Part shown: in pieces, positions 1-64,000 of the stretch
Layout of the letters: each line of letters begins with the position of its first letter
How positions within the stretch are numbered: the stretch's first letter is position 1
Assembly: GCA_903897805.1 (NCBI GenBank)
Contig: CAIUCV010000005.1
Coordinates: 2,384-66,383, forward strand
Origin: Candidatus Yanofskybacteria bacterium
GTDB lineage: Bacteria; Patescibacteriota; Minisyncoccia; 2-02-FULL-40-12; IGHO2-01-FULL-4-A
DNA: 64,000 nt
Reading direction: 5' to 3'
The notes under the pieces: generated by a model
Database searches by the model: none
Seen by the model: the letters and a program-made list of their open reading frames with translations, nothing else
Told to the model about the DNA's origin: nothing
Program-made: the position numbers and the translations under genes

Positions 1-204
1 TCTCACCTCGCCCCCGAATCCGGGGCTGATTTTCATGTCATTGAGTTGAGCCGGTCCTACATAGCCCGAGATGAACTTCGGATTGCCGATTGAGGCCGTC
101 CCGTTGACGAGAACCGCGTACTTTCCCTGCGCGGCGGCCGGAATGGCCGCAACGGAGAGCAAAAGAACAACCAAAACACTGACGACGAAAAGCTTCGTTT
201 TCAT
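1..204 (-). CDS. Partial CDS (3' end beyond window): secreted protein with N-terminal signal peptide (MKTKLFVVSVLVVLLLSVAAIPAAAQG...)
   Basis: Reverse-complement of 1..204 reads ATG then a hydrophobic signal peptide and an AQG cleavage-like site. An AAGGAGAAGGG RBS sits 6 nt upstream on the minus strand. Not in the ORF track because it runs off the edge. Confidence 0.4.
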   Translation of the reverse strand, partial: MKTKLFVVSVLVVLLLSVAAIPAAAQGKYAVLVNGTASIGNPKFISGYVGPAQLNDMKISPGFGGEVR

Positions 205-369
205 GACCCTTCTCCTTGTTAAAGAATTGAGGGAAACTTACCCCCTTAATTACATTATACTCCAAGATACCCCCAAAGTCAATACCCCGAAAAAGCTGGA
301 TTTTAAGCCATTTTCAGGGATATATGACTACCAGCGAAAAGATGTATATTATCAACGTCCTTATTTACC

Positions 370-729
370 TCAAAAACTAATCTCAAACGCCCTAGAGATA
401 CCCTGGTAAGTGCCAAGGACTTTTAGCGGAGGGGTTAGGCAATCGGCGGAAGTCAGGGGCACAGGAGGGTTTACTTTGCCGTTTAAAAAGGTCGCGCTAT
501 TAGCCATAACCGGCGCAGTAACGGAACTATGCCTATTTACATAAAGGCACCACTCAATCGCGCTCTCGGCGGCGTAAAGCGCGGTGGATGATTTTTTGAT
601 TTCCGACGATGCTCTTATCTTCGGAATAAAAAGCAAAGAAAGAGTCAGGGCAACTGACAGCAAGAAACCAACGATAAGAACTGCGATAATAACGGCCTGC
701 CCGTCTTGAGATGATTTCATTTCCTTCAT
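370..729 (-). CDS. PilX-like pilus assembly/minor pilin protein (PilX N-terminal domain)
   Basis: N-terminal pattern: Q-G-A-I-I-A-L-I-V hydrophobic segment followed by E-I-K-S-T-A-L-Y-A-A-E-S-A-I-E, typical of PilX_N. Lies at the distal end of the pilin gene array. Confidence 0.5.
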   Translation of the reverse strand: MKEMKSSQDGQAVIIAVLIVGFLLSVALTLSLLFIPKIRASSEIKKSSTALYAAESAIEWCLYVNRHSSVTAPVMANSATFLNGKVNPPVPLTSADCLTPPLKVLGTYQGISRAFEISF

Positions 730-743
730 AAAACTTCTAAAAA

Positions 744-1310
744 TTAGTACTGGTCGGATAAAAATCTCTGTGAAACAGTCGTTTGAATATCAATGCCGGC
801 CTGTTGCTGGGTCTTTTTGCTCCTTATGCTAGCCAGAATCGTAACTCTCGGCTGTTTTTGATCTCCGATCGGCGTCCCCGAAATGCAGAATTGCAGACGG
901 GTAAACTCAATGGTGTTAGAGCTGATGGTGGTCGCCGTCCCACCAACGGTTCTTTGAACCGAAGTGCCATTCAAAGAATAAACAATATTTCCATTGACCG
1001 GATGGGTAATTGACAAACTGGTGGCTGGCGACGATGGGCAATTGGTATCCGGCCCGGAAATCTTGCTAACTCGTATCTCTTTAGCCATTGATTCAAGGAT
1101 ATAATTCGCGTTTTCCTCCGCTTGCTGAATATTGAAGGCCCCTTTCTGCAGCTTAGAAGAGCTTAAAAAGACGGAACTGAAAACGGTCAAAATTATGGAA
1201 AATATTAAGAACGCCGTCAGAATTTCAATCAGCGTAAAACCGGCGTTTAGGGAAAGGTGGCTATTTGAACTTCGGATTTTGTTTGTCATTTGAGCTTTGA
1301 ATTTTGGCAT
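744..1310 (-). CDS. Type IV minor pilin, prepilin-type N-terminal cleavage/methylation domain
   Basis: Prepilin motif NAGFTLIEIL followed by a hydrophobic helix. Part of a contiguous pilin array. Confidence 0.6.
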   Translation of the reverse strand: MPKFKAQMTNKIRSSNSHLSLNAGFTLIEILTAFLIFSIILTVFSSVFLSSSKLQKGAFNIQQAEENANYILESMAKEIRVSKISGPDTNCPSSPATSLSITHPVNGNIVYSLNGTSVQRTVGGTATTISSNTIEFTRLQFCISGTPIGDQKQPRVTILASIRSKKTQQQAGIDIQTTVSQRFLSDQY

Positions 1311-1820
1311 TTATTTCCAATTGAATAGGTGGTCCTCGGCGCTGACGGATTTGGAAACGCCTCTCTCGCTCCAGGTTACCGAAACCACCACCCGTTTCTC
1401 CACGCCGGAAACCGCGCTTATGGTCACGGTACGTTTAAAGATCATATCGTTGCCGGCATCATAGCTCACTAAGCCGTTGCCGCTGTCTTTTTTCAAATAC
1501 GGATCGGGTGAAAGCAAAAGCAGGGCCTGGGAGTTCCACTGGACCCTGTAACTGCCGTCGGGGATTGCGGTGCCGAAAGGATTGCCTGTATACCAGTCGC
1601 TGTCGCGGATATTTCTGACCACTTCCATCCCCTCTTGAACTAAACCGCTTGCTACAAAATTATGTTCCACCAGTGAGGCATCTTTCAGATTATTGGTCAA
1701 AAGAGAAAAAATGGCCGTGAGAGCAACGCTAAAAATAAGAAGCGAAACTAATGCTTCAACAAGGGTAAAGCCAGCATTATTAGGGTGTAGAGTATGGGGT
1801 TTAGGGTTTAGGGAAATCAT
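1311..1820 (-). CDS. Type IV minor pilin (prepilin-type N-terminal domain); start trimmed to internal ATG
   Basis: NNAGFTLVEALVSLLIF class-III signal peptide. The upstream part of the track ORF lacks a signal and overlaps nothing, so Met31 is more plausible as the start. Confidence 0.55.
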   Translation of the reverse strand: MISLNPKPHTLHPNNAGFTLVEALVSLLIFSVALTAIFSLLTNNLKDASLVEHNFVASGLVQEGMEVVRNIRDSDWYTGNPFGTAIPDGSYRVQWNSQALLLLSPDPYLKKDSGNGLVSYDAGNDMIFKRTVTISAVSGVEKRVVVSVTWSERGVSKSVSAEDHLFNWK

Positions 1821-1840
1821 AATTCTTTGCTCTGCTAAGA

Positions 1841-2404
1841 TCAATCGGTCAAATTTAGCTGGCCCGAGGTAGAAACATCTATCTGGGTGCAAGTTTGAGG
1901 GATGCTGCAAGTGGCTTGGCCGGTACGTTGAATGATAATCGTTGCCGTAGGAAGGGGAAGGGTTAAGGAGGCACTGTTATTTATGTAGGTCTTGGGGTCG
2001 GGCGATTCAAAAAAAATATCAAGGAAGCTAGACCTAAGTTCCATATTCTGATTGATAAGCTTCTGGGTCTGCACCACCGAGTCAATGCCGGCTTGATAAT
2101 TGTGATTGGCATCTTGGCACCTCGCCAGCCCCTCGTCCACGCCGGCATATAGAAGATAGGTAGTGTGGTCAACATAATGAATGCCATACCCGCAAAAAAT
2201 ATTCCCGTTAAAGCGGGTACCCGATAAGGCCATGGACTGGGCGTGTCTGATATCGGAAACAATTATTGAGGCGACTTGGCTGCGGGCCGTCCGGTTCCGC
2301 GCGGTGGTCCCGAAATTAAAAAACAAAGCCACCGAAAGGGTAGCGATAATTGCAGTTACCACCAAAACCTCAACTAAAGTGAAACCATTATTGTTTTTAC
2401 TCAT
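1841..2404 (-). CDS. Pseudopilin/minor pilin (GspH/FimT-like), prepilin N-terminal domain
   Basis: MSKNNNGFTLVEVLVV prepilin leader. A GAGGCGAGG RBS precedes the second ATG. Confidence 0.55.
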   Translation of the reverse strand: MSKNNNGFTLVEVLVVTAIIATLSVALFFNFGTTARNRTARSQVASIIVSDIRHAQSMALSGTRFNGNIFCGYGIHYVDHTTYLLYAGVDEGLARCQDANHNYQAGIDSVVQTQKLINQNMELRSSFLDIFFESPDPKTYINNSASLTLPLPTATIIIQRTGQATCSIPQTCTQIDVSTSGQLNLTD

Positions 2405-2801
2405 ACCTCGCCTCAATTAGGTCCCCTTTTTTAATTCCCACTTTGTCCAATTCTCTGACCTTAATCAATTCGCTATTAAGATAAAAGTGCCAGTTTTTAG
2501 GACCGTTTATCGCGCCGTCAATTGAGGCAAGATTAACATCGCCGCTTTTGTCCAAAAAATACCGCAAATCAAAACCCCCGCCCCGAGAAGCAGAGTTCAG
2601 GGCCTGAAGAACGGTCATATCCTTTTCAACCGCCCCTTCAAAAGCTCTTGTTTGGCCATCGCCAAATTTAATCGTTAATCGCGCCGAATCTCCGAGGTTT
2701 GAGGCCGGCAATTTAAAAGTAACGTAGAAAAAAGAAATGCCGACAACTAAAATCAATACAACCCAGAACCAATAATTTTTAAAGGGGTAGTTTGTATTCA
2801 T
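2397..2801 (-). CDS. DUF4430-like membrane-anchored protein
   Basis: Single N-terminal TM helix. C-terminal ...NGPKNWHFYLNSELIKV...KKGDLIEARYE resembles the DUF4430 signature (W.Y.vNg...GDxIeWrY). Confidence 0.4.
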   Translation of the reverse strand: MNTNYPFKNYWFWVVLILVVGISFFYVTFKLPASNLGDSARLTIKFGDGQTRAFEGAVEKDMTVLQALNSASRGGGFDLRYFLDKSGDVNLASIDGAINGPKNWHFYLNSELIKVRELDKVGIKKGDLIEARYE

Positions 2802-2812
2802 ATGCTCTAATT

Positions 2813-3610
2813 TTAAAACAGATTAACTTTAAAAATCAACTGCCTGAAAAACTCCGCAATTCTCTCGGAAACACCGTAATTAAAAAGGGTGGAAACAATT
2901 GCCGAAAAACAAATAAAGGCTCCGAAGGGTAGCTTAGTTTTCAAACTCCCCTTTCCTGAGAAAATAAGTATAAGGCCCACCGCCACCCCTATTATAACGG
3001 CTAGGTACAAAATAAAAACGGAATTCCAAAAACCGAAGACGAGGCCAAGTAATCCGGCAAGTTTGGCATCGCCCAGTCCGATCCCCTTGCCGTTTGAGAA
3101 GCTCCAGATCAGGAAAAAAATCAGGAACAAAAGAACTGCGTTAGCCAGATTGCCGAATGAAAAAATGGAGCCTGCTCCCGCAACTTTCCCCCCCCAAATT
3201 TCATAACAGGCGAAAGCGGCAAGGATCACCACCATCACCGAATCGGCCAAGATGAAATGCTTGAGGTCAATAAAAGCAAGTATGAGGAACGATTCCAGAA
3301 TAAAAACCCAAAAGAGCCAGTAAGCCAAACCGTATGGCGACAAAAAGAAAAATGAAACCGCGACAATTATCCCTGAACATATCTCAATCGCGGGGTAACT
3401 CCAAGAAATTTTATTCCGGCAGTAGCGACACCGGCCCAAAAGAATTAAAAAACTCAAAACCGGCACTAAGTCATACCATTTAAGAGCGTGCCCGCAATCG
3501 GGACATCGGGAGCGTCCGCTGACGAATTGCTCCCCTTTCGGCAGGCGATGGATAACTACGCCGACAAAACTGCCTACGGCAAGGCCAATGAGGAAGATAA
3601 GAAGAGTCAA
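2813..3610 (-). CDS. pilD: Prepilin peptidase (A24 family)
   Basis: N-terminal CPDCGH...CRYCRNKI zinc-binding motif. Polytopic membrane protein with a GLGDAKL catalytic-region motif. Confidence 0.85.
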   Translation of the reverse strand: MTLLIFLIGLAVGSFVGVVIHRLPKGEQFVSGRSRCPDCGHALKWYDLVPVLSFLILLGRCRYCRNKISWSYPAIEICSGIIVAVSFFFLSPYGLAYWLFWVFILESFLILAFIDLKHFILADSVMVVILAAFACYEIWGGKVAGAGSIFSFGNLANAVLLFLIFFLIWSFSNGKGIGLGDAKLAGLLGLVFGFWNSVFILYLAVIIGVAVGLILIFSGKGSLKTKLPFGAFICFSAIVSTLFNYGVSERIAEFFRQLIFKVNLF

Positions 3611-3623
3611 AAAAGTTTAGGGT

Positions 3624-4145
3624 TTATGGCTGGCCGGAATCGTAAATACAATCAGTGGCCGTGCCGGCAACACAGGTTTCAGTGGCACCATTTTGTGCGG
3701 CGCCCGACCATCCGGTTGAATTGATATCGGCATCATTAGTTAGGGCATTCATGTTTTTCTGTTCCAACTCCGCCCAAACCATCATGTGCGATGGGGTGGT
3801 TGCGGGGTTCCAAGCGTAACCATAACAATTAACGCCGCCGACCGCTGTTCCAGCGTAAGTATCGGTACAGCCGGCCGCCAGCGGGTCATGGGGTATATTA
3901 ATCAAATAGGTGGGCTTTAGGGTAGTCATTACATTGGTGGCCAAGTAAGAACCATTATCGTCAAAATACATCTCCAAAGCCGAACGGACCTGGTTGACGT
4001 CAGCAATTCGTTTGGCGTCCCTTGCCTTCGCTCTGGCAACGCCCAGCTGTAACAACAGCAAAGTCGCCAAGATTGAAATAATAGCTATAACCACCAGCAA
4101 CTCGACCAGCGTGAAACCGCGGGAACTTCTTATTTTACTAATCAC
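3624..4145 (-). CDS. pilA: Type IV major pilin (PilA-like)
   Basis: SSRGFTLVELLVVIAIISILA class-III signal and paired Cys in the C-terminal region. Own promoter with two TATAAT boxes in 4146..4289. Confidence 0.7.
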   Translation of the reverse strand: MISKIRSSRGFTLVELLVVIAIISILATLLLLQLGVARAKARDAKRIADVNQVRSALEMYFDDNGSYLATNVMTTLKPTYLINIPHDPLAAGCTDTYAGTAVGGVNCYGYAWNPATTPSHMMVWAELEQKNMNALTNDADINSTGWSGAAQNGATETCVAGTATDCIYDSGQP

Positions 4146-4289
4146 TTTTTATTTGGCACTTGGCGCAGGAAGGCACGTCCAGCAAAAACGCTAAACGCTC
4201 GCCTCACCTAAATGCTATTATACTATTAAAAGATAGTCTAAATTTATTATATGCTGGCTTGAATTTAGAGGCAAATAAGTTATGAACAC

Positions 4290-5498
4290 CTATCCTGCCC
4301 CGACCAAGCTGTATATCGGCAGCAAAACCGCCGAAACCAGACCGGCTACGCCCACGCCCAAAATCAGTATCAGCACCGGTTCTATCAACTGGGAAAGGTT
4401 CTGAACGTCATTTTCGGATTCTGTTTTATAAAATTTGAAAATATTTTCCAGCATAAAGTCAGTCCGGCCGGTTTTTTCTCCAATCGCCAGCATTGAGGTG
4501 AAAAGAGCGGGAAACTCTTTGTATTTTTCAAATATTTCGGAAATGGTCCCTCCGCCCCGGACATTTTCCACCGCCTCTGAAAGAATTCTCTTATAAATGA
4601 CATTGCCCACGACATCCGAAGTTATCGTTAGCCCCTCCAATATCGGCACGCCGGCCTTAATTAAAGTGGAGAGCGTTTCGGCAACGCGGGCAAGATAAAG
4701 ATTTCTTACCACCTTGCCAAATTGGGGCATCTTCACCTTAAAGTTATCAAACCTCTCTCTGCCTCTGGGCGTCTTGATGGAATAAAAGAAGCCAAAAACC
4801 AAGCCGATTATTATAACCAATAATGGGATTATGAATTTATTGATGAAGCCGGTTCCAGCAACAAGAATTTTAGTGGTAAACGGCAAGTCCGTCACGCCGG
4901 CATCTTTGATAATTGAAAGCAGTTGGGGCAACACCGTGGTCATCAAAATAATCGTTATCACTATCATGGCGCATAATATAAAAGCGGGATAAGTAAGCGC
5001 GCCTCTGATCTTGGAGTTTAAGCTCGAGCTTCTTTCCAAATAGTCGGCAAGATATGAAAGGGCATTCTGGAGTTTTCCTGAAACTTCGCCAGTTCTGACC
5101 AAGCTAATATAAAATTTGCCGAAAACCTTACCGTGCTCGCTAAGGGCGACGGAAAGCGAGGCGCCGCCTTCAATTGAAGACGCAATGCTTAAAATAACCT
5201 TCCTGAAAGATTCTTTTTCTACCTGGCGGGCCATAGTGTACAGTCCTTCTACAAGAGGTACGTCCGCGTCAACCAGAGTAGCCATTTGCCTCGTAAACAT
5301 AACCACGTCTTTCTTTGACGGCTTGTTAAATGCTGAAAGCAAATCTTGACCCAAAAGACCCTTTTGGACCGGCTCTAAGCTCAAAACCACCAAATTCTTT
5401 TGGTGGAGCAGGGTTACCGCCTGATCCTCGGAGGGGGCTTCAATCTTGCCCTCTACCAGCTCTCCGCTTTGTTGTTTTGCCCGATAGAGAAATTCCAT
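4290..5498 (-). CDS. pilC: Type IV pilus platform protein PilC (GspF family)
   Basis: 402-aa polytopic membrane protein with the duplicated GspF-domain pattern. Confidence 0.85.
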   Translation of the reverse strand: MEFLYRAKQQSGELVEGKIEAPSEDQAVTLLHQKNLVVLSLEPVQKGLLGQDLLSAFNKPSKKDVVMFTRQMATLVDADVPLVEGLYTMARQVEKESFRKVILSIASSIEGGASLSVALSEHGKVFGKFYISLVRTGEVSGKLQNALSYLADYLERSSSLNSKIRGALTYPAFILCAMIVITIILMTTVLPQLLSIIKDAGVTDLPFTTKILVAGTGFINKFIIPLLVIIIGLVFGFFYSIKTPRGRERFDNFKVKMPQFGKVVRNLYLARVAETLSTLIKAGVPILEGLTITSDVVGNVIYKRILSEAVENVRGGGTISEIFEKYKEFPALFTSMLAIGEKTGRTDFMLENIFKFYKTESENDVQNLSQLIEPVLILILGVGVAGLVSAVLLPIYSLVGAG

Positions 5499-5502
5499 TG
5501 AT

Positions 5503-6570
5503 TTAACGAGCCAGCATTCTCAATTCAGAAGGGTTCAAAGAATAAAACTCCGCCTGCTCCGCTGATATCTCTTTCCGCCTAAGCAAATCTGCCAAAGAAC
5601 GGTTTAAGGAAATCATCCCCGCATCGGAGCCGGTATCAATTGCCAGGTTCAGCTGCTGAATTCTACCGTCCCTAATCAGATTCCTGACCGCCGTGTTGGC
5701 AATCATCAGTTCAACCGCCGGTATCAAGCCGCCTTTCGTGCGGGGGATAAGCCGTTGGGATATCACGCCGGAGATAGTGTCTGCGAGCTGGGATACGATC
5801 TGGCGCTGCTGCTCCGGAGGGAAACTGTCAATAATGCGCTGAACGGTCTGGGCGGCGTTATTCGTATGAAGCGAGGCAAAAACCAGATGTCCCGTCTCGG
5901 CGGCGGAAACGGCGGCGCTCATAGTTTCGTAATCGCGCATCTCCCCCACCATTATCACGTTTACATTCTCGCGAAAAGTTGAGCGCAGCGCCTTGCTGAA
6001 AGAAAGTGTATCTTGATACAGCTCGCGCTGGTCAATGATACTCCGGTCCGGGGAAAAGATATATTCAATCGGGTCCTCAATCGTTACTATTTTCTCCGCT
6101 CGCTCGTGGTTAATAAGGTCAATCAGCGCGGCCATGGTTGTTGACTTGCCGTGGCCATTTGGCCCGGCTACGAGGACAAAACCTTGGGAAAGCTTGCTGA
6201 AAATTTTGATGGCCAGCGGAAGATTAAGCTCTTCAATCGTTCTGATATTTTTCGGGATAAAACGAAAGGCGACTGCAAAATTTCCTCTCGTTTGATAAAC
6301 GTTAGCCCTGCAGCGAACATCGTCGTTCAGTTCATAGGCAAAGTCCAATTCTTTCTGGGCCAGAAATATCGCTTTCCGTTCTTCGCCAAGAATTGAAAAA
6401 ACAAGGTTTTCAAGAAGTTGCCTGTCAAATATCGGCTGTTCAGTAAGCGGAATCAGGCGGCTGTCAACTCTCATTGTGGGATGATGCCCGGGAGACAAAT
6501 GCAAATCCGACCCTCCTTTTTGGGCGGTCATTTCTATAAGGTCGTCTAATTGTTTTTTATAATTGTCCAT
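5503..6570 (-). CDS. pilT: Twitching motility ATPase PilT
   Basis: Walker A GPNGHGKSTT, AIRNLIRDG PilT signature, ~355 aa. Confidence 0.85.
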   Translation of the reverse strand: MDNYKKQLDDLIEMTAQKGGSDLHLSPGHHPTMRVDSRLIPLTEQPIFDRQLLENLVFSILGEERKAIFLAQKELDFAYELNDDVRCRANVYQTRGNFAVAFRFIPKNIRTIEELNLPLAIKIFSKLSQGFVLVAGPNGHGKSTTMAALIDLINHERAEKIVTIEDPIEYIFSPDRSIIDQRELYQDTLSFSKALRSTFRENVNVIMVGEMRDYETMSAAVSAAETGHLVFASLHTNNAAQTVQRIIDSFPPEQQRQIVSQLADTISGVISQRLIPRTKGGLIPAVELMIANTAVRNLIRDGRIQQLNLAIDTGSDAGMISLNRSLADLLRRKEISAEQAEFYSLNPSELRMLAR

Positions 6571-6575
6571 CTTTA

Positions 6576-8408
<1,833 letters not shown>

Positions 8409-8409
<1 letters not shown>

Positions 8410-8693
8410 TAAAATGGCGCAAAAATGTCCAGCCGGCCGGTTGGGCCCGGTTGGACCGGCGATTCACCGAAAGTCTTAAGAGATTTAAATCTGGCATCGT
8501 CAAAAATTGAAAAATCCAAATTAAGGTCCTTGAATTTTGAAAGCGTGTCGTCAGCTGTGACCGGCGGCGAGATTCCCACTTCGCTCCCCTGAATTGTCAT
8601 GGAGAAAAAAAGATAACCGGCGACAATGCCAATGACTATTATTGCTATCGGTATCACTTTGCTCGGATTTTCTTTGCTTGTGCCTGTTGCCAT
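8409..8693 (-). CDS. Small single-pass membrane protein of the pilus operon (hypothetical)
   Basis: The stop shares one nucleotide with the pilB start (TAATG), indicating translational coupling. One TM helix. Confidence 0.4.
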
Positions 8694-8710
8694 GAATAAT
8701 TAGTTAGTAG

Positions 8711-8749
8711 CCCCGACGTTCCAGTCGGGGTCCCGACCTTGCGTCGGGA
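8711..8749 (-). repeat. Two adjacent near-identical hairpins (CCCCGAC-n6-GTCGGGG and TCCCGAC-n5-GTCGGGA) inside the pilus operon
   Basis: Seen directly between the pilO stop and the start of the 94-aa gene. No T-run follows, so this is probably an RNA processing or stability element rather than a terminator. Confidence 0.5.
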
Positions 8750-9286
8750 TTATTTAAGATTATAAGCGTTAAGTTTCACGCTGAAGTTAACCATATTCTG
8801 GCCTCCGCCGGTAGTACTTGTCGTCAGAGAACCGATAATTCCAAAAATGTCGTACAGGCGGAGATTTTGCTCTAATAATTTCAAAAAATTAACAAAAGAG
8901 GGATACTGGCCAATAACGGTAAAATCGACGAATATTTTTTTGTAGCCCGCCTCTTCCCCCGTTTCGGCTGCGGCGGCCGTTGTCATATCGGCCAAACTAA
9001 GACCGGCTTGGTTTGCTATTTGTTGGATGCTTGAAACAATCTGGTCTACCCTTTTTTGTTCCGGCATAAATGTGGTTATTTTATCAATGCCCGCCTGTCT
9101 GGCTTTGTACTGCCCGTCAAGCTCCGCAACGTTTTTCAATTCCGCATTTTTCTCTTCTATCAAGGATTGCCTGACCTGGAGAGCTGCTCTGGCATTCTCA
9201 ATGGAAGTAAACTCCGGCAAAACCAAAACAAAGAACGCGAATGCTCCTGCGGCGAAAACTATGGAGGCAATGAGGGTCCTGTTCAT
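8750..9286 (-). CDS. pilO: Type IV pilus assembly protein PilO-like
   Basis: N-terminal TM then coiled coil. Positioned after pilN with a 4-nt overlap. Confidence 0.55.
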   Translation of the reverse strand: MNRTLIASIVFAAGAFAFFVLVLPEFTSIENARAALQVRQSLIEEKNAELKNVAELDGQYKARQAGIDKITTFMPEQKRVDQIVSSIQQIANQAGLSLADMTTAAAAETGEEAGYKKIFVDFTVIGQYPSFVNFLKLLEQNLRLYDIFGIIGSLTTSTTGGGQNMVNFSVKLNAYNLK

Positions 9287-9846
9287 TTTGATTTGATCAA
9301 AAACTTGGCTGGGTCAAATATCAATTGCATGGTGAAATCAACTTGACCGGTTGGAAGACTGGTTGCCTTATTAAGCACTATATCGGTAATGGAATCGTCG
9401 GCGTAAAAAGCGGCTATTTGTTTGGCTATGGTGGTGTAACTCGCCGCCGTGGCCTGAAAAAGTATTTTTGTCGCCGAGCTGTCTGCGTTAATGGATTTGA
9501 ATTGGACCTGCGGCTGGACTAAGCTTTGCACTTTAGAGAGGCCCTGCGACCAGAATAAATGGGAAGAGATCAGGGGGCCGATCACCGATAATTGGTTCTT
9601 TAGGTCCAGAAGTTTTTGCTCCAGTTTCTTGTCCCGGGATTTTTCCAGCGCCGCCAATTGTTCATCGGCCTGGCTCACGGAAGAAAGGATAGAATTGTTA
9701 TAAAACATAAGTCCGAGATAAATACCCAATATCGCAAGCACGAAAATCGAACTCAAAATTACGAGCCTGTTCTGCCCCGGTACCCGGACCTCTATTTTTT
9801 TCCTTGTTTCTGGGAGGAGCTGAAGTCCTCCCGTATCATCTGGCAT
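9283..9846 (-). CDS. pilN: Type IV pilus assembly protein PilN-like
   Basis: Single TM after a short cytoplasmic N-terminus; follows pilM. Confidence 0.55.
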   Translation of the reverse strand: MPDDTGGLQLLPETRKKIEVRVPGQNRLVILSSIFVLAILGIYLGLMFYNNSILSSVSQADEQLAALEKSRDKKLEQKLLDLKNQLSVIGPLISSHLFWSQGLSKVQSLVQPQVQFKSINADSSATKILFQATAASYTTIAKQIAAFYADDSITDIVLNKATSLPTGQVDFTMQLIFDPAKFLIKSK

Positions 9847-9895
9847 CTAAGTATATTCTAACTCATTTACGGTCTAATGTTATGCACAAGTAATC

Positions 9896-11005
9896 CTAAA
9901 CTTCTCTCATCGCCAAACCGACTGCTATGGCAAAGGTTGAATTGATTTCGGCTTGAAGGCGGACAGCCCCGGCCGGGACGATTACTCTGGCCAAAGAGTT
10001 GCCCAAAGAAACTGTCATCCCAAGCTTTTCTCCAAAATAATCGGCGAAGTTGGGCATATTGGCCAATCCTCCCACAAGCAGAACTTTTGAAATTTTGGTT
10101 TTTTTCTGGTCCTCGTAATTATGGATAGTTTTTTTGGTTTCAAAAGCCATCATATCAACCAGCGAGCTCAACGCCTCGCGTACGGCATTGTTGTCGGAAG
10201 TTTTAATGCCGAAACTTCTTTTCAGCTCCTCGGCCCGCTTCAAACTTATGCCGAGCGAACGGGCGATGGATTTGGTTATTTCAAAACCGCCGATCTCATA
10301 ATTGTGGCCCACCCTCTCAAACCCTCCGTCAACAATCAAAATAGAGGTGCTGCGCCCCCCGATATTAACAATTGCAACCGGGCTAAGGTCGTTGCCAATA
10401 AGCGCCCGGATCAGGGCGGAGTTTTCAAGCTCAAGGGCACGAAGGTTCAAACCGGCATTTTTCATTATTGACTGATAGCGGGCAATTTCTTCTTTTGGCA
10501 CAGCCACGAGAAAAATTTCAACCGTCGGTGGCCGTCCTCCCGGGGCCTGTCCCCCGCTCGGCGGAAACTGGCCCGCTTTTTCTTGGGCCACGTTTATAAT
10601 TGACCAGTCCAGCGTGACTTCGGACAAAGGAATGGGAATATATTTTCTGGCCTCAAAAGGAATGGACTTTGCTATGTCCTCTTCCGAAAGATAGGGCATT
10701 GTAATGATAGTAGCGAAAGTGGAAAAAGACGGGATTGAAGCCACTGTTTCGCGAGTGCTGATTTTGGCTCTTTTTAAAACCTCTTTCACGCCCCATGTTA
10801 GATCTCGGTCGGTTAGTTGAACGGGCTTGTCGCCGAGCGCCTGATTTGAAACCTTCACGGCCTCATCAATTGACTCCAGTTCAAAAAGCCCGTAGTTTTC
10901 CAATTTAAAGCGGCCCGACTCTTTTGACAGCTCAACAACTTTAATAGAAGAGGTGCCGATATCCACCCCTATTTTGCTTTTAGATCTAAAACCAAAAAAG
11001 GTCAT
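9896..11005 (-). CDS. pilM: Type IV pilus assembly ATPase-fold protein PilM
   Basis: VDIGTSSIKVVEL actin-like phosphate-1 motif; 369 aa. Confidence 0.8.
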   Translation of the reverse strand: MTFFGFRSKSKIGVDIGTSSIKVVELSKESGRFKLENYGLFELESIDEAVKVSNQALGDKPVQLTDRDLTWGVKEVLKRAKISTRETVASIPSFSTFATIITMPYLSEEDIAKSIPFEARKYIPIPLSEVTLDWSIINVAQEKAGQFPPSGGQAPGGRPPTVEIFLVAVPKEEIARYQSIMKNAGLNLRALELENSALIRALIGNDLSPVAIVNIGGRSTSILIVDGGFERVGHNYEIGGFEITKSIARSLGISLKRAEELKRSFGIKTSDNNAVREALSSLVDMMAFETKKTIHNYEDQKKTKISKVLLVGGLANMPNFADYFGEKLGMTVSLGNSLARVIVPAGAVRLQAEINSTFAIAVGLAMREV

Positions 11006-11062
11006 GTATTAAAATCCTATCGCTATTGTCATTATACCACCTAAAGCGTTTAAATTGTACAC

Positions 11063-11827
11063 ATGCATACATTCAAGGGCTGGCTTTTGGATCTTCTTTT
11101 CCCCCGTCTATGCCTCGGCTGCGAGATTTCGCTGTCCGACAACAATGAATCCCACGTTTGTTCGGCTTGCCTGGCTGGCATAAAGATGAAAAACGACTTT
11201 GCCTGCGCATTTTGCAACTCGCCGGTGGTCGCCGGTACGACCTGCCCTTTTTGCAGGGCCGACCATTTTCTGGATCGGCTCTTTGTCGCAACATCTTACG
11301 AGAATCCGCTGGTACAAAAAATTATCAAGACGATGAAATACCGCTTTGTAAGGTCGTTGGCCGACGACATGGCCGGGCTTATGGCTAGATATCTTGAGCG
11401 GAGATTTTCGCTGGGTTTTAACATTGACCGCGGTTCAACTGTTGTTGTACCGGTCCCGCTTCATCGCAGGCGGTTAAACTGGCGGGGATTCAATCAGGCA
11501 GAAATTATCGGTAACGGTATCAGCTCTTATTTAAAACTAAACTTTCAGAATCTTCTCGTGCGCATCCGTAATCACGTTCCGCAGGCGCAAATAAGCGACC
11601 GCCAGTCAAGAATTGCCAACGCGACTGGAATTTCTAAATGCATGGAGCCCGAACTGGTGCAAGGCAAAACCATCCTTCTTGTGGATGACGTGGCAACTAC
11701 CGGTTCAACGCTGGATGATTGCGCCCGCGCCCTCAAGGCCGCGGGCGCAAAAGAGGTTATCGGTTTTGTTTTCGCAAGAGGAACATTTGCCTCGGATAAA
11801 AAACTATTGCAACGATCGGAAAAATAG
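11063..11827 (+). CDS. comFC: ComF family competence protein (phosphoribosyltransferase domain)
   Basis: N-terminal C4 zinc finger (CLGC...CSAC...CAFC...CPFC); C-terminal PRTase motif LLVDDVATTGSTL. Confidence 0.7.
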   Translation: MHTFKGWLLDLLFPRLCLGCEISLSDNNESHVCSACLAGIKMKNDFACAFCNSPVVAGTTCPFCRADHFLDRLFVATSYENPLVQKIIKTMKYRFVRSLADDMAGLMARYLERRFSLGFNIDRGSTVVVPVPLHRRRLNWRGFNQAEIIGNGISSYLKLNFQNLLVRIRNHVPQAQISDRQSRIANATGISKCMEPELVQGKTILLVDDVATTGSTLDDCARALKAAGAKEVIGFVFARGTFASDKKLLQRSEK

Positions 11828-11871
11828 TTTAGATTAGGGAATAGTTCTTTATTTGTGAGGGGAGGAAAACA

Positions 11872-12114
11872 ATGCCGGAAATTGGGCAGGGGTATCAAAG
11901 AGTCAGCATTACGATGCCAAGAAACAAAGAAACCGATCCGACTTTTAAAAATATTTTAAAAATCAGGATACTCTTATCTAATGAGGGAGGCGAACCTTCC
12001 GCTCAAGAAGTAGAAACCAAAGCTGCCCTGCTCCTAAAGTGGCTTGGCACTCTTATAAATCCGCGGGTATTAAAACGGTTCGGAGAACTTTTATCCGAAC
12101 ATTTAAAAGGGTAA
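11872..12114 (+). CDS. Small hypothetical protein (80 aa)
   Basis: Strong RBS GAGGGGAGGAAAACA-ATG and an intrinsic terminator immediately downstream. Confidence 0.4.
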   Translation: MPEIGQGYQRVSITMPRNKETDPTFKNILKIRILLSNEGGEPSAQEVETKAALLLKWLGTLINPRVLKRFGELLSEHLKG

Positions 12115-12126
12115 AAGTAAAAACCA

Positions 12127-12159
12127 AAAAACGGTCTGATGGCCGTTTTTATTTTTTTC
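12127..12159. terminator. Bidirectional rho-independent terminator (AAAACGG-TCTGATG-GCCGTTTT + T-run)
   Basis: Hairpin flanked by A-run and T-run between convergent genes (small ORF on +, parB on -). Confidence 0.7.
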
Positions 12160-12170
12160 TGGTCTCTGGC

Positions 12171-13049
12171 CTAATCAAGAATCGTTTTAGCGATCGTATT
12201 TAGTTCTTCCAGATTCGCAAACTTAATCACTATACTGCCGCCGCTTGCTCCGCTTTTGATAAAGACGGTCGCGCCGAGGTTTTTAGAAAGATTCTGCTGA
12301 AGCTCCTGAAAACGCGGATTGACTGCCAGGGCAGCCGGTTTTTGGGCCGCGTGGTATTCCTTCGCGGCAACTTCCAGCTCGCGGACGGCAAAATTGCCCG
12401 CCAGTATTTGCTTGAACATTTCGTGCTGTTTCGTCTCGTCCTTAAAAGCAAGCAAAGCCCGGGCATGGGTACGGGCAATTTTGCCGGCTCTTAACGCTTC
12501 TTTGATATCCGCCGGCAAAGTTATAATTCTCACCGCGTTAGCGACCACCTCGCGGCTCTTGGCAACCTTAGCGGCAATTTCTTTCTGAGTAAGATTAAAC
12601 TCGTTGGCTAGTCGGGCATAGGCCTCGGCTTCTTCAACGGGGTTCAAATCTTCCCGCTGAAGGTTTTCCACCAAAGAGACCTCCAGCTTGAGACGGCTTT
12701 CGTCAAAATTATCTTTAACGATGGCCGGCACATGAGGCAGACCGGCGAGTTTCGCCGCCCGCAACCTGCGTTCACCGGCGATCAATTCATACTCTACATT
12801 CAGGCCTTTTTCGGTTTCGGTTTCTATCTTGGAAACCAAGAGCGGCTGAAGAACGCCGTATTTTTTGATTGAAGCGGCAAGTTCTTTCAGGCCATCCTTA
12901 TCAAAATCCCGCCTCGGCTGGTTGGGGTTAGGTTTAATTTTGTTTATCTCAATATAAAAGACGTTGTCCAGAATTTTGGGAACGACCTTTGTTGTTTTCG
13001 CCGGAATCAGGGATTCAAGTCCCCGGCCCAGCCCAAAGAATTTTTTCAT
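12171..13049 (-). CDS. parB: Chromosome partitioning protein ParB
   Basis: ParB box ELIAGERRLRAAKLAGL; HTH. Confidence 0.85.
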   Translation of the reverse strand: MKKFFGLGRGLESLIPAKTTKVVPKILDNVFYIEINKIKPNPNQPRRDFDKDGLKELAASIKKYGVLQPLLVSKIETETEKGLNVEYELIAGERRLRAAKLAGLPHVPAIVKDNFDESRLKLEVSLVENLQREDLNPVEEAEAYARLANEFNLTQKEIAAKVAKSREVVANAVRIITLPADIKEALRAGKIARTHARALLAFKDETKQHEMFKQILAGNFAVRELEVAAKEYHAAQKPAALAVNPRFQELQQNLSKNLGATVFIKSGASGGSIVIKFANLEELNTIAKTILD

Positions 13050-13810
13050 AATATTAATTTTATCACTTCCTCCGCCAATTCTCTATATGCCTCCGCGGCT
13101 TTTGAACTCTCGTCAAATTGCAAAATGGTTTTGCCGAAACTCGGCGCTTCGGCCAGCGACACGGCTCTGGGAATTATGGTATCAAACACCCGGCCGGGGA
13201 AATTCTTCTTAACCTCCGCAACAATTTGGTTCGCCAGTTTATTCCTCTTATCATACATTGTAAGCAACACTCCCAATATTTTCAATTGGGGGTTGAGCGA
13301 ATTGCGGACAAGGTCAATGGTTTTAACCAGCTGGCCCAAACCTTCAAGCGCGTAATACTCGCACTGAACCGGGATTATCACTTCTTCGGCGGCAGCAAGA
13401 CCATTCACGGTAAGGAGCCCCAATGATGGCGGACTGTCAATTAAAATATAGTCGTAGTTGGTCCGTATTTTGTCCAGAGCTTTCTTTAATTTAAATTCCC
13501 TCTCTTCCATACCCACCAGCTCAACCGTCGCTCCGGCCAAATTTTCCGCTGATGGCAGAATGTCAAGCCCAAAGAGAGATGATTTTCTAATAATCGCTCC
13601 CGGTTCGTTGCCGTTTATAAGGAGATGGTATAAATTGAGGTGGTCATCGGCAAGATGCAACCCCAAGCCTGCCGTAGCATTGGCCTGCGGGTCTAAATCA
13701 ACAAGCAAAACATATTTACCCATCGCCGCAAGGTAAGCTCCGAGATTATTGGCGGTCGTGGTTTTTCCCACTCCCCCCTTAGCGTTGATGATACCAATTA
13801 TTCTCGCCAT
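13046..13810 (-). CDS. parA: Chromosome partitioning ATPase ParA/Soj
   Basis: Deviant Walker A NAKGGVGKTT; 4-nt overlap with parB. Confidence 0.9.
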   Translation of the reverse strand: MARIIGIINAKGGVGKTTTANNLGAYLAAMGKYVLLVDLDPQANATAGLGLHLADDHLNLYHLLINGNEPGAIIRKSSLFGLDILPSAENLAGATVELVGMEEREFKLKKALDKIRTNYDYILIDSPPSLGLLTVNGLAAAEEVIIPVQCEYYALEGLGQLVKTIDLVRNSLNPQLKILGVLLTMYDKRNKLANQIVAEVKKNFPGRVFDTIIPRAVSLAEAPSFGKTILQFDESSKAAEAYRELAEEVIKLIL

Positions 13811-13862
13811 ACAGTTTAATTATCATCCTCCGACAGGTTTTTTACAATAGCGGATAGCGGTT

Positions 13863-13977
13863 GACCCCGTTAGAAGTAGCTCTAGCGGGTTCACGAATTA
13901 AAACAGACGCTTAATCAGAGTAATATGGCGACCGTAAGCATGGCTTATGTGCCACTATTACTACTTCTAACGGGGTT
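13863..13977. repeat. 16-bp perfect inverted repeat (ACCCCGTTAGAAGTAG / CTACTTCTAACGGGGT) separated by ~81 nt
   Basis: Seen directly in the parA upstream region, next to tRNA-Leu. Confidence 0.6.
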
Positions 13978-14034
13978 GAAAAAAAGCGGGAATTTTGATA
14001 AAATTAAGTCCCGGGCAGATTCAGTATAAATGGG

Positions 14035-14119
14035 GCCGCTGTGGTGGAATTGGCAGACACGCACGACTCAAAATCGTGTGCCGCAAGGCATGTCGGTTCG
14101 ACTCCGACCAGCGGCACCA
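14035..14119 (+). tRNA. tRNA-Leu (anticodon CAA), type II with long variable arm, CCA encoded
   Basis: Acceptor GCCGCTG/CAGCGGC, anticodon stem CACGA/TCGTG, loop CTCAAAA, T-arm GTCGG-TTCGACT-CCGAC, discriminator A. Confidence 0.8.
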
Positions 14120-14187
14120 TTTGTACTGACGCGCACGACTCTCCCCCTGGGCACCAATAAGAAGATAAATATCTATGGCAAAAACAA

Positions 14188-15465
14188 ATGTTAAAAAATA
14201 AACTTACAAAAAATCTAAATCCGGATGTAACCGTTGAAACTATTGAGAAAGCAAGTAAAAAATTGAAGGAAGTTATTAAAAAAACTCCCCTTCAGTTTTC
14301 CAAAAGACTTTCTAAGTTGTACAAAGCCCACGTGTATCTTAAAAGAGAAGATTTGCAAGAGGTTCGCTCATATAAAATCCGTGGAGCATATAACCTAATG
14401 AGTTCTCTTACCAATTCCGAGAAGGAAAAAGGCGTTGTCTGCGCAAGTGCTGGAAATCATGCTCAAGGTGTAGCATTTAGTGCTTCGGCTTTGAAAGTTC
14501 GTGCAGTTATTTTTATGCCAGTAACTACGCCGTTGCAAAAAGTTAACAGGGTTAAAGAGTTTGGCGGAAGATGGGTAAAAATAGAGTTGGTAGGAGCAAT
14601 TTATGATGAAAGCTCCACCGCCGCTAAAAACTTTTGTAGAAAAGTTGGGGCTGTTTTTGTCCACCCATTTGATGATGAAAGAGTAATCTCCGGACAAGGG
14701 ACGGTCGGTAAGGAAATTTTTGATCAAGCGGAAGGAAAATTAGACTATATACTTTGTCCAGTTGGAGGCGGAGGGCTAATATCCGGAGTAGGTACATACC
14801 TTAAAACAAAATTAAAGAATGTAAAACTTGTCGGAATTGAACCAAAAGGAGCGGCGGGAATGTATCGTTCCTTAAAAAATGGCAAGGTTACTGCTCTTGA
14901 AAATATAGATCCATTCGTAGATGGCGCGGCTGTTAGAACAGTAGGAACTAAAACTTTTAAAATCTCCTCAAAACTTGTTGACCAAATGGTATTAGCAGAT
15001 GAGGGAAAAGTTTGTACTACTATGGTTGATCTATACCAGAATGAAGGCATTGTAACAGAACCAGCCGGAGCGCTTTCTATCACTGCTTTAGAAGAGCTAT
15101 CGGAAAAAATTAAGGGCAAAACAGTAGTTTGTATTTTGAGTGGAGGAAATAACGACATTTTACGCTATCCGGAGATTATGGAAAAAAGTTTGGTCTACCA
15201 GGGACGCAAACACTACTTTATTGTGGAGTTTGCCCAAAAACCCGGGCAACTTAAAAAGTTCGTTAACAGCGCGCTTGGCCCAACTGATGATATAGTCCGT
15301 TTTGAATACATAAAGAAAAACTCCAAAGAAATGGGACCAGCTTTGGTTGGAATTGAGTTGACTAAAAAAGAAGATTTTCAACCTCTCCTCAGCAGAATGG
15401 ATAAACTTGGAATAAGATATACAGTTCTTACAAGTAGGGATATTTTGTATAGTTACTTGATATAA
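14188..15465 (+). CDS. ilvA: Threonine dehydratase (PLP-dependent, with C-terminal regulatory domain)
   Basis: SYKIRGAYN PLP-lysine motif, glycine-rich GGGGLISG loop, ~90-aa C-terminal ACT-like extension. Confidence 0.8.
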   Translation: MLKNKLTKNLNPDVTVETIEKASKKLKEVIKKTPLQFSKRLSKLYKAHVYLKREDLQEVRSYKIRGAYNLMSSLTNSEKEKGVVCASAGNHAQGVAFSASALKVRAVIFMPVTTPLQKVNRVKEFGGRWVKIELVGAIYDESSTAAKNFCRKVGAVFVHPFDDERVISGQGTVGKEIFDQAEGKLDYILCPVGGGGLISGVGTYLKTKLKNVKLVGIEPKGAAGMYRSLKNGKVTALENIDPFVDGAAVRTVGTKTFKISSKLVDQMVLADEGKVCTTMVDLYQNEGIVTEPAGALSITALEELSEKIKGKTVVCILSGGNNDILRYPEIMEKSLVYQGRKHYFIVEFAQKPGQLKKFVNSALGPTDDIVRFEYIKKNSKEMGPALVGIELTKKEDFQPLLSRMDKLGIRYTVLTSRDILYSYLI

Positions 15466-15532
15466 AATTTCTTCTTTTCGCGTGGCGAAAACGGTTCGCG
15501 CTATTTCAAGAATAGAGCATCATCCATAAAAG

Positions 15533-15560
15533 CGGCCCCGCCGTGGCGGGACTGTTTTTT
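15533..15560 (+). terminator. Rho-independent terminator after ilvA (CCCGCC-GT-GGCGGG + T6)
   Basis: GC hairpin followed by TTTTTT. Confidence 0.6.
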
Positions 15561-15568
15561 GCCTGACG

Positions 15569-15597
15569 TTGACATACCGAGCAGGATTTGCTAGAAA
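15569..15597 (+). promoter_or_regulatory. Sigma70-like promoter (TTGACA-17-TAGAAA) for the zinc-ribbon membrane protein gene
   Basis: Consensus -35, 17-nt spacer, AGGAGGAGG RBS downstream. Confidence 0.4.
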
Positions 15598-15641
15598 GGG
15601 AGTAGTTCTTTCAAGTCGACCAAGCCGAAGGAGGAGGAAAA

Positions 15642-15992
15642 ATGAAGAACCTGAAAAGCTTCGCGGAAAGACACATTCTTACAATAGCCTTCCTGGGGGC
15701 ATCTATTTTAGGGCTGGCAGGCAGCATTCTCTCCACCTTGTTTAATTACTTTTGGCTCCTTGCGGCGATTTTCCTTGCAGTTCTACTCTATTTTTCATTG
15801 TTTTACCGCTCTATGAATACCGATTGGACTTGCTCAAAATGCGGAGCAGATGAAATTATTGGGAGACACAAGTTTTGTTCGACATGCGGCGGCATTATGC
15901 ACACCGTAAAAAAGAAGAAAATATCCTGCCCTCGCGGCCACAGAGCAAGCAAGTATGATACATTCTGCCACAAATGCGGGGTTCGTATTTAA
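15642..15992 (+). CDS. Membrane protein with C-terminal zinc-ribbon (2 TM + CxxC...CxxC...CPRGH...CHKC)
   Basis: Strong RBS; two hydrophobic helices then two Cys pairs. Confidence 0.5.
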   Translation: MKNLKSFAERHILTIAFLGASILGLAGSILSTLFNYFWLLAAIFLAVLLYFSLFYRSMNTDWTCSKCGADEIIGRHKFCSTCGGIMHTVKKKKISCPRGHRASKYDTFCHKCGVRI

Positions 15993-16056
15993 CGGTTAAC
16001 AAGCCGTTTTCTTTTTTGACTAAAAACAAAACCCCGCTTGGGCGGGGATTATTTTA
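15991..16056. terminator. Two consecutive terminator hairpins (AACGG-n8-CCGTT + T-run; CCCCGC-TTGG-GCGGGG flanked by A/T runs, bidirectional)
   Basis: Between convergent genes (zinc-ribbon gene on +, L,D-transpeptidase on -). Confidence 0.65.
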
Positions 16057-16840
16057 TTTCAATAAGAGCGTCGGGCAGACCATCGGGATACATACGCGGC
16101 TTGTCGTTGTCTCCCCCATCGGGGAAAAGCCAAAGATAAAGTTTTTTTGAATCAAGCAGCTGCGGATTCTTCGGATAGCCATAAAACTTTTGCTGCATTC
16201 CCTCGTCGTAAAGACCGATACATCCGTGAGATGCCGGATAACCGGGCATGTCGCGGCTATGAATCCAGAATGAGACTCCTCTTTTTGATTCGTGAAATTT
16301 TATACCCCAATACATCGGATAAGGAATGCTAGTCCCTTGGATCTTATAAAGCGTTGAACGGGCCCAGCGGTCGCGCCCCAGGACTTTGAATATCCCGGCC
16401 GGGGTGGAATTCCCCCTGCCCGAAGCGACAGGAAAAGAAAATTTCAGCTCCCCGAATTCATACGCCCCGAGAAATTGCTCCGACCGGTCAAGCAATATAT
16501 AGCGGCGATAATTTTTCGCCTGCTCAAGCTTTTGCGGCATCGGCGTGAAATTAACGACATCTTTAAAATTAACGGGAATTTTAATGTATGCTCCCTGCAA
16601 GGCGTGCATCCTGTCTATGCGATTAAAGCGCAAAGCTGGTTCCAGGTACGGACCAAGCAGGTCCTCCAGCGCTTTTTCACTTTTCACCCCGTAACAATAC
16701 CAGTCAATCCGGCTGTCGCTTGGAAAACTTACCTGACAGCGGCTTTTTGGAACTGCAGGCGGTGCTTGTTTTTGCGCCCACAATTGGTTCCCCGTGAAAA
16801 CGAACAAAAAAAGAACAAAAAGATAGACTTTGTTCAACAT
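16049..16840 (-). CDS. L,D-transpeptidase (YkuD domain), secreted
   Basis: Signal peptide; catalytic HGC motif in ...SHGCIGLYDEG. Confidence 0.75.
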   Translation of the reverse strand: MLNKVYLFVLFLFVFTGNQLWAQKQAPPAVPKSRCQVSFPSDSRIDWYCYGVKSEKALEDLLGPYLEPALRFNRIDRMHALQGAYIKIPVNFKDVVNFTPMPQKLEQAKNYRRYILLDRSEQFLGAYEFGELKFSFPVASGRGNSTPAGIFKVLGRDRWARSTLYKIQGTSIPYPMYWGIKFHESKRGVSFWIHSRDMPGYPASHGCIGLYDEGMQQKFYGYPKNPQLLDSKKLYLWLFPDGGDNDKPRMYPDGLPDALIEIK

Positions 16841-17011
16841 GGGTCTTATTCTCCTGTAAAAGAACAGTTATTTCTAAGTATAATTATGCGGTTCCAAAAT
16901 TGCACGGTCAATTCTTTACTAATCACCAAAAAAATGAGATAATTTACCCTGTCAAATAACTCTTTTAGAGTTCCCGCCTTAGCGGGATTTGACAGGGTAA
17001 ACTCAAATATT

Positions 17012-17098
17012 GGTGGGGTGCGAGAGTGGTTGAATCGGCCGCACTCGAAATGCGGTAAGGGCGCAAGCTCTTCGTGGGTTCGAATCCCACCCCCACCG
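17012..17098 (+). tRNA. tRNA-Ser (anticodon CGA), long variable arm; CCA not encoded
   Basis: Acceptor GGTGGGG/CCCCACC, anticodon stem CCGCA/TGCGG with loop CTCGAAA, T-arm GTGGG-TTCGAAT-CCCAC, discriminator G. Confidence 0.75.
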
Positions 17099-17141
17099 CA
17101 ATGACAATTTTTTACACCTTTTGATGTTAAAAATTGGCATC

Positions 17142-17159
17142 GCAGTGGTGGGATTCGAA
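17142..17159. repeat. Inverted partial copy of the tRNA-Ser 3' end (GCAGTGGTGGGATTCGAA vs TTCGAATCCCACCCCCACCGC) 44 nt downstream of the tRNA
   Basis: Seen directly; could pair with the tRNA T-arm/acceptor region to form a long hairpin. Confidence 0.5.
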
Positions 17160-17257
17160 GGGTATCCGAGAGAGTGAATTGCTTCACTACGCTGGCCATA
17201 AAACAGCTTGAAAATGGCCCGTCCTGAGGCTATCGAAAGGCTGTTTTTTGTTGGGCT

Positions 17258-17292
17258 TGACTTTAGCTAGGTTATTATGATATAATTAAATC
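17258..17292 (+). promoter_or_regulatory. Sigma70-like promoter TTGACT-18-TATAAT
   Basis: Consensus hexamers ~40 nt upstream of the 17334 start; RBS AAGGAGAAGG. Confidence 0.5.
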
Positions 17293-17333
17293 ATCGTGGA
17301 AACCCCGCGACAAGGAGAAAGAAGGAGAAGGTC

Positions 17334-17735
17334 ATGACTCTCATTACTGTCGTTGTTGCATTAGTCGCCCTCGTTGTGGGGGCGATTCCGGGGGTGCGAG
17401 TATTTGCCCCCAAACTTGAGCCTCCGCAACCGCCTCCGCCGGCCGAGCCCAAACACTTCGGGCTATGGTCGGTCGAAGCCGTGAGAAGCGAGCTTGGCGG
17501 GCTTTCACCCACCGACGGGAAAGTAATTCGCATTGCGGTTGCTGTCGCCGGCATGGAATGGACTCTGCCGGATGACGTGGCCAATGCCCGCACAACTCTA
17601 GCCCAGTGTATCGCCGAGAGGAAAGGCGACATCAAAGACCTGGAAGTCGAGATTGGCGAGGCAAGGGCTCAGATTCAAGTCGCCGAGACCCGCGACGCAG
17701 AAGTCGCCGCGGTAGCCGCCGCCTTCGGCTTGTAG
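17334..17735 (+). CDS. Hypothetical protein with N-terminal TM helix, encoded in a GC-rich (~65%) segment
   Basis: Strong RBS plus promoter plus downstream terminator. Composition is sharply different from the flanking DNA. Antisense ORFs in the same span lack signals. Confidence 0.45.
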   Translation: MTLITVVVALVALVVGAIPGVRVFAPKLEPPQPPPPAEPKHFGLWSVEAVRSELGGLSPTDGKVIRIAVAVAGMEWTLPDDVANARTTLAQCIAERKGDIKDLEVEIGEARAQIQVAETRDAEVAAVAAAFGL

Positions 17736-17878
17736 GCACCCCGTCCCGGCCAAACATAACCGCCTCTTCGCTGAGGTTGCCCGAGAATTTTCCCAGGGCG
17801 TAATAACAAGGGGAACCAGTTCTTTGTCTATCCGTTTATCTGTAAAATAAATGGTGAGCCTAGAGGGAGCAGAACCTC

Positions 17879-17906
17879 AGACGGTCGAAAGGCCGTCTCT
17901 TTTTTT
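17879..17906 (+). terminator. Rho-independent terminator (AGACGG-n8-CCGTCT + T7)
   Basis: Seen directly downstream of the GC-rich gene. Confidence 0.65.
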
Positions 17907-18009
17907 ATGAATTTACATTGCAAACAAAGCGCAAAATTGTTTATAATGATCTTGGGAACGAGCGAAACGGCAGATTTCTTTAGTTAGAGAGAATCTTTTT
18001 TCGTGTGAT

Positions 18010-18210
18010 TTGGTACCAGGACTTTTTATGGCGGTAGTGCAGCTTATGGACTGGGTATTCAAGATGCACATGATAGAGAACCCGTATATTATTTCTGACT
18101 TCGGGCTTGGCACCGCGATAGGTCTTGTGATTATGACGTTCGTCGTGGGATATGTCTTTGGATGGGTATTTGCGGCGCTTTGGAATAATTTAAGAAAATC
18201 AAGCCAATAA
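18010..18210 (+). CDS. Small membrane protein (66 aa), TTG/ATG start
   Basis: Extended -10 promoter (TGTTTATAATG) upstream; one TM helix. Weak evidence. Confidence 0.3.
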   Translation: MVPGLFMAVVQLMDWVFKMHMIENPYIISDFGLGTAIGLVIMTFVVGYVFGWVFAALWNNLRKSSQ

Positions 18211-18254
18211 GCGCAATCAGAGTTGAAAATAAGTTTTTAACCCGCGGAAAAGAC

Positions 18255-18344
18255 GGTGGGGTGCTCGAGTGGTTTAAGAGGACAGTCTTGAAAACTGTTG
18301 TACGGGAAACCGTACCGTGAGTTCGAATCTCACCCCCACCGCCA
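18255..18344 (+). tRNA. tRNA-Ser (anticodon TGA), long variable arm, CCA encoded
   Basis: Acceptor GGTGGGG/CCCCACC, anticodon stem ACAGT/ACTGT with loop CTTGAAA, T-arm GTGAG-TTCGAAT-CTCAC. Confidence 0.75.
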
Positions 18345-18359
18345 ATAAAATTTATTAAC

Positions 18360-19016
18360 TTGGCAAGAATAATTGATCTCAAAAATAGGAAACCCCAGAT
18401 GCAGGAGCCCGTCCGACAGGCTCAGGGTGAACCTGCTCCTCAAAACATATTGGCAAAACCGCAAGTTGAAGCGGCGGGAATTAGGCCGCATCAATTTACC
18501 AGACCCATGCCGCAAGAAAGCCCTCCCCCGCCCCAAGTGACGCCTGGGCCCAAGACGCAAGTACTTAGCTGGTCGGGGCCGCTTTATATCCACCGGCCGG
18601 ATATGAAAATTATTGCGGTCGTTTCACTGGCGCTTTTTGCCATTGCGGCGCTGATGCAGATATTCCAGAAAAATATCATCACCACAATTTTTTTCAGCCT
18701 GCTGGGAGTGGTGATTTTAATCAGGGCGAGTAAAAAACCGGAAGTCGTGGATTTTGAGATTAATCCGCTTGGGGTCAAGGTCGGGGAACAGCTTTACGGG
18801 TTTCGCGAGATTAAATCTTTTTGGATAGAATACGATCCAGCGCTTGATATAAAGGAACTAAGCTTGCAGTTGAAAAAGTGGTATCATACCTATGTTAAAA
18901 TCCCGATTTACGATCAAAATCCTGTACAATTGCGTTTAATTTTGTTAGCATTTTTACCCGAGGCAGAGCACGAAGATACCTTAGCAGACACAGTATCCAG
19001 AAGATTGGGGTTATAA
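18360..19016 (+). CDS. Hypothetical membrane protein (Pro/Gln-rich N-terminus, 2 TM); true start may be internal
   Basis: The ORF begins 16 nt after the tRNA. Hydrophobic helices at residues ~95-135. Confidence 0.4.
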   Translation: MARIIDLKNRKPQMQEPVRQAQGEPAPQNILAKPQVEAAGIRPHQFTRPMPQESPPPPQVTPGPKTQVLSWSGPLYIHRPDMKIIAVVSLALFAIAALMQIFQKNIITTIFFSLLGVVILIRASKKPEVVDFEINPLGVKVGEQLYGFREIKSFWIEYDPALDIKELSLQLKKWYHTYVKIPIYDQNPVQLRLILLAFLPEAEHEDTLADTVSRRLGL

Positions 19017-19037
19017 AATCTGACGAGCCATGAATTT

Positions 19038-19109
19038 GTCCCCATAGCTCAGCGGAAGAGCGTCTCCCTCCGGAGGAGAAGGTCGGAGGTTCAAATCCTC
19101 CTGGGGATA
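19038..19109 (+). tRNA. tRNA-Arg (anticodon CCG)
   Basis: Acceptor GTCCCCA/TGGGGAT (G1-U72), anticodon stem TCTCC/GGAGA with loop CTCCGGA, T-arm GGAGG-TTCAAAT-CCTCC, discriminator A. Confidence 0.75.
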
Positions 19110-19142
19110 CAAAATATTACCGGAGTGCTCAAACTGCTTTAA

Positions 19143-19270
19143 GTACGTGAGGATTTGAACGCCGGAGCGATGTTCGGCGAGCAGTTGGCGAGCCGAACCA
19201 CGAGGCGATGGCTAGGCCGAGGAGGCGGAAGCCGACGAGAGCCGAAGCCAAATCCTCCTGGGGATACAAA
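19143..19270 (+). repeat. Structured repeat element A (~125 nt) following tRNA-Arg(CCG): the 5' end is the inverted complement of the tRNA T-arm and the 3' end is a direct 25-nt copy of the tRNA 3' end
   Basis: GTGAGGATTTGAAC pairs with GTTCAAATCCTC of the tRNA. AAATCCTCCTGGGGATACAAAATAT is duplicated at 19251..19275. Internal hairpins are present. It is homologous to element B. Confidence 0.6.
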
Positions 19271-19276
19271 ATATCA

Positions 19277-19348
19277 CCCCTTGTAGTTCAACGGACAGAA
19301 CGCGAGATTGCGGATCTCGTAATAGAGGTTCGATTCCTCTCAAGGGGA
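19277..19348 (+). tRNA. tRNA-Arg (anticodon GCG as read from the sequence)
   Basis: Acceptor CCCCTTG/CAAGGGG, D-arm GTTC..GAAC with GG, anticodon stem CGAGA/TCTCG with loop TTGCGGA, T-arm AGAGG-TTCGATT-CCTCT, discriminator A. Confidence 0.7.
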
Positions 19349-19385
19349 CACGAATGAAATGGGTGGGCGCTTGAAGCAAGCCAAT

Positions 19386-19512
19386 TGTTTGGCTTGTGTG
19401 AGGAATCGAACGCCGGAGCATGTGATTTTCCGCGTTCGGCGGAAAATCACGCGAGGCGGTGGCTAGGCCGAGCGGGCGGAAGCCCGCGAGAGCCAAAGCC
19501 GAATTCTCGAGG
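19386..19512 (+). repeat. Structured repeat element B (~125 nt) following tRNA-Arg(GCG), paralogous to element A
   Basis: GTGAGGAATCGAAC is the inverted complement of the tRNA T-arm TTCGATTCCTC. It contains a perfect 12-bp hairpin GTGATTTTCCGC-gttcg-GCGGAAAATCAC and a GCGGGC-GGAA-GCCCGC tetraloop hairpin. The 3' end GAATTCTCGAGGGGATA resembles the tRNA 3' end. Confidence 0.6.
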
Positions 19513-19549
19513 GGATAACCAACTAAAATACCCGCCAGCGGCGGGTATT
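19509..19549. repeat. Perfect 19-bp stem hairpin (ACCAACTAAAATACCCGCC-agc-GGCGGGTATTTTAGTTGGT)
   Basis: Seen directly at the end of element B; no T-run on either strand. Confidence 0.6.
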
Positions 19550-19715
19550 TTAGTTGGTTGATGTCCTTGACAAGCTTTTGTGCCGGGGGTATAGAGAAAG
19601 TGGCTAGTGGAATAAAGTTTCTAGAAGCCTTGAAACTTTACATTAGTACCTTGACAATTAAAGTGGGCCCCATAAAGGCGCCCTCGGCACCCAACTAACC
19701 AAAAGGAGGGAGATC

Positions 19716-20087
19716 ATGTCAGTCAGAAAAGATCGGATGAAAATTCTGTACTTGCTGGTCGCTGTTCTTCTAGGCAGCAGCTTGGTATTTGGACAGGAAT
19801 CAAACAAAACAATGCCGCGGATCGTCTCAGTTGAGCCCGCCAGCGGCCAGGTCGGAGCTGAACTGACCGCATCTGGGGAGAACCTCAACCAGGATAATGT
19901 GGCTGAACTTCGCCTGACGGACGGCACCAACGACTTCAAGGTGCCGATTACCAATCAGACAGCTACGGCCATAAAGTTCAAGATTCCGAACGAGATCAAA
20001 CCCGGCCGGTACGGCTTGGTAACCTTCAGCAAGAGGACCCCTCGATCTCTCGAAGTTGAGCAACCTGTGAAGATTACGGTTGAATAG
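19716..20087 (+). CDS. Secreted IPT/TIG (Ig-like) domain protein
   Basis: RBS AAAAGGAGGGAGATC-ATG; signal peptide; PRIVSVEPASGQVG...TASGENL pattern typical of IPT/TIG. Confidence 0.55.
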   Translation: MSVRKDRMKILYLLVAVLLGSSLVFGQESNKTMPRIVSVEPASGQVGAELTASGENLNQDNVAELRLTDGTNDFKVPITNQTATAIKFKIPNEIKPGRYGLVTFSKRTPRSLEVEQPVKITVE

Positions 20088-20090
20088 CAA

Positions 20091-20122
20091 GGCCTGTGCT
20101 GCAGGGCACAGCCTTTTTTATT
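20091..20122 (+). terminator. Rho-independent terminator (CTGTGC-n6-GCACAG + T6)
   Basis: Seen directly after the IPT/TIG gene stop. Confidence 0.65.
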
Positions 20123-20149
20123 GGGAAAAATTTGTGGCAGCTGTGTTTG

Positions 20150-20178
20150 TTGACAATTTTTATAAAATCAGATACACT
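20150..20178 (+). promoter_or_regulatory. Sigma70-like promoter TTGACA-17-TACACT
   Basis: Upstream of the 20210 start, which has an AAAAAGGAGGTCTT RBS. Confidence 0.45.
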
Positions 20179-20209
20179 TTTAAGAGCTTTGTTGAAAAAA
20201 GGAGGTCTT

Positions 20210-20788
20210 ATGCCAATCCTTACGCTTGAGGAAATGGTCAGTAAGCCAAGGGAAGCAGGAGTTTTTGCAGAGGATAAACGTAAGCCCGTAATCTGCGTGC
20301 TTGATCCAATCGAACTACACCGCCCCTCTCTTGAATATTGGCTGACGGAGATTTCAGAGAGGATAGATTTTTTTTGGCACAGCCAATTTTCCCGCGCTTC
20401 TATAGAAATGGGCGGCATAGACGGCAAAACCGGCCCCAGCTCGATAGCATTTAAAAGGCCATTTCTCATTATTTCCGAATTGGAAGTATTCCCCGACGAG
20501 GGCTATTACGGTTTGACGATACTGGGGAATATCCGGCGATCAACGTTGCTAAAAAACATTCCCTTGATAGTGATTTCCAGCGAGAAATGGATCAAAAAGA
20601 TCAGGAAAGAATCAATGGAAGACCCGGAAAGATTAAGGGCAGACCACGGCTTTATCTGGAGCGATTTAAAAGTACGCTGGTCATTCACTTGGAATGGCCT
20701 GACAAATTACTCCAGCGATCAGTCAGAATTTTTTGACGCCGTTTCTCAGCTACTCGGTCTCAAATCCGGACCAAAAGCGGCCGCGTGA
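20210..20788 (+). CDS. Stand-alone degenerate CheY-like receiver (REC) domain protein; start trimmed to the RBS-supported ATG
   Basis: beta-alpha pattern VICVLDP...FLIISELEVFPDEGYYGL...IPLIVISSE resembles a receiver fold with a substituted acidic pocket. The track ORF's 5' extension overlaps a terminator and is unlikely. Confidence 0.4.
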   Translation: MPILTLEEMVSKPREAGVFAEDKRKPVICVLDPIELHRPSLEYWLTEISERIDFFWHSQFSRASIEMGGIDGKTGPSSIAFKRPFLIISELEVFPDEGYYGLTILGNIRRSTLLKNIPLIVISSEKWIKKIRKESMEDPERLRADHGFIWSDLKVRWSFTWNGLTNYSSDQSEFFDAVSQLLGLKSGPKAAA

Positions 20789-20808
20789 GCAAACGCGGCT
20801 TTTAAATT
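20780..20808 (+). terminator. Rho-independent terminator overlapping the stop codon (GCCGCGT-GAGCAA-ACGCGGC + T-run)
   Basis: Seen directly. Confidence 0.6.
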
Positions 20809-20851
20809 ACTTGATTAAGTGTTATTAAGGTTATAAACGCCGTCACGTTTC

Positions 20852-22999
20852 GTGACAGGTCTATCTATAATGGATTTAGCAACTCCAATTGAAAAACTTG
20901 CTCATGTCGGACCAAAAAGCCTGTCTCGCCTGAAAAAGCTAGGCATTAAAACGGTAAAAGATTTATTATGGCACTTCCCGGCGCGATACGATGATTTCAG
21001 CGCCATTTTGCCTATCGCTCAAGTTGAAGCGGGAACGATTGTGAATATAAAAGGCAGAATCGTAGATATAAGCACCGCCTCGCTCTGGAGAAGAAGAAGG
21101 ACCGTAACCAATGCCACGGTGGAAGACGAAAGCGGGATAATCCACGTTGCGTGGTTTAATCAGCCATATATTGAGAAATCTTTGCCCGAAGGAACCATGG
21201 TCAGTTTAGCGGGCAAGGCGGCAATGGAAAAAAGGGGGCTTTACCTTTCAAATCCTGCCTACGAGAAAATTTACAGCCGAGAGCTGACGCATACCGGCCG
21301 TCTCGTACCTGTATATCCTGAAACCGAAGGCATTACTTCCAAATATTTGCGATTTCTGATAAAACCGCTTCTTGCGGGCGTAGAAAATTTGCCCGATCCC
21401 CTGCCCGAGGAATTAATAAAGAAGTATAATCTTCCCAATTTAGGAAATGCTTTGCGCTCCATTCATTTTCCAAAAAGAAATAAAGAGGCGGAACTGGCCC
21501 GCCAAAGATTTGCCCTTGAAGAGTTGATACTTTTTCAATTGCGCGTTTTGCGTGACCACAGACAGCTTCAAACTCTGCGGGCCTCCATAATAAATTTTGA
21601 CGAGAAGCTTATTGCCGCTTTTGTAGGCAGGTTGCCCTTCCAATTAACCAATGACCAGCGAATTGCCGCTTATGAAATCCTGCAAGACCTTAAGCGCAAT
21701 TACCCCATGAACCGGCTATTGAATGGCGATGTCGGTTCCGGTAAGACGGTGGTGGCGCTGATTGCGGCTTATCAGACAGTTTCAGCCGGACATCAGGCCG
21801 TCTTTATGGCGCCAACCGAGATTTTGGCCGAGCAACATTTCCGCACCATCAAATTGCTGTTGGATATGCAGAAAACAAGCAGCATCATGGTTGGTTTATT
21901 AACCGGCAGCGGAGCACGCCAATTTCCTACTGACGAGACGATTCAGGAAAAAATCGGCAAAAAATTAATGCTTCAGAAAATTGCCAAGGGACAGATTAAT
22001 ATCATTGTGGGCACTCACGCCGTTATCCAAAAGAATGTTAAATTCAAGGATCTCGGGCTTGTTGTGATTGATGAACAGCACAGATTCGGGGTTGAGCAGA
22101 GAATGAAATTGGTTAAGGGGCAAACCCTGGTTCCTCATCTTCTATCAATGACAGCAACACCCATTCCCCGCACTTTGGCCTTAACAATTTTTGGAGACCT
22201 GGACATCTCTTTGCTCAAAGAAAAGCCCGAGGGGCGGCAGACCATAATCACTAAAGTAATAGCCGCCTCCGAAAGGGAAAAAGCCCACAAGTTTATTGAA
22301 GAGGAAATACAAAAAGGGCGGCAAATTTTTGTGATTTGCCCGAGGATTGAACTTCCCAGCTCCGAAAACGGCGGCAACGGCCAACTGTCAATGAAAAAAC
22401 TACTTTGGGCGGAAGTAAGAGCCGTAGCCGAGGAATACAAGAAACTTGCCGAGAATATTTTCCCCCACCGCCACGTGGCCATGCTTCACGGCAAAATGAA
22501 AGCGGCCGATAAGAATAAAATTATGGAGGATTTTGAAAACGGGCATCACGATGTCTTGGTCTCCACTTCAGTAGTTGAGGTGGGCGTGGACATACCTAAC
22601 GCCAGCATTATGATGATTGAGTCGGCGGAGAGATTCGGTTTGGCCCAGTTGCACCAATTCAGGGGGCGAGTCGGCCGTGGCGAGCACCAGTCCTATTGTT
22701 TGTTGTTTACTGATTCGGACACTGCTTTGGCCAATCGGCGATTACGCGCTCTTGAGAAAACCAATAATGGCTTTGAACTCGCTGAGATGGATTTAAAGAT
22801 CCGCGGGCCGGGAGAATTTACCGGCATTAAGCAATCTGGCATTCCCGATTTTGCCATGGCATCGCTGGCCGATGTTGAACTAATAAAAAAAGCCCGCTTT
22901 GAGGCGAAGCTGTTGCTTAAAAAAGACCCGGCTTTGAAAAACTACCCCCTGCTCTTGACTCGATTAGCCCAGATGCAGAGGGTAGTTCATTTTGAGTAG
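20852..22999 (+). CDS. recG: ATP-dependent DNA helicase RecG
   Basis: Wedge-domain N-terminus, Walker A GDVGSGKTVVA, DEQHRFGV box, 715 aa. The start is GTG at 20852 or ATG at 20868. Confidence 0.85.
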   Translation: MTGLSIMDLATPIEKLAHVGPKSLSRLKKLGIKTVKDLLWHFPARYDDFSAILPIAQVEAGTIVNIKGRIVDISTASLWRRRRTVTNATVEDESGIIHVAWFNQPYIEKSLPEGTMVSLAGKAAMEKRGLYLSNPAYEKIYSRELTHTGRLVPVYPETEGITSKYLRFLIKPLLAGVENLPDPLPEELIKKYNLPNLGNALRSIHFPKRNKEAELARQRFALEELILFQLRVLRDHRQLQTLRASIINFDEKLIAAFVGRLPFQLTNDQRIAAYEILQDLKRNYPMNRLLNGDVGSGKTVVALIAAYQTVSAGHQAVFMAPTEILAEQHFRTIKLLLDMQKTSSIMVGLLTGSGARQFPTDETIQEKIGKKLMLQKIAKGQINIIVGTHAVIQKNVKFKDLGLVVIDEQHRFGVEQRMKLVKGQTLVPHLLSMTATPIPRTLALTIFGDLDISLLKEKPEGRQTIITKVIAASEREKAHKFIEEEIQKGRQIFVICPRIELPSSENGGNGQLSMKKLLWAEVRAVAEEYKKLAENIFPHRHVAMLHGKMKAADKNKIMEDFENGHHDVLVSTSVVEVGVDIPNASIMMIESAERFGLAQLHQFRGRVGRGEHQSYCLLFTDSDTALANRRLRALEKTNNGFELAEMDLKIRGPGEFTGIKQSGIPDFAMASLADVELIKKARFEAKLLLKKDPALKNYPLLLTRLAQMQRVVHFE

Positions 23000-23065
23000 C
23001 CGCGAGTTAATTACCCCGATTTTGAAAGTTAAAAACCGCCATTGCTGGCGGGGATATACCATTGT

Positions 23066-23533
23066 TTAGTGATTAAAGTATTCTCGTTTAAAGGCGTAAT
23101 GGCACGCGCCCACAAGATTGCTGAAGAAATCAAGGCAAACTTCAGCGTTTTCTTTTTGATTGCTAAAATCGATTGCCGGATCCGGATTAATAAGAGACAG
23201 TAAGTTCCGTCTTATTTCCACCAGCCGGTTTTTATAGCCGCCATTTTTAACTGTTTTTTCAAAGACCAAGTAGTGCTCATGGCACAGGCGAGTTTCTAGG
23301 TCGCCATAACCGTAACTCGGCCACTTCTCGCCTCTTTTCCGCCAGCCATTCACAGTTTCTTTGAATTCAGGGGCAAACTCGGCCCCCAGCCAGACCATTA
23401 AATCCGCGGCTGACTTCATTTTTTCTTCCAGTTTTTTAACTTCCTTTCTCTGCAGAAAGCCAAGGAGGGCATCTACGACATTTTGACAGTACAGCATCAG
23501 CCCCAAGAGATCCATCTGTTTTCTGGTGGTCAT
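23066..23533 (-). CDS. Hypothetical protein, paralog 1 of a tandem pair (start trimmed to the ATG that forms ATGA with the upstream stop)
   Basis: Shares an N-terminal hydrophobic motif (ADL.V..GA), P[PS]YG[FY] and downstream motifs with the adjacent gene. Confidence 0.45.
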   Translation of the reverse strand: MTTRKQMDLLGLMLYCQNVVDALLGFLQRKEVKKLEEKMKSAADLMVWLGAEFAPEFKETVNGWRKRGEKWPSYGYGDLETRLCHEHYLVFEKTVKNGGYKNRLVEIRRNLLSLINPDPAIDFSNQKENAEVCLDFFSNLVGACHYAFKREYFNH

Positions 23534-24036
23534 TTCTTTCCCCCTTTTGGTTTTTTGCTTTTTCCCTCCAGAAGTTTTAAGATTCCCCGCGGAATCCCAA
23601 TGATGGGTGGGAAGTAAGAATAATACAAACAATGGTCATGAAGGTCGCTAAATAATTTCATGCAATATCCCGCCGCCTTCCTCCTTTGCTCGGTGGCGAG
23701 CCGTAAATCCAAGATTCGGGGAAGCGTTTTCTTAGTTTGGAGCAACCTCTTTTTGTGGTTCTTAAGAAAATTTTGAGCAACAACAAACTGTTCGTAAGTC
23801 AATCTGCATTTCTTGCCCCTAAAACCATATGGCGGCAAATCAAATCCGTCTTTCTTCATTTGCTTTAGACTTCGCTCTGGATAACAACTCAAGAAACCAA
23901 TGGCAGCGCCTACTCTTACCCAAAGGTCGGCGCCAGATTGATCTTCATCACAAAATTTTACCAGCACCTGGTTTATTGCGGTGCAGAATAAAGCCAAACT
24001 CAACATATCAGCTCCTACATTGCGTCCGCAGCCCAT
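23530..24036 (-). CDS. Hypothetical protein, paralog 2 of a tandem pair
   Basis: RBS GGGGGG before ATG; 4-nt ATGA overlap with the downstream paralog. Confidence 0.45.
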   Translation of the reverse strand: MGCGRNVGADMLSLALFCTAINQVLVKFCDEDQSGADLWVRVGAAIGFLSCYPERSLKQMKKDGFDLPPYGFRGKKCRLTYEQFVVAQNFLKNHKKRLLQTKKTLPRILDLRLATEQRRKAAGYCMKLFSDLHDHCLYYSYFPPIIGIPRGILKLLEGKSKKPKGGKK

Positions 24037-24082
24037 AAACCCCCCTGTTTATAAAAGAACCTTTTCAAATCTACCACAACCA

Positions 24083-24107
24083 AAAATCCCCGCAAGGCGG
24101 GGATTTT
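24083..24107. terminator. Perfect palindromic bidirectional terminator AAAATCCCCGC-aag-GCGGGGATTTT
   Basis: Flanked by A- and T-runs; ~120 nt downstream of the GT2 gene stop on the minus strand. Confidence 0.7.
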
Positions 24108-24228
24108 ATCCCTTCCTAATTTTAGGAGTCACCACAAAAACGTCGCGGACCCCACCCTCTCCTTTCAGTTGAGGTTCCCATCCCGCTCCTTGAAACCTAG
24201 TGGTTTCAATTCTTCCCCTATCGGGGAA

Positions 24229-25833
24229 CTACTGTTCCCCGACCCCTTCCCTAGATTTTGGAGTTACCCAAAACCCCATATATTTACCGAACATTAGCCG
24301 GGTTTGGGCGTCTAATGCCGGCAGGGCCCCCAAGATGATGGTGATTATCGGGAAGAGTATCCATTGCAGGAGCATCCAGACGTATTTGAATTTACCATAT
24401 TTTGGCGGGCGCGGAGGCAAAATCATAATTGAAAAGATTGCCGTTGTTACCAAACCCACGGTAGCCAGGGTCATAATCGTGCGGGTTAAGCTGGGGAGGT
24501 TGAAAGATAAGACAGTTCGGTTGAATTCGTTGCCGCCAAAAACCACAGGTAGCCAGCCGAGTAAAAAGATGACAAGGGCGTTAGTCGCCCATGACCAAAA
24601 GCCCTCAAGCTGGGTGGAAAGGAGGAAGAATTTTTTGAATTTCGGCACCGCCTTGTTTTTGTGAAAGCCGAAAAGCAAGTAAGGGACACTTTCTACGCCC
24701 CAAGCCCAGCGCCTTTGCTGTTTGTAGACGTTTGCTATCGTTTTCCAGAATGTCGGTGCGACATTGGCGTCCATGGTTACCGGATAAAAGAGCGGTTCAA
24801 CCCGATAGTTGCCGTCGTAGCGCAGGAGGCACTGCATGAAAATTCTTGAGTCCTCCGAAACCATATTCGTCTGCCAGAAATCAACATCAACAAGCGCCTG
24901 AAAGGGCATTGAGTGGCTGGAAAAAGTGGTGGCGGCCTCTACTCTTTCCTGCAATATCATATACCAGAAAGTTGACGAGAAAGCGATGATTCTTGCAAAA
25001 GACGGAGCCTCCCAGATATTGTTGGTATAAAAAGGCACCGGTTGGTACGAGGCGTGCAGCGGGTCGCGGGCCGTCAGATAAACATATGCCAATCGTCCAA
25101 AATATTCGGGGAATATGATAGTGTCAATGTCAAATGCCGACGCTATCATATGGCTATAGGGCACACCCATTTTGTCAACGATTTCTCTTTTTACGTGTTT
25201 TCCAGCCCAAGTGATATTTGCTCCTTTGCCGGCCAGCTCGCCTGTTATATACGACGGATGTTGGACTATAAGCAATTTGAAAAATTCGTTTTGAAACTTT
25301 GAATTAATTAAACGAGCAACTTCTTCATTGAACTCCCGGCCGGCACTTTCTTCTTGGGTTAGGATAACAATCATTTTGCTCTTCGGGTAATTAGCTCCGA
25401 TGAGGCCGTTAAGGGCGGCGCTGATAACTTCTATTCTCTCCTTATAAGTCGGGAGAATGATCAGATGGAAAATTTCTTGCCATGACTTGACTGCAGGTAG
25501 GCTGTATTCGGCGGGAGATAGCCGTTCCAATCTTTCCAACCAATTAACTTTCATATTCTTGCGCACGTGCCCAAAAGCAACGCGGAAGTGCAGAGTCATA
25601 TAGACCACTCTTGTCAGCCAGTAAATGTCAAAGACGATAATAAAAAGCGCAATTGCCACCGGTTGGGCAAAGGACAGAAAAAACACCAGTGCCAATGTGG
25701 CCCACGATAAAAATCCCGGCAGGATTTCAAAAAGTCGGTAAAGCCTCCTTTCGCTTTTTTTCGTCAGATCAGTATATTTGCCTACTCTTGTGTAATAGTG
25801 ACTAGTATCCAAGTTATTGAAAAAGGGGCGCAT
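24229..25833 (-). CDS. Processive family-2 glycosyltransferase (cellulose/chitin-synthase-like), polytopic membrane
   Basis: QQRRWAWG (QxxRW) motif, VSEDSR (ED) motif, and TM helices at both ends. Confidence 0.7.
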   Translation of the reverse strand: MRPFFNNLDTSHYYTRVGKYTDLTKKSERRLYRLFEILPGFLSWATLALVFFLSFAQPVAIALFIIVFDIYWLTRVVYMTLHFRVAFGHVRKNMKVNWLERLERLSPAEYSLPAVKSWQEIFHLIILPTYKERIEVISAALNGLIGANYPKSKMIVILTQEESAGREFNEEVARLINSKFQNEFFKLLIVQHPSYITGELAGKGANITWAGKHVKREIVDKMGVPYSHMIASAFDIDTIIFPEYFGRLAYVYLTARDPLHASYQPVPFYTNNIWEAPSFARIIAFSSTFWYMILQERVEAATTFSSHSMPFQALVDVDFWQTNMVSEDSRIFMQCLLRYDGNYRVEPLFYPVTMDANVAPTFWKTIANVYKQQRRWAWGVESVPYLLFGFHKNKAVPKFKKFFLLSTQLEGFWSWATNALVIFLLGWLPVVFGGNEFNRTVLSFNLPSLTRTIMTLATVGLVTTAIFSIMILPPRPPKYGKFKYVWMLLQWILFPIITIILGALPALDAQTRLMFGKYMGFWVTPKSREGVGEQ

Positions 25834-25860
25834 GCCCCAGACATTTATTACGATACCGCG

Positions 25861-26895
25861 CTAGGCGCCTAAAGACAAGGCGAAACGATACAACCCTTCG
25901 GTCATATCCATAGTGCCGGATTTGGCGCTTGTCTCGGTTTGGGCAAGCGTAGCAAACGCGCGTTTCAACTCGTCTTGGTCAAATTTTTTGCACTGCTCGT
26001 ACGTTTTTTTTACAACATAGGGATTTAAACCGGTTTTTTTGATTATATTGGCATAGGGCACGGCATTTTTTATGAGAGTTTTAATCCTCAAAAGATTTCG
26101 GAACTGAAAGATAATCATGGAGAAAATATAATAAGGGTCAGCTCCCGATTCCAGGTGATTGTAAAGCATAGTTAGGGCCCTGTACCGGTTTTTACCTGCT
26201 ATGGCGTCAATGACTTCAAAAATATTTAAATTTACATTGGGCCCCACAAGCGACTCTATATCGGAAACGTTTATAGCTTCGTCTTTTGCGTGGCCGCTAT
26301 TGTCCCCGGCCGATTTATAATTTACCAACTTGTCTATTTCTTGTTTTAATCTCCAAGCAGCCGTTGGATCTGAAAGTTTATCCCAGCTGGCGGGGTTTGC
26401 CGTATAAGAAATTAATTTTCTTAAAGCCGCCGGTTCAATTTTACCACCCGATGCCTCTATCTCTTTTTTCACCCAGTTTTCTAACTGCCCCCTCTCCAGC
26501 GGTTCAAAAAATTTAATAATATTCGGTTTTGCCGACAATAAGTTGAATAGTTTTTTGTCTTTTTTGGCCAGTTCTTTTTCTTCCGAATTCTCAGTAAAAA
26601 CTAAAATCCTTTCCTTGTCGGCGTCCAATTTCCAATTTGTTATCAAACCGGCTATTTCTTCCCCAGCCGAAAAGGCGCTCTTCAATACGATTAATCTTTT
26701 TTCGCCAAAAAAGGATGCGGTTTTTATCAAGTCGTTTAATTTTCCCAATTGATGTTTTATGCCACTTTGAGCGTCGGGGCCGAAATCAAGAATCGAAAAA
26801 CTCATACCAGTATTTTTCTTCTGGTATCCGGCTATGATTTTATCCAGATTTTGCTTAAGCCGGTAACTGTCCCGGCCGTAAAGGAAAATAATCAT
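25861..26895 (-). CDS. holA: DNA polymerase III delta subunit (HolA)-like
   Basis: N-terminal MIIFLYGRDSYRLKQNLDKII pattern and ~340 aa length typical of HolA; no other motif. Confidence 0.5.
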   Translation of the reverse strand: MIIFLYGRDSYRLKQNLDKIIAGYQKKNTGMSFSILDFGPDAQSGIKHQLGKLNDLIKTASFFGEKRLIVLKSAFSAGEEIAGLITNWKLDADKERILVFTENSEEKELAKKDKKLFNLLSAKPNIIKFFEPLERGQLENWVKKEIEASGGKIEPAALRKLISYTANPASWDKLSDPTAAWRLKQEIDKLVNYKSAGDNSGHAKDEAINVSDIESLVGPNVNLNIFEVIDAIAGKNRYRALTMLYNHLESGADPYYIFSMIIFQFRNLLRIKTLIKNAVPYANIIKKTGLNPYVVKKTYEQCKKFDQDELKRAFATLAQTETSAKSGTMDMTEGLYRFALSLGA

Positions 26896-27899
26896 GGTAA
26901 ATGAGCATCAATCTCCACCCAGATGGAGCCGGGCGCGAAATCGATTTCTTTCCCATCTTTATCGTAGAAAAACATCTTGGCATGATCATCTTTTTTTCCC
27001 CAGCTGCCGTTAATAACGATGCCGTCCTTATAAACTGTGGCGGAGCCAGAGCCAACCGTCTTAACCCGAATATAATCTTTGTTTATCGGCGACCAGGTTG
27101 TCTCCATAATGACGACGTTTTTTACTGCGACTTGCTCGCCGGTATTTTTATCCATCTCTGCCTTGCCGCTACGAGACCTGAAGTAGGAATTAGCCTCTTT
27201 ATTATATTTCCACACCACCTCAAACCCCTTGTTAAAAACAGCTGGCGGTTCAACATAATTTTCTTGCCCTTCCGTAGCTTTACGCGAAGGAGGGTCGTGC
27301 GGGTAGCTTACTTTTGCCCCCTCAAGATTATAGCCAAGCTTTGTAGCAATTTCGGTTAATAGGTCAAAATTCGTGAAGGAATTGTGGGGCCTTGGAATCC
27401 CCGCTTTTCTAAAATAATAAGTCCCGTCATATTTAAGCCCATCAATATTATCAATAACCCCGCCGTTCAGTTCTTCTAGGACCTCTTGTTCGCCGCCAAA
27501 GTGAGCATAGATTGCATCTAGCCCCAGCGCCAACGGCACAAAATCAAGTCGCGAAGAGCGCACCGAACCTACCTCTTTGGGCCTGCCGCACTGAAACACG
27601 GCCATCATCCGGGTAAAGCCATTATCTACCACCGGCATCTCAAAAACCATGTCGGCTTCGCCAATCCCAGACAGCGGTCTTGCTTCAGCATCCGATGATA
27701 TCATCACTGCAAACGGCCGTGCTCCGGCGTTCTCGCATTCCTCTCCTGAAATCGAGCTTATTTTCTTCTCCTTTTCCGTGCCGGATATGCCGTAGACATT
27801 AAATTCATTTTTATACCCGATTAAAAAAATTCCAACCCCGATGACAACTGCGATTACACCAATCCAGATGTATAATTTTTTCTTTGAAATTTTATTCAT
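26892..27899 (-). CDS. DUF3048 domain lipoprotein-like protein
   Basis: N-terminal TM/signal; PLSGIGEADMVFEMPVVDNGFTRMMAVF matches the DUF3048 N-terminal signature. Confidence 0.55.
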   Translation of the reverse strand: MNKISKKKLYIWIGVIAVVIGVGIFLIGYKNEFNVYGISGTEKEKKISSISGEECENAGARPFAVMISSDAEARPLSGIGEADMVFEMPVVDNGFTRMMAVFQCGRPKEVGSVRSSRLDFVPLALGLDAIYAHFGGEQEVLEELNGGVIDNIDGLKYDGTYYFRKAGIPRPHNSFTNFDLLTEIATKLGYNLEGAKVSYPHDPPSRKATEGQENYVEPPAVFNKGFEVVWKYNKEANSYFRSRSGKAEMDKNTGEQVAVKNVVIMETTWSPINKDYIRVKTVGSGSATVYKDGIVINGSWGKKDDHAKMFFYDKDGKEIDFAPGSIWVEIDAHLP

Positions 27900-28473
27900 T
27901 TTTTGCCAGTTCTAAAACAGAATTCAAAGCGGAAGGTAACTCCGTAACGCCATCACTGCCGCTAAAATGACCCTTGCCGTGTTCAATAATAATTTTTGCG
28001 CCTATTCGCTCTTCCCAGGATTTTTGATTTTCCGGCATCACAAACGGATCGTTGTCAGAAAAAATTGCTATGGCCTTATTAACTGCTTCGCGGATTTTTT
28101 TATCATCTCTCGGTTCATTTACCCATGGCCTGGCGATTCTTTTTTCTTCGTCAGTTTCTAGATTCCGCAAATTATACCATCCGGCAACAAAAACTGCGCC
28201 ACCAATTTTAACGCCGTCTGGCAGTGTCTGCAGGTATCTGATTATGGTTTGACAGCCAATACTGTGGCCAATGAAATAAGTATCTTCATCTGGTTCTCCG
28301 ACCATTTCAGTAAGAAATGAAACCCATTCTTTAATTTTGGGCTCGCTTGGATTTGGCATTGACGGCACAAAAACCTCAAATCCTTTATTCTCCAATTCTT
28401 TTTTAACCCAAGGAAACCATCCCTCTTCAGGATGGCCATCCCAGCCATGAATTACAAAAACTCTTTTTATCAT
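27892..28473 (-). CDS. Alpha/beta serine hydrolase, RBBP9/YdeN family
   Basis: VIHGWDG...GHSIGC nucleophile elbow; ~190 aa. Confidence 0.6.
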   Translation of the reverse strand: MIKRVFVIHGWDGHPEEGWFPWVKKELENKGFEVFVPSMPNPSEPKIKEWVSFLTEMVGEPDEDTYFIGHSIGCQTIIRYLQTLPDGVKIGGAVFVAGWYNLRNLETDEEKRIARPWVNEPRDDKKIREAVNKAIAIFSDNDPFVMPENQKSWEERIGAKIIIEHGKGHFSGSDGVTELPSALNSVLELAKNE

Positions 28474-29349
28474 AGCCTTTGGTGAACCGGGCAGAAATGC
28501 GCTGACCGGCTGTTGATTTTGATTCTTTTAATAATCCCACCGTCGTGCTTCTGGCATTTCTCGCCGGTTAAATGATACGCCTTCTTTTTGTTTTGATAAC
28601 TGCCCATTTTGCCTTCAAGCGTCCGGTAATCCTGCTCGCTGTCTCCCAATGCGCCGACAGCTTTTTTGAGAACAAAACGGATGTACTTATAAATTACCGC
28701 CAGTTCTTTATCGTTTAGTTTTTCCACGCGTTTTAGCGGATGTATGCCCGCGTACCAGAGGATCTCGTCCGAATAAATATTGCCGATGCCGGAAATTACG
28801 AACTGGTCCATTAATACCTTTTTTATCACTCCCCTCTTTTTGGTCATCAACTCCCTGAATTTTTTAAGGGTAAAATTTTTATCCAGCGGTTCCGGTCCGA
28901 GTTTTTTTATTTCCTTGATTTCACCGATTTTCACAGTGTCAACTAAAAGTACTTTGCCGAACCGCCTCAAGTCGGAAAGGCCGAGCATATAGCCATCGTC
29001 CAAATAGAGTATGAATCTGACGAATCTGTTTTGAGGGTCAGATTTTATGGGACCCTCCATGGTCGTCACAGGTTTATTGTTCTCTATTTCCCATTTCCCA
29101 TATAGCAAATGACCGGAAATTTTCTGATGGATAAGCAAGGTTTTGTTTCCAGAAAGGTCGATCATAATGTATTTCGCCCTCCGACGAGCTCGCAAAATTT
29201 TCCGATGTCGGACGTCGGAAATAAAACCTTTCAAAGCATGGGTCTTAATCATTTTGGACCAATCCGTCCAGGCGTCCAAAATCTTCAGTCCAACGACTTT
29301 TTTGTTTAACCCACGAACTATAGTTTCTACTTCTGGTAATTCCGGCACG
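28470..29349 (-). CDS. mutM: Formamidopyrimidine-DNA glycosylase (Fpg/Nei family); GTG start giving N-terminal PELPEVE
   Basis: The catalytic Pro2 requires the start at the GTG preceding PELPEVE. C-terminal zinc finger C..C...CPVHQ. Confidence 0.75.
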
Positions 29350-29350
29350 A

Positions 29351-31906
29351 TTATAAATTTTCTTCTTGGTTTATGTGGTCTAGTGGTTCTATCTCCTGCC
29401 AATTATTACCGTATTTAACGTCAACAATCAGGGGAACATCTAACTGGTATACCGATTCCATTATTTTTTTAAGTTCGGAAGCAATTTGGGTGATTAGTTT
29501 TTCTTTGACCTCGCAGACCAGCTCGTCATGGACCTGAAGGAGCATCTTGGCCTCCCCTTCCTTGAGGTTGCGATGAATAAAATCATGGACTCTTGTCATC
29601 GCCATTTTCATCAGATCGGCGGCAGTGCCTTGGATAGGATGGTTTATCGCCATACGTTCCGCCTGTGCCTGAACCTGCGGTATCGTTGAGTAAATATCCA
29701 AAAGCTGACGGCGGCGGCCGAAGAGCGTTTCAACAAAACCATCGCGGTGGGCCTCTTCCTTGGTTTTTTCCATATATCTGGCCACACCCGAAAAATCATC
29801 CAGATATTTTGTTATGAATTCTCTTGCTCTCTGGCGGTCAACACCGGCTGCCCGGGCAAAGCCGAGAGGGCCCATCCCATAAATTATACCGAAATTCAGA
29901 ACTTTTGCCTGCCGCCGCATTTCTTTGGTAACTTTTTCCGGCACGACCTCAAAAATCTCGGCGGCGGTCCGGGTGTGGACGTCTTCACCGTTGCGAAACG
30001 CCTCTATCATTTTTTCGTCTTGGGCAATATGGGCAACGATGCGTAGTTCAATCTGCGAATAATCAAGAGAGAGCAGGCAGTAGCCCCTTTCGGCTACAAA
30101 TGCTTTGCGAAACTCCTGTCCCAATGCCGTTCTTATCGGGACATTCTGCAAGTTTGGGTCTTGAGAGGCAAGCCGACCGGTGGCAGTGCCGGTTTGGTTA
30201 TATGTCGTATGAAGGCGGCCATCTGATTTATCAACCAGAAGCGGGAACGGTTCTATATATGTCGTCTTTAATTTCTGCAATTCCCGGTATTGCAGTATCA
30301 AATCAATTATCGGATGCTCGTCTCTTAATTTTTCCAGTTCCGGAGCGGCCGTAGACATTGCGCCCCCGCCTGTGCGGCGCACTCTCCCTTTGATCTGCAG
30401 TTTACTGAAAAGTATTTCTCCCAATTGCGAGGGTGAGTTTATATTGAAACTGGCGCCGGCAAGTTTGTAAATTTTGCCTTCAAGTTTAGCGAGCTCCTTG
30501 CTGGTTGATACAAGAAGTTTCTTTAAGGTCTCGGTTTTTATCTTAATGCCGTTAAGCTCCATCTCGGCCAGCACTTTAATCAGAGGCATTTCAATGTCTT
30601 CAAAGATTTTTATGAGGTTAGCCGATTTCATCTTTTCCCAAAGGTGCTCTTTTAATTTCCAAAGATAAGCCGGTTTTTTATCGGGGTCTTCGTTTGGGGT
30701 TTCCTTGAATTCCAAATAGTACATTTTGTCAAAATCATATTCCCTAAGGTCTGGATTCAGCAGATAAGCGGCGATTTTTGTGTCAAAAATTTTGTTTTTT
30801 GTATGCACGCCGCGGCCGACGAGGGATTTAAATAGGCCCTTAAGGTCGTGACCGATTAAAACCACGTCCGGACTGGCTATTATATTTTCTTGGATTTTCT
30901 TATCGCCGGCATCCGCTATGTAAATGTTGTTTTTGTCCGGATCAAAATCAAGCTCTCCTATATCGGGCGTTTCTTTTTCAAAAGCCATAGCACTTTGTTC
31001 GGGCAACCCGATTTCTTGCAATCTTTTCAGTAAACTATTGAACCCCAAATCCTTAAATAGCGTTTCAATTTTAGACTGGTCCATATTTTTTCTCCAGTCG
31101 GCCTTTCCAAGCGAAAAATCCGTATCCAAGTCAATTACGAGAGTTGAAAGCTGTTTGGAAAAATAGGCTTTTCCCTTGTTCTCAAGCAATCTCTCCGCCA
31201 GTTTGTCGCTTATTTTATTTTTTGCTTTTAGTTCAGGTTTCTGTCCCTCCAGGCATTCATATAATCCGTCCAAGCTACCGAACTTTTGGATTAAATCCGC
31301 CGCCGTCTTCTCCCCTATTCCGGGGACTCCGGGGATATTATCGGAGGGGTCACCCTTAAGGCCCCTGTAATCGTTTAATTGTCCCGGCTTGAGGCCGTAC
31401 CTGGTCATGACGGCCCTTTCGTCGTATATGATGGTATCGTTCATCCCTTTTTTAGGGGTGAACACGACGACTTTTTCGCCTTCCACCAATTGGAGAGTAT
31501 CTAAATCGCCTGTGGCGATAACAACCTGAACGTCTTTGTTTTTCTTCGTTTCGGTTGCAAGGGTACCGATCAGATCATCGGCCTCGTAACCCTGTTTTTC
31601 ATAAACTGGCACGCCGAAGGCGTTGAGCACGTCTTTGACGAGCGGTATTTGATTGTACAATTCGTCGGGTGCGCGTTCGCGGTGGATTTTGTATTCGGCG
31701 AACTCTTTGTGCCTGAAAGTGGGAGCGGCCAAATCAAAAGCGGCAGCAATGTAATCGGGTTTCATTTCCTTGATCGTTTTCAAGAGTATTGAGGAAAAAC
31801 CAAAAACGGCATTGGTGACAATGCCTCGCGGCGAAGTCAGCGGCGGCAGGGCGTGGAACGCCCGGTGCACTAGCGCGTTCCCGTCAATTAAGATTAGCTT
31901 TTTCAT
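29351..31906 (-). CDS. polA: DNA polymerase I
   Basis: 5'-nuclease N-terminus (LILIDGNALVHRAF), palm motifs (DYSQIELR, QVHDELV), 851 aa. Confidence 0.9.
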   Translation of the reverse strand: MKKLILIDGNALVHRAFHALPPLTSPRGIVTNAVFGFSSILLKTIKEMKPDYIAAAFDLAAPTFRHKEFAEYKIHRERAPDELYNQIPLVKDVLNAFGVPVYEKQGYEADDLIGTLATETKKNKDVQVVIATGDLDTLQLVEGEKVVVFTPKKGMNDTIIYDERAVMTRYGLKPGQLNDYRGLKGDPSDNIPGVPGIGEKTAADLIQKFGSLDGLYECLEGQKPELKAKNKISDKLAERLLENKGKAYFSKQLSTLVIDLDTDFSLGKADWRKNMDQSKIETLFKDLGFNSLLKRLQEIGLPEQSAMAFEKETPDIGELDFDPDKNNIYIADAGDKKIQENIIASPDVVLIGHDLKGLFKSLVGRGVHTKNKIFDTKIAAYLLNPDLREYDFDKMYYLEFKETPNEDPDKKPAYLWKLKEHLWEKMKSANLIKIFEDIEMPLIKVLAEMELNGIKIKTETLKKLLVSTSKELAKLEGKIYKLAGASFNINSPSQLGEILFSKLQIKGRVRRTGGGAMSTAAPELEKLRDEHPIIDLILQYRELQKLKTTYIEPFPLLVDKSDGRLHTTYNQTGTATGRLASQDPNLQNVPIRTALGQEFRKAFVAERGYCLLSLDYSQIELRIVAHIAQDEKMIEAFRNGEDVHTRTAAEIFEVVPEKVTKEMRRQAKVLNFGIIYGMGPLGFARAAGVDRQRAREFITKYLDDFSGVARYMEKTKEEAHRDGFVETLFGRRRQLLDIYSTIPQVQAQAERMAINHPIQGTAADLMKMAMTRVHDFIHRNLKEGEAKMLLQVHDELVCEVKEKLITQIASELKKIMESVYQLDVPLIVDVKYGNNWQEIEPLDHINQEENL

Positions 31907-32349
31907 TTTTCGGTGATGGTAATTTTTCTGGTGTTGTTCCCCAGGTGGTCAATATGAATCTTTATGCGTTTTTGGGGTAAAATCGGCCGAACTCTCTCGG
32001 CCCATTCAATCAGGATTATATTTCCCGGGTCGGCGAAAATATCTTTTACGCCAAGCGAAGCCAAGTCATGCCAGTCCCTAAGGCGGAAGGCGTCAATATG
32101 GACTAATAGTTTCCAGTTTATAGTTTTCAGTTTATAGTGACGCATTAAGACAAAAGTCGGGCTGGTGATTCTTTGTCTTATTTTTAACGCTTTGGCGAAT
32201 CCCTGGATGAAGGTTGTTTTTCCCGCTCCCAATTCACCCTCCAGGGCGAAGATGCGGGCATGTTTAAGCGGTTTGGAGTTTGCGGTTTTTTGGGCCAAAT
32301 TGGCGGCTAATTTTTGGGTTTCTTTTGCGCCCCTCGTCTTAAAAATCAT
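31903..32349 (-). CDS. tsaE: tRNA t6A37 threonylcarbamoyladenosine biosynthesis protein TsaE
   Basis: P-loop GELGAGKTTF; ~150 aa. Confidence 0.75.
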   Translation of the reverse strand: MIFKTRGAKETQKLAANLAQKTANSKPLKHARIFALEGELGAGKTTFIQGFAKALKIRQRITSPTFVLMRHYKLKTINWKLLVHIDAFRLRDWHDLASLGVKDIFADPGNIILIEWAERVRPILPQKRIKIHIDHLGNNTRKITITEK

Positions 32350-32413
32350 GTCCTTATCTTAACCTTCTCAAGGGCTTTTTTCAAATGATTTTTACCTTGT
32401 TGTGAGGGTTTGA

Positions 32414-32474
32414 AAATAAAAAAACCCGCCTGTCAGAGGTCGCCGAGAAGTGGCGACATAACAAAGCGGGGGTC
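32414..32474 (-). terminator. Strong rho-independent terminator (nested GC hairpin, then TTTTTTTATTTT on the minus strand)
   Basis: ACCCGC...GTCGCC-gagaagt-GGCGAC...GCGGGGG; closes the GC-rich operon. Confidence 0.7.
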
Positions 32475-32499
32475 TGCGCACGAGGTGCACAGGAAAGAA

Positions 32500-33126
32500 C
32501 TAGGGATCCTGCCGGCTCTCCAACCAGCGGGCTGTGGCCTCGTCCAACTCCTGTGGAACGGGGTGAGGGTTGACTCGCGCCGGCTCTGCTGTGACTGGTC
32601 GCGAAAGTTCATCAGCAATCCGGTTGAGCCCGCGCTCGACTGGGGAAAGATCAAGCGGTGGCGGTGCCGGTGCGGCTGGCTGGCTCACGGCTATCGAAAC
32701 CGCAGGCAGAACGGGCGGTGGCGCTGGTACCGACGGCACGGGAACCGTGGCCGCCACAACTGCGGTGCAAGGGGGCTTGCACGGGTTAGCGTGCCAGCCC
32801 AACAGGAAGCCACCGTAGAACAGCCAGAGGAGTGCTGCCGCTCCTCCGATGCGGAGCATCCAGAGGAGGAACCTGTACCAGTTATGGTTTATCAGGTTCT
32901 CGTTGCGGCTGACCTGCACACTAGTCAGCCTTTGCTGGTACTGGACGTTACCGCCGTGTGCTTGCGGGGGCGGCGGAGTTGCCGGAGCCCGCTGGAGCCG
33001 TGGAGCTGGAGCCGGCGGTGGATTCCCCGCTCCGGCGCAGTTCGAGCAGGTTAACTGCCCGGCCGGGACATTGGCCCCGCAAGTGGGGCAAGTCCAAGTG
33101 AGAGGAGGAATATGATTGGCGGCCAT
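32500..33126 (-). CDS. Zinc-ribbon / TM / proline-rich membrane protein (GC-rich island gene B)
   Basis: RBS AAGGAGGG 7 nt upstream; CPTC..CSNC zinc ribbon, one TM helix (WYRFLLWMLRIGGAAALLWLFYGGFLLGW), Pro-rich tail. The opposite-strand ORF 32410..33054 was rejected. Confidence 0.5.
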   Translation of the reverse strand: MAANHIPPLTWTCPTCGANVPAGQLTCSNCAGAGNPPPAPAPRLQRAPATPPPPQAHGGNVQYQQRLTSVQVSRNENLINHNWYRFLLWMLRIGGAAALLWLFYGGFLLGWHANPCKPPCTAVVAATVPVPSVPAPPPVLPAVSIAVSQPAAPAPPPLDLSPVERGLNRIADELSRPVTAEPARVNPHPVPQELDEATARWLESRQDP

Positions 33127-33127
33127 G

Positions 33128-33922
33128 TTAGTTCCCTCCTTCTGGCGCGCCGGGCGCCATTAGTACGAAGCCGATGAATCCGGGCTGGTTAGAAGCCTGA
33201 ACTCTTGCTTCAAACTCTACCCGTTCGCCCGAGGCGCCTGCCCCGGATGACTTCCCGCCAACTTGGCCATCGGGCGGGAAAATTCTGATGGTCTGAAGAG
33301 GCCGGAGAACTACTTGTTCGCCGCAGATGACCATTGGCCCGCTTCCTACTGTCGGGTAGAAGGTGAACCGATCCGAAGCATTTTTGAGCCGCCATGAGCT
33401 GGCGGCTAGCTGATTCAGACAGGCCTGCTTTTCGGCGGTCTGTTGCTGAGTAGTAGCTTCTGCCTCGGCAGATCTCTGCCGGTCATCCTGCTCGCGGGCA
33501 AGAGCCTCGCAAGCCTGTCGGTTTGATTTCTTCCGGCAGTCCAGCGGCTTTTGCTCCCTCGATGAAGTCGGAGCGGAGTAATACTGTCTCCCGTCGGGGG
33601 TTGCAGCATACGCTGTCTGGTTGTTGCGCGAGACGGCCCGGGCGACTAGACCGCCGGTGATTGCACCAGCGATAGCACCGGTAGCGGCGCTGACTAGCAT
33701 GCCGCGGCCGTTGCCGTAGTAGCCGTAGCCACCATACCCGCCGTAGCCGTAACCGTAGTTGTTGAGCATGTAGTCGACGGGGGCGTATCCCTGCCGGGCG
33801 TAGCGCTCGGCACAGGGGCCTGGGGTCAAGTCACAGGTAGTCGTGCCGAATCGTTGCGCGTTTGCTACCACCGCGAAGGTGGCGGCGAAAAACAACAGAG
33901 CGAAGAACACCTTACGTGTCAT
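33128..33922 (-). CDS. Secreted protein with a Gly/Tyr repeat (YGYGYGGYGGYGYYGNG) and a glycine-zipper segment (GC-rich island gene A); start trimmed to the RBS-supported ATG
   Basis: RBS AGGAGGA; signal peptide MTRKVFFALLFFAATFAVVANA; glycine zipper AATGAIAGAITGG. Confidence 0.5.
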   Translation of the reverse strand: MTRKVFFALLFFAATFAVVANAQRFGTTTCDLTPGPCAERYARQGYAPVDYMLNNYGYGYGGYGGYGYYGNGRGMLVSAATGAIAGAITGGLVARAVSRNNQTAYAATPDGRQYYSAPTSSREQKPLDCRKKSNRQACEALAREQDDRQRSAEAEATTQQQTAEKQACLNQLAASSWRLKNASDRFTFYPTVGSGPMVICGEQVVLRPLQTIRIFPPDGQVGGKSSGAGASGERVEFEARVQASNQPGFIGFVLMAPGAPEGGN

Positions 33923-33990
33923 CGAAATCCTCCTAATTCCTTTCGAAAGGGGACGAGATGTCAAAGAACGAACCTCATCCTGATGTATTA

Positions 33991-34019
33991 ATTATAGCAA
34001 AATCTTACAGCAAAGTCAA
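33991..34019 (-). promoter_or_regulatory. Consensus sigma70 promoter TTGACT-17-TATAAT on the minus strand driving the GC-rich two-gene operon
   Basis: Read from the reverse complement of 33991..34019. Confidence 0.55.
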
Positions 34020-34055
34020 CCCCCCGCTCAATCTTCGTTGAGTGTGGGGGTCAAT

Positions 34056-34092
34056 AGCAAAAAAAACGGCCAAAAACATAAGTTTTTGGCTG
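34056..34092 (-). terminator. Rho-independent terminator (GCCAAAAAC-ttat-GTTTTTGGC + T8) for the 34135..34884 gene
   Basis: Seen directly. Confidence 0.65.
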
Positions 34093-34134
34093 ATTGCTCC
34101 AAATTACTAATAACCACTAGAACAGAGAAGGCGA

Positions 34135-34884
34135 CTATGGCCAAGGGGGCCAGGGTAGCGGAATGGAGAAAATTTTCGGTCGTTGCGATAGCACGGGGGG
34201 CCAATCCAGTTGTAGCAGGTGCCAATTCCCGGAGATTCTACTAAACAGGGCGTATGCTTCCCCTTCCCGTTTTTCCCATTCTTCCTTCCGTTTATCCACA
34301 AGGACATCGGTGTCCTCGGGGCTGACATTTCTAACACTTGATTCCCATTCTGTCAAGAGTATCAGATGCGTTAGGAATTGCTCTAAAAGCAATATTCTTG
34401 CCGGGTTTTTAAAATTCACTATGAATATCTTAAAAGTATCCTCTTCAACGAACCAGAGTAGTCCGCTCCCTCTTGGTTTTGCCGACGCATCCGTTAGCGG
34501 TTCTGTCCAGACGAGTCCGTTTACTTCCACGATATCAAGGAATTCCCTTGCTGTTACTGCCACGACATCAACTTTGGGAAGTTTTGTTTTGGTTTCTTGT
34601 TGAAGCAGCTCCAGAAAAATCATCAGGTGCCGGTAGGGCTTGTCCGGCTTTTTGGGTTCATACCCGTATATTACCGCCCCTTCAGTTTTTCTTACCCGGA
34701 AGATTTTATTCAAAGCGAAAGTGAATTTCGGCAAGGGATCTACTTGGAGGGTAACGACGGTCGGGTTAGGTTTGGCCGGATCGGTGATTATTATTTTTTC
34801 TTTTTCTTGAGCACCGTGAGAAGTAAAGGGAAGGCAAAACTGGGCCAGAAAACCGAGGAATAAAAACTTGACGGTAATTTTCAT
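34135..34884 (-). CDS. Secreted hypothetical protein (signal peptide, W/P-rich C-terminus)
   Basis: RBS GGGGGAAG; signal peptide MKITVKFLFLGFLAQFCLPFTSHGAQE. Confidence 0.5.
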   Translation of the reverse strand: MKITVKFLFLGFLAQFCLPFTSHGAQEKEKIIITDPAKPNPTVVTLQVDPLPKFTFALNKIFRVRKTEGAVIYGYEPKKPDKPYRHLMIFLELLQQETKTKLPKVDVVAVTAREFLDIVEVNGLVWTEPLTDASAKPRGSGLLWFVEEDTFKIFIVNFKNPARILLLEQFLTHLILLTEWESSVRNVSPEDTDVLVDKRKEEWEKREGEAYALFSRISGNWHLLQLDWPPVLSQRPKIFSIPLPWPPWP

Positions 34885-34935
34885 TTCTTCCCCCTTTTTT
34901 TGTTAAGGATACGTTTTCCGAAGTATAACGGGATT

Positions 34936-35298
34936 CTAGATATTTTTAAAGTGGCGGATTTTTGCCTTCTTATTTGGAATATCAAAGGTAACGGCAATGA
35001 TATCTATCTGCCACTCAGTGTCCATATTGCCTAATTCGTGTTCCAGAAAAAGCATTGCCGTCCGTTTTATCTTTTGGGCTTTTTGGTAGTCAACTCTGAC
35101 CTCGGGATTGAAATCTCCCGCAAACTCCTGCCTGTTTGCCTTTACCTCTACGAAAACAACCGTATCCCCTGTCTTGGCAATGATGTCTATCTCCCCCCAC
35201 GGCTTGCGGTAGTTTTTAGCGATTATCTCATATCCCCTTTCTTCAAGGTATCTGGCCGCAATATTTTCAGCAAGAAACCCGATTTCTTTAGAATCCAT
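34936..35298 (-). CDS. yraN: YraN family endonuclease (UPF0102)
   Basis: ARYLEERGYEI...NYR...GEIDIIA...VVFVEVK pattern; 120 aa. Confidence 0.7.
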   Translation of the reverse strand: MDSKEIGFLAENIAARYLEERGYEIIAKNYRKPWGEIDIIAKTGDTVVFVEVKANRQEFAGDFNPEVRVDYQKAQKIKRTAMLFLEHELGNMDTEWQIDIIAVTFDIPNKKAKIRHFKNI

Positions 35299-35421
35299 TG
35301 TAGGGAGCGTAAAACCAAAAACGAAAAGTGTAAAGCCAGTTTTTCTCCACAGAAACTTGACAATGTTGAGTTGCTTCCGGTATCATTCTTTACAGTTCTT
35401 TCCCAAGCAAACGGGGGCGTT

Positions 35422-35868
35422 ATGCCGATTCCACCGAGAATTAAACGACACGCCAAAATGAAATTGGGTAATTTAAACTACGGACTGTTGCAGAGAATAG
35501 TTCAGTTATATGATCGGGTGGTAGGAGGGTTTGGAAGCAGATATCTAAACCCGGTACACCTTGAATCAATTCACGAAACATTTAGAAAGGGGCGTGCGGT
35601 TGAGTGGCGATTTGGTTCTGAAATTACCGCCCATTCAAAACTCTGGATTGACTGTGTGAATTTTAACAAAGCCAACCCCGCAAAAACTCTTATTTATTTT
35701 TGGTTTGACCCCAATATTAACCCCGGCTTAGGAGAAGACCCGGAACTTGCCAAACAGCTTGAATACGCATTTGACCGGGCGATTAAAGAACTTCTAGGAC
35801 AAGAGGGTGTTCTAATACCAAACACAAACGAACCGCCAGATTTTCAAAAAACAGCAGGATCTAAATAA
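35422..35868 (+). CDS. Hypothetical protein (148 aa), start trimmed to internal ATG
   Basis: The upstream part of the track ORF is antisense to yraN. A TTGACA-18-TATCAT promoter-like element lies at 35355..35390. Confidence 0.35.
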   Translation: MPIPPRIKRHAKMKLGNLNYGLLQRIVQLYDRVVGGFGSRYLNPVHLESIHETFRKGRAVEWRFGSEITAHSKLWIDCVNFNKANPAKTLIYFWFDPNINPGLGEDPELAKQLEYAFDRAIKELLGQEGVLIPNTNEPPDFQKTAGSK

Positions 35869-36349
35869 TAGACAATACCATCGCCGAGGAAACCCTTCGA
35901 TAAACTCAGGGTGAACTCGGCTTTTGTATTTCGAGCTCAAGCGCAGCCCTCATTACTTTTTGCGTTTTGGTGGCTGGGCAGGTAACAAATCCACTGAAAT
36001 TTATGAAGTTTTTCGCTGATAAATAAAATTGGGACGGAGTGAAGCCCCGAGCGAAGCGAGGGGCTGAACGTAAGGGGTACGATTTTTTTATCCAGAAAAA
36101 CGATAAAATTTCAATAAGATTTGTCTGCCCAGAACACCGGGCAAAAAGTAGTGGGGGCTCGCGACTTATCCACTGGAACCGCTTGACTTTTGCCCCTCAA
36201 AATCCTATCTTTAACTTACGTTCTCGCAAGAGGATGTTTGTTTTTACGGGCTATTTTTAACTACTAAATACAGACCTATTAGAACTTGGCTCAAAACCTT
36301 TTTTTCCAGAAATTTCTTTAAAAACGACAAGGTCGGCCTTTTTGGTATT

Positions 36350-37348
36350 ATGGCCCTTTCACTGCTCTTAATTATTTTCAAAGGTTCGTCCGAGGGGCAA
36401 AGGAGCATTTTTAGCAATATCCTTACCCAATATATTGAAGAAACTGCCGCCTCGGTGATACTCAGCCCCTCCAGTAATGAACTCGCCGATATTAACAGTA
36501 TTGTTGCTCGCCCCGGTGCCAGCGAAGTTCCAAAACCGTCAACTTTAAGTACTATCCAAGACAATTCAATCGTTTCACGTGGAACAATCTTGGCCGACAT
36601 TGTTAACGAACTTACAGACCGGGGAGCGCAAATATCAACTTATACCGTACAAGAGGGTGACACCCTCTCTTTTATTGCTTCTGACTACGGTGTCAGTGTA
36701 AATACGATAATTTGGGCTAATAACCTGAAAGACGCGGATAGCATAAGACCGGATATGGAATTAAAAATACCGCCAGTTACCGGCGTAGTTCACAAAGTCA
36801 AAAAGGGCGACACCGTTTCCGCATTAGCCAAAAAGTATGGAGTTGAAGCGGATAAAATCATTAGTTTTAACTTCTTGCCTCAAGAGGGCGATCTTCAAGA
36901 GGGCCAAGAATTGATAATACCCGGCGGTAAGCTGCAGACGCAGTCAGTACCAGCGCCAGTAAGCGCCGCCAAACAATTTGCTTATCTACCGAATTTAGGC
37001 GGTTTTTTCATGCTTCCCACGACGGGGTATGATTGGGGCAGAATCCACGGCAGAAACGGTGTGGATATTGCTAATTCTTGCGGGACCCCCATTTATGCCG
37101 CAGCAGATGGTTCTGTGACATCGGCAAAAACTTCCGGCTGGAATGGGGGATTTGGTAACTTTCTAAAAATACTTCATTCTAATGGAACAGAAACACTTTA
37201 TGCCCACGCCAGTCGTCTTTTGGCTACCGTGGGCGAGTATGTAACCAAGGGACAGCAGATCGCGGTTATGGGCTCAACCGGCAATTCTACCGGTTGCCAT
37301 CTCCACTTTGAAGTCCATGGGGCAAAAAATCCGCTGGCAAAGTACTAG
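36350..37348 (+). CDS. LysM-domain M23 family metallopeptidase (LytM-like)
   Basis: Two LysM repeats (YTVQEGDTLSFIA...; HKVKKGDTVSALA...); HxH motif CHLHFEVH. Confidence 0.75.
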   Translation: MALSLLLIIFKGSSEGQRSIFSNILTQYIEETAASVILSPSSNELADINSIVARPGASEVPKPSTLSTIQDNSIVSRGTILADIVNELTDRGAQISTYTVQEGDTLSFIASDYGVSVNTIIWANNLKDADSIRPDMELKIPPVTGVVHKVKKGDTVSALAKKYGVEADKIISFNFLPQEGDLQEGQELIIPGGKLQTQSVPAPVSAAKQFAYLPNLGGFFMLPTTGYDWGRIHGRNGVDIANSCGTPIYAAADGSVTSAKTSGWNGGFGNFLKILHSNGTETLYAHASRLLATVGEYVTKGQQIAVMGSTGNSTGCHLHFEVHGAKNPLAKY

Positions 37349-37396
37349 ATGTATTGTGGTTGTTTCATGGAAACAAATTGACGGTTTGCGATTCAA

Positions 37397-37558
37397 GGCC
37401 CGCCGAATAATGTCTTATAGCACCGTTGAAACTGTGTGATTTGCACGGTTCCGAGCAGTAAAATATTTCTTTCACTGCGAGGAAAATCCACGGTTTCAAC
37501 GGAACGCAACAACCTCGCTGGGGTTGTTAGTGGTGATAGAAGACATTATTCGGGCGGG
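37397..37558. repeat. MITE-like element: ~27-bp imperfect terminal inverted repeats (GGCCCGCCGAATAATGTCTTATAGCACC / GGTGATAGAAGACATTATTCGGGCGGGC) enclosing nested inverted repeats
   Basis: Inner pairs CCGTTGAAAC/GTTTCAACGG and AACAACC-n7-GGTTGTT. Located between convergent genes. Confidence 0.5.
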
Positions 37559-37563
37559 CTTGA

Positions 37564-39150
37564 CTAGATAGCTGAGGCCAGCGGATCATTTTCCGGCTTA
37601 ATCCTATAGGCAATGGCTTCTGCAATATGGTTTGCCCGGATTATCTCCTCATTATTGTCTAGATCGGCGATGGTGCGTGCTATTTTTAGGATTTTGTGAT
37701 AACCGCGGACAGAAAGATTGTGCGAAGTAACCGCGTTTTTTATCAAATTTTCGGCCGCCACATCAACTTGGCAGTATTTTTTGATCTCCCTTGGCCCCAT
37801 TTCGGCATTGACCTGCAAACTAGTGCCGGCAAATCTTTTTTGCTGGACTTGTCTTGCCTCCGCAACTATTTGCCCAATTTCCTCGCTTTTTGGTCCCTCG
37901 GCCTCACCGCTCATTTTCTCATATGTTTCGCGTGGAACATTTATCTGGATATCAATTCTGTCCAGCACCGGACCCGAGATTTTCCTTTGATATTTATAAA
38001 TTGACTGAGCCGTGCAAATGCACGCCTTTGCCTCATCGCCGTAGTTCCCGCAAGGGCAAGGGTTCATAGCGCCAACCAGCATAAAGCGAGAGGGGAACTT
38101 GACCGAGCCGGAAGCTCTTGATACGACAATTTCCCCACTTTCCAGCGGCTGGCGCAGGGCCTCAATTACATTCCGCGGGAATTCCGGCAACTCATCCATA
38201 AATAGCACTCCGCGATGAGCGAGTGATATTTCGCCCGGTTTTGGCCATGTACCCCCGCCAGTTACTGCGACGGCGGAAGTGGTGTGGTGAGGATTGCGGA
38301 ACGGCCTTTTTGAAATAATCGGCTGATTGTTAATTAGGCCGCAGATACTGTAGATTTTAGTGACTTCCAGAGCTTCTTCTTGGCTCATGCGAGGCAGGAT
38401 TCCGGCTAGCGCTTTGGCAAGAAGCGTCTTGCCCGAACCGGGCGGGCCATAAAGCAGCAAGTTATGTCCGCCGCTAGCGGCAATCACTAGGGCGCGTTTA
38501 GCATTTTCCTGGCCTTTTATGTGGGAAATGTCAAAATCTTCCTCCTCGTTTTTTTCTTGGATTTCCTTTACGAATTGGTCATAGTCAATAGTTTTGGCCG
38601 CTTCTATTTGCGTTTTGCCTTGAAGATAGCCAGCCAACTCGCCGAGCGTTTTTACCCCGATAACTCTCATGTCTTTAACAATAGAGGCCTCACCCACATT
38701 GTCTTGGGGAATGACGATCTCTTTAAACCCCTTTCTTTTTGCCATGAGAGTAATCGGTAAAACGCCGCTGATTTTTCTCAAGGAACCATCCAAAGAAAGT
38801 TCCCCCAGGAAAACCTTGTCTTTGCCGTCAAATTTTAGTTGAGCTGTGGCCAGCAAGTAGCCGAGGGCTATAGGCAAATCATAAGCCGGCCCTTCTTTTT
38901 TAATATCGGCAGGGGCTAAATTCACAATTATTTTCCTGTTTTTCTGACTGGGTGCAATAAAACCGCTATTTCTGATAGCGGAAGCGATGCGGTCTTTAGA
39001 TTCTTCAACTGTTTTGTCGGGCAAGCCGACTATACTGAAAAAATGAAGACCTGGAGTAGAATCTACCTCAACTTCAATAGGAAAAGCGTCAATGCCTATT
39101 ATGGCGCCGGAAAAAACACGGACAGAGGGCATAATATTAAAAGCTGACAC
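37564..39150 (-). CDS. comM: Mg-chelatase-like AAA+ ATPase YifB/ComM
   Basis: N-terminal Lon-like domain, Walker A GPPGSGKT, 528 aa. Confidence 0.85.
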   Translation of the reverse strand: MSAFNIMPSVRVFSGAIIGIDAFPIEVEVDSTPGLHFFSIVGLPDKTVEESKDRIASAIRNSGFIAPSQKNRKIIVNLAPADIKKEGPAYDLPIALGYLLATAQLKFDGKDKVFLGELSLDGSLRKISGVLPITLMAKRKGFKEIVIPQDNVGEASIVKDMRVIGVKTLGELAGYLQGKTQIEAAKTIDYDQFVKEIQEKNEEEDFDISHIKGQENAKRALVIAASGGHNLLLYGPPGSGKTLLAKALAGILPRMSQEEALEVTKIYSICGLINNQPIISKRPFRNPHHTTSAVAVTGGGTWPKPGEISLAHRGVLFMDELPEFPRNVIEALRQPLESGEIVVSRASGSVKFPSRFMLVGAMNPCPCGNYGDEAKACICTAQSIYKYQRKISGPVLDRIDIQINVPRETYEKMSGEAEGPKSEEIGQIVAEARQVQQKRFAGTSLQVNAEMGPREIKKYCQVDVAAENLIKNAVTSHNLSVRGYHKILKIARTIADLDNNEEIIRANHIAEAIAYRIKPENDPLASAI

Positions 39151-39156
39151 TACCTC

Positions 39157-39531
39157 CTAAGCAAGGGTTGCTTTTTTAGCGCAGTCAAAACAGAACTTTG
39201 CTACTGGGACAACTTTAAGACGTTTTTGGTCAATGGGTGAAAGGCACTTTTCGCAGGTTCCGTAAGTGCCTTCGTCAATTTTTCTAAGAGTATCGTTTAT
39301 TTCATGCAGGCGCAACTCAAAGTTTTGTTCAACCGCCCTATCTTCCTCGTAATCGGTTATGCTATGCGCCTGTTCATCTAAAGTATCGCCCGGCTCGGAC
39401 TTATGGAAATGAGCCTGATAATCGTCTTCAACGGAAGGATTCTTAGTTGCAATGCGATTAAGCTCGGCCTCAAGGGTCTTCTTTTCTTCCAGTAAATCTT
39501 CCTTTAATTTTTTCACTTCATCTGGAGTCAT
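39157..39531 (-). CDS. DksA/TraR family C4 zinc-finger protein
   Basis: Coiled-coil N-terminus; CEKC...CFDC four-Cys finger. Confidence 0.7.
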   Translation of the reverse strand: MTPDEVKKLKEDLLEEKKTLEAELNRIATKNPSVEDDYQAHFHKSEPGDTLDEQAHSITDYEEDRAVEQNFELRLHEINDTLRKIDEGTYGTCEKCLSPIDQKRLKVVPVAKFCFDCAKKATLA

Positions 39532-39796
39532 GTTTTGAATTGAACAGGGATTATATCATAGGCATACGAAAAGTTGCAATACCCCTATTGCTTGTAAGAT
39601 TGGCAAAAGACGCAAAAAGGGCATTGATAAGGCCCAAAACAATGTTGCTTCAGGGCCCAATGCCCCCTCTGGCCCAAATGGGCCGAAAAAATTGCCAGTC
39701 ATTCCTGCAATGGATATTAAAATGGCTAGCACGACAAGGAACTGATATCATTTTAAATCTTCTGCAGATGATGGCAAGAGGGAACAGTGGATAACC

Positions 39797-39851
39797 GAAT
39801 GGTGTCGGCAATGATGTCGATGGTGTCAATGGTGTCGGCAATGGTGTCGGG
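39797..39851. repeat. Five degenerate direct copies of a ~12-nt motif (A)ATGGTGTCGGC
   Basis: gaatggtgtcggca atgatgtcg atggtgtca atggtgtcggca atggtgtcggg, upstream of the dksA-like gene. Confidence 0.6.
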
Positions 39852-39882
39852 ACAGTCGCAAAAATGGTGTCGCACGATGCGA
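39851..39882 (-). terminator. Perfect 13-bp palindrome AAATGGTGTCGCA-cgat-GCGACACCATTT + T5 (minus strand) built from the same repeat motif
   Basis: Terminates the 39916..41265 gene; its arms are inverted copies of the direct-repeat unit. Confidence 0.6.
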
Positions 39883-39915
39883 CACCATTTTTGACATCAT
39901 TCGTTCAGAAAACAC

Positions 39916-41265
39916 TTACTTTATCTTGTCAATAATAGAGTACGTCTGTTCCCTGGAATTCGTGATAACAAGAAAGGTCTCACCATTGCTTGCCGTAACA
40001 ATAGCGTAGTCCGTAGTTTTGTTAGGATCGGGAAAATTCCTATACCTTATTACTACGCCGTTATAGGTATTATCCAGGAAGGTGGTTGAGGCCGCTTTGG
40101 CCGGGTTAAGAAGGAAAATATCCTTTAGCCCTTGCGTTATCGTTCCTTCCCAATTGCCCATAGCCGTAAAAGCCGCGGTGGGATCATTTAACTCTATAAG
40201 CAGACCGTAGCCGTTAACATTGTCCGACTTGTACAAAACCGACAGGTAAAAATTATCTTTGGCTGCCGCAATCAGTTCGGTGGGTGCTTGGATGAGAAGA
40301 CCGCCCAGGAATTCGCTAAGCGTGTACCCATTGCCGGTAGCGGGGTTTAAAATTTTATAGAGCGCCGGCTCCCTTGATGATATGAGCGATTCTTTGTTTA
40401 TGGAGTTGTCAAATCTGGTTATAAAATTTGCGCCAAGCGAAATACTAGCCGAATTAACGATAGAGAAGCTGTTTTCAATTGAAACCGGCGTCGGTGTTGG
40501 GGTGGCGGTGTAAGTCGGTGTCGGGCTGATTGCTATCTCCGGTGCTGAAGGTCCGCGCAGGACGAAAAACCAAACCAGAAACGCTACAACAGCTAACCCT
40601 CCCGCGAGCAAAACCAATCTTTTCCAGTTTACCCTACCGCCCATTGGCACGCTAAGTCCTGCCGGTTTTGTCGCGGGACCAGCTGGCGGAATCGTAGGCA
40701 TCGAAGGAAAGGATGGAAGCTTGGTGCTAGGAAGCGACCTCGATTTCTCAAGCTCTCCAAGTCTAACTTCTTGAGCCGGCCTTGGCGGCATTATGATTTT
40801 AGGACCAGGGGCTCCTACTGGAGGAGGCGTTACGTCCTTTTCCGACTGTTTTTCTACCTGAAAACCGGTGGGCGCCTGCCCCTTTTTAATAGCGGTTATG
40901 TCTTCCTGCATTGTCCTGATTGAGGATTTGAAAACGGGTGGCGCTCCCGGCATTTCTGTCTTTGGCGGAGCTTGGACTGGTTTTATGTCCGGATTGGGTT
41001 GAGGTCCTTGCATGGGCGATCTGAGGAAGGGAGTGGGTGCCGGACTTATTCCTTCTTTTATGGGTAGATTAGGGGGAATAGGCCTGCCTGTCGGCGAGGC
41101 AGATCCTCCTGACGACGGGGTTGACCCCGTCAAATCCCGCAAGGTGGGAACCCCAAGGGGGTTATTTGACGGGGTTGACTGTGAGCCTGCCGGCGGTATC
41201 TTAATCTGCGGGCTTATTGGGCTCGCCGAACTTGGAGCATCCGAGAGCTTTGTTGGATCTGCCAT
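39916..41265 (-). CDS. Membrane protein with ~200-aa Pro-rich cytoplasmic N-terminus, one TM, C-terminal extracytoplasmic domain
   Basis: Hydrophobic helix LVLLAGGLAVVAFLVWFFVL at residues ~215-235. Confidence 0.5.
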   Translation of the reverse strand: MADPTKLSDAPSSASPISPQIKIPPAGSQSTPSNNPLGVPTLRDLTGSTPSSGGSASPTGRPIPPNLPIKEGISPAPTPFLRSPMQGPQPNPDIKPVQAPPKTEMPGAPPVFKSSIRTMQEDITAIKKGQAPTGFQVEKQSEKDVTPPPVGAPGPKIIMPPRPAQEVRLGELEKSRSLPSTKLPSFPSMPTIPPAGPATKPAGLSVPMGGRVNWKRLVLLAGGLAVVAFLVWFFVLRGPSAPEIAISPTPTYTATPTPTPVSIENSFSIVNSASISLGANFITRFDNSINKESLISSREPALYKILNPATGNGYTLSEFLGGLLIQAPTELIAAAKDNFYLSVLYKSDNVNGYGLLIELNDPTAAFTAMGNWEGTITQGLKDIFLLNPAKAASTTFLDNTYNGVVIRYRNFPDPNKTTDYAIVTASNGETFLVITNSREQTYSIIDKIK

Positions 41266-41344
41266 TTAAGATTGGGTCCTTGGTTTATTTTTTTAGTTTT
41301 TAGAAAGCACTATTTCTAAAACCCAAAATCTAAACCTAAAACCT

Positions 41345-43453
41345 CTATTTCATTGTCAAATTAATTCTACCATAGTCATCTATATTTTTCACACGGACAT
41401 GGACAACTTGGCCGATTTTTAGAACGTCGGACAGACGACCAATGCGTTCCTTGGATATTTCGGAAACGTGGACCAGCCCTTCTTTGCCAGGTAAATACTC
41501 AACCATAGCGCCAAAATCGAGCAATCTGGAGACCTTGCCGTCAAATTCATCTCCCGGCTTGGCTTCGTAGGTGGAGTTTCTTATTAGAGCGATTGCTTTT
41601 TCCATATTTTCCGGCTTGTCAGAAGTTATGAACACCGAACCGTCATCCTCAATATCTATCTCCGCGCCGGTTTGTTCTATTATCTCATTGATGTTTTTTC
41701 CCTGAGGACCTATGAGTGCCCCGATTTTCTCCGGGTTTATCTTGATGATTTGTACTCTCGGGGCGTAGGGTGACAATTCTTTCCGGGGAGCAGGGATGGC
41801 CTTGGCCATAACTTCGAGAATTTCTAGCCGTGCCTTTTTAGCTTGTGTTAGGGCTTCTTTGAGGATTTTTTCGTTTATGCCCTCAACCTTTACGTCCATT
41901 TGTATTGCGGTCACCCCGTCTTTAGTACCGGCAACTTTCAAATCCATATCCCCGTGGTGGTCTTCGGGGCCTTGAATATCGGTCAGGATTTTATACTTGT
42001 CACCTTTCTCATCAAACATCAAGCCCATCGCGATTCCGGCAGCCGGCGCTTTCACCGGAACTCCGCCGTCCATCAGGGCAAGCGACGAACCGCAGACAGA
42101 AGCCATTGACGACGAGCCATTGGAAGAAAGGATTTCCGATACTAAGCGTATTGTATATGGGAAGTCATCTTTGCTCGGGATGAGCGGTTCCAAAGCCCTT
42201 TCGGCTAGCGCTCCGTGTCCTATTTCACGCCTGCCACCGCTGCCCATTCGCCCGGTTTCGCCGACGCAAAATGGCGGAAAAACATAATGGTGCATAAACC
42301 GTTTTTTGGTAAGCTCTATCTCCATCGTCTCAACCCACTGTTCCATGCCCGGGGCGGCCAGAGTTAAACTGGTAAGCGCTTGGGTAGTACCCCTGTTGAA
42401 CAATCCCGTCCCATGCGAGTGGGGAAGAATGCCAATCTCCGCCGTAATTTCTCTTAGTTCGTCAATTTTCCTGCCATCGGGTCTTTTCTCCGATTCAAGA
42501 ATATTTTTGTGGACTATGCGGTTTATTTCTTCTTCAAAAATAAGTTTGGCTTCGGCCAGTTTTTTATCAATGTCGGGGTGTGCCGCGAACTCCGTTTTTA
42601 AGAATTCGTCCAATTCACCCTCAATCCTATCAAGGCCCTCAATATATTCATGTTTGTGGGGGGTATATAGAACTTTCTCAAGTTTGGGAGAGACAAAATC
42701 TCTTACAATTTTGGCAATTGCTTCATCGCGGGCCGGTCCTCCGAGCTCTTTTTTACTTGGCGACAATTCTTTGGCTATCTTTTTCTGCAGTTTTATCAAT
42801 CCCCGAAGCTCGTCCAACGCATATACGGAGGCCTTGACGATATCTTCTTCGGACACGATCTTGGCACCGGCCTCAATCATGTTGATTTTATTTTCCGTGC
42901 CGGCGACGACTATATCAAAATCGCTTTGCAACCTTTCTTCGTACGTGGGATTGATTATCAATTTGCCGTTGACGCGGCCAACTCTGGCGGCGGCTATCGG
43001 ACCGTCAAAAGGAATGTTGGAAATCATAAGGGCTAACGATGCGCCGAAAAGCGCCGGGATGTCCGGGTCGTTGATGCCGTCAAAAGAAAGCACCATGGCC
43101 ACTACTTGGATGTCATTGCGGATGTTTTGGTTAAAGCGCGGCCTTAGAGAACGGTCAATCAGGCGCGAGGTTAAAATGGCCTCATCCGAAGGTCTGGTTT
43201 CGCGCTTTATCCATTTAGAACCCTTTATTTTCCCGGCGGCGTAATATTTTTCCTCGTAATCAACCGAGAGGGGAAAGTAGCTGGTGCCCTCTTTCGGCTC
43301 TTTGGCCGCCGTGGCAGTAGCCAAAACAGTTGTCTCGCCGTATTGCACGCGGCAGGAACCATTTGCCTGGCCGGCAAGGCGGCCAATTTCAACGAAGAGC
43401 GGTTTTCCCGCAAATTCTGCAGAGTATGTCTTTATTGCCATTTTTCCGGACAA
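41345..43453 (-). CDS. pnp: Polynucleotide phosphorylase
   Basis: Two RNase PH domains, KH and S1 domains at the C-terminus; 702 aa. Confidence 0.9.
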   Translation of the reverse strand: MSGKMAIKTYSAEFAGKPLFVEIGRLAGQANGSCRVQYGETTVLATATAAKEPKEGTSYFPLSVDYEEKYYAAGKIKGSKWIKRETRPSDEAILTSRLIDRSLRPRFNQNIRNDIQVVAMVLSFDGINDPDIPALFGASLALMISNIPFDGPIAAARVGRVNGKLIINPTYEERLQSDFDIVVAGTENKINMIEAGAKIVSEEDIVKASVYALDELRGLIKLQKKIAKELSPSKKELGGPARDEAIAKIVRDFVSPKLEKVLYTPHKHEYIEGLDRIEGELDEFLKTEFAAHPDIDKKLAEAKLIFEEEINRIVHKNILESEKRPDGRKIDELREITAEIGILPHSHGTGLFNRGTTQALTSLTLAAPGMEQWVETMEIELTKKRFMHHYVFPPFCVGETGRMGSGGRREIGHGALAERALEPLIPSKDDFPYTIRLVSEILSSNGSSSMASVCGSSLALMDGGVPVKAPAAGIAMGLMFDEKGDKYKILTDIQGPEDHHGDMDLKVAGTKDGVTAIQMDVKVEGINEKILKEALTQAKKARLEILEVMAKAIPAPRKELSPYAPRVQIIKINPEKIGALIGPQGKNINEIIEQTGAEIDIEDDGSVFITSDKPENMEKAIALIRNSTYEAKPGDEFDGKVSRLLDFGAMVEYLPGKEGLVHVSEISKERIGRLSDVLKIGQVVHVRVKNIDDYGRINLTMK

Positions 43454-43655
43454 TTAAATAGAAGAGGGGAGTAACTATCCGAAATTTCTAATTCCTAATT
43501 CCTAATTTCTAAACAAATCCCAAGTACCAAGTCCCAAACAGTTTTAGAAATTTGGACATTGGAATTTAGAATTTGTTTAGAATTTTGGATTTAGTATTTC
43601 GGATTTCCGGTGCGTAGCACCGGCCGTTCCTCTCCGCTGGCTATTTAGTTGTCAA
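43454..43655 (-). promoter_or_regulatory. pnp 5' leader with a long imperfect palindrome built from TTCTAA/TTAGAA-type repeats plus hairpin CCGGTGC-gta-GCACCGG
   Basis: Arms ccgaaatttctaattcctaattcctaatttctaaacaaat / atttgtttagaattttggatttagtatttcgg. Confidence 0.45.
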
Positions 43656-44186
43656 TTAATAAATTAAAAACTTTTTAGGGTCGTCTCCAAGGTCGGTGAA
43701 AACATCCACGGCTTCTTTAAGTTTGGCCGAAGTTGAGCGGCCGAAAGATACCACTTCCACCTTCAATCCTTTGGAGATGTGGAGATATTCAACCAAGGGA
43801 ATAAAGTCGCCATCCCCGCTCATTATGATGGCGACATCAATTTTGTCGGCCAAAATAACAGCATCTATTGCCAAACCGACATCCCAATCAGCCTTTTTCA
43901 TCCCGCCGGGAAAGATCTGCAAGTCCTTTTCCTTTATTTCAAACCCGCCCTTCTCAAGCGCCTCAACGAATGCTTTTTCTTCCCCGCTTTCTGTCCTGAT
44001 GACGTAAATAAAAGCGCGTATCAGGCGTCTTTTGCCCACGGCGGATTCAAGCACCTTTTTGAAATTGACCTTGGCATGGTAAAGGTTCTTGGCGGAATGG
44101 TACATATTCTGGGCGTCAACAAAAACTCCCACCCTTTGGTGCTGGGAGGTTATTTCCGGGTTTTTTTGTCTTTTCTTTTCCAACAT
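43656..44186 (-). CDS. NYN-domain (LabA-like) protein
   Basis: VFVDAQN...DVGLAIDA...SGDGDF motifs of the NYN/PIN-like nuclease fold. Confidence 0.7.
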   Translation of the reverse strand: MLEKKRQKNPEITSQHQRVGVFVDAQNMYHSAKNLYHAKVNFKKVLESAVGKRRLIRAFIYVIRTESGEEKAFVEALEKGGFEIKEKDLQIFPGGMKKADWDVGLAIDAVILADKIDVAIIMSGDGDFIPLVEYLHISKGLKVEVVSFGRSTSAKLKEAVDVFTDLGDDPKKFLIY

Positions 44187-44191
44187 AGCCG

Positions 44192-44458
44192 TTATCTCTT
44201 GAGATCCAGTTCCTTGATGATCTTTGCGTATCTGGACGGGGCCTCTTTTTTCAGATAATCCAAGAGCCGTTTGCGCTTGGCCACCATCTTCAAAAGACCG
44301 GTACGAGAACTGTTGTCCTTTGAATGCTTCTTAAGATGCTTAGCCAGGGCCTCAATTTCTTCTGTAAATAAAGCAATCTGGACCTCCGATGAGCCGGTGT
44401 CGCCCTCATGCGTGGCGTGTTTGGTCACAACCTTCTGTTTTTGTTTGGGGTTTAACAT
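44192..44458 (-). CDS. rpsO: 30S ribosomal protein S15 (start trimmed to Met13 giving 88 aa)
   Basis: HEGDTGSSEVQIALFTEEI...RTGLLKMVAKRKRLLDYL S15 signature. Classical rpsO-pnp linkage, here with the NYN gene between them. Confidence 0.75.
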   Translation of the reverse strand: MLNPKQKQKVVTKHATHEGDTGSSEVQIALFTEEIEALAKHLKKHSKDNSSRTGLLKMVAKRKRLLDYLKKEAPSRYAKIIKELDLKR

Positions 44459-44522
44459 CGAACTTATAATAGCATAAACCGTACCCCCTTGCAATTTTTA
44501 TCGGCCGTGCTAGGATAAGGAC

Positions 44523-44743
44523 GACGGCGATACGATTCACCGCCGGTAGCACCCGCCGACCATAACCAGTCGGCCGGCCAAACAGTCCGCGGGACTTTGT
44601 GTCTCCGGGGCTCGCTCTTTGTACCGCTGGCACATGAGGGATAAATGCCAGTGCCGTACGACCATTCTGTGACCTGCAGACCCTCGTAGTACCTCTCAGG
44701 ACCGAATCCTTTCTCCCTCACCGGATTCGGTCTTTTATTTTTG
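44523..44743 (+). ncRNA. Candidate small RNA or leader: GC-rich (~60%) ~220-nt segment between a TTGCAA-16-TAGGAT promoter-like element and a strong intrinsic terminator; no convincing ORF
   Basis: Promoter-like element at 44489..44516. Several stable hairpins. Terminator hairpin GACCGAATCC-n13-GGATTCGGTC + TTTTATTTTT at 44699..44743. Only a 14-codon ORF is present. Confidence 0.25.
44699..44743 (+). terminator. Strong rho-independent terminator (10-bp stem + T-run)
   Basis: Seen directly, 65 nt upstream of the xerD-like start. Confidence 0.7.
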
Positions 44744-44807
44744 CCAAAGATTTGCCAAGCGGCTCAGTCATGTCGCAAAATATAGCCCCTGTGGTAAAAT
44801 AAAGGCG

Positions 44808-45731
44808 ATGACCGTAAAAGACCTCAAATCACAATTTCTGGAATATATGGAAATAGAAAAGAACCGTTCGCCGAAAACGATTGAGAATTATAACCATTAC
44901 CTGACCCGCTTTATCAGTTTCGCCAAAGTTGAAAATCCGAGAGACATTACGGAGGAAACCATCCGCAAATACCGCCTCACACTTAATAGGACGACGGACG
45001 AGCGGGGGAAACCCCTGAAGAAGGTTACTCAAAATTACCACGTCATTGCCCTGCGGTCATTTCTAAAATATCTTGCCAAGCGCGACATCAGAGTCGTCCC
45101 TGCCGAGAAGATTGAGCTGGGCAAGCAGGAAGAGCGGGAAGTTGTTTTTTTGGAATCATCGGAACTGGAAAGGTTTTTGCGCGCACCGCAAGGGGAGACC
45201 TTAAGCAACCTCCGTGACCGGGCGATCTTGGAGACGCTTTTTTCAACCGGCCTGCGCGTGTCGGAACTGTGCTCGCTGGATCAGGACGATATTGACTTGA
45301 AGAGGGGAGAGTTTTCGGTTAGGGGGAAGGGGAGCAAATTGCGTATGGTTTTTTTGTCCGAACAGTCAAAGACGGCAATCTCAAGCTATTTAGACAAGCG
45401 GCAGGACGCTGACGAAGCGCTGTTTATCCGCGTGCCCCGCAATGAGCGTTTTGAAAAATATGAGGAATTGCGCCTTACGCCGCGCAGCGTTCAGAGGATT
45501 GTAAAAAAGTATGCCATTGCCGCCGGTATCGTCGGTAAAAAAGTCAGCCCTCATAGTTTGCGCCACTCCTTTGCCACAGATTTATTGCGAAACGGCGCGG
45601 ACATCCGCTCGGTGCAGGCCTTGCTCGGCCACTCCTCCATCACCACGACCCAGATTTATACCCACGTAACCGATAAACAACTCCGGGAAATTCATCAAAA
45701 GTTTCACGGCAAAACAAAAACCGCTCAATAG
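44808..45731 (+). CDS. xerD: Tyrosine recombinase, XerC/XerD family (could alternatively act as an integrase)
   Basis: C-terminal HSLRHSFAT...LLGHSSITTTQIYTHV with R-H-R-Y catalytic residues; 307 aa. Confidence 0.75.
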   Translation: MTVKDLKSQFLEYMEIEKNRSPKTIENYNHYLTRFISFAKVENPRDITEETIRKYRLTLNRTTDERGKPLKKVTQNYHVIALRSFLKYLAKRDIRVVPAEKIELGKQEEREVVFLESSELERFLRAPQGETLSNLRDRAILETLFSTGLRVSELCSLDQDDIDLKRGEFSVRGKGSKLRMVFLSEQSKTAISSYLDKRQDADEALFIRVPRNERFEKYEELRLTPRSVQRIVKKYAIAAGIVGKKVSPHSLRHSFATDLLRNGADIRSVQALLGHSSITTTQIYTHVTDKQLREIHQKFHGKTKTAQ

Positions 45732-45766
45732 GGCGGTTCTGAAAAAGAACTATTTACTAACCCATG

Positions 45767-46723
45767 CTACTTTGGCTTACCACCTGCTTGTCCCGGGTCG
45801 CGGGAGATAGGAGCTGTAGCTGAGGGAGGGCTGGAAGACGATATGGTTCCGGAAGTCCCGGCAGAAGTGGCAGGAACCGTTGCGTAGCCAAGATTGGGAT
45901 TGTAGGTAGGAGTTATAACGCTGCTGCCCGGTGGGGTCGACCTAAATACAGTCACTGCACTCATCGGGTTCCAATAACAATCGCCGTAAAAACCGCAGTA
46001 ATTCCTAAAGGGGAGATAAGCCATCATACCGAAGTAGGGATCCCATAGCCAATCGCTGTATCTCCAAGACGTTAACATTCGCCCACCATAGATTGACCTT
46101 GCCGCGGATAAGCTTGCCATGGCCAGGTATCCTGCCCGCCGACGGCTCCATAGGGAAAGATCATCCTCTATCTTTACATTGAATTTTCCTACAGTGAGAG
46201 CGCCGTTAAAGTTAACTTGTTTTCCTTTCCCCGCAAAAATAGTTTTGCCCCCGAATTCTACTTTTGCTTTACCTTTGTAAACTTGAAATCTGGTCAAGTC
46301 GGCATCCAGTCGATATAGACCGTTTTTCAGTAAATACGCAGTCATATTCTTGCATCTAAGAACGACGACATTATTTTTGGTATTCTCAACGTATTCCACA
46401 ATGATTGAGCCGCTCCGGAGTTCCAGCTCGGTGTTCAGTAGTTTGCTTGAAACGACTCGCAAATCACTATTTTCGCCCATACGCAGAAACAGCCCCGGAC
46501 CAAACAGCATTTCGACCCGTCCTTGTCCGGTTTGGATTTGGTCACTGTCCTTAAATAGAGGGAAAACCCCGAACTTTGGTTCCAATAGCTGATTATTTAC
46601 CAAAACCTTGCCTTCAGTGTAATGAATTAAACCGCCCTTTGCCGGAATGACCTGTTGGGCAAATCCCACACTGCTGACCGCAAAGAAGAAAAGGGTAATG
46701 ATGTTGCTGGCAGTCCGTTTCAT
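45767..46723 (-). CDS. Secreted FecR-domain-like protein
   Basis: Signal peptide. GKVLVNN...GQGRVEMLFGPGLFLRMGENSDLRV resembles the FecR (PF04773) pattern. RBS GGGAGGAAAT. Confidence 0.45.
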   Translation of the reverse strand: MKRTASNIITLFFFAVSSVGFAQQVIPAKGGLIHYTEGKVLVNNQLLEPKFGVFPLFKDSDQIQTGQGRVEMLFGPGLFLRMGENSDLRVVSSKLLNTELELRSGSIIVEYVENTKNNVVVLRCKNMTAYLLKNGLYRLDADLTRFQVYKGKAKVEFGGKTIFAGKGKQVNFNGALTVGKFNVKIEDDLSLWSRRRAGYLAMASLSAARSIYGGRMLTSWRYSDWLWDPYFGMMAYLPFRNYCGFYGDCYWNPMSAVTVFRSTPPGSSVITPTYNPNLGYATVPATSAGTSGTISSSSPPSATAPISRDPGQAGGKPK

Positions 46724-46860
46724 ATTTCCTCCCGTTTTTAAAGACCGCCCTCAAATATTAGCCCCGCAAGAAGAAGGGGTCAAGCCATCAGGGACGGCTG
46801 GCGAAGTCATTTTTTATCGTTCCCACAAAATAAAACAGCCGTAACGGCCGTTTTAATTTG

Positions 46861-46873
46861 TGGAGATGTGGGC
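46861..46873. repeat. 13-nt direct repeat of the tmRNA 3'-end sequence (GTGGAGATGTGGG), 210 bp from the tmRNA 3' end
   Basis: Identical 13-mer at 46861..46873 and 47071..47083; chance expectation in 64 kb is ~0.001. Confidence 0.6.
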
Positions 46874-47027
46874 ATTGAAGCCAACTGCTTGGCTTCAATC
46901 GGAATTTTAGCGAGGCCTCCGTGCCGAGCGGCTTAAAATCAGAATGATTTTAAGAAAAATTCAGGGAAGAACTTATCGCCCGAAGGGCGATTGTTCAACT
47001 CCGCAGCTTTGCTGCAATAATAAAACA

Positions 47028-47059
47028 AAAAGCGTCCTTTAATGGGACGCCTTTTGTTT
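47028..47059. terminator. Bidirectional terminator (AGCGTCC-tttaat-GGACGCC flanked by A- and T-runs) immediately 3' of the tmRNA
   Basis: Seen directly. Confidence 0.65.
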
Positions 47060-47070
47060 TATTACCACAG

Positions 47071-47422
47071 TGGAGATGTGGGGAGTTGAACCCCAGTCTG
47101 GAAAATGATTTAAAATTGCACTACAAGTTTAGCCGGGTTGATTAGACTTCAGTTAAAAACCCGACAAAATAACCAAAGACCTATTTTGTATTTTTCGTGC
47201 TCTATCGCTAAAACATTGAAAAGGTGATAGGGCCTTATCCTGCTGATGACGCCCTGGTCCGGTTAGCAGAAATCACCGGGAGGACGCGCCTTAAGCGTAA
47301 GCTAGGGCGTAATTGCTGTTGTAATTGGCAATTATGATTTTGGGTAAATGATTTAAGTGGTGATTATCCATCCACTACTTGCGCAGATTTTAAAAGAAAT
47401 TCCATCGAAGCCGGTCATCCCC
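47071..47422 (-). ncRNA. ssrA: tmRNA (SsrA), standard one-piece, ~352 nt; predicted tag ANYNSNYALAYA
   Basis: 5' GGGGAUGACCGGCUUCGAUGG, consistent with a GGGGNUGA tmRNA 5' end. 3' T-arm UGGGG-UUCAACU-CCCCA + CAUCUCC + A discriminator, with a G3-U70 wobble. Tag ORF GCC AAT TAC AAC AGC AAT TAC GCC CTA GCT TAC GCT TAA. Adjacent to smpB. Confidence 0.8.
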
Positions 47423-47864
47423 GTTGTTTTAATGTTCTTTCTATTTTTCTTTGGGTTTCGCGCTCAATGATTTTCTCGCGTTTATCGCCTTTCTTTTTTC
47501 CTTGCCCGATGCCCACTTCAAGCTTTATCAAACCATTCTTATTATACAACTTAATTGGCACCAATGTCAATCCCTTCTCCTGCGATTTCCCGGTTAGATA
47601 ATTGAGCTCTTTCTTTTTCAAAAGCAATTTCCGGCTCCTTTGCTGGTCATAATTGGGCGGGACATTGCCGGCTTGGTAAGGCGAGACCGTTGCACCCAAA
47701 AGCCACGCTTCACTGTTCATAATTTTAACATACGCGCCCTTTATTGAGCACCTGCCGGCCCTGATTGATTTAACCTCGTGTCCGGTCAAAACCAGACCCG
47801 CTTCCAGCGTCTCCAAAATGTGATAATCAAAATGAGCTTTTGGGTTTGTGGCGTACGTTTGCAC
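47415..47864 (-). CDS. smpB: SsrA-binding protein SmpB
   Basis: YEAGLVLTGHEVKS...C-terminal basic tail; 149 aa. Confidence 0.85.
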   Translation of the reverse strand: MQTYATNPKAHFDYHILETLEAGLVLTGHEVKSIRAGRCSIKGAYVKIMNSEAWLLGATVSPYQAGNVPPNYDQQRSRKLLLKKKELNYLTGKSQEKGLTLVPIKLYNKNGLIKLEVGIGQGKKKGDKREKIIERETQRKIERTLKQRG

Positions 47865-47964
47865 CTCTAGATTATAGCACTTATCAACAATTTTTTATTG
47901 TAATAATTCCCAGTAACTTTATTATAAAATTGGAGAGTGGGTAATCGGATGCATTGAGAGGAGT

Positions 47965-48423
47965 TTGCCGAACATCATCGGCGGCGAATCAAAAAAATTC
48001 TTTTGTAAAAAGTTGGGAAGTAGTAACCGTACAAATTCTGGTCTAAAAAATCTAAAACAGAAATACGACAAATTAAAATGCTGGGGCATTCTGACTTCAA
48101 TTGATCTGTACGAATGCAAGCCGGAATCCATAAGGCAACCCAAAAAGATTAAAGAGTTTATCTTTAAGCTTTGCTCCGCAATAAAAATGAAAAGGTACGG
48201 TGCACCGATGATAAAGAAGTTTGGCGAGGGTGATTTGCTCGGCTATTCCGCCCTTCAGTTCATAGAAACGTCCTCCATAACCCTGCATTTTGATGAAACA
48301 AAAGACAGGGCTTTTATAGAAATTTTCAGCTGTAAATACTTTGAACCGGAAAGAGCGCGGCAATTTTGCCAGAAATTTTTGGGGTCAAAAAAATCAAAAC
48401 TGCGTTATTATTTGAGACATTAA
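47965..48423 (+). CDS. speH: S-adenosylmethionine decarboxylase proenzyme-like (SpeH family), TTG start, ~40-aa N-terminal extension
   Basis: DLYEC...GYSALQFIETSSITLHFDE...AFIEIFSCKYFEP matches the small-type AdoMetDC core; RBS GAGAGGAG. Confidence 0.55.
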   Translation: MPNIIGGESKKFFCKKLGSSNRTNSGLKNLKQKYDKLKCWGILTSIDLYECKPESIRQPKKIKEFIFKLCSAIKMKRYGAPMIKKFGEGDLLGYSALQFIETSSITLHFDETKDRAFIEIFSCKYFEPERARQFCQKFLGSKKSKLRYYLRH

Positions 48424-48425
48424 AA

Positions 48426-48454
48426 ACAGCCCCACTAAGGCGGGACTGTTTTTT
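48426..48454. terminator. Bidirectional terminator hairpin + T6 between speH-like and htrA
   Basis: CAGCCCC-actaagg-CGGGACTG followed by TTTTTT. Confidence 0.5.
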
Positions 48455-48467
48455 AGTTACTAAAATT

Positions 48468-49562
48468 TTACTTTCGCTCTTCCAGTACCGTCTTTACCCT
48501 CATCGTTTTGTCTTTTCTCATTACCGTCATTTCCAGTTCATCGCCGACCTTTGCCGTCTGTATTATATCCGCGAGTTCGTTTTTTTCGGTTAGCTTGTCG
48601 CCGTTTATTTCAAGCACAATGTCATTTTCCTTTATGCCTGCCTTGTCGGCGGGGGAATCAGCAACAACGGCTTCCGTTCCGGGGATATGGTCCTTTATGA
48701 CCAGCGCGCCGAAATCCACGGGCAGAGCATATTTTTCTTTCAACTCTTTATTCAACATCACATATCTCAAGCCGATAAACGGCCTGACGATGCGACCAAA
48801 TTTGATTATATCTTCAAGGTCCGCTTTGGCCCAGTTAATAGGCAAGGAAAATCCGATATTTTGCGCGCCAAAGATTATAGCGGTATTAATACCGATAACT
48901 TCGCCGTCAAGATTAATCAGTGGTCCGCCGGAATTTCCCTGATTGATGGCTACGTCCGTCTGAATGACGTTTCGCAGGTTTTCTACCTGCCCGCCTTGTC
49001 CCATTGATGCCGAGATTTTGCGGCCGAGGCCGGAAATTATTCCCTTGGATACCGTGTTGGTGAAAAGACCGAGCGCGTTGCCGATGGCAACAACCGTTTG
49101 CCCCAGTTCTATTTTGTTGGAATTGCCAAGCTGTACGGCCGGCAGGCCCCGGGCATCAATTTTCAGGACCGCAACATCGTTCATGGGGTCGCGGGAAATA
49201 ACTTTTCCCGCGTATTCTTTTTCGTCGCTGGTAACGACAGTATATTCAGCTTCGGTATCAAAAACTACATGCTTGTTGGTTAAAACCAAACCGTCGGGAT
49301 GAACGATAAAACCGGAGCCGCCTCCGACTTTTACTTTTTCTCCCTTGGATTTTCCCAAATGCTTGTCAGGGAGCATTTCGCCAGGTCCCGCCTGCCGGTC
49401 GGGCAGGTCTTCCGGTAGGGGCATGCCGAATCCGAACGGCCCAAAAAACGGGGGGAAGGGCATCTGCCTGATTTTGGGCATAAACTTGGAAATGGCAATG
49501 CTAACCACCGCCGGGCCGACCTTTTTTACTGCTTCTATTGTTTGTTTTTCAATGTCTATCAT
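48468..49562 (-). CDS. htrA: HtrA/DegP-family serine protease with C-terminal PDZ domain
   Basis: Trypsin-like GNSGGPL; PDZ ...IKENDIVLEINGDKL. Confidence 0.8.
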   Translation of the reverse strand: MIDIEKQTIEAVKKVGPAVVSIAISKFMPKIRQMPFPPFFGPFGFGMPLPEDLPDRQAGPGEMLPDKHLGKSKGEKVKVGGGSGFIVHPDGLVLTNKHVVFDTEAEYTVVTSDEKEYAGKVISRDPMNDVAVLKIDARGLPAVQLGNSNKIELGQTVVAIGNALGLFTNTVSKGIISGLGRKISASMGQGGQVENLRNVIQTDVAINQGNSGGPLINLDGEVIGINTAIIFGAQNIGFSLPINWAKADLEDIIKFGRIVRPFIGLRYVMLNKELKEKYALPVDFGALVIKDHIPGTEAVVADSPADKAGIKENDIVLEINGDKLTEKNELADIIQTAKVGDELEMTVMRKDKTMRVKTVLEERK

Positions 49563-49638
49563 GCTAAAAAGTATAACATGACCAAGAAAATAAATTCAAA
49601 TTTGCAAAAAAGAAAATCCCTTGAGAGGGATTTGGCGG

Positions 49639-49872
49639 TTACTTAGTCTTCTTTTTGGTCTTGATATGTGCTGGCTGCTTATGCTTAAATTTTGCAATAT
49701 CTTTTTCGAGCGATTGGATATAGTTTTTCCTTGGACGAGATCGCTCTTTCTCTATGCGTAATGCTATACCAAGTGTTTTAGCTACCTCATTGTCGCTGAG
49801 ACCTAGCGTCTTTGCAACCTTTTCTGGTGAAGGAAATCCAGCCCTTATCAATATTCTTTTTCTTTTTGACAT
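49639..49872 (-). CDS. Small HTH protein (sigma-70 region-4-like duplicated motif VAKTLGLS / VAKTLGIA), basic tail
   Basis: Pattern only. Confidence 0.3.
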   Translation of the reverse strand: MSKRKRILIRAGFPSPEKVAKTLGLSDNEVAKTLGIALRIEKERSRPRKNYIQSLEKDIAKFKHKQPAHIKTKKKTK

Positions 49873-49964
49873 ATTGCCTCCCCGATTGATTTTAAAAGGT
49901 CTATTTTGGTTAGGCCCAATATATCATAATAGTATAGCAAAATGCAAGAAACCAGTCTTAATTT

Positions 49965-50501
49965 ATGAAAAAGCTCTCGCGAAAATTTTTTGATAGGCCA
50001 ACATTGAGAATTGCCAAAGAACTGCTTGGCAAGATTTTGGTTAGGAAAATTAGACGGAAAGTCGTCAGGGTAATAATTACCGAAACCGAGGCCTATTGCG
50101 GTCCGAGAGACCTTGCTAATCACGCTTCGCGCGGGCGGACAAAACGCACCGAAGTAATGTTCGGTCCGGCCGGCCACGCATATGTTTACCTGATATATGG
50201 GATGTATCATTGCCTGAATATCGTTACAGAAAAAGAGAATTATCCAGCGGCAGTTTTGATACGCGGAGCCGTATTGAAAAAAGATAAATCTGGCGCCAAG
50301 CTAGGTGGCCCTGGAAAACTTTGCCGATTTTTAAAGATAGACAAGGCCCTCAATGGAGAAGATGTGATTGAAAGTAAGAGATTGTGGGTGGAGGAAGGAG
50401 TAAAATTAAAGCCGCGCCAGATTGGCAGGTTAAAACGAATCGGCGTTGATTACGCCGGTCCATACAAACACAAACTCTGGAGGTTTTTCGTTAAATCGTG
50501 A
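49965..50501 (+). CDS. mpg: DNA-3-methyladenine glycosylase (Mpg/AAG family)
   Basis: TLRIAKELLGK...ITETEAYCGPRD...SRGRT.RTEVMFGPAGHAYVYLIYGMYHCLN matches PF02245. Confidence 0.75.
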   Translation: MKKLSRKFFDRPTLRIAKELLGKILVRKIRRKVVRVIITETEAYCGPRDLANHASRGRTKRTEVMFGPAGHAYVYLIYGMYHCLNIVTEKENYPAAVLIRGAVLKKDKSGAKLGGPGKLCRFLKIDKALNGEDVIESKRLWVEEGVKLKPRQIGRLKRIGVDYAGPYKHKLWRFFVKS

Positions 50502-50576
50502 AACGAGACTTGACTTTTAAGCCAAGGCCAGTTAACTTATCTCCAGTTTTTTAAAATTGAAGACAGGGGACCGCTT

Positions 50577-51863
50577 ATGCGCAATGAAGTAAAAGTCGGC
50601 AAGTTAAATAACGGTTTAAAATTTTATTCCCAATATGATTGGTCTGGCGGCACGCATCTAGCCGGGATAGGTGTTAAAGTTGGCTCACTGCACACCCCAC
50701 CAGGTTGCGTTGGGCTCCCGCATCTAGTTGAGCATCTGCTTGCCAGAGAGTCGCTTAAGTACGCGCCGCTTCAAGCAGAAATGATTTTTGAAAAGCACTT
50801 AGGCGATCCCGACGAGGATATAAATATAAGAATTGACAGAGCAAGCACTTTTTATGGCTTTGGCGATCTGCTTAAAAAAGAAGGCATGCTGGCGTGTTTT
50901 GATGTAATGGCCAATTTTTTGCGCGACAAGATCGTAACCGCCGAAGGCATAGATGTTGAAAAAGCCGCGGTCCATAATGAATATTACTTGCGTGGCGTTG
51001 ATTCAATGTGGAGTTTAATTGATGACTTAATGCACGGACTGATATATGAACGCAATCCGGCAAGACTCAGGATTGATTGCGAGGTTGATGACCTAAAGGG
51101 AATTAAAAGGAGTCAAATTGCCAGTTTTATTAGGAAACACTATGTCCCAGAAAATATGTTTCTGATTATGCTCGGTCCCAGATTTGAAGAGGTCAGAGAA
51201 TTTGCCAAGCAATACTTTGATGATTTGAAAAATAAACCAAGGCCAGTGCTGGATTATGACCATTCTGATAATTTGCCCGTACTCGCATCGATTAGGTCAA
51301 ATGAGGTTGAAAGAGCGAGTATCGGTCAGTTTCACTTTGCGCTTGGTTTCCCCACAGAGAGTTATATGAGCAAAGACGCTGAAGCACTCGATGTTTTAGC
51401 TAGGATCCTGGCCTTCAGGTTGAGACAGCGGCTCAGAGAAGGGAATCGTATATTTGACCAGGGCGTCTACCGGGCCAATGTATACACTTCAAGATCGTTT
51501 TTGCATGGTTTGATATATGCAATCTTTGCTACGGTCAGCGGGGAATTTGCCCAAAAAGGCGAGGGGATAGTTCTAGAACAGATTCAAAAACTTAAAGAAG
51601 AACTGGTGGGCGATGAGGAACTCGATGCTATGGTTAGCTATATTGACAATTCGTATCAGGATGCATTTAAAAAGATTGCCCTAACCTTGTCGGAAATGAT
51701 CATTGAAGCAGTATGCAATGGCGACGATGAGGACGGCAAAGAATTGGTTCATCTCCATTCTTTCAGGCAGAGATTACATAAAGTGACGCGCCGAAAATTG
51801 CGCGCCGTCGCTAATAAATACTTTACCCCGAATTATGCTCGCGTCCTGATAAGACCCGTCTAA
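50577..51863 (+). CDS. M16 family zinc peptidase (insulinase-like)
   Basis: Inverted zinc motif HLVEHLL (HxxEH) in GLPHLVEHLLARES; 428 aa. Confidence 0.7.
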   Translation: MRNEVKVGKLNNGLKFYSQYDWSGGTHLAGIGVKVGSLHTPPGCVGLPHLVEHLLARESLKYAPLQAEMIFEKHLGDPDEDINIRIDRASTFYGFGDLLKKEGMLACFDVMANFLRDKIVTAEGIDVEKAAVHNEYYLRGVDSMWSLIDDLMHGLIYERNPARLRIDCEVDDLKGIKRSQIASFIRKHYVPENMFLIMLGPRFEEVREFAKQYFDDLKNKPRPVLDYDHSDNLPVLASIRSNEVERASIGQFHFALGFPTESYMSKDAEALDVLARILAFRLRQRLREGNRIFDQGVYRANVYTSRSFLHGLIYAIFATVSGEFAQKGEGIVLEQIQKLKEELVGDEELDAMVSYIDNSYQDAFKKIALTLSEMIIEAVCNGDDEDGKELVHLHSFRQRLHKVTRRKLRAVANKYFTPNYARVLIRPV

Positions 51864-51970
51864 GCCCAACCCGCAATTGCGGGTTTTTATTTGCTTGGAG
51901 GGTCTATGGACTTTTTTGATGAGATGCCCTATGGTGTCGATATTAGGACTTTGAAAATTAGGGGGGCAAA

Positions 51971-52774
51971 ATGGCGTTTGCTTCAGAGTTCTTTGCTTCA
52001 GAATTTCCGATTATGCATCAGGAAAAAGTAGGGGCCATCATTGAGCGTTTGAAGATTGGGCAATCTTCCCCGCAGCCGGCAGGGAGAAAGAGCAACACTA
52101 CCGTTTTCGCGTTTACGTATGATAACGGGGTGGTTTTAGCCGGCGATCGGAGAATGACAGATGGCTATTATGAGATTGCTTCTGACAACACTATTAAAGT
52201 TAAACAATTGTCCAAATTCTCGGCTATAGCTTGCGCTGGCTCCTGCAATATTATCAGATACTTAGAAGACAACATGGAAGCCGTTTGCGCTATTTTCAAG
52301 GAACGGTATCAAAGGGAATTGTCGCCGGATGGACAAGCCAACCACCTTCGAAATTTAATGGAGGGGTGGTGGTATTTCTACGTTTTTTACTGGTATTGGT
52401 CTATAGGTGTGCCCGTACTGGCTACCTATGATTTGGAAATGGGGCAACCGCGCATATTTTCTTTTGCCGAAGATGGTTTCTATTTTGAACCGTCGTTTCT
52501 TGCCGGAACCGGTTGCGGATTTGAAACGGTCAGGGGACTGATAGTTGATCGTTGGCGGGAAGACCTTGATGCTGACTTGGCGATAACTCTTGCCGTCAGA
52601 GCAATGATCCACTCAGGAGTCGCAAGCCATGGCGTTAGTGATGCCCGAATCGTACCGCCGAAAGTCGCTCTTATTGATAAGGAAGGATTTAGATGGGTAC
52701 CTGAGCGACTAATTATAAAGAAGAGGGACGACTTATTAAAAGAAATAAGGGGGATACGATGCCTGTTGTGCTAA
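51971..52774 (+). CDS. prcB: 20S proteasome beta-subunit-like Ntn hydrolase with ~52-aa propeptide
   Basis: After the propeptide: TTVFAFTYDNGVVLAGDRRMT (Thr1, Asp17), Lys ~33 (IKVKQL), GTG loop (AGTGCGFE). Aligns by eye to actinobacterial PrcB. Confidence 0.65.
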   Translation: MAFASEFFASEFPIMHQEKVGAIIERLKIGQSSPQPAGRKSNTTVFAFTYDNGVVLAGDRRMTDGYYEIASDNTIKVKQLSKFSAIACAGSCNIIRYLEDNMEAVCAIFKERYQRELSPDGQANHLRNLMEGWWYFYVFYWYWSIGVPVLATYDLEMGQPRIFSFAEDGFYFEPSFLAGTGCGFETVRGLIVDRWREDLDADLAITLAVRAMIHSGVASHGVSDARIVPPKVALIDKEGFRWVPERLIIKKRDDLLKEIRGIRCLLC

Positions 52775-53448
52775 GACTTGAACCGTCTCCGGAAGCAAAA
52801 AAAGAAGCCATTAATTCCTTGCTTTCAGACAGAACAGGGCTGATCATCAGAGGCAAGAATTGTGTAGTAGTTGCTATCAAGTCGCCGGTTATAGTTAATG
52901 TTCTTAAACATCCTGGTGAAGGCCTTGAGCATTCTAGCCAAAGTACAAAATTGTTCATTTGGGGGCTTGGCGGTTCTGTTGCCGCGAGAAGAGGTTTTGG
53001 AATAGAGTTTGGCCGATTTGAGAACGAATTGAGAAACAGATTTTCCCATAGAGACCTGAATTTTGTAATGCTTAACGATTTCATCAGTGGTTACCTCCGA
53101 AAGGACCTTTATAGCCGCAAGTCCGATGAGCCCTTGGCGCTGGAATTCATTTTGGCTGAGATTACCTTGAGTAGTATGACCTTTTCCATCATCAATTTTG
53201 ACGGGGATTCAAGATTTTTCAAGGAAAGCAGCTTTACTGTTATCGGATGCACTGGCGACAAGGAAAAAAAGGAATTGACAGAATCTCTCAATAGCTTGAA
53301 TTTGGGCAATCTTTCGGCAAAAGAAATTAGTGAATTAGTTCAGCCACTGCTGGAGAAATTCAAGGGCGACTTCTTTTTGATATCTTTTTCCTTGAAGAGC
53401 AGGAAGGCCCCAAAACAAAAAAATAAACCGCGAGCAAGACGCCAATAG
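52759..53448 (+). CDS. prcA: 20S proteasome alpha-subunit-like protein, translationally coupled to the beta-like gene
   Basis: RBS AAGGGGGA; 16-nt overlap with the upstream gene. EPSPEA...GKNCVVVAIKSPV...GSVAARRGFGIEFGRFENELRNRF parallels the PrcA layout. No N-terminal Thr, so likely non-catalytic. Confidence 0.5.
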   Translation: MPVVLRLEPSPEAKKEAINSLLSDRTGLIIRGKNCVVVAIKSPVIVNVLKHPGEGLEHSSQSTKLFIWGLGGSVAARRGFGIEFGRFENELRNRFSHRDLNFVMLNDFISGYLRKDLYSRKSDEPLALEFILAEITLSSMTFSIINFDGDSRFFKESSFTVIGCTGDKEKKELTESLNSLNLGNLSAKEISELVQPLLEKFKGDFFLISFSLKSRKAPKQKNKPRARRQ

Positions 53449-53536
53449 CGTCTTTTTTATTTCGGATAAATTGCATTATTTATCTCCGCGCGTTAATATG
53501 AGCGCGAATCCAGTTCTTTAAAAAAGGAGGTTTCGC

Positions 53537-54184
53537 ATGAAAGCCAGACCGAATAGTACATCAAAACCCGCTAATTTAAAGCAGGTATTAAATTGGACTC
53601 CGACCGATTGGCAATATCAGAAATTCTTGGACCGGGGGATCGTTTTTATACAAGGCGTGACCGATGGAGCAATGTCATCTGAATTTAGTTACGAAATGAT
53701 GCATCTCACGAAAATCGAACCGCCCATGGAAGGCGGTACCAAAAAGCCGATTTGGATAATCCTGGATTCGTGTGGCGGCAGTGTTGTTGCGGGCCTAGCC
53801 ATATATGACACGATAAAAGCCACGGTGGCTTCCGGTGCCGAAGTGAATATTATTGGCAAAGGCATAGTAGCGTCTATGGCCTCTGTCATTATTCAGGCCG
53901 GGTCAAAAAGACTTGCCTTGCCGCATACCCAATTCCTTGTGCATGAAATTAGCCAGTCGATTTTCGAGGAGGAAGAAAAAGTCAGCGAGGGCGAAGAGCG
54001 GATTCAGGAAGTCAAGAGAATCAACCGTATCATCATGAATATTATTGCCGAAAGAGCGGGCATAGATGTTGATGAACTCATTAAACTTTCAAAGAAAAAA
54101 GATTGTTGGTTTGATGCTTTAGGCGCGCGCAAGTTAGGCACAAATGGCCTGATTGACGAAATCATTACCACTTTTCCTTTTTAA
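53537..54184 (+). CDS. clpP: ClpP-family serine protease (N-terminally extended)
   Basis: ILDSCGGSVVAGLAIYDTI...GIVASMASVI (Ser), LVHEIS (His), DCWFDALGA...GLIDEI (Asp). Confidence 0.7.
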   Translation: MKARPNSTSKPANLKQVLNWTPTDWQYQKFLDRGIVFIQGVTDGAMSSEFSYEMMHLTKIEPPMEGGTKKPIWIILDSCGGSVVAGLAIYDTIKATVASGAEVNIIGKGIVASMASVIIQAGSKRLALPHTQFLVHEISQSIFEEEEKVSEGEERIQEVKRINRIIMNIIAERAGIDVDELIKLSKKKDCWFDALGARKLGTNGLIDEIITTFPF

Positions 54185-54199
54185 GTAACTCGTTTAAAC

Positions 54200-54227
54200 A
54201 ACTCGCGATTAAGCGAGTTTTTGTTTT
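54200..54227 (+). terminator. Rho-independent terminator (AACTCGC-gattaa-GCGAGTT + T-run)
   Basis: Seen directly. Confidence 0.65.
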
Positions 54228-54260
54228 AGATTTAGGGCGTTTTATGCTAGGATTTAAGGA

Positions 54261-55976
54261 ATGATAAGAGACGTCATCGGCGAAATAGTTAAGGGAGCAA
54301 TAGACGAAATTTGGGGGACGAAAATAACGCCTTTGGATGTTTTAATTGAAGTTGAAAAACCCCAGAGCGAATTCGGCGATTACGCAGTAAATGTGGCTTT
54401 CGCGTTGAGCAAGTTGTTGCACTTTGGCCCCAATGAAATTGCCGGTTCGCTCGTCCGGAAACTAAACGAGAAAAGGACGCCGGAAATTGCAAAGGTTGAA
54501 GCTGCCGGTGGGTACATAAATTTTTTCCTGAGTTCGGAATATCTGCAAAAGGAGCTATCAAAAATCGCAGAGGACAAAAATTTTGGCCTGAATGAGACCT
54601 TGAAAGGAAAAACGGTGATGATTGAATACACAGACCCGAATCCTTTTAAACTTTTCCATATCGGGCATCTAATGAGCAACACGATAGGGGAGTCAATCGC
54701 GCGGCTATACGAAGCTTCCGGCGCGAAGGTCATCAGAGCTAATTATCAAGGGGACGTCGGGCTTCATGTCGCCAAGGCGATCTGGGAAATGAAAAAAGAA
54801 AAGATTCTTCCTCGTGATGTCGTGATGGAAACTCTAGCGCGAGTATATGCTATTGGATCTAAATCATATGAAGATGCGGAAGAAGAATCTGCGGTCAAAA
54901 AAGAAATAGCAGAGATCAATGAGAAGATCTATGAAAAAAGTGATTCAGAAATAAACAATTTATATAATTCGGGTAGAAAAGTTTCTTTGGATAATTTTGA
55001 AGTGATGTATAAAAAACTCGGCACGAAGTTTGATGTCTATTTCTTTGAAAGCGAAATGGGCGAGGAGGGCAAAGAAACAGTTTTGGGCAATCCGAAGATT
55101 TTTAAGAAGAGTGAAGGCGCGATTGTTTTCAAAGGCGAGGACTATGGACTACACACGAGGGTTTTTATCAATTCCAAAGGTTTACCGACATATGAGGCCA
55201 AGGAACTTGGGCTGAATAAGAAAAAATTTGAGCTTTATCCGTTGGATCTTTCCATTATTATTACTGGTAATGAAATTGACGAGTATTTCAGAGTTTTATT
55301 AAAGGTAATGGAGCTTATTATGCCCGAGGTCGCCGAGAAAACCGTCCACATTTCTCACGGAATGCTACGGCTGCCAAGCGGCAAGATGTCTTCTAGAACC
55401 GGGGATGTGATTACTGCAGAGTGGCTCATAAGTGAAATAAAATCCAGGTTGAAAGAAAAGGAAAACAAAGATAAGGGACTGACCGGCGAAGAAAAAGAAA
55501 ACAATTCCGAGCAAATTGCCATCGGCGCAATGAAATATTCTATACTCCGCCAGGCCCTGGGGCACGATATTATCTTTGATTTTGATAAGTCCTTATCTTT
55601 GGAAGGGGACTCGGGGCCTTACGCGCAATATGCTTATGCGCGGTTAAAGAGCATTCTTTCCAAAGCAGAAAATTATGATGCGAGGTCAGCGGATATGGCG
55701 GTGCTTAAGGAAAAATCCGAGCTGGAACTGATCAAGCAACTACTTGAATTACCCGAAGTGATTAAGTACAGCGGGGAAAAGCTCGCTCCACATCATTTAG
55801 TCAAATATATCCACGAGCTGGCAAGCGCGATGAATCATTTCTACGAATCCATCAGAATACTAACCGACGAAGATGTGCCGCGACGACAGGCGCGATTGGT
55901 TCTTGTTGAAACTGCGGCGGCGATTCTCAAAACCGGCCTCGGTCTTTTAGGGGTTAAGGTGCTGGAGAAAATTTGA
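54261..55976 (+). CDS. argS: Arginine--tRNA ligase
   Basis: HIGH motif (FHIGHLMS), DALS-type C-terminal anticodon-binding domain, 571 aa. Confidence 0.9.
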   Translation: MIRDVIGEIVKGAIDEIWGTKITPLDVLIEVEKPQSEFGDYAVNVAFALSKLLHFGPNEIAGSLVRKLNEKRTPEIAKVEAAGGYINFFLSSEYLQKELSKIAEDKNFGLNETLKGKTVMIEYTDPNPFKLFHIGHLMSNTIGESIARLYEASGAKVIRANYQGDVGLHVAKAIWEMKKEKILPRDVVMETLARVYAIGSKSYEDAEEESAVKKEIAEINEKIYEKSDSEINNLYNSGRKVSLDNFEVMYKKLGTKFDVYFFESEMGEEGKETVLGNPKIFKKSEGAIVFKGEDYGLHTRVFINSKGLPTYEAKELGLNKKKFELYPLDLSIIITGNEIDEYFRVLLKVMELIMPEVAEKTVHISHGMLRLPSGKMSSRTGDVITAEWLISEIKSRLKEKENKDKGLTGEEKENNSEQIAIGAMKYSILRQALGHDIIFDFDKSLSLEGDSGPYAQYAYARLKSILSKAENYDARSADMAVLKEKSELELIKQLLELPEVIKYSGEKLAPHHLVKYIHELASAMNHFYESIRILTDEDVPRRQARLVLVETAAAILKTGLGLLGVKVLEKI

Positions 55977-56009
55977 ATTTAGCCCCTTTTTTGCTATGCT
56001 TTAACTTAT

Positions 56010-59000
56010 ATGGCGGAAGGTTTTGATTTTCCCAAAATAGAGGAAAAGATACTCAAGTTTTGGAAGGATAGGAAAATTTTTGAAAGAACTTTGGAAAACC
56101 GCGCAAATGCGAAGCGTTTTGTTTTCTTTGACGGCCCGCCTTTTGCCACGGGCCTGCCTCACTATGGTCATATTCTTGGCGGTACAGTAAAGGATCTTGT
56201 TCCTCGTTTTTTCACAATGGCGGGCTTTCGCGTTGACAGACGCTGGGGCTGGGACTGCCACGGCTTGCCGATCGAAAATATTATAGAAAGCAATATTGGA
56301 ATTTCCGGTCGCAAGGAAATAGAAAAATACGGTATAGACAAATTCAACAAGAAGGCCAAAGAACAGGTGTTGAAATACGTTGACGAATGGGAAAAAATAG
56401 TTGACCAGACCGGCCGATTCATTGATTTTAAGAATTCCTACAAGACTATGGATGCCTCGTATATGGAATCTGTCTGGTGGGCATTCGCTGAGATTTATAA
56501 GAAAGATCTTGTTTATAAGGACTCGCGCATTTCACTTTATTGTCCAAGATGCGAAACTCCGCTGTCGAATTTTGAGATTGCCATGGATAATTCCTATAAG
56601 GACGTAGAGGACGAGACCGTTTATGTGAAATTTAAAATAAAAGCCGGGCAGAAATTGGGTGATTTAGAAATTGACGATTCAACGTATATTCTTGCCTGGA
56701 CAACCACGCCCTGGACATTGCCGGGCAATACCTCTTTAGCAGTAGGAGAGAAAATACACTACGTCATCGTTAAAAAGGGCAACGAATACCACATCGCGGC
56801 CAAAGAAATATCGTTCCAGTTGGAACCCGACGCCCAGACGATCAGCGAATTTGAGGGCAAGGCCCTTTTGGGCTTGGAATATGAACCGCTATTTGATATC
56901 AAATACCTCAACGAGGGTAATACCCCTAATTATAAGAGCGCCTTTAAAATTGTAGGAGCCGACTTTGTTTCCACTGAAGAGGGGACCGGGATAGTCCATA
57001 TAGCGCCGGCTTTTGGTGAAGAAGATTTTATATTGGCAAAGAAAGAAAAGTTGCCGTCGTTTCAAACCGTCAATGATTCCGGAATATTTTTTGACTGGGT
57101 TGAGGATTATGGTGGCATATTTGTGTTTGACGCTAATCCTTTAATAATCGAGAATCTCAAATCGCGCGGCCTGCTTTATAAAAAACAAACAATAATCCAC
57201 AGCTACCCGGTTTGTTACCGATGCGAAACAAAACTTTTGTACAAGCAACAACCAGCCTGGTTTGTGGCGGTCAGTAAGATTAAGAAGAAGATGATTTCCG
57301 CCAATAAGAAAATAGACTGGCATCCGGCGCACTTGAAAGACGGTAGATTTGGTAAGGGGTTGGAAACCGCACCCGATTGGAATGTTTCACGAAGCCGGTT
57401 TTTCGGTACACCTTTGCCGATATGGCAGTGCGAAAAATGCCAGGAGCATCAAGTTATTGGTTCTCTTGAGGGTTTGGAACGATACCGCTACCGCGGCAAA
57501 AATACGTATTTTCTGCTCCGTCACGGCACGAGAGCGCAAAGTCACGATGAAAATGGCGAGCAGCTCACTGCTTCCCAGCTTGCCCTTGATAAATACGACT
57601 TGACTCCGGAGGGGGTTAAGCAGATTGAAGAAGTCGCGGAAAGGATCAAAGAAATCGGCGGGCTGGATTTAATTTTCGCCTCCCCGTTTTTGAGGACCAG
57701 ACATACGGCGGAAATTGTGGCTAAGAAATTGGGCCTGGATGTCAAAATAGACGACAGATTAAAAGAAATAGACGAAGGCCTTGCTTGCGAAGGCAAACCC
57801 CGCCCTGCTTGTTTGCCCGTGGACGGAAAGCCTACTTTTGATTACAAATTCGGCGGCGGAGAAAGCTGGAGCGATGTAAGGGCTAGGATGTTTTCAGTCA
57901 TCAAGGAGATAGACGAAAAGTACGAGGGCAAAAGAATCCTGCTGGTAAGCCATGGCGACCCGCTGTGGTTATTATACAGTTTGACGAAAAATCTTTCGGA
58001 AGAAGAAACCATTGTCAGAAGAACCGCCCTTTACATAGATAAAGGCGAGTTAAGACAGACCGATTTTAAAAATTATCCGTATGACGAAAAGGGCGAAGTG
58101 GATTTGCACAGGCCTTATATAGATGGAATATATCTCAGATGCGACAAGTGCAGCGGGAAGATGACGAGATTGAACGACGTTTTTGATTGTTGGTTTGAAT
58201 CTGGTTCTATGCCCTATGGGCAATCCCATTTCCCGTTTGAGAATAAGAAGCAATTTGAAGACAACTTTCCGGCAGATTTCGTTTCCGAATATACCGCCCA
58301 AACGCGCGGTTGGTTTTATACCATGCATGTTATCTCAACTGCCATTTTCGGCAAACCGCCCTTCAGACATGTGGTAACCACCGGTAATATTTTAGCCGAG
58401 AACGGAGAGAAAATGTCCAAATCAAAAAACAACTATCCAGACCCGCAGTTACTTTTGGACAAATATGGAGCCGATAGCCTGCGCTATTATCTTATGACTT
58501 CACCGGTTATGACGGCGGATAACGTCAATTTTTCAGAAAAAGGAGTGGATGAGGTATATAAAAATTTCGTTCTCATATTAATAAACGTCCTGCGTTTTTG
58601 GGAGATCTATGAAAAGAAGTATCTCCCCAAAGGAACAGAAACACTGCGCAACAAATTGGACAAACTGGATATAAAGAAAATTGAAAAGATTGACGAATGG
58701 ATATTATCTCGCCTTGAAACCACGAAAAAATATGTAACCGAGAACTTTGAAAAGTATGAGATTATGAATGCCTGCCGTGCCATTCAGCCATTTATTGACG
58801 ACCTGTCTCTTTGGTATGTCAGGCGAAATCGTGAGCGCATAAAACGTGGTGATAAGTCTGGAGAGGCAGCGTTCTTTACCCTGTCGTATGTTTTGGTTGA
58901 GTTAAGTAAACTGATCGCACCGGTCACACCGTTTATCGCTGACCACGTATATAAGACGATTAACAACCGAAAAGAATCGGTTCATCTGGAAGATTGGCCC

Positions 59001-59540
59001 AAGCCCAAGAAGAAGTTTATAAATCCGGCGCTGGAGAGCCAAATGAGAGAACTGCGTGACTTTGTAACTTTGGGGCTTGCCCAAAGAAAAGTGAGCAATA
59101 TCAAAGTTCGCCAGCCCTTGGCCGGTGTTACTTTGAAAAAGTCGGAAAAGTTTGAACCGGAACTGGAGAAATTAATTTTAGCCGAGCTTAATGTAAAGAG
59201 TGTTGATTATAATCCGGCCCAGGAAGAAGAATTGGCTCTTGATAAAAGAATAACGCTTGAATTGTTGAAAGAAAGCTATGCTAGAGAAGTTATGCGCCAG
59301 ATACAGGACATGCGGAAAGAAGCGAAATACAAACTGGACGAAAAAATCTATGCCGCTTGGGCTTCAGATAACAAAGATGTTGCAGGCGCAATGGACGCTT
59401 TTGGAAAAGAAATCGCCGAAAATACTCTCCTTGTGGAATTCAGCCGTGGCCATCAGCCGAAAGAGGTTTTTGATGTTGAGAAAGAATTTGAACTTGGCCC
59501 ACAAGTGAATATTTGGTTGGGGGTTAGGAATAAAAACTAG
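56010..59540 (+). CDS. ileS: Isoleucine--tRNA ligase (type 2) with an embedded histidine-phosphatase (PGAM-like) domain
   Basis: HIGH (PHYGHILG), KMSKS (EKMSKSKNN), editing and anticodon-binding regions. Residues ~495-650 carry RHG...SHG histidine-phosphatase motifs (YFLLRHGT..., IFASPFLRTRHTAEIVA, LVSHGDPL). Confidence 0.9.
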   Translation: MAEGFDFPKIEEKILKFWKDRKIFERTLENRANAKRFVFFDGPPFATGLPHYGHILGGTVKDLVPRFFTMAGFRVDRRWGWDCHGLPIENIIESNIGISGRKEIEKYGIDKFNKKAKEQVLKYVDEWEKIVDQTGRFIDFKNSYKTMDASYMESVWWAFAEIYKKDLVYKDSRISLYCPRCETPLSNFEIAMDNSYKDVEDETVYVKFKIKAGQKLGDLEIDDSTYILAWTTTPWTLPGNTSLAVGEKIHYVIVKKGNEYHIAAKEISFQLEPDAQTISEFEGKALLGLEYEPLFDIKYLNEGNTPNYKSAFKIVGADFVSTEEGTGIVHIAPAFGEEDFILAKKEKLPSFQTVNDSGIFFDWVEDYGGIFVFDANPLIIENLKSRGLLYKKQTIIHSYPVCYRCETKLLYKQQPAWFVAVSKIKKKMISANKKIDWHPAHLKDGRFGKGLETAPDWNVSRSRFFGTPLPIWQCEKCQEHQVIGSLEGLERYRYRGKNTYFLLRHGTRAQSHDENGEQLTASQLALDKYDLTPEGVKQIEEVAERIKEIGGLDLIFASPFLRTRHTAEIVAKKLGLDVKIDDRLKEIDEGLACEGKPRPACLPVDGKPTFDYKFGGGESWSDVRARMFSVIKEIDEKYEGKRILLVSHGDPLWLLYSLTKNLSEEETIVRRTALYIDKGELRQTDFKNYPYDEKGEVDLHRPYIDGIYLRCDKCSGKMTRLNDVFDCWFESGSMPYGQSHFPFENKKQFEDNFPADFVSEYTAQTRGWFYTMHVISTAIFGKPPFRHVVTTGNILAENGEKMSKSKNNYPDPQLLLDKYGADSLRYYLMTSPVMTADNVNFSEKGVDEVYKNFVLILINVLRFWEIYEKKYLPKGTETLRNKLDKLDIKKIEKIDEWILSRLETTKKYVTENFEKYEIMNACRAIQPFIDDLSLWYVRRNRERIKRGDKSGEAAFFTLSYVLVELSKLIAPVTPFIADHVYKTINNRKESVHLEDWPKPKKKFINPALESQMRELRDFVTLGLAQRKVSNIKVRQPLAGVTLKKSEKFEPELEKLILAELNVKSVDYNPAQEEELALDKRITLELLKESYAREVMRQIQDMRKEAKYKLDEKIYAAWASDNKDVAGAMDAFGKEIAENTLLVEFSRGHQPKEVFDVEKEFELGPQVNIWLGVRNKN

Positions 59541-59556
59541 AGCCATTTCTTCAATA

Positions 59557-60078
59557 ATGCGGACTCAAGCGATAATTCTCAAAAAAATACCGGTTCGCGA
59601 ATATGACGAGCTGGTCGTTTGTTATACGAAAGATTCGGGCAAGCAGGTTTATCAGGCCAAGAGCATACTGCGCCCGTCTTCCAAGCAGGCAGGCCATCTG
59701 GATATTTTGAATCTGGTGGACTTTTCTCTTGTTCAAAAAAACTCCCACCCCATTATTACCAGCTCCTACTGTCTGGATACGTTCCGCGATCTGAAATCAT
59801 CTTTGCCGGCGCTGGCCGCTGCTTATTTTTTACTTGAATGTTTTGACAAGCTTGTTTTTGAGGGCGAGCCCGACCCGAAACTCTGGGATTTTTTGCACTC
59901 TCATTTGTGCGACTACAACCGGCTGGCCCAGAAGGGGAGAGCTAACTGGCCAATAGTTATAAAATTAACAAGAGAAGACCTCCTGAAGGTAATGGGTTAT
60001 GATCCTGCCTTGCCGATCGAGCAGTTAGCCAACGCCCATTTCAAGTCGTTACAATTTGCCAGGAGAGTGGTAAAATAG
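59557..60078 (+). CDS. recO: DNA repair protein RecO (short form)
   Basis: N-terminal OB-fold pattern AIILKKIPVREYDELVVCYTKDSGK; 173 aa. Confidence 0.55.
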   Translation: MRTQAIILKKIPVREYDELVVCYTKDSGKQVYQAKSILRPSSKQAGHLDILNLVDFSLVQKNSHPIITSSYCLDTFRDLKSSLPALAAAYFLLECFDKLVFEGEPDPKLWDFLHSHLCDYNRLAQKGRANWPIVIKLTREDLLKVMGYDPALPIEQLANAHFKSLQFARRVVK

Positions 60079-60086
60079 AAGATAGT

Positions 60087-61889
60087 TTGGATTTTAAGAT
60101 AGAACCAATTCAAAATCCCAATTTAGGACCGCGGGTTTCGCCGGCGCCGTTTTTTAGCCGCCGGAGGATAAAATTGCTTGGCCTTGGCATCACCATCCTT
60201 TTAGTCATTATCCTCGTTTTTTTCTTTATGGGGCGCGGTTCGTTCAGCGAGAGCCGCGTTGAACTGAAAATTGAGGGACCCCAAGAAATATCTGCTGGTG
60301 CATCGGTTTCGTATAAAATTACCTATGCTAATAACAACAAGATTTCGCTTTCCGATGTTAAGCTGAGCTTTTTCTATCCCCTGGATGCGATCGTGACGAG
60401 AGACAATAATGTTCTGAACATAACTAACGAGAATTTTGATATTGGCGAGCTCAAGAGCGGAGAATCGGGAGAAAGAACCCTGACCGCATTTGTCGTCGGC
60501 GATAAGGGGAATATAAAGACGGCTAGGTCTACTCTAACTTTCAAGCCAAGCAATCTTAGCTCTGTTTTTAAGAAAGAGGCCTCATTGGCAACCACCATAA
60601 CAACGCTTGCCGTGCCGATTACGCTGGTTGCTCCGCCAACGGTGATTAATGGCCAGAACATCAGTTACCTCATAGATTACCGCAATCAGTCCGGTGAGGA
60701 TTTGCAAGATTTGCGCTTCCAAGTCCGTTATCCCGAAGGATTTAAATCAAGCCAATATTCTCCTCAGCCAACAAGCCGGAGTCAGGGTCAGGATGTTTGG
60801 GTAATTCCCGTCCTAAAACAAGGCGAGGGAGCCAGGATTACCATTCAAGGCGCTCTTAGCGGCAATGAAAGAGAGACTAAGACGGTTTCGGTGATTTTGC
60901 AGAAAAAAATAGCGACGGCGACCGGCGATAATTATGTTGATTTTGAAAAGACCGAGGCCTCTTCGGTTATCGCAACTCCTCTTTTGTCCGTTGGGCTGAT
61001 CGTGAACGATTCGGCCGATTACATCGCCCACGCGGGAGACCTTCTCCGCTACAAGACAAACTTGAAAAACAATAGCGATTCTGATATCACCGGCCTAAGT
61101 TTTTCCGTCCATCTGGACGGCAGTATGTTTGATTTTGCTTCCGTAAGGTCAGATGGGTTTTTTGACAGCAGAGTCGGCACTATTTATTGGAACAGTTCAA
61201 CGGTTTCGGCCTTAAATAATCTGGGGGCTAACCAGTCCGCCACGATTGAGTTTGAAGCGCGCCTGAAAAGCAGTTTTTCAGGCGGTTTGGGCGCCCGTGA
61301 ATCGTTTGTAAAGGCAACTGCTCATCTGGAAACGCCAAATGTCCCGGCGAATCTTGATATGGATAAGCTGACAGCCGACAGCGAATTGGTGACCCGCATT
61401 TCCTCTTCCCCGACGTTTGTCCAGAAAGTCCTTTTGAATGATCCTGTTTTCGGCTCAAGCGGGCCGTTCCCGCCTAAAGTAAATTCCAAAACAACTTTTA
61501 CTATCCGCTGGAATTTGGTTAATCCGTCCAACGATCTGTCGTCTGCAAAAGTTACGGCCACGCTGATGCCGGGGGTGGTCTGGGAAGAAAGGGCAAGAGT
61601 CAGCGGCAGCCAGCCCCAGCCGGTGTATAACGCTGGGCAGGGGACCGTTACTTGGGATTTAGGAACCCTGCCGGCCGGCATAGGCATTTCCTTCCCGCAA
61701 TATGAAGCCGATTTTCAGATCTCAGTTACTCCTTCCGTTAATCAGGTTGGCGAAACAGTCCCTCTTTTAAAGAATGTGAGCTTTGAGGGCACGGATACCT
61801 TTACTAAAGAAAGAATCTTGCGTACGATACCCGATGTTACTACATCCAATATCAGCGATTCCAGCGCGAACGGAAATGTGCAACAGTAA
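60087..61889 (+). CDS. Large membrane-anchored surface protein with repeated beta-rich domains (hypothetical)
   Basis: N-terminal TM (LLGLGITILLVIILVFFFMG), then ~550 aa of Ser/Thr/Asn-rich repeats. Confidence 0.45.
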   Translation: MDFKIEPIQNPNLGPRVSPAPFFSRRRIKLLGLGITILLVIILVFFFMGRGSFSESRVELKIEGPQEISAGASVSYKITYANNNKISLSDVKLSFFYPLDAIVTRDNNVLNITNENFDIGELKSGESGERTLTAFVVGDKGNIKTARSTLTFKPSNLSSVFKKEASLATTITTLAVPITLVAPPTVINGQNISYLIDYRNQSGEDLQDLRFQVRYPEGFKSSQYSPQPTSRSQGQDVWVIPVLKQGEGARITIQGALSGNERETKTVSVILQKKIATATGDNYVDFEKTEASSVIATPLLSVGLIVNDSADYIAHAGDLLRYKTNLKNNSDSDITGLSFSVHLDGSMFDFASVRSDGFFDSRVGTIYWNSSTVSALNNLGANQSATIEFEARLKSSFSGGLGARESFVKATAHLETPNVPANLDMDKLTADSELVTRISSSPTFVQKVLLNDPVFGSSGPFPPKVNSKTTFTIRWNLVNPSNDLSSAKVTATLMPGVVWEERARVSGSQPQPVYNAGQGTVTWDLGTLPAGIGISFPQYEADFQISVTPSVNQVGETVPLLKNVSFEGTDTFTKERILRTIPDVTTSNISDSSANGNVQQ

Positions 61890-61920
61890 ACAAATAGAAA
61901 ATAGAGAGTAGAAGAAAATT

Positions 61921-63213
61921 ATGAAAGACGGGGATAATTTAATGGAAAAAATTACCTCCCTTTGCAAAAGGCGTGGTTTTATTTTTCCCGGCTCGGAAAT
62001 ATACGGTGGGCTGGCGGGGTTTTACGATTATGGCCCGTTAGGCGTGGAGATGAAGAACAATTTGAAATCATTGTGGTGGAAATGGATGACCAAAGAACAT
62101 GAAAATATAGTCGGGATAGATGGTGCTATTATCACCGCTCCGAAAGTTTGGGAAGCCAGCGGCCACGTGAAAAGTTTTGTCGATCCGCTGGTTGAATGCA
62201 AAAAGTGCCACCACCGTTTCAAAGCGGATGACATCGCGGGCGATAAATGTCCGGATTGCGGCGGTCCACTGACTGAACCACGATTTTTCAATACACTTGT
62301 TTCAACAGAGCTGGGAATTATTGAAGGCGAAAAGACAAAAACTTATCTTCGTGGCGAAGCCTGCCAAACAATTTATTTGAATTACAAAAACGTTCTCGAT
62401 TCAACGCGGGTAAAAATTCCTTTTGGTATCTGCCAGATTGGTAAAGCTTTTCGCAATGAAGTGACGCCAGGAAATTTTCTATTTAGACTGAGGGAATTAG
62501 AACAGTGGGATTTACAATGGTTTTGTCATCCCTCCGAAATGGAGAAATGGTTTAAGTTTTGGAAAGAAGAGAGAATGAATTGGTATAAAAGTCTATTTAC
62601 TCATCCGGAGAATCTGGGATTTTATCAGCATGTCAAATTGGCTCACTACGCCAAAAAGGCTTTTGATATTTATTATGAAGCTTCGCCCATCGGCAAAGAA
62701 ATGGAGGGCATCCATTGGCGGGGGGACTGGGACTTATCTAGACACTCCGAGTTCTCGGGTCAAGATTTGAGCTATACCGATCCGGAAACAAATGAAAAAT
62801 TCATTCCGAATATTGTTGAAGCATCAGGCGGAGTTGATCGCACATTCTTATTCTTAATGCTTGATGCTTATGTTGAGGAAGAAGAGCGGGTGGTTTTAAA
62901 ACTGAATCGGAAAATTGCGCCTTATAAAGTTGCAGTGTTTCCATTGCTTGCCAACAAACCTGAATTAGTTGAAGCGGCCCGCAAAATTTATGATGATTTG
63001 ACCCCGCGTTTTATGGCCGCCTGGGATGACCGCGGAAATATCGGCAAGCGTTATTACTCGCAAGACGAAATCGGTACGCCTTATTGTGTAACTTTTGACT
63101 TTGATTCCCTTGAAGATAAAAAAGTTACCGTCCGCGACCGTGACACAATGAAACAGGATAGAGTAGCGATAGGGGAACTTGCGTCCTATCTGGAGGAGAA
63201 ATTAGGAAAATAA
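61921..63213 (+). CDS. glyQS: Glycine--tRNA ligase (alpha2 dimeric, archaeal/eukaryote-like type)
   Basis: RRGFIFPGSEIYGGLAGFYDYGPLG class-II motifs; 430 aa; the start may be the internal MEKITSL. Confidence 0.85.
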   Translation: MKDGDNLMEKITSLCKRRGFIFPGSEIYGGLAGFYDYGPLGVEMKNNLKSLWWKWMTKEHENIVGIDGAIITAPKVWEASGHVKSFVDPLVECKKCHHRFKADDIAGDKCPDCGGPLTEPRFFNTLVSTELGIIEGEKTKTYLRGEACQTIYLNYKNVLDSTRVKIPFGICQIGKAFRNEVTPGNFLFRLRELEQWDLQWFCHPSEMEKWFKFWKEERMNWYKSLFTHPENLGFYQHVKLAHYAKKAFDIYYEASPIGKEMEGIHWRGDWDLSRHSEFSGQDLSYTDPETNEKFIPNIVEASGGVDRTFLFLMLDAYVEEEERVVLKLNRKIAPYKVAVFPLLANKPELVEAARKIYDDLTPRFMAAWDDRGNIGKRYYSQDEIGTPYCVTFDFDSLEDKKVTVRDRDTMKQDRVAIGELASYLEEKLGK

Positions 63214-63214
63214 A

Positions 63215-64000
63215 ATGAAACACGAAAAACAATTTGATCTGTTTACCTATCCCAACGGTCTGCGTTTGGTTACCGTGCCGATGGAAAATACCAGATCAGT
63301 AATGGTGCTGGTTCTCGTTACCACCGGTTCACGCTACGAGACGCCGAAAAACAACGGCATTTCTCATTTTTTAGAGCACCTTATGTTCAAAGGTACTGCC
63401 AAACGGCCGGGAACTCTTGATATATCCCACGAACTGGATTCAATAGGCGCGGAATACAACGCTTTTACCTCCAAAGAATGTACCGGCTATCACGCTAAGT
63501 GTGCTTCGGATAAAGTTGATATCGCTCTTGATGTGATTTCCGATATTTTTCAAAATTCAAAATTTGACGAAAAGGAGATGGATAAAGAGAAAGGGCCCAT
63601 AAAAGAGGAGATCAATATGTATTTTGATAATCCGAGCAGCTATGTCGCGCTATTATTTGATGAACTACTTTATGGAGACCAACCTCTCGGCTGGAACGTT
63701 GCCGGGAAAAAAGAAATCATCGACGCGATAAAAAGAGACGACATCGTTAAATATTTTTCCACGCACTATTTTGCGAAAAGCACGGTTGTCTGTATAGCGG
63801 GGGATATAGGTACGGAAACAGCAAAAGAAAAAGTTAAGAAATATTTTAACAATATAAGGGAATCGGGGATAATCAAACCGGTTTCGGCAATTGACGACCA
63901 AACGGAGCCGCGACTGAAGATATTCAATAAGAAGACCGATCAAACAAATATAAACCTCGGCTTTAGAGCTTACGGCGTGCTAGACCCGAAGCTTGAAGCT
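63215..64000 (+). CDS. M16 family peptidase, partial (3' end beyond window)
   Basis: HFLEHLMFKGT (HxxEH). Starts 1 nt after the glyS stop. Not in the ORF track because it is open at the window edge. Confidence 0.6.
   Translation, partial: MKHEKQFDLFTYPNGLRLVTVPMENTRSVMVLVLVTTGSRYETPKNNGISHFLEHLMFKGTAKRPGTLDISHELDSIGAEYNAFTSKECTGYHAKCASDKVDIALDVISDIFQNSKFDEKEMDKEKGPIKEEINMYFDNPSSYVALLFDELLYGDQPLGWNVAGKKEIIDAIKRDDIVKYFSTHYFAKSTVVCIAGDIGTETAKEKVKKYFNNIRESGIIKPVSAIDDQTEPRLKIFNKKTDQTNINLGFRAYGVLDPKLEA

Follow-up and report, generated by a model that had tools for sequence, protein, structure and literature searches.

In the window, by which the whole 64-kb stretch of DNA analyzed is meant, the genes for tRNA-Arg(CCG) and tRNA-Arg(GCG) lie one after the other, and each is interrupted in its T-loop by a short insert (Table 1). 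Both tRNA genes were called by ARAGORN and Rfam and are genuine, as the initial annotation had proposed. The two inserts, designated elements A and B, are located between C56 and R57, are 157 nt (19093-19249) and 169 nt (19332-19500) long, respectively, and contain no ORF. At its start, the inserted DNA supplies the tRNA with a new 3' end, D1, which covers positions 57 to about 74 and keeps the tRNA intact. The exact 25-mer repeat already described for element A, AAATCCTCCTGGGGATACAAAATAT, is present at 19093-19117 and again at 19250-19274, and its first copy, as read from the sequence, is the 3' end now serving tRNA-Arg(CCG).

The inverted T-arm copies (IT) described earlier for the two elements were both confirmed as exact 12-mers of their own tRNA. 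In element A, GAGGATTTGAAC is the reverse complement of GTTCAAATCCTC in the T-arm, and in element B, GAGGAATCGAAC is the reverse complement of GTTCGATTCCTC. The IT of A is the 5' strand of a closing helix, P1, whose partner is 19250-19258. The core of A comprises P2 (CGCC/GGCG), a variable hairpin P2b, P3 (GGCUAGGCC.../...GCCGAAGCC) and a GGAA hairpin, P3c. Every one of the conserved boxes, the 12-bp stem of B and the GGAA hairpins noted initially was found. The elements themselves were thus recovered, but not their proposed starts at 19143 and 19386: the conserved blocks begin at 19147 (A) and 19398 (B), and 19386 falls within the upstream hairpin H0, which is itself part of the element. Similarly, the perfect hairpin assigned to the end of B exists but is the native terminator of the tRNA rather than part of B, because in the relative L003 this hairpin comes directly behind the tRNA.

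Table 1. Positions of the tRNA-Arg genes, of the parts of elements A and B, and of related inserts in the window
Feature	Positions	Strand	Description	Evidence
Relic after tRNA-Ser(CGA)	17100-17190	+	Related insert of a different core family; inverted T-arm copy at 17147-17159	
tRNA-Arg(CCG)	19038-19110	+	C56 at 19092; insertion point 19092/19093	ARAGORN, Rfam
D1 of A	19093-19117	+	Putative left end of inserted DNA; A57 to A73 plus 8 nt of trailer	
H0 hairpin of A	19125-19146	+	GTGCTCAAA-CTGC-TTTAAGTAC, imperfect	Matches the covarying family helix H0 in the alignment
IT of A	19149-19160	+	GAGGATTTGAAC, inverted copy of tRNA-Arg(CCG) positions 53-64; 12/12	
Conserved core of A	19161-19249	+		nhmmer E 7e-27; CM score 151.9 bits; covariation
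D2 of A	19250-19274	+	Putative displaced native 3' end of tRNA-Arg(CCG) plus native spacer; abuts tRNA-Arg(GCG)	Insert-free relatives
tRNA-Arg(GCG)	19277-19349	+	C56 at 19331	ARAGORN, Rfam
D1 of B	19332-19349	+	3' part of tRNA-Arg(GCG)	
H0 hairpin of B	19376-19397	+	GCAAGCCAA-TTGT-TTGGCTTGT	
IT of B	19400-19411	+	GAGGAATCGAAC, inverted copy of tRNA-Arg(GCG) positions 53-64; 12/12	
Conserved core of B	19412-19500	+		nhmmer E 9e-28; CM score 131.5 bits
D2 of B	19501-19517	+	GAATTCTCGAGGGGATA, decayed, displaced native 3' end of tRNA-Arg(GCG)	
Native terminator hairpin of the tRNA-Arg pair	about 19518-19559	+	20 bp, perfect; outside element B	L003 orthologue
Insert downstream of the tmRNA gene	46861-47069	-	Same layout, unrelated interior	

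The same two tRNA-Arg genes were found 10-11 nt apart, without the insert, in three close relatives (L001/L002, L003 and L004), in which the neighboring protein is 87-78% identical and the terminator directly follows the tRNA pair. The spacer between the two genes in L003 is CAAAATATTAT, and the sequence of tRNA-Arg(CCG) is identical in L001 and L004. The encoded CCA is kept by the second repeat (D2) and absent from D1 in L024, L072 and L001/L003. In element B, the native terminator follows D2, which retains the ancestral CGAGGGG found in L003. The acceptor pair of tRNA-Arg(GCG) is now U:A, and C:G is retained in L003 and in the displaced copy. These comparisons indicate that D1 is supplied by the element and that D2 is the native 3' end, which has been displaced downstream and decays there. 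For element A, the polarity (19093-19117 supplied, 19250-19274 native) is presumed from the other loci in which D1 lacks the encoded CCA kept in D2. The 3' ends of the elements, previously taken to mimic the tRNA, are the old tRNA 3' end itself, decaying in B. Among related copies, D1 and D2 were exact repeats across positions 57-73 in 14 of the 24 scored, and the length of the duplication varied (18-25 nt or more). Displaced 3' fragments were present downstream of the insert in most complete copies, the exceptions being L052, L076 and the relic at 17100-17190.

The expectation that copies linked to tRNA genes occur beyond this locus was borne out. The core was detected at 31 further loci (10 from genome and 21 from metagenome pattern scans), all in CPR-like contexts and nearly all downstream of a co-oriented tRNA; these loci were gathered via the core pattern, and the frequencies derived from them are therefore biased. 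Of the 60 loci found with the first genome pattern, 50 were chance matches in high-GC genomes and were removed by an nhmmer profile, and a match on a viral contig (L005) was not confirmed by the profile. Apart from L074/L080, each copy with upstream sequence is preceded by a co-oriented tRNA at a distance of 21-106 nt (311 nt in L067), and the host tRNAs represent about 16 anticodons. The order of the parts is constant: tRNA, the covarying hairpin H0, the inverted T-loop/T-stem copy IT, a conserved core of about 90 nt and D2 from R57. A loop or terminator lies between D1 and H0, where in many copies the 3' strand of the acceptor also recurs in approximate inverted form. The junction is fixed, in that D2 begins at R57 in every core family seen. 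This type of insert is referred to below as E.

The similarity of the element ends to the tRNA, which the initial annotation had held to be beyond chance, was found downstream of tRNA genes exclusively. Within 350 nt, an inverted T-arm copy matching at least 11 of 12 positions occurred downstream of 18 of the 64 tRNAs in the CPR loci and upstream of none (0/64); a direct copy matching at least 14 of 16 positions occurred downstream of 24 and likewise upstream of none. For the variable hexamer of the inverted copy, an exact match to the cognate tRNA was found in 18 of 24 cases, compared with 9 of 548 non-cognate pairings. The cores of A and B, which had been described as paralogous, share only 67% identity, and the two elements are not local paralogues. 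Their nearest relatives are copies at other tRNAs in other organisms, namely, L079 for A (89%) and L086 for B (87%), indicating that A and B are two independent insertions. The same core identities led to the rejection of a model in which the tRNA and its element were duplicated together in tandem at this locus. In L024 and L036, which belong to one MAG, the cores are 95% identical and the H0 hairpins identical, but the ITs differ. Tandem arrays of E in L023 and L069 represent repeated insertion; a 96-nt repeat in L069 was considered as a long target-site duplication and rejected, as it is a tandem array or a contig-end repeat of the whole unit.

No phage, plasmid or viral origin of the elements was detected by blastn. 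No recombinase-like ORF recurred in the available flanks (about 1-7 kb) of the 31 loci, although such an enzyme may be supplied in trans, and all-against-all ORF clustering of the loci revealed no recurrent linked protein other than endonucleases. No description of this element was found by full-text literature search. E, which was encountered only on contigs of CPR/Patescibacteria type, is a mobile insert that has no ORF, is highly structured and has apparently not been described.

The fold of the element was strongly supported by covariation. In total, 95.1% of the cells were paired and compensatory changes were present in 23 of the 37 pairs, a level reached by none of 500 shuffles. G:U pairs exceeded A:C pairs (34 versus 11, P = 8e-4), indicating that the tRNA-sense strand is the strand that folds. 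On that strand, IT pairs with D2, and a three-way fold results in which the core is closed. Unpaired nucleotides that are invariant occur in the core, together with a GNRA loop, tandem G.A motifs and a pair of variable hairpins. Because the lengths of the hairpins differ by non-multiples of three, a coding core was rejected. No family of Rfam 15, including the group I intron family RF00028, matched the elements at the gathering threshold or at E values up to 10; in this check, which had been suggested earlier, the stretches 19117-19274 and 19368-19520 were free of any overlapping match. Folding the tRNA together with the element, also suggested earlier, predicted an alternative pairing in which D1 and D2 are swapped. 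An att-site remnant, a tRNA-linked miniature mobile element and a structured RNA had been offered as separate readings; an att-type duplication, a miniature mobile insert and a structured tRNA-sense nucleic acid are all present, and the first two are parts of one answer.

Two inserts with other cores are present in the window. The inverted copy previously reported after tRNA-Ser(CGA) was verified as GGTGGGATTCGAA (13/13). The relic that contains it is truncated and its displaced 3' copy is gone, and it is 95% identical over 115 nt to a complete insert after tRNA-Ser(GCT) in L003, which has the displaced copy GAATCCCACCCCTTCCGCCA. The insert downstream of the tmRNA gene consists of a terminator, an inverted T-arm copy, GGAGTTGAAC (46993-47002), an H0-like hairpin (46876-46899) and a direct repeat of the 3' end of tmRNA that has decayed (46861-46880). 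Several unrelated core families use one shared layout.

A small GIY-YIG or LAGLIDADG gene was located directly upstream of 7 of 28 insert-bearing tRNAs but of none of 40 insert-free tRNAs (P = 0.0012). The CPR loci, 268 kb in total, contain six GIY-YIG ORFs, all of which were directly upstream of E-bearing tRNAs, as was one LAGLIDADG ORF; the Pfam matches had E values of 1e-13 to 1e-17 for GIY-YIG and 4e-8 for LAGLIDADG_3. The associated GIY-YIG proteins are 80-87 aa long, i.e., the catalytic domain alone. A displaced tRNA 5' fragment, spanning tRNA positions 1-14, 1-17 or 1-56, precedes the endonuclease ORF in six of the seven loci, the exception being the GIY-YIG ORF of L071. The GIY-YIG genes occurred with core family A or C and the LAGLIDADG gene with family B. 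GIY-YIG homologues chosen by protein sequence alone were embedded in, or abutted, partly duplicated tRNA genes. In L088, a close GIY-YIG homologue occurs in the order tRNA, homing-endonuclease gene (HEG), displaced fragment, without E, indicating that the endonuclease and E modules are separable and that their co-occurrence could merely reflect shared hotspots. Homing-endonuclease genes and displaced 5' fragments are features of the fuller versions, which could not be seen from the window by itself. Neither A nor B has an endonuclease gene nearby, and none was found in the rest of the 64-kb window; mobilization of these copies in trans can thus only be inferred.

The best explanation, to which an even chance is given, is that A and B are independent ORF-less copies of a mobile module E that is aimed at C56/R57 of CPR tRNA T-loops and spreads by a homing-type process. 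E would be the non-autonomous, non-coding 3' module of homing elements that invade tRNA genes. In the fuller versions of these elements, the regenerated tRNA would be preceded by a small GIY-YIG or LAGLIDADG gene and by a displaced 5' part of the tRNA. The module would spread via break-induced gene conversion (homing), and in trans once its own endonuclease gene has been lost because the repeated tRNA parts have recombined. Recombination of D1 with D2 would excise E cleanly and give rise to empty sites like those of the relatives. The fold probably forms in the tRNA co-transcript, where it may prevent the displaced fragment from interacting with the tRNA and offer a minihelix that resembles tRNA to the processing machinery. 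Against homing, it gives no reason for E carrying an inverted copy of its target and no account of the rewriting of IT when a core moves to a new tRNA (L024 versus L036). The occupied allele also keeps an intact T-loop and would therefore not be immune to an enzyme cutting there.

A role for the inverted copy, which the homing model does not provide, is offered by a rather unlikely alternative, in which E is a miniature integrative element whose folded single strand is the substrate of a site-specific recombinase, as with integron attC or CTX-phi with XerCD. A free circle consisting of D, the loop, the inverted copy and the core would fold as a dumbbell whose stem is a double-stranded mimic of the T-arm/acceptor region, and strand exchange would take place at core/R57 in the element and at C56/R57 in the target. 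The order D1, loop, inverted copy from position 74 back to 54, core and D2 is that predicted for insertion of such a circle at 56/57, and the junction is precise across all core families. The tandem arrays show that an occupied site is still a target, and the asymmetry of G:T over A:C would also suit folded top-strand DNA. However, no recombinase gene recurs near the elements, the R-boxes of attC are absent, a new tRNA target would need a change in both strands of the stem, and a circle of 155-250 nt is without known precedent. The link to homing endonucleases is also left unexplained.

A similarly low probability is attached to the reading of E as a nucleic-acid-programmed mobile element of a new kind, in which a small folded RNA or single-stranded DNA with sense and antisense target copies, serving as a mimic of the target, guides cleavage or strand exchange at C56/R57, the target-specific segments are re-templated for each new tRNA, and either a host enzyme or a minimal GIY-YIG nuclease acts as the partner. 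Under this reading, the target copied in E is the acceptor/T-arm minihelix of the tRNA gene.

It is quite unlikely that the RNA of E aids its own spread, either as a core scaffold with target-complementary segments that guide a nuclease or as a tRNA-like RNA that is reverse transcribed into DNA. The core does resemble a functional RNA in its invariant unpaired nucleotides, GNRA loop, tandem G.A and variable hairpins; the segment adjacent to this scaffold is complementary to the target and differs with each tRNA; the GIY-YIG partners are only catalytic domains; and the core family varies with the endonuclease type seen. The acceptor-like stem, H0 branch and P1 are predicted to have a tRNA topology. 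On the other hand, the close GIY-YIG homologue of L088 is in a locus without E, and the guide-like segment is already engaged in pairing with D2 of the same RNA. E has no linked reverse transcriptase; the sole one seen is that of a DGR in L004. The inverted copy runs into the untranscribed-looking gene trailer and not into a post-transcriptional CCA (L001, L042 and L079). Copying from the mature tRNA, by analogy with the retroviral primer-binding site, is therefore disfavored.

The strong structural conservation and the co-orientation with the tRNA would also be compatible with a resident host ncRNA that is co-transcribed with the tRNAs (a processing signal, a decoy or a 3'-trailer small RNA), inherited vertically and lost by repeat recombination. 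The predicted co-transcript fold permits the D1/D2 swap and could affect tRNA maturation, and loss through recombination between D1 and D2 is plausible. This explanation is nevertheless improbable, as the same locus is empty in the three close relatives, near-identical cores occur at different tRNAs of one genome, and A and B are each nearer to copies in other organisms than to one another. The tandem arrays, the decaying fragments, the relic at 17100-17190 and the unrelated core families point instead to a selfish mobile entity. T-arms are alike among tRNAs and short matches are easily found, but the chance that the end similarities are coincidental or of low complexity, or that A and B are a tandem duplication of a tRNA-plus-spacer unit, is negligible, being already refuted by the cognate hexamer and downstream-only T-arm counts, the unrelated sequences of the two tRNAs and the core identities, which place A and B in different sublineages.

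Some features of E are known from other systems. In fungal mitochondria, LAGLIDADG/GIY-YIG ORFs lie behind cob and atp6, together with a C-terminal fragment of the gene that has been displaced (PMC6279837), and SegB of phage T4 is a GIY-YIG enzyme in a phage tRNA gene cluster (PMC2330249). As in such free-standing homing-endonuclease cassettes, an essential gene is invaded yet functional in the E loci, the insert brings the replacement segment, the native segment is left downstream as a decaying fragment, and GIY-YIG/LAGLIDADG genes are attached in a quarter of the E-related loci. Unlike these cassettes, the copies in the window are without an ORF, E has a covarying structured core and an inverted target copy, its junction is fixed at tRNA C56/R57, and the hosts are CPR bacteria rather than organelles or phages.

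Islands and prophages that carry an integrase integrate into the 3' part of tRNA and tmRNA genes, and their integrase-less, cis-mobilizable derivatives are termed CIMEs. These resemble E in that the first repeat, supplied by the element, restores the tRNA and the second is the displaced native end, and also in the T-loop crossover and the tandem accretion at one tRNA; the tmRNA gene is also hit in the window. The E insert, however, is only 155-250 nt long, has no linked integrase, and has internal target-complementary segments and a conserved fold, neither of which is known from island att sites.

Integron attC and the attP of CTX-phi with XerCD are folded single-stranded recombination sites. 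E shares with them a hairpin stem that would reproduce a duplex recombination site, a covarying structure and one active strand, but it has no R''/R' boxes or integron integrase, and its stem is copied from the target tRNA and not intrinsic to the element. Where attC has the boxes R'' (RYYYAAC) and R' (GTTRRRY), E has TCGAAC or GAGAAC at its left end and GCC/RAAT at its right end. An identity with integron attC was rejected, since the boxes are absent and no integrase is nearby.

Self-splicing group I introns occur in tRNA genes of Patescibacteria (PMC13011429), and insertion sequences occur in CPR rRNA genes (PMC11270868). E has in common with them the host group, the small size and structured nature of the inserts in stable-RNA genes and, in some cases, homing endonucleases, and one of its segments, which is complementary to the sequence on either side of the insertion site, resembles an internal guide sequence. 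Unlike group I introns, E ends in C and not in G and sits in the T-loop and not in the anticodon loop. No splicing is needed, because the intact tRNA is regenerated by duplication. A group I intron was rejected on the lack of an RF00028 match at E values up to 10, the last base C and the intact tRNA upstream. A group II intron, an archaeal-type bulge-helix-bulge intron and an IS200/IS605-type end each failed on their defining sequence features. A MITE was also rejected, since the inverted repeat is derived from the target and differs with each tRNA and the duplication is of variable length.

The reduced genomes of CPR bacteria are usually considered poor in mobile DNA. The results presented here indicate that CPR tRNA and tmRNA genes are hotspots for small selfish inserts that preserve gene function by partial duplication. 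What E adds to the comparable systems is a conserved folded core between antisense and sense copies of the target, which are rewritten for each tRNA. At tRNA loci, these inserts break metagenome assemblies, leave behind tRNA fragments by which annotation is confused, and exchange tRNA genes at syntenic positions for non-orthologous ones. Should the rewriting be mechanistic, it would indicate a new way in which the choice of target is programmed.

Elements A and B, the window's copies of a structured insert without ORFs (E), follow the two tRNA-Arg genes of the window. The neighboring 218-aa protein assigns the window to Patescibacteria, and contigs of three relatives were obtained through its homologues (87%, 83%, and 78% identity). 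In all three, the tRNA-Arg pair is spaced 10 to 11 nt apart with a terminator hairpin directly after it. Judged by sequence comparison, A and B are insertions relative to this insert-free arrangement. The exact 25-mer repeat of A, the inverted T-arm copies of both elements, and the boxes and hairpins described in the initial annotation were all recovered. The 3'-end copy in B, described there as degenerate, is decayed (GAATTCTCGAGGGGATA), yet it retains the ancestral CGAGGGG of the close relative L003. The terminator 3' of the tRNA in L003 is also the terminator 3' of this downstream copy, and the working tRNA-Arg(GCG) has the acceptor pair at the CGAGGGG site altered on both strands. The ancestral motif and native terminator indicate that the downstream copy (D2) is the displaced native 3' end and that the replacement 3' end (D1) was carried by the insert. 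In agreement with this polarity, CCA is encoded on D2 but not on D1 in L024, L072, and L001/L003. Blocks A and B had no Rfam family match, even at E values up to 10, in the search that the initial annotation had proposed.

Coordinates of the inserts and associated genes in the window
Feature	Position	Description
tRNA-Arg(CCG)	19038-19110	Conserved block (A) downstream
tRNA-Arg(GCG)	19277-19349	Conserved block (B) downstream
Conserved block A	Start 19147	
Conserved block B	Start 19398	
25-mer AAATCCTCCTGGGGATACAAAATAT	19093-19117	Repeated at 19250-19274
Inverted T-arm copy of A, GAGGATTTGAAC	19149-19160	Exact reverse complement of tRNA-Arg(CCG) positions 53-64
Inverted T-arm copy of B, GAGGAATCGAAC	19400-19411	Exact reverse complement of tRNA-Arg(GCG) positions 53-64
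Insert A	19093-19249	157 nt, between C56 and A57 of the tRNA-Arg(CCG) T-loop
Insert B	19332-19500	169 nt, same T-loop position in tRNA-Arg(GCG)
tmRNA-gene insert	46861-47069	Minus strand, downstream of the tmRNA gene (47070-47422)
Truncated relic	17100-17190	3' of tRNA-Ser(CGA)

Syntenic positions in the close relatives hold nonorthologous tRNA genes (window 17012-17099 and 19277-19349 compared with L001, L003, and L004). Among the window and these relatives, one syntenic site has three different tRNA-Ser genes, and the same tRNA-Arg(CCG) is followed by two unrelated tRNA-Arg(GCG) genes. Exchange of entire tRNA genes is evidently under way within the window's clade. In L004, a diversity-generating retroelement (reverse transcriptase and bAvd; 567-1918) precedes the syntenic tRNA-Arg locus by about 2 kb. 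In the window, a block at 32000-34000 with 57% G+C (45% in the background), covered by minus-strand ORFs at 32500-33126 and 33128-33964, may be acquired DNA.

A genome scan gave 60 loci, 10 of which were retained by an nhmmer profile built from A and B, all in a context like that of Patescibacteria-type bacteria (CPR). Each of the 21 loci from the metagenome scan was confirmed. The E copies with upstream sequence lie 21 to 106 nt 3' of a co-oriented tRNA, the exceptions being L074 and L080; at the nested locus L067, E is 311 nt downstream of its co-oriented tRNA. About 16 anticodons are occupied (Arg, Asn, Ser, Asp, Pro, Leu, Gly, Ala, Thr, Met, Tyr, and Lys). When all 64 tRNAs of the CPR loci were scanned for T-arm copies within 350 nt, inverted copies (at least 11/12) were found downstream of 18 and upstream of none, and direct copies of positions 57-72 (at least 14/16) downstream of 24 and upstream of none. 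Two E-bearing contigs, L023 and L058, come from MAGs labeled as Gammaproteobacteria; the element and the tRNA clusters on them look CPR-like, and they are possibly misbinned. L074 and L080 are 99.6% identical from CCCGC and the terminator through the element and beyond. Their upstream parts are wholly different and the tRNA is absent from both, which could reflect a rearrangement or an assembly chimera at a repeat. The upstream part of L074 has an ORF of about 150 aa that is HEPN-like by eye alone.

The insert begins with D1, which covers tRNA positions 57 to about 74 and in some copies is followed by its own terminator. Next is a loop, with the motif GAACG(C/A)AGTGA in one subfamily. Many copies then have a segment that approximately repeats the acceptor 3' strand in inverted orientation. 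This segment can extend into the trailer, forming a perfect 19-bp palindrome in L001 and matching at 13/14 in L042 and 12/13 in L079. The hairpin H0 separates this segment from IT, which repeats tRNA positions 53/57-64 in inverted form and has GAAC or GAGAAC at its end. The core lies between IT and D2, which begins at R57.

The RNAalifold consensus of 27 E copies consists of H0, a closing helix (P1) formed by IT and D2, and the elements P2, P2b, P3, and P3c. P2 is invariant and P3 nearly so, P2b covaries, and the hairpin P3c is variable. In this fold, 95.1% of cells are paired, with compensatory changes in 23 of 37 pairs. None of 500 shuffled controls came near the observed pairing, and likewise none of the slid controls. 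G:U exceeded A:C (34 versus 11; P = 8e-4), indicating that the folded strand is tRNA-sense, as RNA or single-stranded DNA. The joint fold of tRNA and element suggested in the initial annotation gave a predicted pairing of IT with the T-arm of the tRNA itself (minimum-energy fold of tRNA-Arg(CCG) and A, window 19038-19276). D2 is predicted to pair with the tRNA 5' acceptor strand, completing the acceptor stem. The predicted fold of this co-transcript is thus not a cloverleaf plus a closed element.

The cores of A and B share 67% identity, and the nearest relative of each is in another organism: L079 at tRNA-Leu for A (89%) and L086 at tRNA-Lys for B (87%). This indicates that A and B were inserted separately. 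Within a single MAG, L024 and L036 share the same H0 hairpin and have cores with 95% identity; their IT and acceptor-like segments differ, each matching its own tRNA. The variable hexamer of IT was exact in 18/24 cognate versus 9/548 noncognate comparisons. These results indicate far faster replacement in the target-specific parts than elsewhere in the element. Correction of quasi-palindromes by template switching is an established process in other bacteria and is one candidate for how these segments may be rewritten. Evidence against simple full correction of this kind is the GA mismatch, which is constant in the GAGAAC subfamily. Tandem E arrays in L023 and L069 indicate that an occupied tRNA is open to repeat insertion.

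The T-arm copy scan also exposed inserts with diverged or unrelated cores, at tRNA-Ser in L003, tRNA-Ala in L038, tRNA-Gly in L058, tRNA-Arg in L067, and tRNA-Trp in L073. The insert at the window's tmRNA gene, exposed by the same scan, matches the tRNA inserts in layout. A terminator and a small hairpin precede its inverted T-arm copy, GGAGTTGAAC. An unrelated interior of about 110 nt comes next, then an H0-like hairpin with an exact GCCAACTGCTTGGC center, and last a direct copy of the tmRNA 3' end, which is decayed. The relic 3' of tRNA-Ser(CGA) matches, at 95% identity, the left part of the complete L003 insert after tRNA-Ser(GCT), whose core family differs from that of A and B. The remainder of the core and the displaced 3' copy are missing from the relic.

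Clustering of the ORFs flanking E gave a single recurring family, a small GIY-YIG protein. All six GIY-YIG ORFs in 268 kb immediately precede an E-bearing tRNA, in the same orientation as that tRNA (L036, L067 [two], L071, L072, and L084); they encode 80 to 87 aa, and some overlap the tRNA start. A LAGLIDADG ORF has the same position, directly upstream of an insert-bearing tRNA, in L003. An endonuclease ORF was upstream of 7/28 E-bearing tRNAs versus 0/40 others (P = 0.0012). A displaced tRNA 5' fragment lies upstream of every endonuclease ORF but that of L071, comprising positions 1-56 in L036 and positions 1-14 or 1-17 at the other loci, and is followed by two GC-rich hairpins in the fragment-bearing GIY-YIG loci. 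This arrangement indicates a fuller unit of 5' fragment, endonuclease gene, intact tRNA, E, and 3' fragment. The whole tRNA in L001 is unlike the displaced fragment, indicating that the unit carries the tRNA along. If the duplicated tRNA 5' parts recombined, the endonuclease gene would be lost and exactly the window arrangement would remain; recombination of D1 with D2 would regenerate the insert-free site.

GIY-YIG homologues selected only on their protein sequence (L087 to L091) were likewise embedded in or abutted partly duplicated tRNA genes, at varied positions; they lie between a tRNA and its displaced fragment or beside these. The one in L088 was without E, indicating that the endonuclease and E modules are separable. 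In L090 (1-1100), several tRNA-Asp pseudo-copies around a GIY-YIG gene have small hairpins of the TCCCGA...TCGGGA type inserted into the variable region and T-arm; a similar hairpin replaces the anticodon arm in the displaced 5' fragment of L036.

No description of E was found in the searchable literature. The closest known kinds are homing-endonuclease cassettes with partial host-gene duplication (PMC6279837; SegB, PMC2330249) and integrase elements at tRNA genes, both of which have a logic in common with E. In contrast to them, A and B lack, at least in cis, the enzyme by which each kind is recognized, and E has two features absent from both, its conserved fold and its inverted copy of the target. 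A mechanism of a new type has a low but real probability. Assignments of E as a group I intron (those described in PMC13011429 are located at positions 35/36), as an attC site, or as a MITE were rejected. E is rated as a variant that shares the logic of known tRNA and homing inserts, with an added fold and inverted target copy.

Follow-up and report, generated by a model that had tools for sequence, protein, structure and literature searches.

The tmRNA gene (ssrA) of this member of Candidatus Yanofskybacteria (Patescibacteria/CPR) probably bears, in its 3′-end, a miniature site-specific insertion cassette, one of a large family, apparently undescribed, that sits behind CPR tRNA and tmRNA genes, targets their T-loops and is putatively mobile. 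Taking the explanation as a whole, we consider it fairly probable that smpB and ssrA form an ordinary pair for this group, to which such a cassette has been added. At ssrA the cassette takes up positions 46873..47069 of the window (the whole stretch of 64,000 nucleotides analysed) together with the last ~13-25 nt of the gene; it comes with a terminator and a tmRNA 3′-end of its own, which leaves the gene intact. A short hairpin, an anti-T complementary to the T-loop and T-stem and then conserved hairpins follow, and the original 3′-end (the second copy of a 13-mer) and the original terminator lie displaced immediately downstream.

ARAGORN identifies ssrA as an intact one-piece tmRNA at 47070..47422 (-), and the Rfam covariance model RF00023 (gathering cutoff 47 bits) scores 137.7 bits at 47068..47422, with model positions 1-374 covered; both agree with the one-piece tmRNA described in an earlier note on this DNA. 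The tag peptide is ANYNSNYALAYA, its frame closed by a stop (ARAGORN and sequence), and L001, L009, L249 and L255 have the same tag, with its AYA ending. As the note had also claimed, and as the sequence bears out, the 5′-end of the tmRNA (GGGGAUGA) shares 8 nt with the end of smpB, stop codon included (TGA, 47415..47417), and the G3-U70 pair is intact, being formed from the 5′ GGGGAUG and 3′ CAUCUCC strands. The tRNA-like domain contains the T-arm GGGGUUCAACUCCCC, and ARAGORN and RF00023 place the T-arm GGGGTTCAACTCCCC at 47080..47094 (-). The smpB gene (149 aa; 47415..47864, -; ORF list; Pfam SmpB 1.7e-52) contributes its last codons and UGA to the overlap. Within it lies a perfect sigma-70-like promoter, TTGACA-18-TATAAT (47541..47570, -; 12/12 matches in the consensus scan), which precedes the tmRNA 5′-end by ~120 nt and, judged from its sequence, is the probable promoter of the tmRNA.

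The 13-mer GTGGAGATGTGGG is present exactly twice, at 46860..46872 and 47070..47082, the copies lying 210 nt apart from start to start with 197 nt in between; the earlier note had seen the exact second copy and placed it one nucleotide off, at 46861..46873. Copy 1 (CCCACATCTCCAC; 47070..47082, -) is the working tmRNA 3′-end and comprises the 3′ half of the T-stem, the 3′ strand of the acceptor, the discriminator and C. By analogy with the comparison of empty sites at tRNA-Arg described below, copy 2 (46860..46872, -) is read as the displaced, original tmRNA 3′-end, and the terminator after it (AAATTAAAACGGCCGTTACGGCTGTTTTATTTTGTGGG; 46822..46859, -; terminator scan) as the original tmRNA terminator. 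The same terminator is also found behind the last copy in L001 and directly behind the tmRNA in L251. A repeat of merely 13 nt might be put down to coincidence, or to the composition of the terminators and the palindrome, but we give this practically no credence, as 0.04 copies are expected in shuffles, two or more copies occurred in 0/100 of them, and lineage-specific versions of the repeat recur in many genomes, solely downstream of genes. The suggestion of the earlier note that the duplication of the tmRNA 3′-end records an insertion into this end of the gene is supported by sequence comparison: the duplicate recurs in relatives, each with its own genome's tmRNA sequence, and the empty sites at tRNA-Arg are clean.

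The 197-bp insert between the copies (unit B; 46873..47069, -) contains no ORF in either the ORF list or the sequence. Homologues of it are found behind the tmRNA in L001, L003, L197, L198 and, truncated, L251, and behind a tRNA in L223, and every one ends in the 3′-end sequence of its own genome. The unit begins with TGTGG and an intrinsic terminator hairpin, GGCGTCC..GGACGC, with its T-run (47018..47069, -; the scan matched 47032..47050 on the opposite strand); the hairpin at 47018..47064 is the terminator that unit B supplies to the tmRNA. The hairpin GCAGCAAAGCTGC (47003..47015, -) stands ahead of the anti-T GGAGTTGAAC (46993..47002, -), which is the exact complement of tmRNA GTTCAACTCC, that is, of the T-loop and the 3′ half of the T-stem. 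The anti-T covaries with the T-arm of the host, as in L003 (GGAGTCGAAC/TTCGACT) and L251 (AGAGTTGAAC/CAACTCT). RNAalifold places three core hairpins within 46910..46991 (-), namely ATCGCCC-TTCG-GGGCGAT (46975..46991, -), CTTAAAATC..GATTTTAAG (46932..46954, -) and GCCGCTCGGC..GAGGCCTC (46910..46932, -); the fold, supported by six sequences, has 41 pairs, 9 of them with compensatory changes. The last element is a palindrome with 11-bp arms, ATTGAAGCCAA-GCAG-TTGGCTTCAAT (46874..46899, -), whose 3′ half is at the same time a degenerate copy of the T-arm and which in L223 shows a compensatory change from A-U to G-C. The earlier note had seen only terminators and the palindrome between the copies; both are there, together with the anti-T and the three further conserved hairpins. 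Its description of the spacer as part of a decayed scar did not survive the comparison, since a structured sequence with homologues in at least five other loci is to be read as a conserved module and not as debris.

The same architecture recurs beyond this locus. In a survey of 27 CPR loci and the window, with 48 tRNA and tmRNA genes, the last 24 nt of the gene are repeated directly (≥10 nt) within 400 nt downstream at 10/48 genes, and an inverted match of ≥10 nt is found downstream at 12/48; the identical test upstream of the 48 genes gave 0 direct and 0 inverted repeats. Behind the tmRNA, unit B is accompanied by a second module, unit A, the left arm of which is the palindrome hairpin of unit B in reverse-complement orientation (loop CTGC). 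The order is tmRNA-A-B in L001 and L198 and tmRNA-B-A in L003 and L197, while B stands alone in the window. The flank consists of A plus a truncated B in L251, of a variant of A in L249 and of a GIY-YIG cassette in L255, and the tmRNAs of L004, L009 and L017 are free of cassettes. Protein-coding GIY-YIG cassettes share both position and duplication with the non-coding units. Cassettes thus pile up in tandem, their order and presence differ between close relatives, and they have no recombinase gene aboard. L001 contains in addition a third, relic unit, whose anti-T matches the tmRNA T-arm of another lineage.

Modules are carried by four of the six tRNA and tmRNA genes of the window. Unit A behind tRNA-Arg(ccg) (19111..19268, +; 98.3 bits) is flanked by a 26-nt duplication, CAAATCCTCCTGGGGATACAAAATAT, which runs from T-loop C56 to 8 nt past the end of the gene. 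This site is empty in L256, L257 and L259, where tRNA-Arg(ccg), tRNA-Arg(gcg) and a terminator follow one another without units and the flanks are collinear with those of the window; empty sites could alternatively have originated by deletion between the direct repeats. The unit A behind tRNA-Arg(gcg) (19350..19519, +; 95.1 bits) closes with an older, by now diverged tRNA 3′-end. This second copy retains the acceptor base of the relatives, and the working tRNA carries a compensated change. In unit C, behind tRNA-Ser(cga) (17100..17260, +), GGGTATCCGAG and a hairpin follow the anti-T GGTGGGATTCGAA; a further 3′-end copy was not detected there, and the core of the unit is also found behind the tmRNA of L011. 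The direct repeat of the gene's 3′ segment that bounds the insert measures 13 nt at the tmRNA of the window and 19-26 nt, from T-loop C56, in related units. The exact repeat of the window starts in the T-stem; the 19-nt cases start in the T-loop.

The sequence pattern of unit A matched at least 120 metagenomic loci. Among the matches listed, a same-strand tRNA or tmRNA lies 24-90 nt upstream of 94 of the 123 copies, the host genes span at least 17 tRNA identities, each unit's anti-T and downstream copy match the particular tRNA that it follows, and no integrase, transposase or reverse transcriptase recurs beside the 123 copies. The family layout is a 3′-end copy, an optional terminator, an anti-acceptor/anti-T, a structured core and the old 3′-end. 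Where the two 3′-end copies differ, the anti-T pairs better with that of the working gene in 30 of 36 cases and with the second copy in 2, a preference consistent with the second copy as a relic. In L142 the cores of two units that stand behind different tRNAs are nearly identical (2 differences), and their ends are specific to the respective tRNA; this pair could be accounted for by gene conversion among units already present. A search of 49 viral contigs for unit A turned up no copy, nor did the motif of unit B match anything in the viral collection. A cmscan of units A and B and the GC-rich sRNA candidate discussed below against Rfam 15 returned nothing at the gathering threshold, and at E≤10 spurious miRNA and sRNA matches over the terminator only.

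On the tRNA-sense strand, the core of unit A folds into a three-way junction supported by covariation, with 30 pairs, of which 21 show double compensatory changes, and with GNRA loops and tandem G-A motifs. Paired cells amount to 92.3% vs 72.5% in shuffles, and the covariation score of 0.52, reached by 0/500 shuffles, compares with 0.17 for shuffled and 0.07-0.10 for slid controls. In 83 of 86 copies the fold of the sense strand is better than that of the antisense strand. So RNA-like a structure of the sense strand (GNRA, tandem G-A, covariation) points to a role as a cellular RNA, which makes vertical inheritance with loss viable, and the core may be an RNA co-transcribed with the tRNA.

The modules would in that case be vertically inherited, functional and non-mobile 3′-trailer RNAs of tRNA and tmRNA genes, co-transcribed by read-through, a reading that is possible and, to our minds, rather doubtful. 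The partner of the anti-T/anti-acceptor would be either the 3′ half of the tRNA or the downstream copy, the latter serving as decoy or closing helix; the RNA would act in maturation, quality control or stability, or as a tRNA-like minihelix RNA; and presence and absence would reflect loss by recombination between the repeats. Besides the motifs, covariation and folding bias of the core, the constant placement of the modules on the tRNA-sense strand, 24-90 nt downstream of the gene, speaks for this, as do the continued complementarity of the anti-T to the working tRNA, the presence of a module at 4/6 of the genes in the window and the absence of mobility genes nearby. It accords poorly, however, with orthologous tRNA-Arg and tmRNA genes that lack units in close relatives, with the swapped order of A and B between lineages and with a duplication that reaches 8 nt past the tRNA into the flank, an extension for which RNA pairing has no need. 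The second copy decays, many units are set apart from the tRNA by a strong terminator, and GIY-YIG coding cassettes occupy the identical position with an identical duplication, all of which likewise argue against trailer RNAs. Functional RNAs from tRNA 3′ trailers and tRNA-like minihelix RNAs, such as the 3′ETS-leuZ sponge and mascRNA, resemble the units in being encoded directly downstream of a tRNA, probably co-transcribed and possibly folded into an acceptor/T-like coaxial helix. Unlike the cassettes, they involve no duplication of the tRNA 3′-end, no insertion polymorphism and no family common to many tRNA identities.

An insertion cassette finds its closest parallels in islands and prophages that use the T-loop sublocation of tRNA and tmRNA genes, with Williams-type att sites, for instance the ssrA-specific islands of Dehalococcoides (PMC3146451; context in PMC11915505). 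As in these islands, insertion is in the 3′ part of the gene, the element's own copy from T-loop to 3′-end restores the gene, the displaced native 3′-end stays behind as a downstream direct repeat, and elements accrete in tandem at one gene. Unlike them, the cassettes are 140-200 bp long, non-coding and without an integrase at attL, they have an inverted copy of the target (anti-T/anti-acceptor) and a covarying RNA-like core, and one core family extends over more than 17 tRNA identities; at ssrA the direct repeat of an island is present, but xer lies outside the repeats and there is no integrase inside the element. Group I introns in the T-psi-C loop of tmRNA and tRNA (PMC11915505) are similarly small structured RNA elements with a T-loop target, guide-like complementarity to the exon and sometimes homing endonucleases. 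In the units, by contrast, the gene is uninterrupted with a complete 3′-end ahead, the core of ~90 nt is too small, and the boundaries give no omega-G. We rejected a group I intron, there being no Intron_gpI match at E≤10 in either region and the tmRNA and tRNAs being complete upstream of the units.

Integron attC cassettes and the CTX-phage attP/IMEX elements that use host XerCD have folded single-strand attachment sites. They share with the units cassettes without a recombinase of their own, tandem arrays of variable order, strand-specific structure and imperfect palindromes built of two inverted, target-like copies 40-100 nt apart. By inspection, the T-loop GTTCAAC and anti-T GTTGAAC of the window happen to fit the attC consensus RYYYAAC/GTTRRRY, but this consensus is not general, as many units have GAGAAC or TCGAAG, and the direct repeats, at 13-26 nt, exceed the 7 nt of these systems. 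An integron cassette was rejected on these core sites and because IntI and attI were not seen; a link of the cassettes to Xer would be pure conjecture. CIMEs, the non-autonomous derivatives of integrative elements, and MITEs are also short and non-coding, and have att-type repeats or target duplications at their borders, while their enzymes are supplied in trans. In contrast to these, the cassettes have no autonomous parent that we know of, no terminal inverted repeats at their ends, a duplication far longer than the transposase type and a conserved RNA-like fold as interior.

We infer that site-specific recombination at the T-loop, acting in trans, moves the cassettes or did so in the past. 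By analogy with integron attC or CTX-phage attP, the palindrome of copy plus anti-copy may be a folded attachment site. A bolder proposal, and an unlikely one, is that the cassettes form a new class of mobile elements that lack a recombinase and owe their identity to nucleic-acid structure. An excised form of ~150-200 nt, circular or single-stranded, would be a closed rod in which the 3′-end copy pairs with the anti-acceptor/anti-T as a guide and this helix closes the three-way-junction core. Its homing site would be the T-loop of any tRNA or tmRNA that matches the guide, reached through the host's single Xer-type recombinase acting on a folded att hairpin (IMEX/attC-like) or through a ribozyme- or guide-dependent RNA step. 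Were this true, a change of guide would retarget the element to other tRNAs.

The earlier note had instead taken the locus for the decayed attL/attR scar of a larger ssrA island or prophage, with the nearby recombinase as possibly a domesticated integrase and a GC-rich putative sRNA as cargo. In favour of this, integration at tmRNA 3′-ends is classical (PMC11915505; PMC3146451), there is a tyrosine recombinase at a distance of 1.3 kb, and relatives differ in the genes that they have between xer and ssrA, with other small ORFs in L249, L251 and L255. This view is nevertheless largely refuted and now very improbable. The recombinase (44808..45731, +; Phage_integrase 1e-45) is complete and single, has no paralogue within the window and lies outside the module. 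Its NCBIfam scores are 252.9 (XerD), 251.0 (XerC) and 249.7 bits (XerA_Arch), and only the XerA cutoff (220) is passed. It is syntenic with rpsO-NYN-pnp in every relative examined, the order NYN-rpsO-xer being kept in L004, L017, L249, L251, L252 and L254/L255 whatever follows the tmRNA, and its orthologues form a smooth series from 100% to 72% identity across Yanofskybacteria/Paceibacteria. On this comparison we read it as a conserved housekeeping recombinase and not as an integrase of the element. No tmRNA-end copy brackets xer or the FecR-like gene, and none lies beyond that gene, xer or the sRNA at ≤4 mismatches in 19 nt; the spacer itself is the conserved module described above. The secreted FecR-like gene of the note is a secreted ORF of 318 aa outside the module (45767..46723, -), and its likeness to FecR (Pfam E=2.2e-4) is weak, at 22.0 bits vs the 24-bit Pfam cutoff, with no NCBIfam match.

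The note suggested that the GC-rich unit may have come in with the element. It occupies the rpsO-xer spacer in L249, L250 and L251, whose tmRNA flanks bear different modules, and was not found in L004 and L017; from its distribution it is an sRNA candidate independent of the tmRNA module. Rfam gave no match to it at E≤10. The unit (44489..44742, +) is made up of a promoter, TTGCAA-16-TAGGAT (44489..44516, +), a conserved hairpin core found by alifold (44613..44663, +) and an intrinsic terminator (44700..44742, +), and the GC-rich stretch reported earlier is real, with a GC content of 0.60 at 44500..44699.

The smpB-ssrA locus itself is ordinary. ARAGORN places a one-piece tmRNA at 47070..47422 (-), with the predicted tag ANYNSNYALAYA and the G3-U70 pair, and Rfam family RF00023 matches it over the full model (137.7 bits); the earlier note was thus correct as to the form and strand of the gene and its AYA-ending tag. 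Identical or nearly identical AYA-ending tags are found in the compared loci from related CPR genomes and metagenomes (L001, L002, L003, L004, L006, L009, L249 and L255; L numbers denote such loci throughout), so this ending is not peculiar to the window genome. The smpB gene (47415..47864; Pfam SmpB, 1.7e-52) ends in ...CAA CGG GGA TGA, from which it follows that the tmRNA 5' GGGGAUGA is made of its last codons and stop, as had been proposed, the overlap being 8 nt. A perfect sigma-70 consensus promoter (TTGACA-18-TATAAT; 47541..47570 (-)) lies within the smpB CDS; it precedes the tmRNA 5' end by approximately 120 nt and may give the tmRNA a promoter of its own despite the overlap with the smpB stop. 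SmpB-based loci assign the source lineage to Candidatus Yanofskybacteria / Paceibacteria, CPR.

The 13-mer GTGGAGATGTGGG from the tmRNA 3' end occurs exactly twice in the window, at 47070..47082 and 46860..46872, the latter one nucleotide away from the position first reported; none of 100 shuffles reached two copies. The repeat had been read as marking a possible decayed integration site. Comparison of the sequence downstream of tmRNA in related loci reveals instead that these 197 bp (46873..47069 (-)) are a discrete, conserved module, which we call unit B, with homologues 3' of tmRNA in L001, L003, L197, L198 and L251, and 3' of a tRNA in L223. Each unit B terminates in the 3'-end sequence of its own host genome (CCCACATCTCCAC in the window, CCCACAGATCCAC in L003 and L197, TCCCCATCTCCAC in L001). 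Read along the tmRNA strand (-), the window copy begins with TGTGG and a terminator hairpin (47018..47069), followed by the hairpin GCAGCAAAGCTGC (47003..47015), a segment exactly complementary to the T-loop and the 3' half of the T-stem of the tmRNA (GGAGTTGAAC, 46993..47002; hereafter anti-T), three hairpins, and a palindrome with 11-bp arms (46874..46899); the second 13-mer and then another terminator stand at the distal end. This last terminator is also the last one in L001, and in L251 it lies directly 3' of the tmRNA. In L003 and L251 the anti-T has changed in step with the T-arm of the host gene, and several of the unit B hairpins exhibit compensatory changes. The palindrome, both terminators, the neighbouring recombinase and the GC-rich stretch all lie where the earlier note had put them.

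The locus brings to light a family of small, structured cassettes that is widespread in CPR bacteria and associated with the 3' ends of their tRNA and tmRNA genes. Four of the six tRNA/tmRNA genes in the window are followed by one. Behind tRNA-Arg(ccg) (19038..19110) is a cassette of a second type, unit A (19111..19268 (+)), with an exact 19-nt repeat of the tRNA's T-loop-to-3' end downstream; a further unit A (19350..19519 (+)) stands behind tRNA-Arg(gcg), with a diverged copy of the tRNA end after it. Unit C, behind tRNA-Ser(cga) (17100..17260 (+)), consists of an anti-T, then GGGTATCCGAG, then a hairpin; no second copy of the tRNA-Ser(cga) end is detectable at this unit, the core of which is common to this flank and the tmRNA flank of L011 (13252..13430). 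Across 27 CPR loci and the window, 10 of 48 tRNA/tmRNA genes have a direct repeat of at least 10 nt of their last 24 nt no more than 400 nt downstream, and 12 have an inverted match by the same measure; the identical test upstream of the 48 genes returned no direct and no inverted matches.

A search pattern for the unit A core, devoid of tRNA sequence save GAAC, matched at least 120 metagenomic loci. Among the matches listed, same-strand tRNA/tmRNA ends lie 24-90 nt upstream in 94 of 123 units, and the hosts comprise at least 17 tRNA identities. Immediately 5' of the core is a segment that complements the T-arm of the upstream tRNA, and immediately 3' of it is a repeat of that tRNA's T-loop-to-3' end. 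Part of the other listed units stand behind intron-containing tRNAs or interrupted tmRNAs; since ARAGORN misses such genes, the association among these matches is an underestimate. An example of an intron-carrying tRNA is provided by the metagenomic locus L138, where the unit A at 2428 (-) is preceded by a tRNA gene with an anticodon-loop insert of ~210 nt, which looks like a group I intron. The left arm of unit A has a consistent order: an optional terminator, a segment complementary to the acceptor (anti-acceptor), a hairpin whose CUGC loop is conserved, GCGU, and the anti-T. The tRNA 3' end, terminator and anti segments make up a single long imperfect palindrome, and the combination of direct and inverted copies of the target would represent a new target-site architecture.

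The unit A core is a three-way junction of 30 pairs, 21 of which show double compensatory changes (RNAalifold, n=40). With the structure fixed, 92.3% of cells are paired (shuffles, 72.5%); the covariation score reaches 0.52, whereas shuffles give 0.17 (0 of 500 as high) and slid controls 0.07-0.10. Positions unconstrained by the search pattern (S) covary perfectly: columns 70/111 are GC in 25 sequences, CG in 15 and never mismatched. In 83 of 86 units A, folding is more favourable for the tRNA-sense strand than for its complement (-43.9 versus -35.9 kcal/mol), and GNRA loops and tandem G-A motifs are frequent in the units. A covariance model, R1, recovers the two Arg units alone in the window (98 and 95 bits), 12 units in CPR genome loci, and none in 49 viral contigs; a looser unit A motif gave 49 viral matches, which is about chance level and includes none that fit the covariance model, and the unit B hairpin motif had no match among viral contigs. 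R1 misses units B and C, the cores of which are unlike that of unit A; their overall layout is alike. With Rfam 15, neither a search of the whole window at the gathering threshold nor one of 44300..47200 and 16950..19650 at E<=10 assigned a family to the spacer, to unit A or to the GC-rich unit. Unit A, which covaries strongly, occurs in at least 120 metagenomic copies and matches no Rfam family, is a well-supported new RNA motif. Models for group I introns, hammerhead, HDV, twister and other ribozymes gave no matches, and the unit boundaries misfit an intron, so these identities were rejected. The RNA-like structure does count in favour of the main rival to insertion, namely that the units are functional tRNA-trailer RNAs, vertically inherited and lost through repeat-mediated deletion.

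At the tRNA-Arg locus, sequence comparison with empty sites demonstrates insertion directly. Three relatives (L256, L257 and L259) possess the orthologous locus without units, in the order 218-aa membrane ORF, tRNA-Arg(ccg), ~10 nt, tRNA-Arg(gcg), terminator. Two inserts distinguish the window from these. One, of 139 bp, lies between the copies of a 26-nt duplication, CAAATCCTCCTGGGGATACAAAATAT, which spans T-loop C56 to 8 nt past tRNA-Arg(ccg), and the other, of ~170 bp, comes after tRNA-Arg(gcg); beyond each second copy, the window is collinear with the downstream flank of the tRNA in the empty sites. Such empty sites speak against trailer RNAs, as do the reach of the duplication into the flank and the decay of the second copy. 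Together with the unit B homologues, they support the earlier proposal that the repeated tmRNA 3' end is an insertion signature. The second copy behind tRNA-Arg(gcg) retains the acceptor base of the relatives (CTCGAGGGGA), and the sequence in the working tRNA is CTCAAGGGGA, matched by its 5' strand, which indicates that the second copy is the older, displaced 3' end. This fits the 36 cases in which the copies differ: the better partner of the anti-T is the copy in the working gene in 30 of them and the second copy in two; it also fits a third, relic unit in L001, with an anti-T that matches an L249-type tmRNA T-arm and not L001's own, and L142, where two unit cores different at 2 positions each have tRNA-specific ends. 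A conserved helix "P1" formed by the anti-T and the second copy was rejected, because the anti-T follows the working gene's copy. In L259, a DGR-like pair (RVT_1 reverse transcriptase fragment and bAvd; 1..420) lies ~2 kb from the empty tRNA-Arg site and is probably unrelated to it.

Behind the tmRNA of some relatives, unit A stands in tandem with unit B, the order being A-B in L001 and L198 and B-A in L003 and L197; this swap between lineages is a further point against vertically inherited trailers, as is the separation of gene and unit by terminators. The tmRNA flank of L251 holds unit A and a truncated unit B, and that of L249 (~8690..9058 (-)) a unit A variant with a nested insertion of ~150 nt in its core; in L004, L009 and L017 nothing except a terminator lies 3' of the tmRNA. 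The terminal copy of the L249 unit is CCCACATCTCCAC, the window's tmRNA end, and not L249's own CCCCCATCTCCAC. Small GIY-YIG ORFs (~85-90 aa; Pfam 1e-14) lie 3' of the tmRNA at the cassette position in L255 (~5830..6310 (-), followed by a degenerate copy of a tmRNA 3' end), L006 (8427..8800) and L016 (3148..4540, followed by exact 20-nt tmRNA-end repeats at +461 and +1367). They look like protein-coding versions of the cassettes, and their occupation of the same position likewise argues against trailer RNAs. Similar ORFs were seen just upstream of a tRNA with unit A in five metagenomic loci; the window has no GIY-YIG gene. The tmRNA gene itself is interrupted, at a different internal position each time, in L251 (~4303..4465), L007 (~15111..15300) and L008 (~11505..11670) by hairpin-like inserts of 165-190 bp with long terminal inverted repeats and the common inner motifs TTTCGTAGCGAAAT ... 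ATTGCAGTAGAAA. These could be intervening sequences or MITE-like inserts; ARAGORN makes no call on such genes, and the window tmRNA is uninterrupted.

These comparisons show that the modules are insertions at the T-loop/3' end that restore the gene and displace its old end, that they stack in tandem and vary between close relatives, and that they encode no recombinase. When the neighbouring genes of the 123 units among the matches listed were clustered, no mobility gene recurred; the clusters were of housekeeping genes, with a small GIY-YIG ORF now and then. The most likely reading is that they are miniature site-specific cassettes mobilised in trans. On excision, the 3' end of the core would be joined to the 3'-end copy, which would then pair with the anti-acceptor/anti-T in a helix closing the core. 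Integron attC and CTX-phage attP are folded attachment sites, the latter used by host Xer, and the putative helix would resemble them; involvement of the single host Xer in moving the cassettes is speculation. Insertion and trailer RNA are compatible views, as a functional RNA may be part of a mobile cassette or be needed by it. A retro-element origin would make the anti-acceptor a primer-binding site derived by copying mature tRNA; it was rejected, since the anti segment is complementary to the flanking genomic sequence and the terminator stem and not to CCA.

The T-loop sublocation of tRNA/tmRNA genes holds integrated islands, including tandem ssrA islands (PMC3146451; PMC11915505), and group I introns occur in the tmRNA T-loop (PMC11915505). 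Unlike the islands, the units lack an integrase; unlike the introns, they lack an intron core and do not interrupt the gene. With integron/IMEX folded att sites they share no general attC core consensus, for which reason an integron attC identity was rejected, and unlike CIME/MITE-type non-autonomous elements they have no terminal inverted repeats. They therefore fall outside each of these closest known systems. No description of such modules was found in Rfam 15 or in the literature searched, the sources not being exhaustive. If our reading is correct, tiny structured cassettes at tRNA/tmRNA 3' ends constitute an abundant class in CPR/Patescibacteria genomes. Such genomes are well known for their small size and for having few mobile elements that can be recognised. 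The cassettes would explain short duplicates of gene 3' ends, which software for finding islands would mistake for the edges of an island, and they would make testable the movement of DNA without a dedicated integrase, by host Xer or an RNA-based mechanism.

Of the earlier interpretation as a whole, the insertion signature stands; the decayed spacer, the involvement of Xer and the sRNA as cargo do not. The recombinase, proposed to be a domesticated integrase of a tmRNA element, scores equally with XerD, XerC and archaeal-type XerA models, passing the cutoff for XerA only, and has no paralogue within the window. Its orthologues within the clade form a smooth identity series from 100% to 72%, and L004, L017, L249, L251 and L255 all preserve the gene order NYN-rpsO-xer(+)...ssrA-smpB, the NYN-rpsO-xer part of which is preserved in L252 and L254 as well. 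Between ssrA and rpsO, no further tmRNA-end copies were found in the window and six relatives, which places xer and the FecR-like gene outside any att-bounded island and led us to reject a hidden island at ssrA. The kept synteny with rpsO, the orthologue series and the lack of a bracketing tmRNA-end copy argue against the proposal, and xer should not be annotated as a phage integrase. The FecR-like gene is present, its label being weak (22 bits, below the cutoff). It lies in the xer-ssrA stretch (45732..47069), a hypervariable spot at which the small ORFs differ entirely among the window, L249, L251, L255, L004 and L017, the relatives having 2-5 unrelated small ORFs.

The GC-rich (~60%) sRNA candidate, a promoter-to-terminator unit at 44489..44742 (+) between rpsO and xer, had been suspected of arriving as cargo of the tmRNA element. 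It has no Rfam match (E<=10), is absent from L004, L017, L252 and L254, and is kept at the rpsO-xer spacer in L249, L250 and L251 only. The relatives carrying it have different tmRNA flanks, so it did not arrive with the repeat. The candidate has an invariant central hairpin exposing a GAGGGAU loop; in the window, its 5' part is longer by ~31 nt.

What the first reader, a model, noticed from the sequence alone, without database searches (positions are those of the whole stretch)
56010..59540. Isoleucyl-tRNA synthetase carrying an internal histidine-phosphatase (PGAM/SixA-like) domain
The IleRS is 1176 aa, about 150-200 aa longer than usual. The insertion lies between the CP region (ending ...PIWQCEKCQEHQVIG) and the conserved DVFDCWFESG motif. 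It carries all hallmark motifs of the histidine phosphatase superfamily: the RHG catalytic motif (FLLRHGTRA), the LTPEG...FASPFLRTRHTAEI core, and the C-terminal SHG motif (LLVSHGDPLW). A phosphatase module embedded in an aminoacyl-tRNA synthetase is not a described architecture. It could act on a nucleotide, on a tRNA 2',3'-cyclic or 3'-phosphate end, or on a phosphorylated regulator.
Basis: seen in the sequence. Interest (0 to 1): 0.65.

Follow-up and report, generated by a model that had tools for sequence, protein, structure and literature searches.

The report
Isoleucyl-tRNA synthetase with embedded phosphatase
The essential enzyme that loads isoleucine onto tRNA here carries a complete, apparently active phosphatase enzyme inside one of its surface loops; hundreds of tiny uncultivated (Parcubacteria) bacteria keep the two linked in one way or another, and no paper I could find describes it, which points to an unknown partnership between tRNA charging and a phosphate-removing reaction.

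Summary
ORF 56010-59540 (+) encodes a full-length type-2 IleRS (TIGR00392, 862 bits). A 194-aa histidine-phosphatase module (PF00300, E=2.3e-29; aa 494-687) is nested in the zinc-knuckle CP3 subdomain.

- **Not an artefact:** identical DNA occurs in three independent datasets. 119 of the 120 best homologs (44-100% identity, many Parcubacteria lineages) share the architecture.
- **Looks active:** the catalytic residues (R504, H505, R562, E/D586, H648) are invariant or nearly so.
- **Family placement:** nearest solved relatives are small-molecule phosphatases (PspA, GpgP, PhoE, CobC). It is not dPGM or SixA.
- **Linkage to ileS:** the same module also exists (i) free-standing, overlapping the start of an insert-less ileS, (ii) fused to the C-terminus of ArgRS, directly upstream of ileS in one of two lineages, (iii) fused to TsaC, directly downstream of ileS in one of two lineages, and (iv) in 2-4 copies or at a second IleRS site.

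This is a Rosetta-stone pattern. It indicates an active phosphomonoesterase functionally coupled to IleRS, most likely acting on a small molecule rather than on tRNA. The substrate is unknown, and I found no description in the literature. The window's ileS is also a recombinant mosaic whose breakpoints bracket the CP3-phosphatase cassette.

The parts
56010..59540 (+). ileS: 1176-aa type-2 isoleucyl-tRNA synthetase with nested phosphatase (stop included)
   Evidence: ORF; TIGR00392 862 bits vs cut-off 621; AF2 model pLDDT 89.9, best PDB matches IleRS2 8c8v (E 1.8e-91), yeast 8wnd, T. thermophilus 1ile
56010..57374 (+). First half of Rossmann fold (HIGH = HYGH aa 51-54, nt 56160-56171), CP core, CP1 editing domain (WTTTPWT aa 230-236; GTGIVH 325-330), CP2
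   Evidence: Motif positions; invariant columns in a 52-sequence alignment; Pfam tRNA-synt_1 13-494
57375..57488 (+). CP3 subdomain, proximal arm, with first zinc-knuckle pair C474/C477 (nt 57429-57440)
   Evidence: C474 and C477 invariant in 120/120; CP3 definition from PMC7191050
57489..58070 (+). Inserted histidine-phosphatase module (aa 494-687; Pfam core aa 501-665 = nt 57510-58004)
   Evidence: PF00300 E=2.3e-29; delimited against P0073; module-alone AF2 pLDDT 86.9, Foldseek prob 1.0 to PspA/GpgP/PhoE/CobC
57516..57527 (+). LRHG motif: R504 (phosphate pocket), H505 (predicted phospho-accepting nucleophile), G506
   Evidence: R504 and H505 in 135/135 IleRS-embedded, 180/180 ungapped free-standing and 3/3 ArgRS-fused modules
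57681..57698 (+). SPFLRT: S558 and R562 (second phosphate-pocket arginine)
   Evidence: S558 and R562 each 134/135 in IleRS-embedded, 185/185 free-standing, 3/3 ArgRS-fused
57765..57767 (+). E586, predicted general acid/base (equivalent to E89 of dPGM)
   Evidence: E or D in every sequence: IleRS group 127 E + 8 D, free-standing 45 E + 140 D; role assigned from knowledge of the superfamily
57948..57968 (+). SHGDPLW: H648 (second catalytic histidine) plus the subfamily signature D-P-L-W
   Evidence: H648 in 135/135, 185/185, 3/3 and 69/69; W653 in 114/135 and 156/185
58071..58184 (+). CP3 distal arm: NYPYDEKGEVDLHRPYID stub and second zinc-knuckle pair C711/C714 (nt 58140-58151)
   Evidence: H700, D705, C711 and C714 invariant; the stub is retained in deletion derivative P0073
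58185..58679 (+). Second half of Rossmann fold (DCWFESG aa 726-732; KMSKS aa 801-805 = nt 58410-58424)
   Evidence: invariants K801, S803 and K804
58692..59537 (+). Anticodon-binding helical domain (Anticodon_1 aa 895-1037) and type-2 C-terminal domain (DUF5915 aa 998-1151)
   Evidence: Pfam
54261..55976 (+). argS (ArgRS, 571 aa) directly upstream; in related lineages this is the protein that carries the module at its C-terminus
   Evidence: Pfam; ArgRS-HisPhos fusions P0130/P0268/P0269
59557..63213 (+). Conserved downstream synteny: RecO (59557-60078), DUF11/CLIPPER surface protein (60087-61889), class II aaRS (61921-63213)
   Evidence: Pfam; same order in L033, L051, L055, L056, L058, L062, L063

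Best explanation
This is a bifunctional protein. A complete, editing-competent type-2 isoleucyl-tRNA synthetase carries, at the tip of its zinc-knuckle CP3 subdomain, a self-contained PhoE-like histidine phosphatase of ~190 aa. Its N- and C-terminal strands both join CP3, so it plugs into the loop without breaking the synthetase fold.

The phosphatase is predicted to work by the standard mechanism of the superfamily. H505 attacks a terminal phosphate held by R504, R562 and H648, forming a phospho-histidine intermediate. E586 protonates the leaving group and then activates water.

The module belongs to a Parcubacteria-specific subfamily (signature N-x-Y-x3-RHG ... SHGDPLW) that is a constant genetic companion of ileS. 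It occurs inside IleRS (here and in most lineages sampled), as a separate gene translationally coupled to an insert-less ileS, fused to the neighbouring ArgRS, or fused to a TsaC that in one lineage is coupled to ileS.

I therefore infer that it is produced in fixed proportion with IleRS and acts with it functionally, but at a separate active site. I also infer that its substrate is a small phosphorylated molecule rather than tRNA or protein. My first-choice guess is a product or by-product common to ATP-dependent adenylate-forming tRNA enzymes: pyrophosphate or a nucleoside phosphate.

Shown: architecture, fold, conservation, recurrence and linkage. Inferred: catalytic activity (~0.85), functional coupling to IleRS (~0.65), small-molecule substrate (~0.6). 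The specific PPi/nucleotide guess is weak (~0.25).
For: - **Architecture and fold:**
- **Active-site conservation:** the catalytic set is conserved in all four forms of the module across 392 module copies. There is one exception at H505, in a multi-copy variant.
- **Recurrence:** 119 of the 120 best homologs carry it, down to 44% identity. 489 clusters at 50% identity match the module with E<1e-10.
- **Split form:** a free-standing 197-198-aa module overlaps the start of an insert-less ileS by 4-8 nt in L033, L055, L056 and L058, that is 4 of 5 contexts examined. This clade has at least 120 clusters at 90% identity.
- **ArgRS C-terminal fusions:** two lineages at 49% identity. One is directly upstream of ileS.
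- **TsaC C-terminal fusions:** two lineages at 44% identity. In one, the gene overlaps the stop codon of an insert-less ileS by 1 nt.
- **Other variants:** a second insertion site and 2-4 tandem copies within IleRS.
- **Small-molecule leaning:** all the top fold neighbours are small-molecule phosphomonoesterases or phosphoglycerate mutases. The module has no generally basic surface, with median pI 7.8 embedded and 5.8 free. TsaC makes a diffusible adenylate and is not known to bind tRNA (own knowledge).
- **Cassette behaviour:** the CP3+module cassette kept the resident ancestry while both catalytic halves of ileS show a different one.
Against: - No biochemical data exist and the substrate is unknown. 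No NCBIfam equivalog model reaches its cut-off.
- Adjacency to ileS could be historical rather than functional. In E. coli, ribF sits upstream of ileS without a known functional link (own knowledge). The ArgRS and TsaC fusions could be neutral stop-codon losses between neighbouring genes in compact genomes.
- The link is not absolute. In L051 and L057 the module stays in the locus although ileS is no longer adjacent. P0073 has cleanly lost the module, and none is visible in 13 kb around it.
- I found no precedent for a branch-1 histidine phosphatase acting as an inorganic pyrophosphatase.
Confidence: 0.6

Rival explanations
1. Hitch-hiker. The module is an ordinary housekeeping phosphatase of broad specificity with no functional relationship to IleRS. 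It happened to sit in the argS-ileS operon of an ancestral Parcubacterium. In compact genomes with overlapping genes it was repeatedly fused to whichever neighbour was at hand, including transposition into a permissive IleRS loop. It is maintained only because it is needed somewhere in metabolism.
For: The structural topology of CP3 varies among the three IleRS structures compared in PMC7191050, so it is a tolerant site. The fusion partners ArgRS and TsaC are neighbours of ileS in at least one lineage each. The module persists without an adjacent ileS in L051 and L057 and can be deleted from IleRS (P0073). Its closest solved relatives are generic phosphatases, and JGI names the free form 'broad specificity phosphatase PhoE'.
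Against: Four different physical linkages to the same gene are maintained over deep divergence. There are also a second independent insertion site and tandem amplification inside IleRS. The cassette was retained through replacement of the surrounding catalytic core. All this is more than expected for a neutral passenger. Rosetta-stone fusions usually signal shared function.
Confidence: 0.2
2. tRNA-end phosphatase. The module removes a 3'- or 2'-phosphate from damaged or processed tRNA(Ile) so that IleRS can charge it, acting in cis on the bound acceptor end.
For: The module is embedded in, or co-translated with, tRNA-handling enzymes. The L060 neighbourhood also holds a CCA-adding enzyme and TGT. 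The ArgRS-fused copies are strongly basic, with net charge about +10.
Against: No member of the superfamily is known to act on RNA ends (own knowledge), and 2',3'-cyclic phosphates are diesters, which this chemistry does not cleave. Fold neighbours are small-molecule enzymes. The module works from very different attachment points: the CP3 tip, the pre-anticodon-domain loop, the ArgRS C-terminus, the TsaC C-terminus and free. That argues against a geometry-dependent action on the acceptor end. TsaC is not a tRNA-binding enzyme (own knowledge). The embedded and free forms are not basic.
Confidence: 0.1
3. Protein phosphatase guarding the synthetase. The module dephosphorylates IleRS itself, or neighbouring tRNA enzymes. 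For example, it could reverse inhibitory phosphorylation by HipA-type toxin kinases, which are known to target aminoacyl-tRNA synthetases (own knowledge).
For: The superfamily includes protein phosphatases (PGAM5, Sts-1, SixA; own knowledge). Tethering a phosphatase to its substrate would explain fusion to several different tRNA-pathway enzymes.
Against: The SixA model scores 28.6 bits against a cut-off of 74.5 and covers only the N-terminal 78 residues. The nearest relatives by sequence and by fold are small-molecule enzymes. There is no PADLOC match, and no kinase gene was seen in any conserved neighbourhood.
Confidence: 0.07
4. Catalytically silent structural or ligand-sensing domain. The fold is kept as a scaffold or an allosteric sensor of a phosphorylated metabolite, without turnover.
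For: One copy in a multi-copy variant has the nucleophile His replaced by Ala. P0187 has RHA instead of RHG.
Against: The nucleophile His, both Arg, the second His and the acid are invariant or conservatively replaced in all single-copy forms examined. This pattern is typical of active enzymes.
Confidence: 0.03
5. Artefact: assembly chimera, frameshift or mis-called ORF.
For: The gene is a mosaic of two ancestries, with breakpoints near the insert.
Against: There is one continuous ORF. DNA is 100% identical in three independently assembled datasets. The architecture is shared by hundreds of diverged homologs. The AF2 model is confident across both junctions.
Confidence: 0.01

Closest known systems
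Type-2 (eukaryote-like) bacterial IleRS, e.g. Priestia megaterium IleRS2 (PDB 8C8V) and Thermus thermophilus IleRS (1ILE)
   Same: Same overall fold and domain order: Rossmann fold, CP core, CP1 editing, CP2, CP3, anticodon-binding domain and type-2 C-terminal domain. Identity is 31% and TM 0.80 on the target. HIGH, KMSKS and the editing motifs are intact. CP3 carries a CxxC...CxxC zinc motif as in T. thermophilus.
   Different: CP3 is split by a 194-aa catalytic domain of an unrelated superfamily. No solved or described IleRS has this.
PhoE / PspA / GpgP (Rv2419c) / CobC-type small-molecule phosphatases of histidine-phosphatase branch 1
   Same: Same fold (Foldseek prob 1.0, TM 0.64-0.71) and same catalytic residues. 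Size is similar at ~190-210 aa, with the phosphatase-type 'L-x-E-x3-G' acid motif rather than the mutase 'ERHYG'.
   Different: Only 20-24% identical, and below every NCBIfam cut-off. It has its own signature (N-x-Y before RHG; SHGDPLW). It is nested in, or genetically tied to, IleRS, whereas the known enzymes are stand-alone metabolic proteins.
Rv2228c-type bifunctional RNase H / acid phosphatase (NCBIfam NF005567)
   Same: Precedent for a branch-1 histidine phosphatase fused to a nucleic-acid enzyme. It is the best-scoring phosphatase-containing NCBIfam model, at 74.6 bits.
   Different: The score is far below the cut-off of 326. That fusion is terminal, not nested, and the partner is RNase H, not a synthetase.
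IleRS with embedded N-acetyltransferase domain (NCBIfam NF040702 'ileS_w_GNAT')
   Same: Another curated case of an IleRS hosting a small-molecule-modifying enzyme domain (the model is listed).
   Different: The guest domain is different (GNAT vs histidine phosphatase). The window protein scores 330 bits against a cut-off of 1999, so it is not a member. I did not examine where the GNAT sits.
TFIIIC tau55 (Tfc7) histidine-phosphatase domain
   Same: A branch-1 histidine-phosphatase domain built into tRNA-related machinery. It is a weak sequence match (2yn0, E=6.4e-5).
   Different: Eukaryotic transcription factor, N-terminal domain, unrelated partner. The resemblance is probably coincidental.

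Membership tests
Isoleucyl-tRNA synthetase (TIGR00392, class Ia) | Whole-protein score above the curated equivalog cut-off | tested here: met
   862.1 bits vs 621.4, in two stretches around the insert
Isoleucyl-tRNA synthetase (TIGR00392, class Ia) | HIGH and KMSKS class I signature motifs | tested here: met
   HYGH aa 51-54 and KMSKS aa 801-805; K801, S803 and K804 invariant, H54 >=90%
Isoleucyl-tRNA synthetase (TIGR00392, class Ia) | CP1 editing domain with threonine-rich peptide and conserved His/Asp | tested here: met
   WTTTPWT 230-236, GTGIVH 325-330 and D339 invariant across 52 sequences
Isoleucyl-tRNA synthetase (TIGR00392, class Ia) | IleRS three-dimensional fold | tested here: met
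   AF2 pLDDT 89.9, pTM 0.83; top 19 PDB matches are all IleRS
Isoleucyl-tRNA synthetase (TIGR00392, class Ia) | Isoleucine-specific aminoacylation of tRNA(Ile) | not testable with these tools
   Requires an enzyme assay
IleRS type 2 (IleRS2) | Closer to IleRS2/eukaryotic than to IleRS1 structures, with a type-2 C-terminal domain instead of a C-terminal zinc-binding domain | tested here: met
   8c8v IleRS2 31% id, E 1.8e-91, vs 8c9e IleRS1 22% id, E 2.4e-58; PF19302 DUF5915 at aa 998-1151
Histidine phosphatase superfamily, branch 1 (PF00300) | Profile score above the Pfam gathering threshold | tested here: met
   102.9 bits vs 21.7, E=2.3e-29, aa 501-665
Histidine phosphatase superfamily, branch 1 (PF00300) | RHG motif with nucleophilic His, plus the Arg/Arg/His phosphate pocket and an acidic proton donor | tested here: met
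   R504, H505, R562, H648 and E586 are present and conserved in embedded, free, ArgRS-fused and other forms
Histidine phosphatase superfamily, branch 1 (PF00300) | Alpha/beta fold of the superfamily | tested here: met
   Module model pLDDT 86.9; Foldseek prob 1.00 and TM 0.61-0.71 to PspA, GpgP, PhoE, CobC and dPGM
Histidine phosphatase superfamily, branch 1 (PF00300) | Phosphoryl transfer through a phospho-histidine intermediate | not testable with these tools
   Requires biochemistry (H505A mutant, phospho-enzyme trapping)
Cofactor-dependent phosphoglycerate mutase (dPGM) | Equivalog score, and mutase-specific motifs (ERHYG after the acid; ~230-250 aa with substrate-binding Arg/Lys/Asn) | tested here: not met
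   NF038349 74.5 bits vs cut-off 225 and GpmB NF002901 48.5 vs 261. The sequence reads LKEIDEG, not ERHYG, and the module is only ~190 aa.
SixA phosphohistidine phosphatase (TIGR00249) | Equivalog score over the whole ~155-aa protein | tested here: not met
   28.6 bits vs cut-off 74.5; the match covers only aa 501-578
PspA phosphoserine phosphatase / CobC alpha-ribazole phosphatase | Equivalog scores | tested here: not met
   PspA NF045917 52.7 vs 350; CobC TIGR03162 53.9 vs 162.9. They are nevertheless among the nearest solved relatives.

The most novel reading that the evidence does not exclude
The module is a dedicated accessory enzyme of tRNA(Ile) charging in Parcubacteria, which would be a previously unrecognised activity class for aminoacyl-tRNA synthetases. 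One possibility is a histidine-phosphatase-type pyrophosphatase or nucleotidase that removes a product of adenylate-forming tRNA enzymes (IleRS, ArgRS, TsaC) in organisms with minimal metabolism. Another is a repair or regulatory phosphatase that the synthetase needs locally. In either case the CP3-phosphatase cassette behaves as an exchangeable unit that is retained even when the catalytic core of ileS has a different ancestry.
Probability: 0.3. Interest if true: 0.85.

Novelty: new variant of a known kind. Interest (0 to 1): 0.68.

Why it matters
Aminoacyl-tRNA synthetases are among the best-studied enzymes. Their accessory domains (editing, tRNA-binding, GST, WHEP and others) are catalogued, and a nested phosphatase is not among those listed in the sources I could read.

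Here an intact second active site sits inside the catalytic-domain insertion CP3 of an essential synthetase. This is true across a very large, uncultivated bacterial radiation with minimal genomes, where each retained domain is likely to matter. The natural series of embedded, split-and-coupled, ArgRS-fused, TsaC-fused, duplicated and deleted forms amounts to a ready-made genetic experiment. It says the phosphatase and IleRS belong together, and it gives clean constructs for biochemistry.

Identifying the substrate could reveal a missing step in how these organisms handle the products of aminoacylation and t6A synthesis (PPi, AMP or other nucleotides), or a new layer of control of tRNA(Ile) charging.

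It also corrects annotation. Many of these proteins are labelled only 'class I tRNA ligase family protein'.

Tried and rejected
- **Assembly chimera or frameshift:** rejected. DNA is identical in three datasets, the ORF is continuous, and there are hundreds of homologs.
- **dPGM, SixA, CobC or PspA identity:** rejected as memberships because all score below their cut-offs.
- **Defence-system link:** no PADLOC hit for the protein or the module.
- **Extra module copies:** none in the 64-kb window or in the flanks of 50 related loci, apart from the double-module ORF in L049.
- **P0073's truncated downstream ORF as TsaC:** it is RecO.
- **L050 as an insert-less IleRS:** its gap is a masked N-run.
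- **Geometry of the phosphatase pocket** relative to the synthetic and editing sites and the tRNA path: could not be done, because model coordinates are not exposed to scripts.
- **Literature:** eight searches found no description of the fusion and no report of a branch-1 histidine phosphatase acting as a pyrophosphatase. Two CPR papers that mention inorganic pyrophosphatase did not state its distribution in the text I could search.
- **Trees:** the two NJ trees are crude, with midpoint rooting and long branches. I use them only for local groupings: ArgRS-fused copies inside free-standing clades, and P0073 nested among insert-bearing IleRS. I do not use them to decide whether the embedded or the split form is ancestral.
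- **Charge:** module pI and net charge gave no clear RNA-binding signal.

Full report
**1. Observation**

The window holds one uninterrupted ORF at 56010..59540 (+) of 1176 aa. Pfam finds the class I synthetase catalytic domain split in two (best stretch aa 13-494), His_Phos_1 at aa 501-665 (E=2.3e-29, 102.9 bits against a cut-off of 21.7), Anticodon_1 and DUF5915. NCBIfam's ileS equivalog scores 862 bits against a cut-off of 621.

BLASTP against the closest insert-less relative, P0073 (961 aa), aligns aa 1-493 and 688-1176 and leaves aa ~494-687 unmatched. P0073 has 'AVKKLKKGEH' at that position. In 119 homologs the insert is 178-213 aa, median 194. The only correction is that the distal junction is at nt ~58070, not ~57960.

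**2. Not an artefact**

The exact 1176-aa protein is encoded on contigs from three datasets: ENA ERZ1426817 (119 kb), JGI 3300023311 and Logan SRR22891766. The two with available DNA are 100% identical to the window over 9531 and 7106 nt. Of the 120 best database homologs (44-100% identity, lengths 1064-1251 aa), 119 carry PF00133 + PF00300.

These include Yanofsky-, Colwell-, Falkow-, Zambryski-, Taylor-, Nomura-, Wolfe- and Spechtbacteria. A full scan of 1.84 billion cluster representatives with the insert alone gave 489 proteins at E<1e-10.

**3. Anatomy**

AlphaFold2 on a 52-sequence alignment gives a confident model (pLDDT 89.9, pTM 0.83, no segment below 50). Confidence across the insert is 76-97 in 10-residue blocks. 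Its best PDB matches are type-2 IleRS: P. megaterium IleRS2 (8c8v, 31% identity, E 1.8e-91), yeast IleRS-tRNA (8wnd) and T. thermophilus 1ile. They rank ahead of type-1 enzymes.

HIGH (HYGH 51-54), KMSKS (801-805) and the editing motifs (WTTTPWT, GTGIVH, D339) are intact and conserved. This looks like the working housekeeping IleRS.

The insert lies between two invariant cysteine pairs, C474/C477 and C711/C714. This region is the CP3 subdomain, which joins CP2 to the second half of the Rossmann fold. It carries a zinc motif in T. thermophilus and has a different topology in each of the three IleRS structures compared in PMC7191050. The module therefore sits at the tip of a zinc knuckle that is structurally variable.

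**4. The module**

All catalytic positions of the superfamily are conserved. After correcting an off-by-one error in my first table, the counts for the IleRS-embedded, free-standing and ArgRS-fused groups are:

| Residue | IleRS-embedded | Free-standing | ArgRS-fused |
|---|---|---|---|
| R504 | 135/135 | 180/180 ungapped | 3/3 |
| H505 | 135/135 | 180/180 ungapped | 3/3 |
| S558 | 134/135 | 185/185 | 3/3 |
| R562 | 134/135 | 185/185 | 3/3 |
| H648 | 135/135 | 185/185 | 3/3 |

Position 586 is always E or D. E618 and R626 are nearly invariant. A subfamily signature (N498, Y500, and SHGDPLW with W653) is shared by all forms.

A model of the module alone (pLDDT 86.9) matches, at TM 0.61-0.71 and 20-24% identity, PspA phosphoserine phosphatase, Rv2419c glucosyl-3-phosphoglycerate phosphatase, PhoE, CobC, RosC and, less well, dPGMs. 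A sequence search of the PDB gives the same picture: 4ij5 at E=1.2e-8, then 5zkk and 1h2e.

The NCBIfam models for dPGM, GpmB, CobC, PspA and SixA all fall far below their cut-offs. The acid motif reads LKEIDEG, the phosphatase type, not the mutase ERHYG. So this is a PhoE-like phosphomonoesterase of unassigned specificity. It is not a mutase and not SixA.

**5. The same module in other arrangements**

This is the main new evidence.

(a) *Free-standing.* A clade of at least 120 clusters of 186-258 aa (nearly all 191-203 aa) proteins, 57-93% identical to the L033 protein, is named 'histidine phosphatase family protein' or 'PhoE' by its sources. In L033, L055, L056 and L058 this gene overlaps by 4-8 nt the start of an insert-less IleRS of 935-962 aa (split into 757 + 189 aa ORFs in L056). 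The same RecO/DUF11/class II aaRS genes as in the window follow downstream. In L057 the module remains in the locus but ileS is not adjacent.

(b) *ArgRS fusion.* P0130, P0268 and P0269 are ArgRS proteins with the module attached directly after the normal ArgRS C-terminus. In L052 and L053 this gene is followed at once by ileS. In L051 it is followed by RecO. L058 shows the unfused order ArgRS - module - IleRS. In the window, ArgRS is also the upstream neighbour.

(c) *TsaC fusion.* P0187 and P0238 (44% identical to each other) are TsaC/Sua5 proteins, the threonylcarbamoyl-AMP synthase of t6A37 synthesis, with the module at the C-terminus. In L060 and L061 this gene overlaps by 1 nt the stop codon of an insert-less IleRS, and a CCA-adding enzyme and TGT lie nearby.

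(d) *Variants within IleRS.* Some proteins have a second module between the catalytic core and the anticodon-binding domain (P0156, L049). Others have tandem copies (P0197, P0226) or three to four copies (P0217). One (P0173, MCX6807234.1) also has an intact NUDIX domain in the CP1 region.

(e) *Loss.* P0073 is nested among insert-bearing IleRS and keeps the post-insert stub NWPYNDKGELDLHRPYID. That indicates a clean secondary deletion.

Among the 147 best representatives beyond those already held, I classify 72 as IleRS-linked, 67 as free (<=230 aa), 1 as ArgRS-linked, 2 as TsaC-linked and 5 as fragments or unclear.

**6. Interpretation**

Conservation of the nucleophile, the phosphate pocket and the acid across all forms argues for an active enzyme. 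The module folds on its own and functions from at least five attachment modes. A mechanism that depends on exact placement next to the IleRS acceptor-end pocket is therefore unlikely.

What is constant is genetic and often translational coupling to ileS. A cassette repeatedly captured by ileS or its immediate neighbours, amplified inside IleRS, and retained through core replacement (section 7) is the classic signature of functional association.

All three fusion partners are ATP-dependent enzymes that form an adenylate and release PPi, and later AMP. TsaC is not known to bind tRNA (own knowledge). Together with the small-molecule fold neighbours and the absence of a general basic surface, this makes a small phosphorylated substrate the most likely. 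I name PPi or a nucleoside phosphate as my first guess, and I hold it weakly.

An alternative common thread is t6A. tRNA(Ile) and AGR-reading tRNA(Arg) carry t6A37, and t6A37 is an identity element for bacterial IleRS (own knowledge).

The main rival is a neutral hitch-hiker in the argS-ileS operon. The L051 and L057 contexts and the P0073 deletion keep that alternative alive.

**7. Mosaic gene (side finding)**

Identity of the query's IleRS segments to two clades:

| Segment (aa) | vs P0004-P0008 | vs P0002/P0003 |
|---|---|---|
| 1-450 | 48-50% | 74% |
| 497-687 (module) | 89-92% | 52% |
| 710-940 | 46-49% | 76-80% |
| 960-1176 | 83-87% | 65% |

Flanking genes show that the P0006 lineage is the close organismal relative (RecO 80%, DUF11 87%). 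The P0003 lineage is distant (ArgRS 55%, RecO 55%, DUF11 58%). Sliding windows put the breakpoints at about aa 455, 700 and 955.

So both catalytic halves have a different ancestry from the CP3-phosphatase cassette and the C-terminal domain. The slightly higher G+C of the cassette region (0.47-0.50 against 0.40-0.46 in the catalytic halves) fits this. Identical DNA in three datasets rules out a chimeric assembly.

**8. Comparison with what is known, and novelty**

Both components belong to well-known families, and the membership tests are met for IleRS type 2 and for histidine-phosphatase branch 1. The combination is abundant in sequence databases but is annotated generically. None of the following mentions it:

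- a search for papers holding both 'isoleucyl-tRNA synthetase' and 'histidine phosphatase', which returned nothing;
- the titles and abstracts of the 5 papers pairing IleRS with phosphoglycerate mutase and of the 15 listed among the 20 pairing histidine phosphatase with tRNA synthetase;
- a 2026 preprint on IleRS domain evolution;
- the AARS Online domain catalogue.

The nearest precedents are the Rv2228c RNase H/acid-phosphatase fusion, NCBI's 'ileS_w_GNAT' family and the TFIIIC tau55 phosphatase domain. I rate the finding a new variant of a known kind.

**9. Limits**

- There is no biochemistry, and I had no access to model coordinates.
- The large searches list only the best 120-150 hits, so counts are lower bounds.
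- Trees are neighbour-joining sketches.
- Absence or presence of canonical pyrophosphatases in these genomes could not be tested.

Noticed in passing
window 56010-59540; breakpoints near nt 57370, 58110 and 58870: ileS is a recombinant mosaic. Both catalytic halves group with the P0002/P0003 clade (74-80% id). The CP3-phosphatase cassette and the C-terminal domain group with the P0004-P0008 clade (83-92% id), which is also the clade of the flanking genes (RecO 80%, DUF11 87%).
   Followed up: partly
L051 10001-12070; L052 10001-12163; L053 1349-3511: Arginyl-tRNA synthetases with the same phosphatase module fused to their C-terminus, in two lineages 49% identical. In L052/L053 the gene is immediately followed by ileS.
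   Followed up: yes
L060 and L061 8001-9179; L059 977-2140: TsaC/Sua5 (t6A threonylcarbamoyl-AMP synthase) with the module at its C-terminus. In L060/L061 it overlaps by 1 nt the stop codon of an insert-less ileS, with a CCA-adding enzyme and TGT nearby.
   Followed up: yes
P0156, P0226, P0197, P0217, P0265, P0177; L049 4410-7199: IleRS variants with two to four copies of the module, either in tandem in CP3 or at a second site between the catalytic core and the anticodon-binding domain. One copy has the nucleophile His replaced by Ala.
   Followed up: partly
P0173 (MCX6807234.1), aa 226-343: An IleRS that carries, besides the phosphatase, a NUDIX hydrolase domain with an intact NUDIX box, inserted in the CP1 region just before the WTTTPWT editing motif.
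   Followed up: partly
window 57786-57812 (C593 and C601): The query and about 30 of 120 homologs have an extra 6-8-residue loop with two conserved cysteines in the 'lid' region of the phosphatase (ACEGKPRPAC). This could be a disulfide or a metal site. It is absent from most of the family.
   Followed up: no
window 14188-15465 (+): A threonine dehydratase with the C-terminal regulatory domain (PALP + Thr_dehydrat_C), the first enzyme of isoleucine biosynthesis. This seems unexpected in a genome of a lineage usually described as lacking amino-acid biosynthesis. It sits next to a tRNA gene at 14035-14116.
   Followed up: no
window 51971-54184 (+): A proteasome-type subunit (PF00227, 267 aa) is followed by a 229-aa protein with no Pfam match and a ClpP-like protease, just upstream of argS.
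   Followed up: no
window 47068-47864 (-): tmRNA (137.7 bits) lies directly downstream of smpB, overlapping its 3' end by 8 nt. The smpB-argS-ileS neighbourhood is conserved in L054, L056 and L058.
   Followed up: no
window 2813-11005 (-): A type IV pilus gene cluster: prepilin peptidase, PilC-like T2SSF, two T2SSE ATPases and PilM.
   Followed up: no
L014 (QYPD01000003.1, 8.5-kb contig): A Parcubacteria-type IleRS with the phosphatase insert sits on a short contig of a MAG labelled 'Spirochaetia bacterium'. It is probably a mis-binned contig.
   Followed up: no
L056 6591-9418: In this split-form genome the insert-less IleRS is called as two ORFs (757 + 189 aa) that overlap near the C-terminal domain. 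This may be a frameshift, a sequencing error or a genuine split.
   Followed up: no
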